Assembly: GCA_037447605.1 (NCBI GenBank)
Contig: CM074813.1
Coordinates: forward strand, 186,001 to 250,000
Length of the DNA: 64,000 nt
DNA from: Zygnema circumcarinatum SAG 698-1b
Taxonomy: Eukaryota; Plantae; Zygnematophyceae
Direction of reading: 5' to 3'
The translations under genes were made by a program, and so were the position numbers. The notes beneath the pieces are model-generated. The model worked only from the letters and a program-made list of their open reading frames with translations. It ran no database searches and was not told the DNA's origin. Shown piece by piece: positions 1-64,000 of this stretch (the first letter of the stretch is position 1; each line of letters begins with the position of its first letter).

Positions 1-188
1 GGAGGGCTTTGGACTTCAGGCCTTGTAGGACGTTTAGAGCTTCTGGCCTGGGTTATAGTAGTGGAATGCTTTCCTGCTTGAAGTGTACCGGAGCTTTACG
101 CTTTCCTGTTTTTTTTAAGTTTCCGGTTTTAAGAAGAAACAGTAGCGTCTCCCATTTTCACTGACAAGTGCTTCTTTCTGGCATCCAG

Positions 189-810
189 GAATGGGACTAC
201 GGTGCATATGAAGGCATGACGACAACGGAAATCCGTAAAGCGGCCCCCGGCTGGACGGTGTTCACCCATGGCTGCCCGGAGGGCGAATCGCCGGAGGATG
301 TCGGCCGCCGGTGAGGCAGGCGCCACGTGTCATCTTTCCGCATGCTGGCTGTGGTGAAGTTGGGGGCGTGAAATCGCCATCTGACTGAAAGTGGAAGAAA
401 TGTACAACTCCCGCCAATGCGGAACAGCAATGAACGCATTCCGAATACCGTAGATACCGTCTTGGCCACTTTTTCTTTTTCTTGTTTATTGTGCCTGACC
501 TTGACCGACCTTGACCCGTGCGTGCTTGAGCGACCCCAGATGTGACCGAGTGATCGCGAAGCTGCGCGCGTGTGGCGGGCGCGGCCACGTGGAGGGCGAG
601 GAGTGCGTCCACGTGGACGCGAAGGAGTGCTTCGCTGACGTGGCCGTGGTCGCGCATGGGCACCTCCTCCGCGCGCTGGCCGCGCGGTGGCTCGAACTCG
701 CGCCCTCCGCGGGGCGACTCCTCGCGCTGGACACGGCCACGCTCTGCGTCCTCGGCTACGACCACGACCGGGCCGAGCCCGTCATCAGGGGCTGGAACGC
801 GCTGCCGTAG
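189..810 (+). CDS. Histidine phosphatase (phosphoglycerate mutase-like; SHB17/Rv3214-type), 3' part only. Exons 189-310 and 540-810; the RHG-containing N-terminus was not found in the window.
   Basis: Spliced translation is EWDYGAYEGMTTTEIRKAAPGWTVFTHGCPEGESPEDVGR|RCDRVIAKL...DVAVVAHGHLLRALAARWLELAPSAGRLLALDTATLCVLGYDHDRAEPVIRGWNALP*. The intron has GT at 311 and CAG at 537-539 and preserves frame. The E.dyG.yEG, GES and AHG motifs of histidine phosphatases are present. Confidence 0.85.
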
Positions 811-1190
811 AGGGAGGCGAGGGAGGGACGGGAGGAGAGGGAGGGACCGCGGGAGGGAGGGAGGTGGGGCGGGAGGAGGGGCGGGAGGNNNNNNNNNNAG
901 GAGAGAGGGGCGGGGGGGGGGAAGGGAGGGAGGGGGGGTCGGGAGGGAGCGAGGGAAGGGCGGGAGGGGGGGAAGGGAGGGAGGGACGGGGGGGCGGGAA
1001 GGCGCGAGGGAGGGCCGGGAGGGGGGGAAGGGAGGGAGAGAGTGGGAACGAATGGAGGGACGGGGGGGCGGGAAGGAGCGAGGGAGGGGTGGAAATGGGT
1101 GGGGGGAGATGGGGGAGGGAGGGGGAAGCGGGAAGGAAAGAGGGAGGGGCGGGAGGGAGGGAGGAGGGCGGGAGGAAGTGCAGAAAGGGC
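811..1190. repeat. G/A-rich low-complexity tract containing a 10-N assembly gap (889-898)
   Basis: Irregular GGGA/GGAG repeats and an N run are visible in the sequence. Confidence 0.9.
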
Positions 1191-1747
1191 TGATGGATGG
1201 AGGGATGGTTGGGTGGATGATGTTTCATTTTCTAGGACGTCTTTTATGTGAAGATGTCGTTCTTTGTCAACAAGGACCTTTTCAAATCTTCATTGCCTTT
1301 GTTATTTTTAAAGACACGACTTTGAGAGGTTGCAAACTGTTTGAAGCTCTTTCAACATCATTATCATTACTCCCAAAAATGGGAATCCTGCCGCCAAAAT
1401 TGAAATTCTACAAACCACAGGAAAGTTGCGCAACTTTGTTGGAAAAGTTCGACAGAAGGAAGCTCTCTTATCGTTAAGAATATTATAAACATACAGTGCA
1501 TAAAGAATTTAAAGAATACAAGATTCCTAAATTTCCGCTACCTTAACAGCTCGCTTGGCTAACCGTTACTCATAGATGCCTCAGTCTATCGCTATACACC
1601 GCGTTATCTTTCGGCAGAGGATAAGCTATCTAGATTTTTTTCTAAATAGCTTTCGCTTTATTAGCGTTTTTTTAGAGTCTCAAAAACTGTTTCTCACCCC
1701 CATCTCCGCCCCCTCCGATTCTCTGATTTCTCATTTTTTTTTTTTTC

Positions 1748-5112
<3,365 letters not shown>

Positions 5113-6084
5113 GGTGTGAGAGTGACGGAGCTCCAACGTACGAAAGACAGAGGGAAAGAGTGCGAGAGGAGAGAAAGAGAGGGAGGGAGAGAGTGAGAGA
5201 GACAGCTACGGATGAGAGGAGGAGAGCTGAGAGGGTGCAAACGAGAAGGAGAAAATAATAGGAGGCGGCAGTGGAGCCTCAAGGATTGTGGCCGCGGGCG
5301 GTTAGGATCTTGCCCCGCGGGCGGTTAGGACCTTCGCGTGGCAGTTTAACCGTCGGTCGGAGGGGTACGGCCGCGGGGTCTTCACTCAAGGCCGGCTCGG
5401 TCGCAGAAGGCGGGCCGTACGTCGGGCAACGAAGACCGGCGCGGCGGTCCTTGAGGCCGCCATGGCAGGTACTGGTAGTTATATACGACAAATCGTGAAT
5501 TTGAGGGATGGTACGGAGATTTTGGGTAGCGGTTTTCCCGTGTTGGACGGTTGCATTAGGTTTGTGTACGTCCTTGTCGTTTTGTGTAGCCGCCATAAAT
5601 GACAGTTGGCTGGTTCCTCGCGAGACTTGCTGGACTGACGGCCTCCTTAACGGCTCCGGGAAGAAGAGGACGGGGCATTGATCGCTCTCTTGCTCCGGGT
5701 CTTTCGCAGCGAAACTTTGTCGCGTAGCGCATGTGCATGCGGGACGCATGCGGCATGGCAGCATGGCGGCCTCGCACGACTCCAGCACTAGGCCAAGCGT
5801 TCTCAGACTTCTTACAAAACGTCCGTACCCGCTAAATCGCGAATTTTCCGCAACTTTTGGAGGCAACGTCCGTCAAAAATGAGCTCCCAAAGATGACCGT
5901 GACCGTGACGCAGAAGACGACTCGGAACGAAACATGCCGACCGCCACCCAGGACGCGCCGCGACGTGTGACCATGACGTCATGGTGACGCCCGCTTGGTC
6001 ACTCCGCCCGTTCGTAGAGGCCTTTCGGCTATAGCTCCGTAAGTATCAAACGCGTGCATTAATACACTGTATAATTGATACTGT

Positions 6085-6496
6085 TACATTTGATGGCCTT
6101 GCCATCGTGAGTTCAATCAAACATCATCTTCTCTGTATGATACATGCGTATTATACAACATTTAAAAATACAGTGTATTTTTAATGTATTTAACGTATTT
6201 TTTTTATTTTCGTGCTTAGTTGAACAAAGATTGATTATAATATTGAAATTCCAGCACTTGCCAAGTCACGTCACTTGCCAAACACTCAACACGTGTGACT
6301 TGGTCCGTACATGTTGGTACTCCCCTTCCGTACATAATTTCCGTACGTATCTATGTTCCAGTTGTACGGCTGTTAACAGTTGCGTTAAGGTATTATACAG
6401 TGTATAATACAGTATTAATACTGTATTATACATTGTATCGAACCTCAAAGAAGATGATGTTTGATTGAACTCACGATGGCAAGGCCATCAAATGTA
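6085..6496. mobile_element. MITE-like element with perfect terminal inverted repeats (48 bp including a terminal TA on each side, probably the target-site duplication)
   Basis: 6085-6132 TACATTTGATGGCCTTGCCATCGTGAGTTCAATCAAACATCATCTTCT is the exact reverse complement of 6449-6496. The ~316-bp interior is AT-rich and non-coding. Confidence 0.75.
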
Positions 6497-7574
6497 CATG
6501 GAGAAAATCGACATAAGGAACCAAAAGAAGCGGTCACAACGGACATAAGGACAAAGAGAAAGCCTTGAAATGGAAATCAACTTCTAGGCGCAACAACACG
6601 GCACTAGAAGCAGCCGCGAAGGTAGCCAATGTGGGGCGCAGTACGCGCGGGAAGGGGCGGAAGACCCTGTGTAAAGTGTATAATACGGAGCTATACTTTC
6701 GGCCCCTATTTTGGCTGCGGACGAACTCGTACAGACGAAAAGTACGGTCCGTACGCTTTGGGACGCGCCGTCCGTCGAGTGGACTTGCAACCGGTTCGGC
6801 AAAGCAATCACACTCTCAGTAATCAGTCACTATTCTTTTCGCAATACTGATCGCCAACTTTTCGTAACATTTTGCAGTCTGACAAGTGACAACCCCTAAT
6901 CACTGACGAGTTCTACGATGGAGTACAGTACTCACCACGTGATATTCTCAGAGTACTTGTTTCGGACTAAGGGACGAGGGATTGGAAAGACAGACAGCAC
7001 AAAACGACAAATAATGACGGCTCCATCGTTGTACGGTTACGGCCACGTGTTCATTCGACGCTTTCAATTGGTGGGTGCTTCGCACGAGTCAATGGCCGTA
7101 CGCCTCGTTGACTGTACGGCCGCGCGAGCGGCGAGAGAGAGGGAGGGACGCAGCACGTCCGTCCGTCCGTCCGTCGGTCCGCACTTTACTCCACTCCATA
7201 CATGCATTGCCTTTCGCGTTCTCCTTAGGACAAGAAAGTTCTCTTCGAAGAGTTGACTTTCTGGGCTGCATTGCTGTCTGCAGTGGGTTTGCCACTCCTG
7301 GTCGCAATCACACAGTCGAGTTTTCATGACCGGCACCGAAGGAAGGTTCTGCAATGGACTTGGCAGGATCACTTTTTTTTTTTGGTTCTTTCAAGTCGAT
7401 TATGAACTTACCGATAGCGACGGTTTTACTGCGGAGACCTCCCTTCCTATTCCTTCATGAAAAAAGTAATTCTTTATCTTATTTAGTTGTTGATGCTGTC
7501 GGGGGTCACCAAACAACAACCCTTAAGTACTTTTTAAAGCTTTAGAAAAAAAAAAAAAAAATGGACATCGATCG

Positions 7575-10500
7575 TCAGCCATAGTTCCAAGTCAGGGATT
7601 GGTTTTTTTCCAGCCCGGTCTCCCGCCGGGCCGTCACAATTTCTCGCACAAAGCTCGACATGACGCGCCCCCCCGCCCGCCCGCCCGAGCACTGATGCGG
7701 GGCGTACAGGAACACCGCCGCGCGCACGCACGCGAGCTTGTCCAGGACGGCCTGCAACACAGAACGGAGGAGGAGGAGGAGGCTCAGTTCAGGACAACTG
7801 CAGCAGCAATGTGCTCATTACTGGTGCAAATCTTCACTATGACAACCTTCCGTTGCAGATTATGGAATGTGGCAACTTTGCTCTTCAAAGTTTTGAAAAG
7901 GGTTCGCACCTGAATGCCGGCGTCCACAGACTCGAGGTTTGGGTCAAACATCTCCCAAGTCACTGGGCGAAGCGTCTGATGAATGGCCTGAAGAGGCGAT
8001 ACTCGAATTTCCAAAAGTGAATCAACAAACGGTGAAATCAAAATGTTGCAAACAGTAAAGCAAAACAGAAGGCGTACGGTCCATCCATTTTGTAGCAACA
8101 GAGGAACACACGAAACGGAACGGGACGAAGCAGCAGAGCACAGAGATGAATGAACTCAACAACTCACTTGAATGGCTTGCATTAACTTATCGCCACGGGT
8201 CATGTTTCTCCAATTGAAGGATGACGATTTACTAGTACTGCCAAAGGATTCAAACAAAACCGTGATCATCAAAACAACCACCGTCGATGACGTTACAAAT
8301 TTTGACGTCTCAAAGCTCAAGTGACATGAAAGGGAGAAGCCATTAAGCTCAGAAAGGAATGGCAGCAATTATAAATATTTAATCAACCCAATGCTCGAAT
8401 TTAAATCTATCGGAAGCAGGAATTAAAAAACACGATTTTCAAGATGAAGGGGCTGAGGAGAGGGAGAGAGGAATGGAGGGAGGGGGAGGGGGAGGAGCAT
8501 GAAGCATGCGAGATGACCGTTTGGTGATCCTACCCGTTATTTAGTGGGCTCAAATCCGACGCAAAAAAAACGCCTGTCAAGTTGTGCTCTCGCATTATAA
8601 AGCGAACAGTTTTTATTAGTCCTTGCTTACACGCCCTCATCATTCTTTCGCTTGTCTTCCTACGGAAAATTTGCTCCGTTCGCCATTGCACGGCCAAATA
8701 TTGACGACCTAATCTGCCTTCCTCCAAGTTTTCAAGGAGGGCCTCCAGATGTTCGCTGTACGCCAAACTTCGCAATGCAGAACGATACTGCAACAAACAA
8801 AACCACGAGCACGAGTCACACGGATGCGGAATAGACACAGGGATGAATGCTTGGGGGATGGCCACGTGGTTGACGTTTCCCTAGCATTCCACATCCCGCA
8901 TATCTTGTGCTTCTATGTGTACATGGAGTGCGTCTATCTGCGGTGTACACCTCTCCCACCCCATCTTCTCTCTCACACACATCAACATTTGCCTATCCGA
9001 CATTAGAACCAATAAGTCAATCGACCGATTAAAAGACGTGTGTAACTAAGAGGAACAGCTATGTACTCACAGATTCCGACATGCGTACACACCATCCCAC
9101 TGCATCCTTTGTTACTATGAGAAGGTCGAACTTCGACGCCTGTTTTGCAGAAGTTATCACGAACCTTGAATCTCCTCCTTTACACGGGACACAGAAATGA
9201 GGACCGGAAAGTATGCTGGCATCAAAAATAGCGGGGTCTGCATCATGCTTAGGTCTGCTGGATAGCGCTGTCAAGTCTTCTGCTGCACGCCTGTATATTT
9301 CCTTCTGGAAAACAAGAAATGGCAAGATATTACAGAACTTGGAGAGAGGGTTCAGGGGGATAGGGAGGACATGGCCAAAAAGTAAAAAGGAGAGGAGGAG
9401 GGAAAGAGAAGAGGTGGAGAAGGTAAAAGCGAGGAGAGTAGTGATGGAAGGGAGAGATTGGAGAGGACGGAGAAGGGGGGGTGAGTGGCCGAGACGAGGA
9501 GGACAAGATAGGCAAAGGACAGGGAGGTGACACACAGAAACGAGAGAGAGTAGAATGGAGAGGAAGGGAGAGTGTCGGAAGTGGTGAGGGAAAGGAAGAT
9601 AAAGCTGGACGAGAAAAGGGGGGAAGGGAATGTGTGTGTGAGTGAGAGAGAAAGGGGTGAAAACTAATACATGCGAAGGTGAGCAAGACAGGGATACGTA
9701 CGGGCTCGCACTTTGGACTCCCTGTGAGGAACATGGCGCATTTTGTGAGACCGCCATTTTTTAGTTTTTTCGTCCTCCGCGGCGAAATGTGCTCCAAAAA
9801 GTACCGCTCGCTCACCCAATGCACGTATCCTTCGAGAGCGTTCACACTGAAGTAGTTACAGAACAGGAGCATGTAGTCGGAGGAGCTTCCGATCTGACTG
9901 TTGCCAACACTCGGAAGGATGAGCACTCTCCCCGTCCTATTTGCAATCATCAAAACTTCCGCGAGGTGAAGGCGAGCTTTCGTCAGCTGCTCGATGATTC
10001 GGCCGACCGCAACAAACTTCACCTTTTCGTCCTCTGTCAAATGATGTAGAAGCAATTGTACGAGGTTCGTAAGTCGTTTTGGGATGTGTAAGTTGAACCG
10101 AGTAGTACTATCAACTAAAATAATGTGAAATTACAAGTTTGAAGTCAGCTCGGCGGTGCCACACATGGTCATGGGCCCCATACATTCACGACGCGAATGC
10201 CGCAGTTTTACACACTTTCTTCTACTTTCGACTGGTTTCCCAATTCTAGAGTTCACAATTTCTTCAGCTACAAATGGAGCTTAAACTTGTTGAGCATTGA
10301 TGCATCGCTCCATTGCGGTAGGACTAAAATGAATGCACAGAAATAGCAAACATCACATATTTTCCGAATGTCAACATCCATAAATGATTCAGGGTTTTCA
10401 AGGTTTATGCCAGACAACGGATTTTTCGCTTAGCCCGAAAAATGGATAGCCTCCTGCATTCGCGGTTATGCTGCCAAGTTGATTCTGGCGTTTCGAGAAT

Positions 10501-11244
10501 TAGTAGGCTCTTAAAATTCGGCCGAGAATGGAGGCTGTTCACGATTATGTCATCTCCTATCAGAGCATCAGCTTGCCTCGAGTTAATACAATGCGCTACT
10601 TCGGTAATGCCTAACAGATCTGGAAACCGACATTCCACTTGTACGTATCCTAAACTGGCGTAGCTTAGACTAGTTGGAAGCGAGTCTTGACTCTCTCGTT
10701 GTACATACGAATTCCGTGTAGAATCTTCAAGCTCATTCCAGGGACTCGATTAAGTGCCAGAGATCTCAAAATTTCTGTACGCTGTAAGATTTTTGGAATT
10801 TTCAAGAGTAGTCCAGAAATCAGGCTTTTCCACTTATAGGTATTTGAGCCCTACATAATTTACAGAGTTTGCTACCAGAAACGCGCACCCCAATGTCTAG
10901 AACCCCTCCCCAATGCCACAGCCCACCGCCCGCAAGCGCAGGGAGGGGAGGCACTGACCCCAGTCGAAGCCAACAGAGGAGGCGCTCTGGGAGGGCATGT
11001 CCGTACAGTAGTACTTCTTCGCCCCTTCCGCCCTCTCCTCCTCCTCCATTGCAGTCCGCCGGCCGCCCGCCTTCGCCACGTGGCGGTCAACCCCCCCGCC
11101 CTGCTGCGCAACCTCTTGCCACGTGGCAGAATGAGATGAGTTTGCAGCGGCTCGATCAGCGATCTCGGCGGCCATGGCGGCGCCGGAGGAGAGTAGGAAG
11201 AGGAGGAGGAGGAGGAGACGCCATGGCGGGCTTGCAGGCGCCAT
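7575..11244 (-). CDS. Secreted/Golgi O-fucosyltransferase-like glycosyltransferase, paralog 2. Seven exons: 11244-10959, 10033-9702, 9304-9071, 8787-8534, 8237-8168, 7987-7910, 7751-7575.
   Basis: Signal peptide [25 protein letters not shown]. Motifs EQLTKARLHLAEVLMIANRTGRVLILPSVG, WVSERYFLE, YLAVQWRTE, FFASD and AVLDKLACVRAAVFLYAP...SSFVREI align with paralog 1. Intron positions and phases are the same. Confidence 0.75.
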
Positions 11245-11589
11245 GGCGGGCGGGCGGGCGCCAGCTCGAAGGCCACTTCGCACACCCGACCGTCAATGGA
11301 GGTCCGCGTTCCGTGTCCATGTGCTCAGTTAAGGTTAATTTGACGAATCAAGAAAATTAATTTTATTCAAAATTACAGTTCTTTGTCGCCGTGATCTCTA
11401 AATTGGTTTTGTACTTATTTTTTGTTTTCTTGAAATTTGAGCACAAAAGCAGTACATTATTTAGTTTCGGATGCCATGTCACTTATCAAGCACACCATTG
11501 GCTGCACAAATCTTCGACACTTGCGATCATTGGCCAGGACGAGGAGGACGGGCCAAGCTCAAGATCTTGACTGCGCTTGACTTGGCTGG

Positions 11590-12241
11590 AACTTGCAGCC
11601 AATGACGCAAGTCTCAATACAGTAGCCATAGGAACAAACTCGTCGGCCGCGTCACGTCACGGTGGACATATGCGCTCCTTGTAAAGGGCCGCATCACGAG
11701 CAGCCCCGCCTTCATGGTTCGCTGTACGTGACAATAAACCGCGACGTGTTAGATCGGCCAACACAACATCCCCAATAATGCGCCGACCACCGTCCATAAG
11801 GGCCAAATCAGGGCAAACTCCGCGCTCGCCACGAGCAGGCGGTCGACGAGACACAAGGTGGCTCGGCTCGCGTCGTACGAGGAAGTTGGCCTCTTGTGCC
11901 ACTGCAGCAATCGCATCGCGCACAACATTATGAGCCAAGATGTATTTGCCGCCGAAAAAGGGAAAACCGCCCTCTTGCACATCGATCGAATCATCAGAAT
12001 CACAATGAGGAAAACCTTGCAATGGGGGGTGGGGGAGCCCGAGACGAAGTCGCTCTGCAAGCTGAAACTGGCCCGGAGTCAAACGAAGGGTGGAAAATAT
12101 CGGGGTAACCGCCAACCAAGCCCCAGCTCCGGGACCAGCACAAGAGCGAAGCCGAGCACGCGCAACATCAGAAGGAAGAGCCGCAATAAACTCAACAGCA
12201 ACCACCTCATCAGTCAAAATGGGCGGACAATGCTGACGCAT
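11590..12241 (-). mobile_element. Decayed C-terminal fragment of a non-LTR retrotransposon with a restriction-like endonuclease (RLE; CRE/R2-type)
   Basis: The translation ARLRSCAGPGAGAWL...FQLAERLRLGLP...HNVVRD...REP...CPDL...DV...K is followed out of frame by an FVPMA..ET-like segment. This is the thumb / eroded CCHC knuckle / PD-D-K order of RLE-LINE ORFs. No RT core is present in the window. Confidence 0.7.
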
Positions 12242-13270
12242 ATACCATCGCTCTAAGGACGGACGACTTTTAATCGTTCTTTCTTGAGTGCTCTCCCATT
12301 TCTTTTTGTGCTAAAACAAAGCGTTCTTGATGTGCAGGACGACTCGGGGCTGGAATCAACTGCTGCATTAACTTAAGCTTGTCCAGCTTGGAATATTGTC
12401 AATGGTGGAAAAGAAAACGCAAAACACAAAAAATTGCAAATACGTGGTGCTATAATCTAGAAATGATTTTAACAATCCCAGTTTTTAAGTACAAACTAGT
12501 GCCTGTAGTTTTCAATCCCTTCTCCAGCTTACATTTGGTGAGGAAAGAATTATAAAAACCAAAGCCAAGCCATTGTTATAGACTAAGGCGGAAATAGCAG
12601 CGGGGGCAAGAACGGAAAAATGGCGGAATGTGCAGTCAATGAATTACAGAGCACAGCTTCAAGAGCAACCCTCCCCGCCCCTCAACATCGAGCGACTCTT
12701 GTTTTAAATGATTGAAGACATTGAAAGCATTCTTTTACTACATAAAAAATGCTTTCAAATTTCAATTGCCTGCTCTGATCTCATAGTATATGCTATACAA
12801 GGATATGCGCTAACACACAAATGGGTGATTTTTTCAAACGGAGAAAATGAATGGCTGCACATTTGCGGTGATAAGGACAGCTTCATGTGGGCCCCGTCTC
12901 TGCCCTTATCCATCCCTCACTCGGTCTCAACAATAAGAGCAGAGCCTGTCCAATCTGTGAATGGCGCTTCCACTTTCGGAGGAAAAACGACATGCAAAAT
13001 TCTGTGATTCAAAGACTCCAAACGAGCATTTAGGGTTCGGCGATGGCTATGTCTACTCCATGGGACACTCCTCCTGCAATGGCTACCACCTTCCTTGTTA
13101 GCAGAGCCCTCCTCCTTCCATTCCAGAGGCTGAGGGGATGGCACCATCTTTGGCAGCCATGGCTGGCCCACCTGTCCCTCTGTGTTCTTGCCCCATGTGA
13201 AAACCGTTCCGTCATCTGTGACAGAACAACATCACCTTGTATCAAGAAACACAACATGCGGAAAAAAAAC

Positions 13271-14468
13271 AGAGGGAGCGGGAGAGGGGAGCGGGGGAGG
13301 GAGCAGGAGAGGGAGAGGGAGAGGGAGCAGGAGAGGGAGCGGGAGAGGGAGAGGGAGAAGAAGAGGGAGAGGGAGAGGGAGAGGGAGAGGGGAGAGGAAG
13401 AAGGAGAGGGAGAGGGAGAGGGAGAGGGAGAGAGGGAGAGGGAGAGGGAGAGAGAGGGAGAGAGGGAGAGGGAGGAGAGGGAGAGGGAGAGGGAGAGGGA
13501 GAGAGAGGGAGAGGGAGAGGGAGAGGGAGAGGGAGAGGGAGAGGGAGAGAGGGAAGAGGGAGAGGGAGAGGGAGAGGGAGAGGGAGAGGGAGAGGGAGAG
13601 GGAGAGGGAGAGGGAGAGAGAGGGAGAGAGGGAGAGGGAGAGGGAGAGGGAGAGGGAGAGGGAGAGAGAGGGAGAGGGAGAGGAGAGGGAGAGGGAGAGG
13701 GAGAGGGAGAGGGAGAGGGAGAGGGAGAGGGAGAGGGAGTGGGAGAGGGAGGGAGAGGAGAGGGAGAGGGAGAGAGGGAGGAGGGAGAGGGAGAGGGAGA
13801 GGGAGAGGAGAGGGAGAGGGAGAGGGAGGGAGAGGGAGAGGGAGAAGGAGAGGGAGAGGGAGAGGGAGAGGGAGAGGGAGAGGGAGAGGGAGAGGGAGAG
13901 GAGGAGAGGGAGAGGGAGAGGGAGAGGGAGAGAGGAGAGGGAGAGGGAGAGGGAGAGGGAGAGGGAGAGGGAGAGGGGAGAGGGAGAGGGAGGGAGAGGA
14001 GAGGGAGAGGGAGAGGGAGAGGAGGAGGGAGAGGGAGAGGGAGGAGGGAGAGGAGAGGGAGAGGGAGAGGAGAGGGAGAGGGAGAGGGAGAGGGAGAGGG
14101 AGAGGGAGAGGGAGAGGGAGAGGGAGAGGAGAGGGAGAGGGAGGAGAGGGAGAGGAGAGGGAGAGGGAGAGGAGAGGGAGAGGAGAGGGAGAGGGAGAAG
14201 GAGAGGGAGAGGAGAGGGAGAGGGAGAGGGAGAGGGAGAGGAGAGGGAGGAGAGGGAGAGGGAGAAGGAGAGGGAGAGGGAGAGGGAGAGGGAGAGGGAG
14301 AGGGAGAGGGAGAGGGAGAGGGAGAGGGAGAGGGAGAGGGAGAGGGAGAGGGAGAGGGAGAGGGGAGGGAGAGGGAGAGGAGAGGGAGAGGGAGAGGGAG
14401 AGGGAGAGGGAGAGAGGGAGAGGGAGAGGGAGAGGGAGAGGGAAAGAGGGAGAGGGAGAGGGAGAGTG
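13271..14468. repeat. ~1.2-kb (GAGAGG)n homopurine satellite, intergenic
   Basis: Direct observation. It explains the spurious ER/GE/SP/LS ORFs here. Confidence 0.97.
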
Positions 14469-14786
14469 AGGGGACGTACATTAACTGAATGGCAACGTTT
14501 CATGCTTAAAATGGCCGTTGGACGGGTAGTAGGACTAGCTAGACAGCGCGTTTAAAGTAAACCTAACCTAGAAAATAATTGGAACTTGTAGTTTGTACAT
14601 GCCCGCAGAACCAAAGGGCGAAAAACTGAGTTTTTTACGAAAAACTGAGCGTCTTTGTTATCAACGAGATGGGGCAAGCCTGCGCTCAGACCTGCTTTTA
14701 TTCGCACTTTCCGGAGGGCGCGAGGCGACGCGGGACCTCGTCCGAATGTGAGCTAGAAAAATGGACCACAAAAACATGTCGTTCTG

Positions 14787-16637
14787 TTAATGGCTCGCCT
14801 CGCTCTCCCCGGGACACTGCGCCTGCATCTCGCTGGCGGACGAGTACTGCAACATTCAAAGCGAAAAACTCAAGTTTAGGGCAACAAACCTACGGCTCCC
14901 ATCGATGACGCTGACTCTGAATTCCTCATTTCCTTCCCAGAAAAGTGAACGAATAAATAAATGAACTAACAAAAGAGAGGTAAACGTTCCTCGTAAAAGC
15001 CTTAAATGATAAGTTTCCTTCTGGTGTGTATCCACAAAGGGGATGGTGTCCGTTACTGATGACATTTCTAGCCCTGGCAGGAAACTAAAATCGCTACAAT
15101 TCCTGAGTATTCTACAATGGATTTTCAGCTATTTCATAGAAACACTGCCGACAGTTTCTACCACTGGAGAAGATGCTTCAGTTCCACCCACTTGGCAGCC
15201 GCAGTATATGCAGTAAAAGTATTCTTTTCGAAGTCGAAGTAGAAGTTGATCCAGTACCTGCCAAACACAGGGAAGGGAAAGGAAGGGGAGGGGGAAACCA
15301 GAGGGGCACAGGATACCACGTGTGAATATGTGAGACTGTCTACGTTTATGTTCAAACCCTAAAATCTATCGGCGAATTGTCTGGCAAGGAATTCGTCTTT
15401 ATGCAAATCAAGAAGAAAAAAGTATTCCCTTAAACAGAACGCTGCCTAGGGCCCATGTAAGGTCCTCCCTCCCCTTCCGACTGGCTCTAACGAGGAGTCA
15501 ATTACAAAATTGAGCACGAATGAAATCCACGCAAACGGCACTCATGGGTAGAAAAGGGACTACATAATTTGGGGTCAATAAAAGGAAAGCAAACAGAAGA
15601 AGGGTGTGAGGGAGAATGGGGGCCAGAATTGAAAGAACTTATCCGTATACCTCTTGTGTCGCCTCCTCCTCCTCTTCCTCTTCCTCCTCGCCCTCCTCTC
15701 CCTTCTCTCCCCTCGCATCCCTCCCCGTCCTTTCCATGAGCTCCTTTTCTCGTTCCCGTTTCCGTTTCCGTTGATGTTTCCGAATCTCCTCCCCGTCCTC
15801 GTCCTCATCCTCAAACTCATCTCCCCCCCCCAAGGCCCCTCCCCCCCTCCCTCCTCCCCCCTCTCCCTCCCGGCTCGACCCGAGCGTAGCCTCATCCAAC
15901 ATTGCCAACGCGACCCCGCATTTCCGAATATCACGTTTTATTTTCCTCTCCTCCCACTGCCCGCGTCGCAAACTTTGATATCCCTCCTCCAATTTCGCAA
16001 AAGATTGTTCCTTGTGTTCGCGCCGCCTCATGAATTTCTCCTCCTTTCGTTCCCTTTCCTCCTTCACAACTTCGTCTCGCCCCAGCCCGCCTCGCCCCTT
16101 CTTTAGATCAATGCCTAAGGGAAGAACCCGCCCATGTCCCGACCTCCCGAGAGCTTCGCCCGCTTTATACCCCATTTGCTGCAGAAGTTTGAAACCGATG
16201 TTTTCGCTCGGAATCGAAGTCTGCAAACCCCTTTGGCGCAACGCGTGCTCGCTGACCTCCCTCGCCTTGGGTCGATCTCGATCATCTCGCACTGCTGCTT
16301 GGGGCCGGGACACCTTCGCTTTTATCGACCCCTGAAAAAGGGAGTTCGTATAATTTCCCTGGGGAAGAATTTAAAATTGAATGCACACAACATGTGATAA
16401 AAAAAATGTCAGCATGATGACGTGCTTACCAGTTTTCATGTATAGAATCAACATGAGATGCAGATAGATGCTAGCAACACATGTCCCATCTGCCCGATTC
16501 AGCACGTGACACGTGTCACACACCCGCTTGGAGGAAGCAGGCTTCTGCTCTTCTTCTACAGGGACGAACAAGCTGACGTCAGCCATGTAGTCATCGACGT
16601 CATCCTGTTCCCGGCCGCCTCCGCTCTCCTCCGCCAT
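14787..16637 (-). CDS. GPATCH11: G-patch domain protein 11-like (G-patch + DUF4187). Exons 16637-16524, 16331-15651, 15257-15192, 14846-14787.
   Basis: N-terminal DDYM motif, G-patch NIGFKLLQQMGYKAGEALG...KKGRGGLG, and C-terminal LRKEYFYCIYCGCQ|YSSASEMQAQCPGESEASH*. All introns are GT-AG and phase 0. Confidence 0.85.
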
Positions 16638-17112
16638 GGGGGCCGCCCGCTGGCTGTCCCTGAACCCTAAATTCTAGACCATGCACAACTCTAAAACCCT
16701 GAGCATGCCAGAAGCTGCAAAGCACTCCTCCAAAACTCAAAATTTCTGGAACCAGAAAATTCTACATTCAAAGAAACCCGAAAAACCTTGAAGTCGCTCA
16801 AACTGAGGCAAGTAGGAACCCCAGCAAAACTCAAAAAACCACAGGTTTTTCGTCCCAACCCAAGTTTTTGTTTGCAGCAAAACTGGCTCAGCTGTCCGTA
16901 CATAATTCGTACAGTGATGTACGAATTTTCGTACCTCGCTACTGAGCAACATGGAAATAATGTCACGTCACGTCACGTGACAACACTGACGCTAACTGTA
17001 GCAGGGAATTTAACCGTTTTACGGCCCCTTCTCCGAGCATGGAAACCCTGAAGCCCCTTTTTTGAAATCCCTCAGTCCCCGCCTTCAGAACTCGAGGCAG
17101 AGGGCGGCAGCC

Positions 17113-23159
<6,047 letters not shown>

Positions 23160-23857
23160 GCTATTCTGCACCTTAAATAAAGTAACATATGACCTCACCT
23201 TTTGTTTTTAGTCTCATCTATTATAGGACACCTGTTATGCAAACGGCTATTATCCCATTTCCTTTAAACTATTGGAGTGGGCCCGGCCGTTAGCATGTGG
23301 TGGATCTCAGAACAGTGGATCCAACCAGGGGCTCTTGCTGGTTAAGGATAGGCCTACCTCTGATTTCCTAAGCTCTGTTCAATAGTGGATCCGATTGATG
23401 TTTCGTAGTGGACTCGCGCGTGGGACGTTGGGACCAATAATGTCATTGATTCCACATCCTTAGGTTGAAAGGGTCGCATACTGTAGTCCGTACATTGGCG
23501 AAGCATGTGCATATCTTGTTGCATACCAATGCAATAAATGTAATTTTATTTTTATTTTTTTAATTCTTATGTTTTCGTTTCCGTTTCTTTCTCCCTTGAA
23601 TCATAATAATTTTGTAGATGAGAAACATGTACGCAAATGATGTTCATCTTTTTTACTGCTAATCTGCCACAAGTGCCAGGAACACTCCTGGTTGGCTAAT
23701 CGCCATTCCGGATTTACAAGGAAAAAAAAAAAAAAAAAAAAAAGGACTTTTAAGCTTTTTTGTTCCTTTAATAATACACTGTCCACAGACGTACCCTTTT
23801 TTCTGCTGTTCTTCAAGGTTCAAGTCAATTCAATCTCTCGTCCATCAGTGCCCAATG

Positions 23858-23952
23858 GAGCCAACCAGACCATATCGAGCCAAACGGATCCATACCGAGC
23901 CAATCGAATCATATCGAGTCAAACCGAGCCATATCGAGCCAAACTGAGCCAC
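23858..23952. repeat. ~20-bp tandem repeat (about 5 degenerate copies of GAGCCAAACNGANCCATATC) ~230 bp upstream of the CTC1 ATG
   Basis: gagccaaccagaccatatc / gagccaaacggatccatacc / gagccaatcgaatcatatc / gagtcaaaccgagccatatc / gagccaaactgagcc. Confidence 0.75.
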
Positions 23953-24176
23953 AGGGATTTGGCCTACCAATACCTGCCGACAAACGACAGGCGTAGCACA
24001 GTTCTAGGGGCGGTGAAACTGGCACATGTAGCCTCAGTTCGAGATCCCGTCACCCTGTAGTTGCGCTCAACGCATGGAACCGCGAAGGCGGGAAAGCGCG
24101 ATTGTGCGTTCAAATCTCAGTCTCTCCTCTCCTCGCGAGGAGGAGAGCACGCCTCGCTGGAGCGCTGACGGCAGCC

Positions 24177-27100
24177 ATGGCGGACCCTCGCCCCCCTTTG
24201 GAGCTTATGCCGATTTCAGAGCTTCTTGCGTACGATTATGGATGCTGCGGGAGGGTTTCCGCTTCTCTCTGCTCTCAGATACTGCAAAAATTCGAACTAG
24301 GGTTAGAGTTCAGGGAAGGCGAGACGGTGCAGGGGTCAGGGAGCCAGCGAGAGGCGGAGTCCGTTGAAGGGGTTCAGGGCTTCGCGGCACGGGATGAGGG
24401 AATAGCCTGTGGAGGCTTCCAGGGTTCAGAACCGTCGCCTGAAGTTAGGGCTAACGTCACGAAGAGGACTAGGAGTTTAGAGCAGGGTTCAGGGCAGCAA
24501 AAGAAGCACCGAAAGCTCGACAATGATGGGGAAGGGCGTTCCATGGCGGCTCCGTTCAGTGCAGGTGGACGGCTCCTTCCCTTCATTCCTCGTGTCGTCA
24601 CAGGGAGGCTTCAAGCGTGCCCTCCTGATGACGTCACCCCGGAGGTCGACTCTGGGAATAAGACAAACGCCGCCGCAAGGAACTGCCACTCACAGGGCGA
24701 CACGTGGCGGCTTGTTGATGAGACAGGGGCGGTGGACTGCGTGCTGCTTGCGCAAGAGCACCACGTGGAGGGGGCCCTGGTCGTGCTGACGTCATGGAGC
24801 TTCGCGCCGGGGGCATCGGAACCGCTTGACGACGTCAGCCCTAATGAGCGTGCTCGTGATGGCCTATCAGGAGGTGCCACGTGTCAGCAGGTGAGGCAAC
24901 AGAAGGAGCTTCTAGAAGCCTCCAGAAGGTTCCTCCGGCCGCTCCTCCACATTGGGTCCCTGGTCATATTGAAGAGGCCGCAACCATTAGACACTGGAAA
25001 CTGTGAATACCCAGAAATCCCGAAAGCTTTAGAATCTCCCAGAGCCCCGGAATGCCCTAAAACCCTGAATGCTAAATTCCCTCCGCTTAAACCCTCGCGC
25101 CTGAAAGTCTCCCTCTGTGGCGTTCTCCGCTCCCTAAGCCCCATCTGGGAGAAGCCGCCGTCTCGCTCGGCCAGCGCATCGGTCGGCGGAGCCAATGAGG
25201 GCGCGCCAGCTGGCAAGTGGAAAGGCTTCCTTGCTGAGCTCGGGGCGTGTCCTAACTGCATTCGAAATACGAAGAAAACTGAAACAGAAAACGACGGTAA
25301 TAATGAATCGATGAGTTCTACAGGTTTAAGCGAAACCGGAGAACGGAAAACTTTTGGCAGCAATTGCTGTGCTACCTCAACGGAATTGGCTTCAAATTTC
25401 CTTAGGCGGCATGGATTTCGGCGGCTTGTTCACGTGCTGGCACCGACACACGTCTATTTTGAGGGTTGCCAGCTGGCAAGGCAGTGGCCTGCCATGTCAG
25501 CAGGAGTCGGACGGTGCATAATTATAACGGAGGTTCTACGGAAGCGGCTGTTAGCAGCACAAAACAGAACGGAACGGACCGTCTACCTGGCGGGTTCTAT
25601 GACTCTCGCAGTGCCAGGTGGCGGCCTTCTGGGTATGACACGTGGCAGCAGAGCGAACGAGGAGGATTGCCAGGTGGCGAGCCGCGATTGGAGCACAAAA
25701 CGTAGTGACTTTTCGTACATTGGAGAGGTGACAGGTGTCCATTACGACGGAGCTTTGGTGGATCTTGACGGTGGAGCAGTGATCCTCGTAATGACACATG
25801 TCAACCTCTCATTCGTCCCTGGCCTTCAACTAGGAGCTCTTGTACGTCCTTCCCCCCTTTCCCCTTAGTTGTAAATCAATGCATTTAGGTCTCTCTCTCT
25901 TAAAGTGAAGGTTATTGGGTTTCCGTCAAGTTCTAGGGAATTAAGGATTTAAACCTTACACCTCATAAACATTGAAGTTATAATAAACCCTGAAAGGCTT
26001 TAATTACCTCCTTTCGGTTTGTCGGGCAAATGCGAAGAGGCGTGACAAATCTTTCTTATTGTAGTCGAATCGACATTTCAATTTTTTGGCAGTTCTTTCT
26101 TAGAGTGTATGACAGCAAATATTTCCGAATGCTGTCCAAGTATATCTTGATTCCTTTACATGCTTATCGGTGATTCGTGGTTCTCTGTATTGTCTAAATA
26201 AGGACATTGAACGACATTTTAAGGACAATAGCCGAGAAAGGCCGTATACTTTCCACACTATATCCAGTCCAACCTCGTTAGTAGAAATAACTCAATGCCC
26301 CAAATCGTTAGTTATCCCTACCGACGAGTTTTTCTCTCGTTTCTTGTTGTCCTGAATGTCAGGTGGCGGTCCGCCATTCGCATGTTCAAACTTTCCGAGA
26401 AGGTTCCGCGAAGTTTCCACTGTGGCTGGGCCTATGCCTTCATTCCCACGTGGCTGTGGTCCGCTTTTCGCCACTTGGCAAACCGTGAGTGGCTGGTCGA
26501 GATTCACAGAATTGTGAAACTGTAGAAAAATTCACTTTGGTTGGTTTATCCACCTTGGTCCTGATCTTCATCTTTGTCTGAGTGGAACTCTCTACCTTTA
26601 CCACTCCTCTCCTCCCTCTCCCTGTCCCTCTCTCTCTCTTTCCCTTTCACAGTCTATCTCTCTATCTACCTTGTCATTTCATGCAACTGGACAGTGTCCA
26701 CTGGATGATTTTTCTATGTGCTGATTGGTGACGGTAGGGCAGGCAAATAAAACTGTTGGGACAAAGACATCGTTTTCGTCGAAAGTTGGACCTTCTGCCC
26801 TTCTCAATAGCAGCGTGGTGAGTTGGGCCACCCCCTCCCCTCTCACTCACTCACTCACTCTCCCCCCCTGCTCCCTCCCTCCCTCCCTCCCTCCGAATGA
26901 ATGAATGAAAGTCGGATCTCGCATGTGAAGGGTGGCAGGTACTTCCGGAATCTTCAAAAGTTGGAACAAAAATTCGGTGATTTCAAATTTTGTCAATCCG
27001 AGTCCACTGTGGTATGGCACTTTTTGACACTCCTTTCGAATACCTTCATTTGCCTTTGTCCAATAATTTTTTCATTTTTATAAACTGTTCAGGTATCAAG

Positions 27101-30100
27101 GTCATTGAAACCAATTCAGATCGTATAAAGACAAAGCGAGAGAAGCGGAGGAGTTGTGAGATTCGCAACTGAAAAATGAACATTTTAGACCCTAATACTT
27201 TTATGCGACTAGTGATGCTTGAAGAACAGAACTGACAACATCTCTCTCACTGCCTCAGCACTCTGCCTCTCATCAGCGTGCCAGCTGGAAGCAGCTGATT
27301 GGCCGGCTCGACAGTTACGTGGCGGCATGCCACGTGCTGCCAACTCCATTGAAGCGTGTGAGGTTCCTTCCATTTCATTTTTCCCTTCTGTTGTGAAATT
27401 TATACCTTTAAGCTCGAAGTGTTTGTATCGGACTTGAGTCTAAACTCCGAACACTTTAGAAAATAAAATAACATTTGTAAGCCCGTCTACTCTCTATTCC
27501 CTCCCCCTCACTCCCCTCTCCCCTTCCCCTTCTACCCAAGCCCTCCTCTTCCTCTGCCTCTCCCATCCCCAGCATAGAGGAGATAATTCTTGATGCAAAA
27601 CCTTCTGCGTATACACATTAACATTCGTTTTGTCTTCTTTGATTTTGTTACCTTTGCATTATATTTGATATGTTCCTTTTACGCCTTTTTTCTGCAGGAT
27701 GTTTTTGAGGAGTTTATGGGGCATGACTCAGCTTGCCAGCTCAGCCGTTTGCCTCCACCTGGCAGCTGTCCATTGGTGCGCCATCAATACATCCTTCATT
27801 CAGCTCGACCATGCCAGCTAAGCACAACAGGCTAACAGTTCCGTTTTCCGTTGAGTAGTGCGTATCAGATTTCTGAGAAAGGTCAAAAAATCAAACGGCC
27901 TGGCAGGTTTGCACAATGGCTGAATTGCGCCAGCTGGCGCATTCCCATTGGCTGAAAGCAGCCTCAAGCAATGTTGGATCGAAACCGACCAATGGGATGA
28001 GCTCGTGGGATGAGACAGCGCTGAGCTGGCACCACGTGTCGGGCAGGGAGTTGGGCATCACCTTGATGGCAATTTTGCAGGTTAGCTGCAAAGGCCCCCA
28101 AAGCAACGGAGCCCCCTCCCACTCCCCCCCTCCCCCTCCCCCTCCCCCTCCCCCTCCCCCTCCCCCTCCCCCCTCCCCCTCCCCCTCCCCCTCCCCCTCC
28201 CCCTCCCCCTCCCCCTCCCCCTCCCCCTCCCCCTCCCCCTCCCCCTCCCCCTCCCCCTCCCCCTCCCCCTCCCCCTCCCCCTCCCCCTCCCCCTCCCCCT
28301 CCCCCTCCCCCTCCCCCCTCCCCCTCCCCTCCCCTCCCCCTCCCCCTCCACTCCTTCTCCCTCCCTCCTCACTTTCTCCCCATGTCTCGTCCCCTCGCCC
28401 CTCCTCCTATCTCTCCTCCCTCTCCGTCTGCCTCGCCCGCCTTCGTTGTCGCCTTCTCATTGCACTGTGGCGGTGACAGGTGGCGGAAGACTCCGGACAC
28501 GTCCAGCTGGCGGATGCCACGGGAGCTGCTGACGTGGCACTGGTGGGCTGTGCCCTTGACCCGGCCTCCCACCTCGGAGAGATCTGCGCGGTGGGGCCAC
28601 AACTTTGCTCAAAAAAATTATCACATTTTTTTACTCAAGCAGATACAAGAACAGATGCCTTCCCTCAAACCCTAACTGGTGCACCCCTTAAACCAGACCT
28701 TGAAATCTCTTCTAAATTCCCTGAATTTGCTGAATTCCCTTCCCTTCAAAACTATGGAAACTTTCAGCTTGTTTAGGAACTTCGTTTCATCATCTGAGTG
28801 ACTGAAGGGCAGCCAATGAGGACTCGCCAGCTGGCGAAGCTGATGATCCACCAATTGGAGCGTGCCAGGTGGCGGAATTTGAGCTGGTTCTAGAAGGCTT
28901 TACTGGCCCGCCTCTGCCGCCTCGACCAATCAGAGAGCAGGAGAGAACTCAGAAATGGGCAAAGGAAAGCCTGGGAACATATCGGAACACAAAAAAGTTT
29001 GAGCAGGACTGCCCGCTGCCCTGGGCAGACCTGTACGAGAAAAGCTCAGAAGTATCTCAGGAAGTGGCTGAATCGGGGACTCGAAAGCCAAAATTGACAA
29101 ATTTTTTTGTTCGGTGTCGGTCCAGTGACGTAATTTTTTTGGAGAAGAAAGAAAATGGGCTGAAAAAGCTGAGTGCGATGCTGCAAAAGGCACACTTGGG
29201 ACATGGAAAGCAACTTCAAATGGTGATCATTACTCATGTTCACCATTTGGCTCGGAAGGTGAGATGTCTCATTCTAACGGCCTTTCCATGTTTCCTGTGC
29301 AGCTCAGTTTCGTTGAACTTCAGAAGTGCCCCCCCCTCTCTCTCTCTCTCTTTCTCTCGCTCTCTCTCGCTCTCTCTCTCGTTCTCTCTCCCTCTCTCTC
29401 CCTCCCCCTCCCTCTCCCCTCCCCTTTGTGTTTGAACAACATTGCCAGTGCTGTAACCTTGACAGACTTTTCATCACAGCATTTAGGTTGGAAACACATG
29501 GCATGTCCCTGAAAGACAATTTTCTGGCCTGTGCCTGCAGGCGGCTCTAGCCAATGTGGTCGCGCCACGTGGCAAGGACCTGAGCTTTGTCGCTCATGCA
29601 ATTCAGCTGCCGCTGCGCATCGTTCTCGGGGAGTCTCAGGAAGTTTCAGCAAAGGTTTGTCCTTTTCTGGCCAACTTTCCAGACAAAGCGAAGCGGGGGG
29701 AGAGAGAAAGAGAGAGAGTGGGAGGGAGAGAGAGAGAGAGAGTTCCAAAATTGGGGCTTCTCGCTGACATGAGCTCTACACTTGGATTTGTCTGCTCCTC
29801 TCCTGTAAACGTGACAGGTGGCAGCAGGGGAGCCGTCGCCGAGCACTCCACTTCCATGCATGGAAACGGTGGAGCAGTTCCGTTGTGGGCCGTCATCTGG
29901 CCAACCGAATGGCGGCACGTGGCAGAAAGGCAATGAAAGTAGGTGTAGAGTTAAATGGATGGCGGCAATCGATGAGGATGCTGGAACGGAAACGGAAAGG
30001 GAAAACTGTTGCATGGAAGCAGTTGTGGAAGCCATGGATGGGGCTGCGGCGGAGAAGCTGCTCTTGGAGGTGACGGATATGGCCGCCCTCCAATTTAAGG

Positions 30101-33100
30101 TGCGGAATCAGAAATTACGGAGTACGGATTTGTGAGTTTCATTGATATGGCACATTCATGGAATCAAGATTCGACTATGGGAATATAGAGAAAGGGAGTT
30201 AAATGCAGAAAGGGAGTTTAACCTTTTTCTCTATCTCTCTCCACATTTCTGTTTCTCTCTCTCTCACTCTCTCTCTCTCTATCTCTCTCTCTTTTTCCCT
30301 CTCACTCTATCTCTCCTCGCTCTTTGTGGCAGATGCTGCAAGTTGGCCATTGCTATGTCGTTCCCAGCAACCCACCCTCTGCCTATTGCCAGACGCCACC
30401 TGGCGCCACCCCATTGGCTGACCGACAAACAAATAAAAGCAAAGATCTGCGAATTCGTCCTTCTCATCAAAAGAACGGCCTTCTGCAGCTGCCAGCTGGC
30501 GGAAAAAATGGGCCAATCCGAGTGCTCCATGTGGGGCCCACCTGTCCTATGTGGCGAGCTGCCGTCGACTCTCTTCCATCCACCCCTTGTGAACTTGGAA
30601 CCAAAAAAATAGGAGGAGAAAATAGGGATAAAAAAAAATTATGGCCGACCGAAGTATGGGGGGAGGGAGGGAAGGCATTAAGGCCAGCTGTCATTTTGGA
30701 GGTCCAATCGGAGATTGCCACGTGGCACGCGGAGCAGGTGAGCCGTTACAGAAAGGAATTCGTTACATCGTTACTTTCCGTAAGGGAGGTTTTGGGAGGG
30801 GAATCTTGTGAGGGGTGGGAAGGAGACAAAATTGAAGAAGAACAACTGCACCACAGACCCTTGCGGAAGTCATTTCCGGGTTGGAAACTTTTGGCCAATA
30901 GCAGAAGGACAGGTGGCATAAAGGGACTTAAAGGGAAGTTGGTGTCCTTTGTGGGAGTGGTGGGAGTGGTGTGGCGAGAAGGGAGAGGAGGAGGGTATGA
31001 AAGGGAGGGGGAATGGGAGAGGAGTATAGGAGGGACAGGTGGCGAACAGAGATTGGAGGGCAGCTGGATGCTTGTGATCCAAGTGCAGGATGAGGTGACA
31101 CCTGGCATTGTGGTGAGTCAAGTTACCTCTGTTGTTGTCTTACCATTTTTACAGATACAAGTTATGATGTTATAATGTCGTAGGGTTATTGAAATTATTT
31201 TGTGGAAAGGCAGAGGGGCCATAAGTGATGAAATTTGGGGAGTTCAGATAACCTCTCTTCTGGTAGAAAAATTGGGTTCGATCTTTAAGCTAATCATCAG
31301 AGCCCCCCATTCCCCCACCTTCCCCCCATCTCTTATATTTTGTCCCCTTCTTTTTTTCTTTGGGGTGTTCGCAGATTTCGGTCAGCTTTGAGAATTTTCG
31401 GCGGTGGGCTGTGCCCGTTGGACTATGCAAAGGAGCGAAAATTTCTTTCCGGCGCGTTCTTCTCCAGCAGTAAGAAAGCCAAATATTTACAATCTGGGAG
31501 AGGGGGACAAATGAAGGGGAGGAGGGAGGGAGGGAGGGGAGGGAGGAGGGGAGAGGAAGGAGGGAGAGTGGGGGGGAGAGAGTGGGGCGGAGAGGGTAAA
31601 GAGAGGGGGGAGAGGAAGGGGGGAGAGGGTGGGGGAGAGAGTGGGGGTGGATAGAATGGGAATCTTTCCAATACCTTGTTTTGTACAATGAGATTCCTGA
31701 ATTTTCAATTGCGTTTCTTTTCATTTTTTGGCCTTCTTTTTGTCTTTTCTTTGTTGGGGTGAGGGGAAAAAAAAAAGAGGGGGAGGGGAAAGAGGTAGGG
31801 GCTTTGTGAGAGAAAGAGGCGAAGTCTTTTCATAAGCATATACATTTTCTTTTTGGGTAAATTGTCCAACAGCAGGGACCCGAGTGGCGAATATTTCGCC
31901 CAATTTCTCGCTTGCTCCCTTATGAGATTGGAGCAGCTGCCCGAAAATGAGGAAAAGAAGCATTTCATGAAAGAAACAAAGGACCATGAATGGAATAATT
32001 TGAAAGGAAATGGCTTCAACGCTCGAGAAATGGACAGGAAAAAAAACATCCAAAGGAAATTGGAAGAAGTAATTATCCGGCAAGCCGTCAACATTCGATT
32101 ATGCGACATTAGCGATAATGGGATATATGAAAGAACGGAATTTTTCCGATTCCGGGCAAGGGTACGATTGTTACTTAATTCACCATTTTGTGTTTTTTAC
32201 GCACTATAGAGCCCTGGGAATTTGTCTTATTTGCTGTCTTCTGGAAAGGGTTAGGCTGACGTGGAGCTGGACCTTGACAGGTGTCGGGCGTTCATTGGAT
32301 CGTCTTGGATTGGTCTTGTCCGACACCTGCCAGCGTGGCAAGTCCAAGAGCCAATCAGAATGCGACAGTTCACATTGACGCCCGAGCAGGAGGCGCCACG
32401 TGTCACCTGTGCGGCAACTCGGGAAGAGAGCACGATGTGGCCGTTAAAGGAGCCGTCGTCAAAATTGGTGAGACTTTGTTTGACATTGTTTGACTTCGTT
32501 GACTTTCGCAAACTTACTAATTCGTAGAACAAGGGTTTGTCTCCTCTTTCTCTTTCCCTTTCTTTTCCTCTTTTCCTCCTCTTTTCTATTTCTACTTCTC
32601 CTCCCTCTCCCTTCTCCCTCTCTCTTTTCCCTCTTTCTCCCCATTCTTTTCGTCTTCTTCCTCAGCCACTCCCTCTCCCTTTCCCGTCTCCCTCCCGTCT
32701 CTCTCTCTCTCTCTCTCTCCTGCTTTGGCCTCTTCCCCTCTCTCGCCCTCCCCTCCCCTCTCCCCTCCCCTTCTCCTCCCAAAAGCCTACATTTCAGTAC
32801 TAGTCTCAATCCTTTCAGCGCCTTTCCATGCTGTACCGTTCCTCCGTTTCAGACGACGGAACTGGGCAAGCCATATGTGTCGCCTCCGGCCCAACTGCCA
32901 CCGCCCTCCTCGACTTCCCAGAAAAACAGCTGCAAACCAATAGATCTGCGCCACGTGGCGGCTCTCACGTGCGCCCGAGTGGCCCTTGTAGAGGCTCAGA
33001 TTGTCAGAGAGCTGCCGCGTGGCAGAGATTACGGAGAACTGTACGGCAACACGGAGCGCTGTTGGCCGTTACTGAGAGCCGCAAAGGGACGGGAGGGGGA

Positions 33101-33803
33101 GGCATTTGGGGTTCAGAGGAGGGTTCAGGGCCGTGGCAGGTTTTAGGGTTAAGGGAGGGAAGGGAGGAGGTGGGGGAGGAGGGGAGAGAGGCAGTGGCGG
33201 AGATCATTATGAGGAGCCGCCAGGAGGGGTCAAAGGTGAAATAGTTTTTTTCTCTTTATTTGGGCGGCCCCCTCCCCCACATTTTTTCCTTTTATTTCAA
33301 TGTCTTTTTGTCATGTTTTCTTGAATAGGGATGTGTGGCTGATTCTACCTGACCTTTGAAGAGAGAGTGATTGAGGGCTAATTTTGAACTTCATTTTTGG
33401 GTCCCTAATCCGGACTCATGTGTTGGTTTTTGGGCAGATAATTTATTGCAAAAAGGGACCTGCAATCCAACAGATGGCCGAATCTTTTCGAGCATCAGAC
33501 CCGCCCAATCTCTGTGAAAATTTATCCAAAGATCGCCGGTGGGGATTGGCTGCCGACTATCTTATTGGTGACATGTGTCACAGTGCACCGTCGAATAGCC
33601 TAAAACATCGCGACCTTTTGGGCAGAAATTTTGAAAAATTGCAATTCAAAAAAACTTTGATGTATGTGGGTGGCTCCTCCCATTGGACCCTCAAAAAATG
33701 CTTGGCGGAATTTTCGGTGGTTCGCACTGAAAAATTGCGCCCTGTCACCGAAGCGGCAAACGTGCTTAATGAGATTCGCGCACTCTTTGATTCCGAAAAC
33801 TGA
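24177..33803 (+). CDS. CTC1: CST complex subunit CTC1 (telomere OB-fold protein), multi-exon. First exon 24177-25841, last ~33439-33803; several internal boundaries approximate.
   Basis: Motifs [30 protein letters not shown]...GLQLGAL|VAVRHSHV...[37 protein letters not shown] and AVVKI|[20 protein letters not shown] occur in the order of conserved plant CTC1 blocks. Splice sites are GT-AG. Confidence 0.8.
28123..28349. repeat. (CCCCCT)n tract in a CTC1 intron; (GGGGGA)n on the minus strand
   Basis: Direct observation, about 37 units. Confidence 0.95.
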
Positions 33804-34416
33804 CTATAGTGGGATATACAGGACAGGGTTCAGGGAATTTCAGGTTTTAATCCGGTTGGGGTTTAGGGAGGTTTCTGTATATAGCTTCGTTTCATGTTGT
33901 AAGGGTTAGCGGGAATGTGTGTGTTGAAACTCATCAACTTTTGTTATATTTTTGTAAATTCGACTCGGTTTGAGGAGGAAGCGAGACTTGGCCAGGTTCT
34001 GGGGCACAGGATTGTAAATATTTGAAAAAATCAAAAAAAGGAGCGCGCGATCGGGCCGTTGGATGCCGCACTTTGCGAATCTTGCATGATGCGAATCGGT
34101 ACATCACAAAATTACATTCGTTTTTAACTAGTGTCTTGCCTCGGGCATGAAAGAAAATGTTATTGCACTTGTGGGAGTATGCGCTCATTGGCTGTTGCTT
34201 TTTCTGGAACGAATAGTGTAAACATTTTCGGATCACTTTCAAAATTATTTAACATTTTCATTTCATTCGGACAGCCAATCATGTCACTTGATGCCTGTAC
34301 GGAGACGACTTCGGGCAGGATCAGAAACGTTTCTCTCCTGCCCGAGCCCTTGGCGTGAAGGCAAATTCACATGGAGGGCGGATGTTCGTTGTGGGTATAG
34401 CGCTGCGAGACTGACA

Positions 34417-34469
34417 CCTATCACAGTTCTCCACGTGGACATAGTGATTACGTGGCGAATCCTGATTGG
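34417..34469. promoter_or_regulatory. ERSE (CCAAT-N9-CCACG on the minus strand, 34451-34469) plus a CCTAT-N9-CCACGTGG variant (34417-34438), ~300 bp upstream of ORF 34761
   Basis: The reverse complement of cgtggcgaatcctgattgg is CCAAT-caggattcg-CCACG, an exact ERSE consensus. Confidence 0.5.
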
Positions 34470-34760
34470 CCATAGCAAATAAGAGGCTGTGCCGTTAGTG
34501 GAAGCCACCCAGCCAAAAGATCTACAAATTAGGGTTTGGAGCACTCTCTCCCACGAAGTAGAAGTGGTAAAATTGACGCCTCAAGCTCTTCTCCCTCTCT
34601 CGTTCTCTCTCTCTCTCTCTCTCTCGCGGAGCTCTTCGACCGCCCAAGTCCCCTCTGTGCGCCTCCCTCCTCCCTTGTCCTGCCTTTCGCGCCGCAGCTC
34701 GTCCAAACCCTAATTTCCGCCCCCTGCTTCCGTGAATTAGGGTTCCCATAGCCCCGTGCG

Positions 34761-35933
34761 ATGGCCTCTGCGCCCGCTGAGGGCTCAGCGCAGGGCTCAG
34801 CGCTGCAGCTGCTGACGTGTGACGCCGCGTCGCTGATGCGATCCATGGGACCCCCCGGAAGCTTCCGGGACATTGCAAGGGGGCATGCAGCTGTGCGGAG
34901 GAAGGAGGAAGCTTCTGAGGACGAAGCGGGGAGAGGGAGAGGGGGCAGCTATGGCGTCGGGGAGCAGGAGATGCTTTCGGAGAAAACGAGGGTGAAGGTA
35001 GCCGGGGCTGCCGTTCCATGTATTGAGCGCTACGGAGCCGCGTTGGCAACTGCACGGAGCAGGGGGTCCTCCATAGCTGCGGGGATGCAGAGTTTGCAGC
35101 TCGTCCATGGCGCTGTGGGGGTCGGGAAGGGAGGGAGAGGGAGCGATAGAGTCAGAGACATGGAGGGTATCCTCGTCCTTGAGAATGTTAGTTTTGATTT
35201 CGACAATGAGGATGATTTTGGTAGTGATGAGGATGAGGTCATCGATGAAGGTGATGTCGTCGTTGATCATGATCATGACAATGATGATGATGACGAGGAT
35301 GATGTCGAGGGTGAGGATGTCGACGATGGTGATGTTGACGAGGACATGGGGTGGGGAGAAGGGAAGAGAGGGAGGATGGCGGAGGAGGAGGCGGCGTTGG
35401 AAGAGAAGTTGGTGGCGATTATTACAGGGGGTAAATGGGATGCGCTTAGTCCTAATTCTGGCAGGGTGGTAGCCGTGGGAGAGCACCAAGTGTGTGTGGG
35501 TTACAGAGAGGATTTCGTGTCGGGCTACCGAACATGGGAGTGGCAGGGGCACCTCACTGTGTACGATGATGAGGAGGGATTCACATCAGAGTATGTTTAT
35601 GGGAATCACTTCGAAGCGTTGGAGAGGTATGGAGACTTAGTAGAGGAAGAGGGAGAGAAGTGGGACGAGGGTGAGGAAGGGCGTGGGGAGAGTGTGGGAG
35701 AGGAAGGAGGAGATGCGTACGCCAATAGGAGGGGTCTTGGGACGGGAGGGAGAGGTGGGGAGAGAGGGAAAGGGAGGGAAGGAGAGGATCTCGGGGAGAG
35801 AAGGAAAGAGCGCGGTGTGTTGAGAGTGGAGGGAGTGTTAGGGTTAGGGTTTGTGCCAAGAGGACTCGGTCCTGGGGGGGGGCTTCCTGTAATTGAAGGC
35901 GGAGTCGGGAGAGCACGGAGGAGGAGGGAATAG
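34761..35933 (+). CDS. Single-exon acidic protein of unknown function with a plant-type domain (PNSGRVVAVGEHQVCVG...WEWQGHLTVYDDEEGFTSEYVYGNHFE)
   Basis: 390-aa ORF with an ATG start, a D/E-rich tract and a compact aromatic-rich domain. From memory it resembles an uncharacterised land-plant family; this was not verified. Telo-box-like AAACCCTAA lies upstream. Confidence 0.7.
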   Translation: MASAPAEGSAQGSALQLLTCDAASLMRSMGPPGSFRDIARGHAAVRRKEEASEDEAGRGRGGSYGVGEQEMLSEKTRVKVAGAAVPCIERYGAALATARSRGSSIAAGMQSLQLVHGAVGVGKGGRGSDRVRDMEGILVLENVSFDFDNEDDFGSDEDEVIDEGDVVVDHDHDNDDDDEDDVEGEDVDDGDVDEDMGWGEGKRGRMAEEEAALEEKLVAIITGGKWDALSPNSGRVVAVGEHQVCVGYREDFVSGYRTWEWQGHLTVYDDEEGFTSEYVYGNHFEALERYGDLVEEEGEKWDEGEEGRGESVGEEGGDAYANRRGLGTGGRGGERGKGREGEDLGERRKERGVLRVEGVLGLGFVPRGLGPGGGLPVIEGGVGRARRRRE

Positions 35934-37176
35934 TTACTTTTAGCCTTTGTGAAGATTACCCCCATTTGCTACTTTGCTTCAAGAATTTTAGGAGTCAGAG
36001 TTAGAGTTAGGGTTAGTTCCTGCTTCTTTACCTCTTCTGCTGAAGATAGATTCAGTTTTTACCCTTCCACGAAGAGAGAAGTGAGGAAGAAAGAGACCGC
36101 AGAGAAGAGGGGGAGTGAAAGAGGGGAGAGGGGGGGTGGGAGGGGGGTAGAGAAGATGGAGGGATGTACTGATGTACAGTTATATTCTCAGTTAGGGTTA
36201 GAATTCAGTCCTGTTATCTTTTTTAAACCTCGCTTACTTTGCAGAAGCCCTGTGTAACAGGAAAGCTATATTCCTGCCTCTCTTTAAAAAAAAAAATGTA
36301 ACAAATATGTTAGACAAGCGTCGACCAGACGTGTTCTGAATTGGTCAACAGTTCATGCCATGACATCCGCGAGACGAAATCTGATTATGCCAGATAAGCC
36401 CCAGAGGAGCAAACGAAGCAAAAGGAATTTTTTTTTTTCTTGTGACTTTCAAGAAAACGGGAACGAAACGTCATAGGAAGGAAAGGAAAACAAAACTGGG
36501 GAAGGACCGTATATGTAAAACAAATGCTAAATTTGGTATTGGATGGCTCGTACCAACCTCAAATATCTCTTCTCCCACAAAACAGTAATGTTACAACGGA
36601 CCGGACAGAGCTAATTCCTTCACCGTCACATGGAAGCCTCCATGCAATCCGTTACAGAAGGCTACAAAGCTGCAGTCGAGAAAGTAGACCGAATAGAATT
36701 CTGTTTTCTATATCAACTGCAATTTTCTAGCTCCCTACCAAAACGAAATTAATTATCACCTTTCCCCCCACCCTCTCTTTAGAAGAGTAAAGAAAGAAAA
36801 AACAATCTAAGAGCAGCGCCGTTTGTCAGGAGGCATCGAATCTCCACTCTCTGTCGATGGCTCCAATTGCCCCCCGCTGTCTCCAAAACCAATGACCACA
36901 ACAAAATTAATTCGTGCAAAAGCATTCTCCAATTGAAGCCGTTTTCCATTTTCTCAGACAGCATCACACATGAACTCAAAGCAGTCCCCTTTGCTTGCGA
37001 GCCTTCTAACTATTTTCCAACACCCTTCCCAATCCCCTCCACTTCATTGCCATTCCGTTCCCGTTCCAGCTGCCGTCACCGCTACGCAAGACTCGTTCCA
37101 GCCCTCCGTTCCATGCTGTCACGGCGTTCTGTGTTGCAGTAATCTCCACCAATACTCCGCCATAAGTTTTTCCTTC

Positions 37177-39444
37177 TCACGTAAACTTGGAGTAGTCGTC
37201 ATCCGTGGGTCCCCGATAACCCGAAAACTTTCCCAAGTCTTGCAACGTCGCTTTCGAAGAGTCCCACCACCCTGAAGGGCTTCCAACGTTACTCTCTTCT
37301 CCACTCCCTCCCATTCGTCCTCCCTCTCCCAACCCCCCCCTCCATCCGCTCCCTCTCCCTCCACCTCTCCGACCCTCTCCCTCTCCCCCCCCCTCTCTCA
37401 GCCCACCATGCAGTTGCCGAGAGGGAACTTGCATATGTTCCGCCAAAGCCGCTAAAGACATAGTTGTGTGTCTCCGAGACGAGATTGGTCCCCCACGAGT
37501 CGAATTTTCGCTCTGTTCCGATGAGTCAGCTTCCAAGCTTGATGCCTCCGACTCTTCTCTCAATCTACCTCCCCCTTCCTCCCACCCTACCCCTCTCTCT
37601 CCCCTCACATCTGCCATGACCCCAAATGAATTGCCAAAATAACCTCTCCCTCTTCCCTCCGCAAGCGCAGGTCTCACTCCTCTCCCTCTCCCCTTCATAT
37701 CAAAACTGTTCCCAAAACGTTCCACCGAATTCGGCGGCTGCGTCCAAAAACTTCCGTCTCTGTACAAACCCTCGGCGGGTCTCACTTGCTGCTGAAAGCC
37801 CCCTCCTCCCACTCCTCTCTCTCCCCACCACCGCTCACCCCCTCCTCCCTCTGCCTGCCCCTCTTGCGGAAAATTAGTTCTGGCCTTCGCCCCCCTTAGC
37901 TTAATAGCCGCTTTATCGTACGCCCTTGCTGCCACTTCCGGCGAGTCAAAAGTTCCGAGCCAAACTCGCGACCTCTTTCTCGGAAATCGAATTTCCGCAA
38001 CCCACCTCCCTTCATGCCTTTGCCTTACACCCCTATATAGCTTTTCCCCCGCCTTCCTCCCACTCCCTCCCCCTCCTACTTCTCCTCCTCCTCCGCCTCC
38101 TCCTCCTCCTCCTCCTCCTCCTCCTCCTCCTCCTCTTCCTCCTCCTTCTCCTCCTTCTCTTCCTACCATCATACTCTCTCGCGCCTCATCTCCCCCTCTC
38201 CCTCTCCACACCTCGTCCATTCCTTCATCCCCTCCTCTCATGTACATCCCCACATCCATGGACCCCATGGGACCCCATTCCTCCCCTTGCCCCCCCTCAC
38301 CCATACCCATCAGCCCCATCATCGGCGCGTTCACACCATGTGAACGATTTTCAAGACATGTCGGAGACGTTAGGGCTTGGCTTGATCCTCGCTGTGACGT
38401 GACAACTCCCATGGCTAGCTCTATCCCTCTCTGACTTGGCAAACTTTCGCTCCCTCTCGATTCCTCTCCCTCCTCTCCTTCCTCTACTCCCTCCTCCCCC
38501 ACCCCGATCTCTGTCCCAAACTCAGTCATACCTCGATTCAGTTCAACGGAACCAGAACTGCCGCCCCACATGTCACCCCCCTCCCCCCATACATACGGCG
38601 CCCGTGACATCACTGGCCAGTTATGTGATGGCTGCTCCCACATACGTACCCCTCTGCCGCTCAGACTCGGCTGCTGCCGCGCGTGCCACGTCATTTCCGG
38701 TACGACTTCATCGAGGCCCAGAAACGCGCCACCTGGCAACTCCCCACTGGCTCCTCCGCCCTCCCCCCATCCGCGAGCCTCCGAAAAGCCCTCCATCTGT
38801 CCGTACAGTGTTCCTCCTCCGGGCCTGGAGGCGATGACAGCTGGCGGTCGAGGCGCACCGCCAGCTGGCGTGTGCCTATTGGCCGCGTTCTGGATTCGCG
38901 CCGCCTCCGCCTCTATGGCCGCGAGAAGGAAGGGAGATTCCACCGCCATGGACTCTCCCCTCTCACTCTCTCGCCTCCACCTCGGCCTTCCAGCAGCCAT
39001 GGCCGCCTCTCCAAGCTCTTCTCTATAGTATGGGGGGGGGGGAACAAGCCCCCCTCCTCCTCCTCCGTCCCACTTCTGGGACACGGCCCGAGACTGAAGC
39101 TCTTCTCCTACTTGGATCAAATTGACGCTGAAGTTTACGTTATAAAAATGGGGTGAAAAGGGATCTGCCAATCCGCCGTATTCAAACATCGAGACGTCGC
39201 GGGAAGGGAGGGGGGAGGGGATAAGGTTCAGGGAGGGAGGGAGGATCTGGGGGGGTCTAGAAAGAGGAGGGAGAGAGATGGCGGGAGGGGCTGGGTAATA
39301 AGATGGAGGGAGGGGTGATGAGGAAGGGAAGGGGGGAAGGGAGGGAAGAGACGGGAGAGAGGGAGAGGTGGGAGAGAGTGTGGATGAAAGGCGGTCGTCT
39401 GGTGGCGGAGGACGCATGAGGGGAGATAGGAGGGAATGACGCAT
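37177..39444 (-). CDS. AP2/ERF transcription factor, DREB subfamily, group I (A-6/RAP2.4)-like, intronless
   Basis: AP2 domain [59 protein letters not shown]. It has V14 and the [10 protein letters not shown] start typical of group I. Confidence 0.88.
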
Positions 39445-39809
39445 CGCATGGTAAGGAGGGAGAGAGAGAGAGAGACACAGCCGCGCGTGTGCGAGTGAGA
39501 GGAAAGAAACTATGTGCAGAAGCAGAAAAGTGAAGAGCGCAGAGAGAGACTCACGCCTGAGTGTGTGAGAGAATCAGACGACAGAGAGAGAGAGAGAGAG
39601 ACTCAGGCCGGAGAGTGGGGGAGAGAGTGAAAAAGAGTGAGAGAGAGAGACTCAAACAAGAGGAAGAGAGTCAGAGGAAGAGAGACTCAGGCCGGAGAGA
39701 GAGAAAAGGGGGGGGGGGGGGGGAGAGGAGAATACAGGGACACCCGGACGCAAGTGAAGCTCACCTCACTGTGCGCCTCCTTCATAGCGCGCGCGCCCTC
39801 TGACGGCCG

Positions 39810-40310
39810 GCCACGTGGTGGCCGCCAGTGACGAGCCAGCCGATATTTTGGGCTCGCGCGGACACGTGTCGCACGCAGCGGCTGTCGCCCCGTCGCGGGG
39901 GTACCAGCGCGGCGGGAAAAGCGCGTTACCGTACGGTCGGACAAGCCGGGCACCACGTGCCCGGCTCTGACTGGCGCAGCCCCAAATCGCCGACACGTGG
40001 GTGACGAGTGGCTCACTGTGATTTGTCCATGAAGATATTTTGGATCTTCAAAAAATGCGCCGAACGAGATCCCCCATTTCCGTTTGTCTAAAAATGGGTT
40101 TCCGGCGCTTTTGGAGATTTTGGGATCTGGTTGGACCACTGGGATGGCGGCACGTGGTGAGGGAAGGAGGAAAACGACAAGCGGCAGGTCGCCGATTGGC
40201 AGATGCCTGACGTCAGTGGGCAAACGTGGCGAGTGGAGGGGGCTCAAAAGCGCGGAGGGAAAGTCAACCGCCAAGTGGTGCCACTTGCGGGCAGGACAGG
40301 CCACGTGGCG
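39810..40310. promoter_or_regulatory. G-box/ABRE-dense upstream region of the group I AP2 gene
   Basis: CACGTG/ACGTGG cores at about 39812, 39863, 39954, 39995, 40151, 40224 and 40302, with a GCCGAC (DRE) at ~39989. Confidence 0.45.
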
Positions 40311-40410
40311 ACTGCGGACTCGAGGCTGACTCCACTGTACGAACGGATAAATATCGTATCGCGAGAGTACAGCGATATACCCGGGATATATCCAGAATAT
40401 ATTGAGTAAT

Positions 40411-40476
40411 GGACTGGACTGGATTGCACTGGACTAAAACTGGAACTGAACGGGAACTGCAACTGAACTGAACTGG
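40411..40476. repeat. Degenerate (ACTGG/AACTG)n short repeat
   Basis: ggactggactggattgcactggactaaaactggaactgaacgggaactgcaactgaactgaactgg. Confidence 0.7.
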
Positions 40477-40812
40477 TTTTTGAGAAGTCTTGGGGCGGGC
40501 GAGTAGTCCAGCGCGTGGTTGCGGGGCGGCGCAGGCGCTGAAGGGCCCCTCGCAGCTGTCCGCTAGAATGTGGGGGTGCTGAAGGTGGTATTATTGGAGG
40601 GGGAAGCTCACGCGGCGCTTGGGCGCTTTCCATCAAACTCGAACGTGAAAAGCAAACGGCTTCATAGCCTGAAACCTTTCGCGCGGGCCGCTCAAGAATG
40701 AAGGCAACAAACAAAGAAGCAAACGAAAACGGTGTTGGGAACTCCTGCATCCACTGTTGTTCGCAATGAATGTTACCAGCTAAAAACAAAACAGAACGAT
40801 TTACGTCCACTG

Positions 40813-40883
40813 TGTGCCAGCCGGGAATCGAACCCGGGTCTGCACCGTGGCAGGGTGCTATTCTACCACTAGACCACTGGCAC
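40813..40883 (-). tRNA. trnG-GCC: tRNA-Gly (GCC)
   Basis: The minus strand reads GTGCCAGTGGTCTAGTGGTAGAATAGCACCCTGCCACGGTGCAGACCCGGGTTCGATTCCCGGCTGGCACA (71 nt). A and B boxes are intact, the anticodon is GCC, there is a TATA-like sequence upstream and a T-run terminator ~20 nt downstream. Confidence 0.97.
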
Positions 40884-42161
40884 TCGATGTAAATTTGGAG
40901 GAGCTAATATTATAAATATAAATTTACATAGTGCAAATAATAATTGGTTTATCCAGGCTCAGTGGACATTGACACTCCATTCCACCCAGCCGCGGCCCGT
41001 CTCTCCCGTACGGTCCGTGATTGCAAGGTTCAGCCCCCCGGCGCCGCAGTGGACCCCTTTGTCCACTGTGCGGACGCGGCCCTCGGATCGGATCATCCCC
41101 CCCGCACCCGTCCGTACGGTCGGCCGCATCGGCCGGTCTCTGCGCGTCCCTTAGGCGCCCCCTCACGTGTTCGCACGCGGCTGCCCGCCCGCAACTGGCC
41201 GCTCCTACGCGACAAGAATACCCTCCCCTCCAGGATCGTGCCGTACATTTTGTACATCTGCGAAGATTGTCGCGCCAGCTCAGCCCTATGTTTCCTTGTC
41301 GCGTTCGTCTTCGTAACTCTGTCGTATAGGGAACACTTTGTCGGAAAGCTGACCGGTGGTACTTGCTCTCTTTGGCAACGGCACTGACGGACAAAATATC
41401 ATAAATGGCCCGGGCGGCGAAGGAAGCTAACGTCAAAGATCGCGCGGGCGGGCCGGCAAATCCGGGTCGAGATCAAATCAAAAGGTATGGATCGTGGGCG
41501 GCGCCTTCTGACGGGAGGGGCGAAGTTTGGTTTTTTGGGGGCAGGCTCACTGCCCGGAAATGGCGGGCCGATGTGTGGACAAAGATTTGATTTTTAAAGA
41601 TTTGCTGCGATTTCGGGATCCATGTGGATCCACAGAGGGTAAGGAAATTGTTGGGCCATGGAGCGGCGTTTGGTAGCGCAACTGCGAACGCATAGACCCT
41701 CCCCCTGCATAGAGCTCTCATCCTTCCAGCCCTCCCTTTCCCCGAACGATCCATGCCACGCCGTTCTGTCATAATCCAACAGCCAGTTCCGCAGATGTGC
41801 CCTCTGTTCAACGCAGTTCAGTTCCCTCGTCCTGCCCGGCCCAAAAGCTTTCCCCTGCCCGGCGCTGCCCGCCTTTACGCGCGCGGCAGATCCCGCATCC
41901 GCCCGCGATTGCCCCTTGTCCTTCCTCCCCACTCCGGCCATAAACTACTCGCCCGCGTACCGCCCGCGGGCCGCCCTCCCTCCCTCACTCCATCACTCTC
42001 TCTCTGCCTCACTCTCGCATGCCGCCTCCCTACTCACTCGCCTCTCCCAGATCCCGATATTTCTCACCTCCCGATATTTTTTCTCTCACAGCTCTCGCTC
42101 TCTGTACTTCCACCCTTTTATCTCTCTTATCACCCACTGCTCTCCAGCGCAAGATGAGAGC

Positions 42162-44048
42162 ATGGCCGGGTTGTCTTTCCCCCCGTTAAGTCCCATTGCG
42201 GAAAGAACAGCAAAAGGAAGTGCCCGATACCGCCCTCGCTCTCCCCCCCTCATGTCTTCCTCTCCTCCCAACCACCACCTTTGCCCCGGCTTCCCCAATT
42301 CCATGTCTCCCTTCCCCTCTCTCCCCTTCCCTCTCCCTCCGCACCTTCCAACCTCCCACCCGCCCTCTCACCTCAACTTCCCCCCCCCTTCCCATCCCAC
42401 CTCCCACTCCCCTTCCCCCTCCCCCCCCACCTCCCACCCCACTTCCCTTCCTCCTCCTTCCTCCACCCCCCTTCCTCTCCCTCCCCCACCCAAGAAGCGC
42501 ATCCGCCGTGGAGCCAAGGGTATGATAAAGGGAGTCAAAGGCGGCCCTGAGAATGCCTCCCACGGCTACCGGGGCGTACGGCAGCGCACGTGGGGAAAGT
42601 GGGTGGCGGAGATAAGGGAGCCGCGCAACCGCACTCGTCTCTGGCTTGGCTCCTTCGGGACAGCGGAGGAGGCCGCTCTCGCATACGACAAAGCCGCCAA
42701 AGTCCTCCATGGATCCCGGGCGCGTTTCAACCTTCTGGGGAAGGGAGGAGGGGGGAAGAGGCAGCCCAGCGAGACGGCCATGGCGGCGAGAGTGCGGCAG
42801 GTGGCGGGGAAGAGAGTTGAGGAGAGGGAGGGAGGGAAAGGGGGAGAAGGAACGATCGAGGGGGGGAGGGAGGGGGGAGAGAAGGGAGTGAGCGTGGGAG
42901 TTGGGCTGGCAGAGGACAGAAAGGGAGAGGGGCTGTGGAGGGCGGGGAGTGTACTTCTTCCGGGTGGATTGGGGTTGGTGGGACAAGGAGAAAGTGCCAC
43001 GTGGCAGGATGTGAATAGGCGCCCGGGCATACACTTGTTGCAGGAGACCGGGAAGGCTGGGGGGGGCCATGGGAGCCGCCACGTGGCAGTTGGGGAGGGA
43101 ACCGGGAGGGTAGTAGTTGGGGGAGGAGAGGCCGGGCCGTCGAGGACGGCAGTTTCCGTAAAACTGGAGAGCATGGATCTGCGGGATAGGTTGTCCGGGG
43201 GGGCGGGCCCCGCCTCTGTGGCCATGGGCGAGGAAGGGGAGGCGGCAGAGCCCGACATGTTCAGGGCGCTTATGGAAGCAGGGTTCGTGCCAGGTGTCAC
43301 GCTCCGATTGGGCGACGCGGTGTCGGCGGAAGAGAAAGAGCAGCACTCGAGAAGCTTCCCGGAGGCTGCTGCGGGGCAGGAAGTGAAGGGTCCGGGCGGG
43401 GCGGCCATGGCGGAAGGAGAGGCGGAATGGCTGGGAGACGATCTCGACTGCTGGCGATTGCCGGAGCTCGAGCACATACCCGAAGGCATGATGTTGCCGG
43501 ATGCACATCATCCGATGATGATGTCGCCGACGTCCTTTGCGCAAGAGCGTTTGCACTTTGAGGAGAGGGAGAAGCGGTCGACGGAGGGAGAGGGGTCGGA
43601 GAGACGGTCTGATTCCCCGAATTCAAGCTGGTCGTCGTCGTCGCGGGAGACCTCCTCTGAGACAGACAGAGAATTTCCACTCATTGAAAGGTCGTCGGAG
43701 ACCGACAATTTCTCGGAAGCCATGGCCTGGTCCTCGCCGTGGTCGGTAGCGCCACATCAGCAGGAGATGCCACGTCAATATGAGGTGCCATGTCAGCAGA
43801 ACATGAACCCACGTCAGCAGGTGGTGGAGGGGCGGCAAGGGCAGCGACAGGGAGAGGGGCTGATGGACAAGGTGCCACGTCAGCAAGTGGGTGAAGCGCC
43901 ACGTGGCGGGCAGCCAATGGTTGGGGCGGAGGGAGGGAGCGAGAGGCGGAATGTGATTGGAAGGAGCACGTCGTTGTCCTGCACGATCTCTGCTGACGTG
44001 GCAGTTCAGGCGCCATGTCAGCTTACAGACATCTTTGACATCTTCTGA
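42162..44048 (+). CDS. AP2/ERF transcription factor, DREB2 (group IV/A-2)-like, copy 1, intronless
   Basis: [21 protein letters not shown] (CMIV-1-like NLS motif) followed by [44 protein letters not shown], with V14/E19. The first in-frame ATG is at 42162. Confidence 0.9.
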
Positions 44049-45146
44049 AGTTCTTCCCCCTCTCCTCTCCTCCTCTGGCGGCAAATGTAATTTTAAAAGG
44101 ACCAGACTTGCAATTTCTTCAGCGCAAATGGTTCCTCATTTGAGTTTTCAAACGCGGCCCCTGCTTGGGGGAGACGAAGGAAGGGATGGCATTCGCCAAT
44201 GTAAAGTCAGATCGGTAGAAATAGTTTGAACCTGCTCCACCCCACCAATATTATTACGGTTATTATTATTTTTGTTTTTTGGGAGGCGGAGGATGTCTGG
44301 TGGAACATTAAGGCAGGCTTTTCTGTTATTTTTTTTTTTTTTTTTAGGGTCCACTGTGACTGATACTTCGCTCATTTGATGAACATCAGACGACGCACGC
44401 ATTCATTTTTTCAATTATTTCATTTATAAAACCAGTCTTCGCTTTCATTTTCGCTTCCCCCTTCCATATCTTGTTTTTTTATAAATGTTTCATTTACTTC
44501 GTTTCAATATTTATGTTTTTTATCTCCCCCCTTCTTTTGGATAGATTAAGCGATTTCCTTCGAAAAAGCATCCCCTATTTGACAAAACAGGGTGAATAAA
44601 TGAATGAAAAAAATCAGACTGAAAACTGCTAAATCAACTCCTTTGAAAAAAAACAAAAACCAAGAAGCCAAAAAAGGCTCCTGGCAGTCTGAACATTGTT
44701 ACAGCCAAATGGCACCATACAATCCGCCCCCTTATTTTGTATCCCCATACCATTGATTGAGAGAAGGAGGAAACTGCTCTTCCACTTCAACTTTTTTGGC
44801 AACAATTCACAGATTTATCCGAGCTTTGCATGCCGATAAACTCTGAACCCTCAAGAAGGCAGAAGGCCCTAACCATGGAAGCACCATGCGAGCTAAGGAC
44901 AGAGCTTCTACCGAATTAGGGTTCCGGCTGTCCTTCGGCAAAACATAGCCCTGAACCCTCGGTTTCAGCCGCTCGAGCCCTAATTCTCGAGAGCAACATC
45001 CTGAACCCTAAATTCGCTCAGCCCTGAACCGCAAAAACTGAGTTCTAACTGTAAATCGTAGGCCCCCAAAACCATGAAACCCTAATCCCACTTGAAGACC
45101 CAAACCCAATCGCATCCCAGCCCTAAAAACCCTAAAATCCTGAACC

Positions 45147-46196
45147 CTACCGCCAGCTCTTAGGAAAGAATGCATGGATTTGGTAACCTGTCTTCCATTG
45201 GTCGAGCAGCGCCACCTGTCGCACGGCGGCTGCCCCCACAAAAAAACAAAAATAGACCACGAGCCGCTGTGCCGCATTTGTACCCATTCGCGGCAAATAA
45301 AAGGTGATGAGCGCCAACAGGAGCCCCACCAGCGTATACAGTCCCCCAACACAGAACCCCTCTACGCCGAACTGAGCTCCGCTTCCGTGATACCAATAGT
45401 TAAACTTGTTTGGGTTCTGACGATCACGCACATACATGGGCATGGAACGGATGATGTTGAACATTCCGCCGGAGATCGAAAAAAAGAAAATGAAGAGGCC
45501 CATCAGGCACCACACCCAGGCCTCGTGCACCAGCGTTCTATGCGTCAGAAAGTACTTTACGGCGAACGGAACGGTGGAAACGGTGAGCGCACCGAGCACC
45601 ACCATCTGCCATGGAGCAAGCAGAGGAGGGCGTTCTATGGTCCCAACGGAGACCCCGGACTTTGCCGTAACAAACGACGCTATTCCGTCTGCCGTTCGGG
45701 GGAACTGATCCGGCTTCATCTCCTCCGACTTCTGCGAAGAGGGAACAAAGCGGATGTGTGGGAGAGCCTCCACCTTGTAATGGCGGAACGCGCTCTGAGC
45801 ATGGCGGAATTCAAGCTCGCAGAAGAACAACCATGGCTTCCGCTTATCTCCCTCTTCGTCGGAGGGGCTTTTGGAGTCCTTCAAGTTCGTCTTCCAGTAG
45901 GCTTTAGAGACGAGGCCGAAGTCGAGGCGGAGGGCGTCGAGCTGCAGGTCAGGGTTCTGCTCTCGGAGGTCCTTGGCGTCGAAGAATAGGATGAAGGAGA
46001 GGGAGGGAGAGGGAGAGGAGTCGGAGGAGAGGATGAAGCGGCGGAAGGTGTTGTCGTCGATGCGGATCACACCGTCCGAAGAGCGCGCGCGGAGGGCGAG
46101 GAGCTCGGAGAGGCGGGGATCGGAGGCGAGAGAGGGAGGGAGGAGGAGGACGAGGAGTGAGAGGGAGAGGGAGAGGAGAGAGACGGGGGAGGCCAT
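45147..46196 (-). CDS. OST3/6: Oligosaccharyltransferase subunit OST3/OST6 (plant type), intronless
   Basis: Signal peptide [24 protein letters not shown], a thioredoxin-like lumenal domain without CxxC (as in plant OST3/6), and TM segments with SISGGMFNIIRSMP, GAQFGVEGF and WKTGY..H. Confidence 0.92.
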   Translation of the reverse strand: MASPVSLLSLSLSLLVLLLPPSLASDPRLSELLALRARSSDGVIRIDDNTFRRFILSSDSSPSPSLSFILFFDAKDLREQNPDLQLDALRLDFGLVSKAYWKTNLKDSKSPSDEEGDKRKPWLFFCELEFRHAQSAFRHYKVEALPHIRFVPSSQKSEEMKPDQFPRTADGIASFVTAKSGVSVGTIERPPLLAPWQMVVLGALTVSTVPFAVKYFLTHRTLVHEAWVWCLMGLFIFFFSISGGMFNIIRSMPMYVRDRQNPNKFNYWYHGSGAQFGVEGFCVGGLYTLVGLLLALITFYLPRMGTNAAQRLVVYFCFFVGAAAVRQVALLDQWKTGYQIHAFFPKSWR

Positions 46197-46357
46197 GGCG
46201 GGAGGGGAGGGAGGAAGGGATGGAGGGAGGGGATGAGGAAGTGGAAATGGAACCCTAATTTCGGCCATTCATGTAGTTAGGGATAACGGGACGGAACAGA
46301 GAGGATCCATGTCACAGATTTCCGAACGACTTAGTCCATAATTTGTACATAGATTTT

Positions 46358-46373
46358 GATGACGTGGACCAAT
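46358..46373 (-). promoter_or_regulatory. Plant UPR element P-UPRE (ATTGGTCCACGTCATC; overlapping ERSE-II and TGACGTGG UPRE)
   Basis: The plus strand GATGACGTGGACCAAT is the exact reverse complement of ATTGGTCCACGTCATC. It lies ~160 bp upstream of the OST3/6 ATG. Confidence 0.7.
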
Positions 46374-46707
46374 CGAAATGGCGGATGATGTTCTGTCGTC
46401 ACGTGACAAAATCTGATGGGCGGAATGATCAATGCACGACACATGCACTGCTCCGTTTTGGAAACTGCGTTGAAATCTCGCGAACGCAACTGTCACGACG
46501 CGCTTACATGTGTTGACTGAACGGAGTGTTAACAGTCTCACATGGAACGGAATCCTTGCAATGTAGCAGACGTGGCGTCAATTGGCCAGTCGTCACGCCA
46601 CGCTTTGGGTGCTGGAAAAGGTCAAAGAGCACGGAGGGGATCTGCAGGAAGGGAGAGAGAGTGGGAGGGATTCTCTCCCTCTCTCCCTCCCTCCCTCCTG
46701 GGGTAGG

Positions 46708-49381
46708 ATGGCTGCGTGGGCGTGCTTCGCAAAGCGGCTGAGTGGACTCATCAGCGTCGCAATCCTTGTTTTCTGCTCTTCGGTTTTTTTCTTTTTGATT
46801 TGGAACCCCTCGCAGGCGGCCCGTCTCGAACCCCTCCTCCCCATCCTCCGGTTCCTCCCCTTCCTCGTTTGTGTCCTCATATTTCTTCAGAATCTCTCCG
46901 CCTTCGGGTTGGAAGGAGAGAGAGAGAGGGTGAACGAGGGAGAGGGTGGGAGGGATTGGGAGAGAGAGGGAGAGGGAGAGAGCTTCCCTACCTCCTCCCA
47001 CGACAGCATGGGTGCGTGGGCGTGCTCGGCAAAGCAGCTTCGTATCTTCCTCGCCTTAGCAATCCTTATTCTCCTATTTGGCCTTTTAAACTCCTCGGCT
47101 GTGAATTTTCTCGGACCCTTCTTCCCCATCCCCATTGTCGTCCTCGTCCTTCTTCTGAAGCTCTTAGGCGGCAGAAAAACCCAGGAAGGGGAGGAGGGAG
47201 ATGTGGAGAGGTGTGAGAGACGAGAGAGAAAGAGGGAGGAGAGAGAGAGAGAAGAGAGAGAGAGAGGAGATTTGGGGAAGCAGGTGATCGCCATAATGAA
47301 GGGCGAAGCGGAGCGAGCGCACAGCCTGGTGGGGTGGACGGAACTGGGAGTCAATCCGTACGACCGTACGGAAAGCCCGGACGGATGCATAAACCTTGGC
47401 ATTGCGGAGAATAGGGTACGATCTCTCGCTTTCAAACTTGAGAACTTTGGGACTATTAAACACTAAATCGCTACATTCTATTACATCTCTTGAACCCCTA
47501 AACTCTTATTCACTGATTCTTTGACAAATTTTGCCCCCAACGCTCCCGTGCTAATATGCATCTGGGAGGAAAGTTGATTTTGGGGAGTTAAACGATCAAC
47601 TCAAGAGTAGACCCAAAGCTCTGCTTTTTCAAGTGAAGTAGACCGGTTGACAGAAGTTGAACAGTGAGCAGAAGCTGTGACGGAGATGACACTTTTAATG
47701 ATACTTTGGGGTTTTGGTTTCGAGTTTTGGGATTTGGGCTTCTGGTTTTCAGGTATTTTGATTCCCTCTCCCCCCTTCTCCCCCCCCTCTCCCCTCCCCT
47801 CTTCAAATGCTTAACACCATTTTTTTAATTCTCGTTTCTTGATGCAGCTTTCTCTGGATGTTCTTCAAAGCTGGCTTGACTCCCAGCCGCAGCCGACTGC
47901 TCCCCTCTTATTGGACGATATCGCCGGCTATAAAGACTACCACGGACTGCCAATTTTTCGGCATGTAAGCGGTGCTCCATATAACTCTCGGCTTTAATGA
48001 TTCTTTGTATGCATATACTTGTTGTTTTTCCATTCCTTTAGGAGTCAGAAGTACAGGCACTCTCTTTTTTGGTGCCATTTTGAATGCCTTCCGTTCCTGT
48101 CCATTTATTTCCCTATGACCTCCCCTCTCCTCTCTCTCTTTCTCTCCCTCCCCACTATCCCTCTCTCTCTCTCTCTCTCCCTCCCCACTATCCCTCTCTC
48201 CCTCTCTCTCCCCCTCCCTCTCGCTCTCCCTCTCTCCCTTCCCCTCCAGGCGATGGCTGCCCTCCTCGATCTCGTCCTCGGGCAGGGAAGGGTCAAATTT
48301 TCCCCCGAGAACATCATTGTGACGTCAGGGGCAAGCGCAGCGGTGGAGCTCATTACGTCATGCATCGCTGATGTTGGCGATGCTTACATCATTCCTGCGC
48401 CCTTTTATTCAGGGTGCTTGCTCCCCCTCCGCGCAATTTGTGTCGAGTTTTTGTTTTTTTTTCTTGATCACTTTTAGGAATTTTATGGTTTTTTTTAATT
48501 TTATTTTCTTTATTTGCAGGTTTGTTCGCGATGTCGAGTGGCGAACTCAAGTTCATCTCGAGCCGGCGTACACTGAAAGTTCGACAAATTTTTCCATCAC
48601 AAAAAGGTGTTTGGAAATGGCTTGGGAGTCTGCCCGAGCGAAAAAGTTCCGACCCCGGGCAGTTCTCTTCTCCTCTCCTTGGAACCCGATTGGTCGAACC
48701 TTGGACCGAAAAACTCTTGAAACCATTCTCAACTTTGCCCGAGAAAAAAACCTGCACGTGATTTCGGACGAACTTTACGCCGGCTCTGTATGGGACGAGC
48801 CGAAATTTCTAAGTATTGCGGAAGTGATGTCAAGCGAGCAAAGTGATGTAGAGCGCGTCCACATCATCTACGGCCTCGCGAAAGATTTGGGTCTTCCCGG
48901 ATTCCGAGTGGGCGTGCTCTACTCCCAGAATGAAAAAATTTTGGGGGCTGCCCGAAGGCTCGTTAGAACCACATCGGTGTCGACCTACACGCAGCAGTTT
49001 CTGGCGACTCGTCTTTTATCCAACCCAACTTTTTTGGACGAGTACTTTCGAGAAAATTGTCGAAGATTAAAAGCTGCCCGGGAGAAGGTTTTGGGGGCTG
49101 CCCGGAGGGCGGGGCTGAAGGTGGCGGAGGGAAACTCGGGGCAGTACGTTTGGTTGAATGTGAGCGCAAAAAATAAGGAAAGTGACAGAGGGAATTGTGA
49201 CAGAACGAAGGAGATTTCGATGTTCAAGCGTTTGGTTTATGAGTGCGGGTTGAATGTAAATTTTGGCGGCGATTTTTTTTCTAATGAGTCGCATTGGTAT
49301 AGGTTGTGCTTTGCATGCGTGGATTCGGCGACATTGGAAGTCGCTTTACAGAGATTAGAGGCCTTTTGTGGCAGGCTCTGA
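46708..49381 (+). CDS. ACC synthase-like PLP-dependent enzyme (ACS-like aminotransferase / C-S lyase) with a membrane-type N-terminal extension. Exons 46708-47415, 47848-47964, ~48250-48413, ~48520-49381.
   Basis: Motifs NPY...PDGCINLGIAENR|L, YKDYHGL, VTSGASAAVE, PAPFYSG|F, SPWNPIG, SDELYAG, YGLAKDLGLPGFRVG (PLP Lys) and WYRLCFA. The three introns sit at positions typical of plant ACS genes. Confidence 0.88.
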
Positions 49382-50686
49382 ACCCTGATTCTTTTCTTAA
49401 AAACCCCGATCTCGTTACCATACAAATCCTGAAAACCTCCTTGTTTGGAGGACCCACATGCTGTACCCTTGTTGTTAATAATTTTTTTTTAATAAGTTGT
49501 ACCTCAGGCTTGAGCTTCCGTGTTGTGTACGCCAACGGAGCTATGTTCAGTTTTTTGTATGTAAACGCGTTTCTGCTCTGTTTGAATGCATAGAGCTCAC
49601 AAGCAACGCAGTTCTATGCCCGCACTGTCCCATGTCCACCAGAGCAGTTCGAAACCACTGGAACTACCACAACCAGTTCCGTGGTCAACCGTCGGCGTAA
49701 CGAGCGTCACATGGAACATCAACAATGTGGGCCCAACCCACGTAGTCCCGCATGGGTCCCACAACGCCCACAACGACAATGTGGTGCAGTGTTCACACAG
49801 CGAAAAGCGACAATTCCGAGCTTAAACCATACGTTTCCTGAGGTCGATCTCACGACGTACTGTTTCTTGTCGGCACATCTCGCTACCGTTTTGCGACGTA
49901 CTTATTCGAGTCGGCGCGCCATCCCAGGGTTGGCGCAAGCCAGCCAGGACGTCGTTTTCGATCCTTCCAACGCTGTCGCCATCTGTCAAGCACCGAATGT
50001 GCGAAAATCTTCAGAATTATTTATTTTTCAGCAACTTTGGACCAATATTAGCCGTCCGATTGATTCACGTTTTAACATCTACGGACAATACTCATTTGAT
50101 TGTGGCCGCATGGCCTGCCCTGGATCTTCGGTCACATGTCCAAAAATATTTTTCTTGTTGACAGGATCGTTCTTTGAACCGCTCAGGTCCTTGGATCCAC
50201 AATGATCCAAAATGTTGATTGACCAATCACAGAACATAACCTCTCGTTAAGCCAATTGAAACGCGGAAACGTTGATCCTACGAAGGTTGATCCTTGCCCC
50301 CGGCAGATCCGTCGGTTTCTCGTCCAGTCCTACTACGACACGTTGAAACCGCCAACCGTACATTCGTACAACTCGGTACCAGTGTCCGTACGGTACCCGC
50401 CTCCCTCTCCCCGGAGAACCCCCCCCCCCCCCCCCCTCAGCCGCCCAACAAGTGGCAGTTCCCCCAACGAGCAGGTGGTCCAAGCAGGCCATTTTACGCT
50501 CCCTGTTCTCACAAAAAGAAAGCAATTTCGGCGCAACTTTTGTCGCTCTAGGGTAGAATTCAGCCAATAATAAAACTCCACATCGTAGTTTTCTGAATTT
50601 TTTTAACGAGACTACGTGAAATACCGGCTGATTTTGGCCCACTTTTGAGCAATTTCTCCGTTGGTTTTGGGTTAAAAAAGCAGAAT

Positions 50687-51490
50687 ATGGCTCAAGCAGG
50701 GGATTCCGGAGGGAACTATGGCCCCTCTGGCAGCAACGATAGCGAGGGAGAGAGAGGGACGAGTCCGGGAGGGCAAGATCACCACTCGGAGGTGAGGGAG
50801 CAGGACCGCTTCCTCCCGATTGCAAATGTGGGACGGGTTATGAAGAGAGCGCTTCCCACAAATGCAAAAATTTCGAAGGATGCGAAAGAAACGATGCAGG
50901 AATGCGTCTCGGAGTTTATCAGCTTCATAACCGGTGAAGCAAGCGATAAGTGCGCTAGAGAAAAGCGAAAAACGATCAATGGAGACGACATTTTGTGGGC
51001 CATGAGCACGCTCGGGTGAGTGGAGAAGGGGTCTTATTTCTTTCTTCTTTTCTTTTTGGTGTTTTTCAGCTCTTTGTTATTCTCAGGGGAAGGAGGCTTT
51101 TGTACTCTTTATTTCGTTTTTATTTATGCGGGCACTTTGTCGCTTGTTCTAAGCTATCTGCTTTCAGTATGGTTTATGGCTGCCGCTGCCAATCTGCTAA
51201 ACTTTAATAGTCTTTTATACTTTTCATTTTGCAAGATGTCAAGATGTCAAGATGTCATTTCTGTCATCGTGATACGGAGGTTATTACTGTATTATTCTAT
51301 CATCATGATTCAACTCTAGCCAGAAGTGCTTTCTGCCTCACTCCGACTATGTAGAAGCAAAACCGATGAGGGCTCAGGCAGGGTGGGGGAGAGAGAGAAG
51401 GGAGAGGCCGAGGTCGAGAGAGAGAGAAAGAAGATGCGAGAGAATTGAGGCCAAGAAATATATATTTGTACATAGAGAGAGGGAAAGAAC

Positions 51491-51576
<86 letters not shown>

Positions 51577-52203
51577 GAATGTATGGGCTGCGAGAAAGTT
51601 GTTAAACTGTCGTCCGCCGATCGTCCTTCGTTCCTTCCCTGCATCCAACCATTCGCTCCTCCATGCATACATCTACCATCCATGTGCGCCTCTCTGCATC
51701 CACCCAGCAAGTGGCATTCAATATTATCTGCAAAGTGGTCATCCTTTCAGCCAGTTCATTTTTGTATGAGTCAAGCAGAGCATGTTTGGTGTGGACGCAT
51801 GTACCGCATGTGTTATGTATGGCATGTAGTAATTGTATTTAAATCGTCACAGTGGATCGATCATATGGTACTCTTATATATCAACTGCACTCTTCCTTCC
51901 CAGTTTGTAGCATAAAAATTCCTTAAGTTTAGGTTGCTTGTTCTTTATTGCATTTTTGTGATTGACAGTTCTGAAACCTCACACTGTGCACCATAATATG
52001 GGGGGTTTGGAAACAGGTTTGACGATTACATTGAACCTCTGAAGCTGTATCTTCTCAAGTACAGAGAGTTGGAGTCGGAGAAAGTGTCGATTTCTAAACA
52101 GGGAGAGGGAGAGAAAATCAACAACGGCGTGGTGCCACCTGGCATGACGGGGATGTCCCATCCTATGCATGGCTATGATGGCATGTACATGCAGCCGAGA
52201 TAG
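50687..52203 (+). CDS. NF-YB: Nuclear factor Y subunit B (non-LEC1 type). Exons 50687-51015 and 52017-52203.
   Basis: [74 protein letters not shown]|[17 protein letters not shown]. It has K (ISKDAK) at the LEC1-diagnostic Asp position. Confidence 0.93.
51492..51573. repeat. (GA)n microsatellite in the NF-YB intron
   Basis: Direct observation. Confidence 0.95.
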
Positions 52204-55146
52204 GGGCAGTAGAGGGATTAGGGTTTAGAAAATGTGTCTCTGTATCAATCTGTGAAGTTCTAATGTCTTGATGCCTTTGGGGTAACGAAATTTTGACCAG
52301 AGAACGGTAAATTTGTCGAGAAAAGGTGCTTAATGAATAGAAATTTGTTTGTAAATGAATTAGGACCTTAGTTAGGGTTGCGTGAGACAAGGAGGAGACT
52401 TCGGACTGTTCGTGAAGCTTATGGCAGGAGAGGGATGGGAGGAGGAGAGTGGGTTATGGGGTGGAACGAAGGAAGGGGAATGGAGAGAGAGACTGTGAGC
52501 GGTAGAAAAGAGAAACAGAATGGAGGAGTCGAGGACGAGGTAGTGAGGGTGAGGGAGAAAGAACGATAGATGGAACGATAGGAGGAACGGGTGAACGAAG
52601 AGAGTGAGAGACATGGAGAGCGATGGAGGGAGAGGTGGAAGAGGGAGACAAGCGCAAGTGAAAAGGACAGTTGTTTGAATGAAGGGCTAAGGAGGGGGAG
52701 ACGGGTGAGGGAAGTTGAGAGGAGGGAGGAGGGGAGAGAGAGGGGGAAAGGGAAAGAGAAGTGTTGTGAAGGCTTGTCGGGCTAGTGAGCATGTACCCAT
52801 TTGAATGTTATTGAAGCTGTCGGTTCGAATTCGCCTATGTGCCCCGTACTGAGAGGCAGACTTAGGGAGAAGATGTAAGCAGGCCAAGATTCGAGACACG
52901 AACGAGTACCCTTTATGTAGAGATGAGAATTTGCAATCAGTGGATTTGTACAGGGATGCAATGCAACCAGTAGCTACAAATCTTGGGTTCCATGTGATAC
53001 TATCTGTTCTTCACAACGAAAAAAAAAAAAAAAAAACAATGACGGAGGGTGTCTTTGCATGCAGCAAGGCGGAACTGTTGGCGTGTATGGGGCATGTCGA
53101 CTCCGCAAACAACAAGTATCTACTGATGACTATTTCAAAATGGTCATAATTTTACGACTGTTGATTTGGCAGTAACATTGCACAGGAATTGCGCCCGAAG
53201 TAGGGAGGGTGGTGCAGCCAAGACTGAATTCTAGTTTCTGTAATCTGCTTATACTGAGGATTAGGTGGAAGGATGTGTGCGGACTAGTGTCACCGCTACT
53301 AATTAACTGGACCTCTTCGAATTAGTGCTAGTTTAGCGGGAGGAATTGCCCACCTTTAAGACGAACAAACGATGGCATGTGACGGCGTTATGACGGCAAG
53401 TTGTAAAGGTACACCATGCCATGCCAATGCAACGCGAATGATGTTACAGTACGGACGGGCCAGGTGGATCCTGCCACGTCGGATTCCCGACACAAGGAGC
53501 ATGCTTTGCGCCAATCGGACGGCCTCGTTTTGGCGCACGTGTGCGCTGGAATTGTACGAACAGGCTGTGGGCCAATCAGCGCACGTCGCCTGGCTCGGCC
53601 GAACCGTACGAGCAGTGGCTTTCGTACGCATGAGCCAGCTGGCTGGCTCATGCGTAATGGCCACTCGAGCAGTACGGTAGGGCACGCCAAATTTGAACAA
53701 GTTTTAGGAAACTTGTTGAGAGTATTACTGATGACAAGCTAGACTGAGTACTCCTTTTAAAGGCTTCTTGTGATTTTATAATAGTACTGGTTCTGGTTAT
53801 AGACTGAGGGAATTTTCTTTTTAGTACTGATGTTTTTTTTAGTCTGACATGTCAGTTTTTAATAGGCCGTACACGATGCTTACGTGGCAGCGAAGCCGAG
53901 TCAGCACGACCCGTGTTCCTGATTGGCTTTTCGCAGTTTTTTTCTTTCAAAAGACTTTTTTTTTTTCAATGACAGTTTTGAGTTACAAAAAACTACAGTA
54001 TACCCGTATCCATGACTTCTGTGTCCTTTTCTCATTCATCAACCTGGCGACATATTTTTTTTTTTTTCATTTTTTTCTCAGTTGACAAAAAATGATTTGT
54101 CCCTGACCGCGGGCAGAAAGAAATCTGCTGTCAACCCAACAGAGAACGCGGGCTGTGCTATAGAGCAGCCCAGCGTTTCACTTCCCGTAGAAATACATAG
54201 ACTGCGTTAATCTCTCCCTGAACGGAGAACATAGAACGGAGTCCCTGGAAGGTGGCGCCGTGGTGGACTCTGACACGGCGTCTCCCGCATCCAGGCCATT
54301 TCAGAATTCTGTTCCAAACAAAGAAACAATATTTCACAAATCAGATATGTGTTGAATGCCTCAGTTGCAGTGTATTTTTTTATTAATTTGAAGCGTTAGC
54401 TTGGGGCCAGTCTGCTCTACTGAGATGCTCGCCTGTGGCAGATTGCCCTCTGTTCGTTTGCAGGCTGATGGAGAACTTTTTATTGATGCCGAACCTGTTA
54501 TTGATGCCTAAAGCTCCTTTTGTTTGAGACCTTGGGCGGAGAGAGAGTCATTGAATAACCAGAACCATTTTTTCCGTTTTCCAAATCCTTGAATTTGTGG
54601 AGAATGGGAAGAAACTAAGTACTGATCCATGGACCACTTCCTGGACAATCGTTTCAGGTATGCGTTGCACGGCTATCTGTTTCAAATGTTTAAATGTATA
54701 GACTTTCATGAGACTCCTAATCTCATCTATTTTCTGCATATTTCTCATCAATGCATGCATGGCGGCCAGCAAACATTTGCCGCATGCTTGGCTACAACCA
54801 TCGTTTTAGTTCTACACATGGTGCTGCAAACTTGTCTCGCTACAGCCGAATGAAGGATGTGTGCTGACAGTTTGTTTTTCCTGGCATAACTACTGCTCAT
54901 CTCTCTGTCTATTGTTGTCTTTTTTTCGTTGTGATCAAGCAAGCCTGGCGATGCAAGGCAGCATATTTAGCTTGCTATTTTATTTTTGAGTTTTTTTTCC
55001 AAGAACACAGCATTGTGACTGGAGATCTTACGCTGCTGTGGCTTCCCTCTGAACGAATGGAGCATCCTGCATCCTTTCTTTTCACTTGCAGGTCCTATGA
55101 GGCAGCCTCCCTCGGCCTTGCAACCTCTGCATTCTTTTGAAAACGT

Positions 55147-58100
55147 ATGGACTTAGAAGAGCCAAGTGCTGTCAAAATAAAAGGAGCAGAGGGCGTAGTC
55201 GACACAAGTAATCCTCGCTCCGTTACAGAGCAAATTCTCTTTTTCAACTCTTTTTTTTTGCAGCATCCAGAAAAGGTTCCAAATAAGCATCCATTAGAGC
55301 TGAATGTTCGCTACTGGAAGCCTCGAAGCAGCGATCCAGCGGACGGTAAATCTAGTGACGCAATCTTACCTTCTTTAGAAGATTGTCTGGTCCATAGCGA
55401 CATCATTCAGAGAGAGCAGCAGGAGAGTCCTCAGGAATCAGCCATGGTTGGTGTGGTTCCTCCTCCTCAAAAGCACCATTATACCCCAAACAGCAAAAGG
55501 CCTGAATCGCCACCTCAGGCCGTTCCTCCATCAAAACAAGCATCCTCTGAAGAAGCACCCTCAACACCGCCGGCGGCTTCGTCCGAAGAAGCACCGGCAA
55601 CACTAGCGCCTCGTAGCAGCAACTTTGTAGAGCTTCATGTCAAGTTCTTTGATCCTACTTCGGCTCCGCCAGGCGCAGAAGCTTCCGGGAAAGAGGCCAC
55701 GGAGGAAAGCGAGGCAGCCTCTGAACTGGGGGCAACGGCGCCTTCTGCTGCCTCCGGCACCAATTCTCTGCGGAACTCAGTCAGTAACTGAGAAGCTTTG
55801 TCGTTTTGAGTTAATGTGTGTTTGCCGAAATTCTGATGAAAACTATGGCTGGTGGAAAAATGTGAATGATTGTCGTTGCTTCCGTGTCTCCCCCCGTTAG
55901 CTATGTGAGTATGCTTCCCATGAGCTATTTCCCATACTCTTTTCAATATTCCTTGCTCTATGTCTCATCCTCAATGTCTCATCCTTTGCATGTCTTGTTG
56001 AATGAATTGAATGCAGATTGAATCTTTCAAGGGCTTAAAACAGAACCGGCCTGTAGCCAGCTTGAAATCTCCGCGCTCTCCGTCTCCCGCGCACTCTCGG
56101 GCGAGCAGTTCCACCTCGTCCCCTCGCGGCCCTCGGAACAGTGGGAGACCCAACTTCACTGTACCGGAGCCCTTTTCTCTAGCCACAGATCGCAGGTCTG
56201 TTCCGTACTCTATTTTGATTTTGGACTAAACATAGATGTCGGAATCATATTGTTATTCTCTGTTTACTTTTTTCCTTAACTTCTGTTGAATGTAAAGTGT
56301 AATGTTTTCCATGTTCAGCATCATGTTTGCGAGTTCAAATACAAAAACGACGAATCCATGCTTCCGTCCTGGTTTTGTTTCTGGTTCATTGATCGAACTT
56401 GGCCTAGTTTTATTTTCCAAAAACTATGCAGCCTCGTTCGAATTGAAATCGTGCTCATACGTTATATTCTTGCGGTGTGCAAAACAAAAATATTTTCAAG
56501 AGAAAAAAATTCAGCACCATGAAGAGGTTGCCCACGAAAAGGTTGGTTCAAGTGATGGCAGTTCTATTGTGCAGGGCGAGTTTGCCTATGAGAGGAACCC
56601 CGCCTCCCGCTACCTCTGTTCCAAAGCTGAAGGCGGGAGTTGTGCGTGCATCATTCGACAGCCCTCAAGTGAATACATTTCTGAACTTTTGACCTTAAAC
56701 TCAGATGTCTGGACTCTGGAGCCTTAAAACTGCATACTATGAGTCTCGGGTGTCAATTCTTAACCGTATGGCAGAAGGGCCAAAGGTTTGCATCCGAGCC
56801 ATGACCTCCAGACCTTAAGCCCTTCATATCAAACCCTGAACCTTTACCTTAAACCATGTTCCTGTGCCATCTTTGCGAAACTAAATGTTGGAGACGGTCT
56901 ATTGCTGAATGGTCTCGGTCGAAAGGAGACATTGAACTTGGTTACGTAATGAGCAGTAATGTGATCCCATATGGCGGAACCCAAGGATGGCATAATGCAG
57001 ATTTACATGTAATCGATTCGTTTAGATTTTTGGGGTCTATTGTGGGTTCTCTCGTGCTCTCTCGTTTCACAGACATACTCATCATTAATTGCCTGCAGGT
57101 GCCGCCAAAACCGGTGCCAAAGCCAACAACCTCGCCAGAACCCTTTAATCTGGAGAGCCTCAAGTAAGTGAGAGCCTTGTGTTGGATCCTCTAAAAGAAG
57201 CTGTTTGAACTTGCCTCGGAAGTCTTGTAGTCGGTCTTCCACCTCCTTTTGTGTCTCTCTCCCTCTCTCTGTCTAGGACTTTCACACTGTCTATCTCAAT
57301 CTGTCTCCATTTCCGTTCTTTTCATGTCCTCTGACTTTCTTCATTTCTTTCTCTTTCACGTATGGGAATCGTGCAAAAATTAAGAGTTCTTACCCTGCCG
57401 GATGTCCGTGCAGGCGTCACGAGGAGGCTATGGGGAAGTTGAAGGCGGAAATCAAAGCCAAAGAGGTGGAGCAGGAGGAGAAGCGCAAATTCAAAGCCCA
57501 GCCCATTGCGCAGTATCCTCCCAGCAAGCCTCTATTCGTACTTTTTCCGACAGTTTCCTTGTCGTATTCGTCATATACTTCTTCTTTTTTAGCGGTTACT
57601 TTTCTTATGCCTTTTTGACTTTTTAATGCAAAATACTTGATGCCTTAACTCTGCACCCAGACCGTCTCTCCCTCCGCCTATCAAGCACATTCCGCCAACA
57701 GAGAGGGCGGAGTTCAAGTTTGCCTCAAATGACCGGGCAGAGAAGAGAAAGGAAGTAAGGCCTTTTCTCCTGAACGGTGTGGAGGAGGTTGAGGGAGAGC
57801 GTTTAATTTTTATGATTTTTAGTGTTTCTGATTCCTAGGACGAGAGAGGGGAGGGAGAGTAAAAGGAGGAGATTGCGAGGGAAGGGAGTTCATCTAGACA
57901 GAGAGGAGGAAACTTTCGTTCTTTTGATCTCTTGAACCGAAAGAGTTTTGAACCAGAGATCCTTGGATGCCTGGAAGCCCTACAGGTCTGAGAAACTACT
58001 GTCCTCACATTGCATGGGTAACTGGTGCAGTTCACTCAAAGGATGGAGCAAAAGGAGTCAAAGAAGTTGCAGGAGAAGCAGCAGAATCTGGAAAAGTCGA

Positions 58101-59875
58101 AGGTGAGAGAAAACAAATTGAAAGACCTCTCACTTTTACGATTGATGCTTCATTTTATACATATTCATGTAGCTTTACTTGTCTGAAGGAATCACGCCAG
58201 ATTTGGTTCCTTTGTGTAAGGGATTTTTCCCTCTACACAGAACCAGTATCAGTTGCACCTGCCCGAGTGAATAATTGAGGTCAATTCAGAGTATCTGCCG
58301 TACATGTGTCCGGACGACATGGGCCGTCCGTTTCTGATGGTTGACAGATTGCTGTTGGTTCCATTGTCTTGGCTGTCTTAACAATATATTAAAAGCGTGT
58401 GTTAAGGACAGGTTCTAATGTATCTGTATCTTTTCTTGTTTATGTGAGATGCCTGTGCACATCTCGATCAATATATATATATATATATATATATGTATAC
58501 CTTCTTGTTGGAAGACAACAATCAACATATTCACCATGAGATATTGATTGACCCTTTTCGCTTTGAAAAAGGTGCACCTCAGTTATAGTCGATTTTATTA
58601 GGGCAAATGAACTCAATTAACTCTTGACTAATGCTCCAAAATGAATACTAGAGGAAAAGCAGTGAATTACACTTATTTAACCCCAAATAACCAGGCTAAA
58701 CGTCCTGACACGAACAAGAAAAGTGTAGAAACATAGTCTATTAACGAAGAACTTAAGTTCAATTATAGTTCTCATTGAAATGCAAACGTTTTCTGGAATG
58801 GCTTTTGGGCTGGTAGCAGATGGAGCTGGAAGAGCAAATAAAGGAATATCGAAAAAACCTTATATTTAAAGCGGTACCAATGCCGGCTTTCTATAAGGCT
58901 GGGAGCTTAACACAGAGAAGCAAACTAAGCAGATCAGAAAGAGGAAAGGTGAGAATATATCTCCGTCCTGACAGGCATAGAAGTCATAACGAGTTTAGTT
59001 GTCCCATTCGGCTTCGTTCAGTTATGTCTCATCTGACTGTCATACAAAGGGCTCTCATAACCAAGATCATTAGACCTAACGAAGCAGCCCTCCAGAAGGG
59101 GGGGAAGGGGGACGGGGGAGGCGGGTTTCCGCTGAAGCGGAAGTCTTGTCCGTCATAGAGAATAGTCCTAAAGTTCTGTAGTAGTATATTGCACTCTCAC
59201 CTCCCTTCCCCAGATGAAGGACTTATTATCTGACTAGCCACAGTTATCGTATCCACGACTTCTATTTTTAACAAACGAACGAAAACACATGGTAGTGACG
59301 ATAACGAGTAGGTAGTATTCATCAAGAATTTCATACTTTGGTGCACTAATCTCTCTTGAGAAAGCTAGCCATGATTCCTCGTCTTCATTGTGGTCCTCCA
59401 CTGAAATTTGAAAAAATGGAAAAGACTCAAATTGAAGTGCTAAAGAATGCCCGATTGTGGGCTCGTTGAGGAGGTGCAGGTCGGTGAACCCATACCTTCG
59501 GATTCTCGGCAGCAGAGCCGCTCTCAGAGAGCAGCGCAAGCGAAGGATGTGAAGGCGGAAAAAACTCCGAGAACCATAATCCCAAAACCTATTGTGAACC
59601 CCAAGACGCCCACGGAAGCCAAAGCAGCCGCGGGAGATAGGAAGACTGAAGAAGGAGAGAAGGAAGTGAAGGTGAAGGTGGAGAAAGCGCCCAACCAGGG
59701 ACCCACATGGAGTGTAAAACGGTCGCTTTCAGGGAAGGAAGGGAAGTCCGGTGTGGGGAACGGAGTGGGGAAGGAGGGAGCGGTGGCGGGTGCAGGGCAA
59801 GGGGTTCGGGGAGGGAGCACTACTAAGGCGGGAGGGGAAGCCAGTAAGGAGGGAGTGGTAGTGACGGGGAGGTAG
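55147..59875 (+). CDS. TPX2-domain microtubule-associated protein (WVD2/WDL-like), about 9 exons, boundaries approximate
   Basis: Exons encode NFTVPEPFSLATDRR, KPTTSPEPFNLESLK|RHEE...EEKRKFKAQPIAQ, EFKFASNDRAEKRKE|FTQRMEQKESKK and MELEEQIKEYRKNLIFKAVPMPAFY (TPX2 C-terminal domain). Confidence 0.78.
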
Positions 59876-60522
59876 GGTGGCAGTGGAGCAAAAGGAGAGT
59901 GGAGGAGAGAAGTGCCGAGACATTTCGCGAACGGCCTGTCCTGTGACGCACAAATAGCCGTTCGACGAGGCTACGTATGAAGGCAGTGACTGTTTTTGCA
60001 CTGAAAGGTCGTATCTTTCTATTTGCAGGTAGGCCAAAATTGGCACAATCGTGCTTGTCCAGGATTTAGGGTTTGGAGGTAAAGTGTGAACCACGACGAT
60101 GAAAATCCGGTAGTTCTGTGTTGACAGTCAGTTTAATTTATGTTGTCCATGTAGAACCAGTTTCTTAGAAGATTGGTGAGCGTAAGCCGCTTGAGAATGG
60201 GTATGTAGGGGTAAAGGTCGTTTTGGAACGGATACTCCGTTTTCTTCAATTTATAGCAGGTTTGGAAGGAGGAAATTGACCGCCCTAGAGAACCTGCGTG
60301 CTATTTGTTTTTATGCAAAATTTTCTTTTGTTTTACTGAGGTGTGCCCGATTTTGGGGAGTTGAAAGGCGTGAGAAAGTCTTTTGGAAGGGGCGGGAAGG
60401 GGAGGCGAAGGACATGGCTCTGGCAAACCATGGAGCCACGACCTTCGGAAATCGTCAGAAAGCTGTGAATTTCAATACAGTAGGGCGTAGGCAGGTCCCG
60501 GAAGGCCCTGACCCGCACACAT

Positions 60523-60600
60523 TACTGGAACCACAACTGGAACTATAACTGTAACTGGAACCGGAACTGGACTGGAATGAACTGGTCTGAACTGAACTGT
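60523..60600. repeat. Degenerate (ACTGG/AACTG)n short repeat, similar to 40411-40476
   Basis: actggaaccacaactggaactataactgtaactggaaccggaactggactggaatgaactggtctgaactgaactgt. Confidence 0.7.
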
Positions 60601-60700
60601 TATTAACGAAATGAAACTGTAGCTGTCGCCTGTGCACATGGAAGCTATCCGAAATTCGCATTTTTTTTTATTGGGGCGCATGTTGGCTCTGCGCTCACCC

Positions 60701-61733
60701 GCCACGTGGCATTCATCGTTGTCGCGTAGCGAAGTGCAGGTCTCTGCATCGCGACCCTCCGATTGGCTGCAGGGGATCGCGTGCGTCAGCAGACGTACGG
60801 CCGACTTGCTTCGTACGATCACTCGGCGGCTTCAGAGAGAACGTTGCCAAAGATTCTCCTGTTTTCAAAATCAAAAATAATATTTTTTGATGTCATCAAA
60901 AAATTAATTTCATCTGCCTGTTCTGTACGGTACGGGATTGCAGCCAATCCACTTCGGCTTTCGGTTTCGGGCAGAACATAAAAACATTTTTCAACAATGA
61001 AGCGCGTATCCTAGATAAATGGTTTTCAGACTTATTTAGAAAATGGAATCTTAAGAGCGCAGAGAACGTGCCACTTGAAGGACATTTTGTCGCGTTTGAC
61101 GTACGGTTGCTGATAGGACATTTGTCGCGTATGTCAACTTGGTGCGCTAGAGACAAAAAAATTCCACAATATTGATACGAACAAAAAATAATTTGTCTTA
61201 TTTTAGTACGAACTGTCCCTTCTGGGCGAGGCCTTGCAGGTCACCATTCGCTAGCGTCCAAGACGTCATCTTTGTCGCGTTGCTGACAGTCCTTACTTCA
61301 CGTGTCACCAAATGTCAAAATAGTCGACGCTAGCCAAGGCGGATGTGGCAAATCGGCTGACGTTGGTTCACGTGACATAGAACACGTGGCAATCATCCAC
61401 TGCCTGCACATCTGTCCGTCCTTTCCTTCACGTTGTCGTATGTGGTCTCTTTCAAATCCCATTAAGAAAAGGGACATAAACGACAAATAACGTGCGCCAA
61501 ACGGCGTAACTGGCGGACAAACAGCCACGGAACAAGACTGCCGACATGTCCCGCGAAGCTCTTCACGTGAGGAAAATTCTACAAAATCTATTTCAACCAG
61601 CGCTAATCTACCACGTCAGCGATACCGTTACCCATAACCTTTCGTTACGTCTTGCACCGACATTTTCGTTGTCCACGTGTTGAGTGCTATTTTGTCGTTT
61701 TGGGGCGACAACCGTCTCCCCGCCCAGCGACAA
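60701..61733. promoter_or_regulatory. Upstream region of DREB2-like copy 2 with clustered TTGTCG(CGT) motifs and G-box/ABRE cores
   Basis: TTGTCG or CGACAA at 60719, 61087, 61122, 61272, 61433, 61481, 61692, 61706 and 61728. CACGTG at about 60703, 61299, 61369, 61383, 61564 and 61674. Confidence 0.5.
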
Positions 61734-62239
61734 GGGGCAGCCGCCTTTTCGCCGCCGAGGGGCCGATTCCTTATCGATACGCCGCAGGGACAATATCTGC
61801 CAAAAAATCCAGATCGACGGCTCAAATTTATCACTGATCGCCATCGGACGGTTCTCAACGACCCACGAAAGTCCAAATTTTTCCTTCTTAAATGAATGGG
61901 CGATCAACGAGCCCCCCTTTGTCCCCTACAAATTCAGCGAATAAAATCCGATAAAATAAAATTCGTATCCGCGCGCTTCCTTCAAGTTTTTCCTTTTCGC
62001 AGTTCGAACACCAAAAAATGGGGTAAATCTCCCCTGATAAATATCAACCCCCACTCCCCCACCCCCCTAGGTGTCCGCTCCTCCCCTCTCCACAGCCCGA
62101 GAGAGAGCGACAGGGGGAGAGAAGTGGGGGGGAGAGAAGTGGGGGAGAGAGAGAGGGAGAGAGAACATTAAGGTGGACTTCAGAGAGAACCTAAGGGAGA
62201 GAGAGATAGGGAGAGATAGGGCGAGAGAGAGAGAGAGAA

Positions 62240-63889
62240 ATGTCGTCCTCCCCGCCTTCTCCAGAAGCGACACGTGGCAGCTCCAAGGGCTCCAAGGGCG
62301 GCCCCGAGAACAGCCTCCACCGGTACCGCGGCGTGCGGCAGCGCACGTGGGGGAAGTGGGTGGCGGAGATAAGGGAGCCGCGCAACCGCACGCGCATTTG
62401 GCTCGGCTCCTTCGCGACGGCGGAGGACGCCGCGCGGGCCTACGACAGGGCGGCACGTGTCCTGCACGGCCCGCGGGCGCGGCTCAACCTCGGGGGGGCC
62501 GCCGGGAAGCCGACAAAGGGGGGGCCTCCGCCCGGGGGGGCGGGGGAGGGGGAAGCTTTGGAGAAGGTGGGGGGAGGAGGGAGGGAGACGAGGAGGGTGG
62601 CGGAGGAGGTTTCGATGTGGACGGCCATGGCGGAGAGGGAGAGGAGGAGGGAGGGGGGAGGGGAGGGAGAGAGAGAGCTTGAGGGAGGGGGAGGGGGGAC
62701 CGCCGCGGGGGCGCCATTCATGGCTGCGGAGGAGAAGGGCAGCATGAAGAGGAGGAGGGCGTGGCCGAACCCAGCCATGGCTGCTTCTGTGGGGGGAGTT
62801 CAGGAAGGAGAGGGAGAGTTGGGAGAGAGGAGGATGCGGAGGAGGCGGGAGGGAGAGGAGGAGGTGAGGGAGCTGTTGCAGGAGAGGGTGAGAGGGGGAG
62901 GGAGGGAGGGACCGGGAGTGGTGGCGGAGGCCCTCCCAGCACTGATGGAGGCGGGGGTGGAGTTCTGGGGGAGGGCGCATCTGGAGGGAGTCGGTCAACC
63001 GATTCAACGGAGTCAATGGGGTCAACTGGGTCAGCTCAGTCAGCTGACTCAATTCAGTCAGCTTAGTCAGCTGAGTCAGTTGGGTCAACTGAGTCAACTG
63101 AGTCAACTCGGCCAATTGAGTTCAAAGCTAAGTCAGTTGGGTCAGATCAGTTTGGGGGGCAGTTTGGGTCAGACAGGTCAAATTGGTCAACCCAGTCAAT
63201 CAAGTCAATCGAGTCAACCGGGTTTCTATGGAAGTCAGAAGGCAGCGATTGGGAAGTGGGGGCAGGGAGAGATCGCAGGCGCGAAGGTGGAGGATAGGGA
63301 GGGGTACGGATGCTCGGAGGACCGTGGAGGAGAGAGAGGGCGGGAGAGAGCGGGCGAGGGAGAGGGAGAGAGGGAGAGGGGAGAGGGATGGAGATGCGAG
63401 AGGAGGCTGAAGAATGTGGACAACTGGGACAACAGCGTAACTGTGGAAAACCAGAAAAGCGGAGAAAATACGGAAAATTTGGATTCGGAGTCGCAGTGTT
63501 GGACGCCGAGTGGATCCGATGGTGGACCCAGCGGAAGTTGCATGACCAGTGGTGCGGTGCCAGGTGGCGCCGTGGGAGAGGCTGAAAACGGCAGTGACGT
63601 GGCAGCTCTGACAAGTGGCGAGATCGGACAGGGACAGGTGGCGCTCCCTCAGCTGCTCCAGCTGTACGCGTCGATGGGTGCGGGAGAGGGAGAGTTCGGA
63701 ATGCCGGAGGTTCCGTTGGGGGGGACGGAAAACTGTGTAACGGAGGTGAAGCGGAGGGACGACCTCGGGGACATCAATTTCCCAAATTTATCCAATTTGC
63801 AGAGTTTTCTGAGTCTGCCGAATTTCGGGTTGTTTCCGCTGCACGAGGTTTTGGGAGGGGCGGGAAATTCCGGCTTGTGGAGGTTTTAA
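62240..63889 (+). CDS. AP2/ERF transcription factor, DREB2 (group IV/A-2)-like, copy 2, intronless
   Basis: [69 protein letters not shown] in a 549-aa ATG-started ORF. Confidence 0.9.
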
Positions 63890-64000
63890 CAGGAGGTGGT
63901 TTTTTCTGGGGAAGGTTATCTGGGGGGGTGGGGGGAAGGGATTTAAGTGGTAGAGCTTTCTTAGGAAGGGATGGATAGAAAGTCTTTCGAAAATGTTGCC

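Follow-up and report, generated by a model that had tools for sequence, protein, structure and literature searches.

The CTC1 locus and its composite sites

The window, a stretch of 64,000 nucleotides from contig CM074813.1 of Zygnema circumcarinatum SAG 698-1b, carries a CTC1 gene on the forward strand (24177 to 33803), identified by a match to the Pfam profile CTC1_2 (E 4.9e-19), with profile matches colinear with CTC1 as far as approximately 33800. The gene is described by a provisional 16-exon model (exon 4862 nt, intron 4728 nt) with one phase break, between 26484 and 27259. Protein searches, one of them subject to length limits, and metagenome searches returned no close relative; the protein searches gave three distant CTC1 proteins and, for OST3, a best match of 46%. 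Positions 23500 to 31400 had no match in Rfam. Sequencing run X1, which is not recorded as RNA, contains 0.44 of the words against an exon share of approximately 0.5, which is compatible with transcription but no proof of it.

Within CTC1, 15 of the 39 CCAAT boxes have a CANNTG exactly 10 nt downstream. An earlier note on this DNA had reported these 15 composite sites among approximately 38 CCAAT/ATTGG pentamers; each was found at its exact position.

25192 to 25212, forward: composite, centre GC, exon 1
25671 to 25691, reverse: composite, centre CC, exon 1
27282 to 27302, reverse: composite, centre GC, provisional exon
27756 to 27776, reverse: composite, centre GG, overlapping a possible donor at 27776
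27931 to 27951, reverse: composite, centre GC, exon
28813 to 28833, forward: composite, centre GC, intronic in the provisional model, <60 nt from the acceptor at 28869
28851 to 28871, forward: composite, centre GG, box across the acceptor at 28869
29551 to 29571, forward: composite, exact ERSE (centre CG), provisional exon
30397 to 30417, reverse: composite, centre GG, with a one-mismatch CCTAT in register on the opposite side (30382)
30513 to 30533, forward: composite, centre TG, flanks weak
30704 to 30724, forward: composite, exact ERSE (centre CG)
30895 to 30915, forward: composite, GACA flank, centre GG, provisional exon
31036 to 31056, reverse: composite, centre CC
32278 to 32298, reverse: composite, centre CC, box across the proposed acceptor at 32281
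32937 to 32957, forward: composite, exact ERSE (centre CG), exon
38862 to 38882, reverse: composite, centre GC, AP2/ERF coding region
43291 to 43311, reverse: composite, centre CC, second AP2/ERF coding region

The three perfect CCAAT-N9-CCACG copies (29551, 30704 and 32937) and the two-sided copy at 30382 were as the note had described. The element extends beyond CTC1, with copies in two AP2/ERF coding regions (38882 and 43311). The composite at 30895 lies in an open frame of 850 nt, where the provisional exon spans 30702 to 31112. No composite was present in land-plant CTC1 loci.

The spacing is fixed and one-sided

Between 25000 and 33100, a scan of CCAAT-N(k)-CANNTG yielded 15 copies at k = 10, none at k = 4 to 9 or 11 to 16, and at most one at any remaining k up to 30; across the whole window, there were 17 at k = 10 and 0 to 3 at other k. 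Scanning with the CANNTG box 5' of CCAAT gave no peak at any spacing. Because the gene contains 39 CCAAT/ATTGG pentamers, approximately 0.2 matches at k = 10 are expected in CTC1 by chance. The excess at k = 10 persisted in the codon-aware test that the note had called for: provisional exons hold 11 copies, whereas 1000 synonymous re-draws gave 0.86 (maximum 4) and codon-order shuffles gave 0.05; at the other k between 5 and 15, the exons hold none. Among the better-supported exons, 4 composites were found against 0.47 (maximum 2) in synonymous re-draws. That the synonymous null is higher at k = 10 is to some extent a tautology and was given no weight. Judged by eye, the boxes show no periodic spacing along CTC1.

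Consensus and candidate readers

The composite consensus is RRCCAATSRR-N4-YG[C/A]CA-SS-TG[G/T]CR, with wider flanks and a narrower centre than the pattern CCANNTGG proposed in the note. RRCCAATSRR is the NF-Y flank consensus, and composites match its flanks at 3.9 of 5 positions compared with 2.6 of 5 at the other 114 CCAAT boxes (p = 2e-4). In the partner box, 24 perfect copies were found, neighbours altered at CA or TG being almost absent, and the centres CG, GC and GG/CC occur in the proportion 7:6:11, which fits a free S-S (p = 0.88). Each of the four S-S centres of CCA-SS-TG[GT]C is 18- to 37-fold enriched; TGACGTCA is enriched (12 in both-strand counts against 0.9) and TGAGCTCA is not (0 against 3.5). 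Half-sites (n = 108) are mainly YGCCAS (64), with 18 TGACAS, and TGACGT (ACGT-type) sites in the same window retain CG. As a sequence match only, the box is an E-box with invariant CA and TG and a tolerant centre (CASSTG, called an E-box in PMC6962311).

NF-Y flanks, one spacing and one side bear out the earlier proposal of a DNA-level composite of NF-Y and a dimeric partner over coding sequence. The ERSE/bZIP28 label attached to it is not supported: the S-S centre is free, 12 of the 15 copies lack the CCACG core and ACGT-type sites keep their CG, from which we infer NF-Y and an E-box-type dimer, rather than bZIP28/ATF6, as the readers. Since CA and TG are near-invariant and any S-S centre is accepted, a bHLH E-box reader appears more likely than an ACGT bZIP, with a TALE-type dimer as second choice.

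ERSE, CCAAT-N9-CCACG bound by NF-Y with ATF6 or bZIP28 (PMC5499772), has the same register, side and 9-nt spacer 3' of CCAAT and, in Arabidopsis octamers, the same GCCA/GACA flank variants, and 3 of the 15 CTC1 copies have its core exactly. By contrast, the centre of the other 12 is not CG, conservation extends to the far half of the dyad, and the CTC1 sites occupy the coding exons of a telomere gene rather than the promoters of ER-stress genes. The NF-Y/USF1 module (PMC4889920, PMC12065363) likewise keeps an E-box and CCAAT at a constant separation of approximately 10 nt, which implies that the proteins bind cooperatively, but its E-box is CACGTG and lies 5' of CCAAT (10 bp; 10 to 12 nt for USF), whereas the CTC1 box is CASSTG and lies 3'. 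TALE proteins also bind at a fixed distance from NF-Y, in the DECA-CCAAT element (bioRxiv 10.64898/2026.02.16.706105; PMC12065363), and the MEIS3 TALE dimer site, TGACAGGTGTCA (PMC5449588), resembles the 12-bp dyad with mixed CAG/CAC half-sites; the CTC1 half-sites, however, are mostly YGCCAS and not TGACAS. In both the NF-Y/USF and NF-Y/TALE modules, the partner lies 5' of CCAAT, not 3' as here (PMC12065363).

Placement of boxes within genes

CTC1 also contains boxes without CCAAT:

24699, 24876, 25468, 25613, 25637, 25730, 25793 and 26470 (starts): eight solo 10-bp boxes, exons 1 and 2
28475, 29813, 30491, 30683, 31097, 32395 and 33570 (starts): seven further solo boxes

Solo boxes 24699 and 24876 have a one-mismatch CCAAT in register, and 28475 and 29813 lie across acceptors. 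The CTC1 set comprises 27 10-bp boxes, 15 of them without CCAAT; in the provisional model, 21 are exonic, 4 lie across acceptors and 2 are intronic. The exonic boxes (approximately 4 per kb of exon along the gene) compare with 2.4 in synonymous re-draws, and those in the better-supported exon subset number 13 against 1.4; the exon share is biased (p = 4e-5), in part circularly, because the model is provisional for several exons, some of which were placed near boxes. The note's statement that most composites are exonic agrees with the 11 of 15 inside provisional exons. Exonic boxes fall 11/5/5 in the three reading frames (21 against 0.5 in exons), and composites occupy both strands and five strand/frame classes. 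Box content differs between genes (p = 9e-4, within this one window), with none in TPX2, the ACS-like gene or the G-patch gene. Overlap with splice junctions, which the note had reported for two copies, extends to 27756, 28851 and also 32278; the donor at 27776 is only a possible one, and 28813 is intronic.

A proposed gene-body array and its rivals

Spacing and side, the consensus, the bias by exon and by gene, the synonymous choice and the independence of the copies are observations. The best explanation is a selected gene-body array of NF-Y/E-box sites in CTC1, to which we give about an even chance of being right. The composite would be a protein-binding site on double-stranded DNA, with NF-Y taking RRCCAATSRR and a dimer bound 3' of it in one helical register, reading the 12-bp dyad of two YG[C/A]CA[C/G] half-sites; the same dimer would occupy the solo boxes. 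Sites would be gained singly by point change wherever the code permits, including at acceptors, where CAG|GT supplies five of the six core box bases, and selection would keep them as a distributed control region setting CTC1 transcription or chromatin state. The 1.2 kb 5' of CTC1 (23000 to 24176) contains no box. The proteins, their binding, the selection and the sign of the effect are predictions from the sequence; by analogy with sites in plant coding regions, a dampening role may be slightly favoured. Plant duons are known, and sites in coding regions form a candidate repressive context (PMC6790085, PMC13534478); coding-only bZIP/NAC/MYB sites in Arabidopsis are mostly without hormone response (PMC13534478). 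As in plant duons, the CTC1 sites lie inside coding exons (of a provisional model) with biased, constrained synonymous choice, but known duons are scattered and single-factor, whereas here a fixed two-factor geometry recurs along one gene. Against this reading count the number of sites, which at nearly 30 is far beyond what controlling one telomere gene should require, the absence of the element from land-plant CTC1 loci and the 5' position of the partner in the NF-Y/USF and NF-Y/TALE modules.

The chief rival, although we doubt it, is a HIP1-like binding-linked drive, in which the complex does bind but bound DNA mutates more slowly or wins gene conversion, and the sites are passengers in whichever genes the process reaches; for example, and no less doubtfully, bound DNA might be cut less at meiosis and serve as template. 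A very high density without obvious need, in all frames and on both strands, is what drive would produce, as are the excess of perfect sites over near-misses and the sites at acceptors, where few steps suffice and some have short pyrimidine tracts. Yet introns, being free of protein constraint, should fill first and hold 2 boxes against 21 in exons, and TPX2, a poorly conserved neighbour of 6 kb, has none. Cyanobacterial HIP1 (PMC5861425) is likewise a palindromic word, over-represented tens-fold in all reading frames, and is itself apparently kept by selection; the CTC1 element is eukaryotic and degenerate, is tied to CCAAT and clusters in particular genes and in exons. The even spread of HIP1 across genes and non-coding DNA is not seen here (p = 9e-4 and p = 4e-5, one window). 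We know of no eukaryotic binding-linked drive of this kind.

It is improbable that the element is an NF-Y/bZIP site of ERSE type that has shifted its centre off CpG so that it can still be bound where the gene body is methylated, or one with a bZIP partner relaxed by cooperativity with NF-Y. The exact register and flanks and the three exact copies agree with such an origin, as does the scarcity of CG centres, which are less frequent in CTC1 than outside it (p = 0.06-0.08) and, window-wide, less frequent in composites than among solo boxes (3/16 against 28/55, p = 0.025). Within CTC1, however, composite and solo centres are alike (p = 0.46), with no 5'-3' trend; the enrichment of non-CG centres extends to solo boxes, TGAC-type sites keep CG, and CTC1 exons are not CpG-poor (0.79-0.85), deamination-type centres being rare. 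Composition also lends no support to an anti-methylation role. Methylation avoidance was rejected: TpG/CpA is not raised, and tracts of purines and pyrimidines confound the low CpG of the introns.

An exon-definition or splicing code acting through RNA binding or polymerase pausing is less probable still. All 27 boxes are exonic or lie within approximately 55 nt 5' of an acceptor, 5 of the 15 acceptors are spanned by a box (a full one in four cases, a half box in one), and the box reads the same in RNA because its consensus is self-complementary. CAG|GT is, though, the ordinary acceptor consensus, and overlap is therefore expected under any site-gain model. The CCAAT half is sense in 6 and antisense in 5 of the 11 exonic composites, which makes the splicing-linked code once suggested for the composite unlikely; furthermore, intronless AP2/ERF genes carry the composite whereas the multi-exon TPX2 has none. 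No RNA fold is shared among the copies.

An origin in a repeat or the end of a transposon, in mutation that perfects palindromes or in a peptide motif is very improbable and largely refuted: outside the consensus, similarity between copies is 24.9%, against 25.5% in the control, no repeat family covers them, only 12 of 54 12-mers are perfect palindromes, and the peptides differ in frames that are open and colinear with CTC1. The note's exclusion of a protein repeat or tandem duplication is supported, the copies being unrelated and lying on both strands in several frames.

Novelty and protein-level observations

The note knew of no description of such an array. ERSE geometry, the stereo-alignment of NF-Y and E-box, and plant duons are each known on their own, and we found no paper on this variant or density. 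The free S-S centre would imply an NF-Y partner on the ERSE side of which we found no description. Tentatively, the sites may represent a gene-body code apart from the promoter element, in which NF-Y and a non-ACGT E-box reader mark chosen genes along all exons, and gain, by selection or drive, sets codon choice, invades acceptors and alters residues. Such a code would amount to a two-factor version of HIP1 in eukaryotes and, if the sites are bound, an unusually clean overlap of regulatory and genetic code. The fixed spacing provides an inbuilt negative control (a one-base shift) and the sites can be removed synonymously, making the role of plant coding-region sites, and selection versus DNA-level bias as cause, directly testable.

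At the conserved VTGV, one box is spelled by codon choice alone. Homolog identity is 0.27 at box residues and 0.24 elsewhere. Single cases that may hint at reshaping of the protein by the motif are GDTW versus GDSF/ADCL, CQLA with a one-residue insertion, and RQVA versus KKVV in OST3.

Fixed-spacing composite sites in CTC1

All 15 sites reported by the earlier note in the telomere gene CTC1 (24177-33803, plus strand), each a CCAAT followed on its 3' side by CANNTG with 10 nt between them (composites), were recovered at their positions. The fixed spacing was borne out: in the gene region, CCAAT-N(k)-CANNTG occurs 15 times at k=10 but is absent at k=4-9 and 11-16, and no other k up to 30 gives more than one copy, against a chance expectation of ~0.2 composites given the 39 CCAAT boxes in the gene. 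Just two further k=10 composites lie in the rest of the window, and with CANNTG placed 5' of CCAAT the spacing scan shows no peak. The composite array is a genuine feature, well past chance.

The consensus of the 17 aligned copies is RRCCAATSRR-N4-YG[C/A]CA-SS-TG[G/T]CR, with NF-Y-type flanks matching at 3.9/5 positions around composite CCAATs versus 2.6/5 around the remaining 114 (p=2e-4). The 3' half (the box, which also occurs without CCAAT) is a 12-bp dyad with near-invariant CA and TG, variable flanks and C or G at both middle positions (S-S). Box centres in CTC1 (CG 7, GC 6, GG/CC 11) fit a free S-S (p=0.88), whereas in the window outside CTC1 CG is commonest (12:3:6 for CG:GC:GG/CC; difference p=0.06-0.08). 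CCA-SS-TG[GT]C is enriched 18-37-fold for each of the four centres. TGACGT-type sites are likewise enriched with CG retained (TGACGTCA, 12 both-strand counts versus 0.9 expected; TGAGCTCA, 0 versus 3.5), and no TGACGT in the window stands in register with CCAAT. We infer two putative readers, one being an ordinary bZIP of the ACGT type and the other a dimer of E-box type that partners NF-Y.

Origin of the sites and relation to known elements

Beyond the consensus positions, similarity among the copies does not exceed the random level (0.249 versus 0.255), in agreement with the earlier exclusion of tandem duplication; most of the 12-mers are imperfect palindromes and none of the repeat families screened covers the sites, which therefore arose through point changes. 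Codon choice alone writes one box into a conserved VTGV, and others fall on residues unlike those of land-plant homologs; taken over all boxes, identity to homologs is 0.27 at box residues versus 0.24 elsewhere. The composite was absent from three distant CTC1 loci and one distant OST3 homolog, and protein and metagenome searches for a close relative found none.

The earlier note had called the sites ERSE-like. With the ER-stress element ERSE (CCAAT-N9-CCACG) they share the register and GCCA/GACA flanks, but the core and genomic location differ (PMC5499772); thus, they are ERSE-like in geometry and not filed as ERSE. Unlike in NF-Y/USF and NF-Y/TALE modules, where the partner sits 5' of CCAAT (PMC4889920, PMC12065363), the CTC1 box lies 3'. 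It resembles the MEIS3 site in dyad shape, although the dominant half-sites differ (PMC5449588), and HIP1 in fold-enrichment and frame independence but not in spread (PMC5861425). Plant duons are already known and tentatively repressive (PMC6790085, PMC13534478). As read from sequence, the CTC1 sites combine the geometry of an ERSE with a free centre of E-box type and are very dense in the exons of one gene.

CTC1 gene model

Exon 1 (24177-25841) matches Pfam CTC1_2 (E 4.9e-19). When exons were searched singly with a CTC1 profile built from seven homologs, matches were colinear across separate exons to ~33800, being strong in exons 1-2, moderate at 27698, 28480, 31375 and 32853 and weak or absent elsewhere. 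The 16-exon model is provisional, phase-consistent from 27259 on, with one earlier phase break (26485-27258), where a small exon or alternative boundary is missing. The acceptors at 28480, 29818 and 32281 are supported by an in-frame TGA two codons ahead of the exon start. Five of the 15 proposed acceptors are CAG|GTG boxes (26360-26372, 28475-28486, 28864-28875, 29813-29824 and 32276-32287), with 7-10 pyrimidines in the 16 upstream positions versus a median of 12 at other acceptors. One intron carries ~39 CCCCCT copies (28112-28349), the opposite strand forming a long G-run array that could fold into G-quadruplexes. Within a provisional exon, two overlapping boxes (32395-32410) code for the CxxC-like peptide stretch ATCHLCG.

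Distribution of boxes

CTC1 contains 27 ten-base boxes, 12 of them within composites. In the provisional model, 21 are exonic (expected 0.5 from composition or 2.4 from synonymous re-draw), 4 span acceptors and 2 are intronic, both near an acceptor. The composites divide into 11 exonic, 3 at junctions and 1 intronic, the exonic ones comprising 6 sense and 5 antisense copies in five strand/frame classes; the codon-aware test that the earlier note proposed gave a synonymous null of 0.86 (maximum 4) for these 11. Better-supported exons taken by themselves hold 13 boxes versus 1.4 and 4 composites versus 0.47. The exon bias is strong yet not absolute, because introns also exceed chance after composition correction (2 boxes versus 0.13). 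No box was found in the 1.2 kb upstream of CTC1; the promoter, itself box-free, carries a 10/20-bp tandem array (23858-23951, ~9.6 copies of the 10-mer) 230 nt upstream of the start.

Box density is heterogeneous among genes (p=9e-4), at ~4.3 per kb in CTC1 exons, 1.3-2.4 in three AP2/ERF genes and 1 in OST3, with none in TPX2, the ACS-like gene, the G-patch gene or ORF 34761. Within coding sequence, the long open frames of the AP2/ERF genes together hold two composites and a total of 11 boxes:
37177-39444, AP2/ERF long open frame
42159-44048, AP2/ERF long open frame
62240-63889, AP2/ERF long open frame

Possible mechanisms

A single spacing, a box always on the 3' side of CCAAT, NF-Y-type flanks and the use of both strands together form the expected trace of cooperative binding on double-stranded DNA, and the sites are quite probably bound. 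The reading we favor, at about even odds, is that the sites were selected as a control region distributed along the gene body, given their specificity to particular genes and their avoidance of introns free of constraint. Accumulation through binding-linked drive would explain the excess of sites but leaves box-empty introns and the empty TPX2 unaccounted for, and seems rather unlikely. An ERSE variant avoiding CpG is improbable; its support is borderline, and sequence composition bears no methylation signature. A splicing code, contradicted by the strand symmetry of the sites and by sites in intronless genes, is very unlikely.

Other features of the window

An NF-YB gene (50645-51019; Pfam CBFD_NFYB_HMF, E 3e-27) shares the window with CTC1, probably by coincidence. 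At 34451-34469, an exact CCAAT-N9-CCACG with the far dyad half missing lies upstream of an orphan acidic ORF (34761-35933) and looks like a promoter-type form. An exact plant UPR element, ATTGGTCCACG, occurs on the minus strand (46363-46373) between OST3 and the ACS-like gene. Two segments (11657-12241 and 39687-41436) resemble retroelement debris by eye, with no support from Pfam search; the latter contains 2 boxes and 7 ACGT-type matches.
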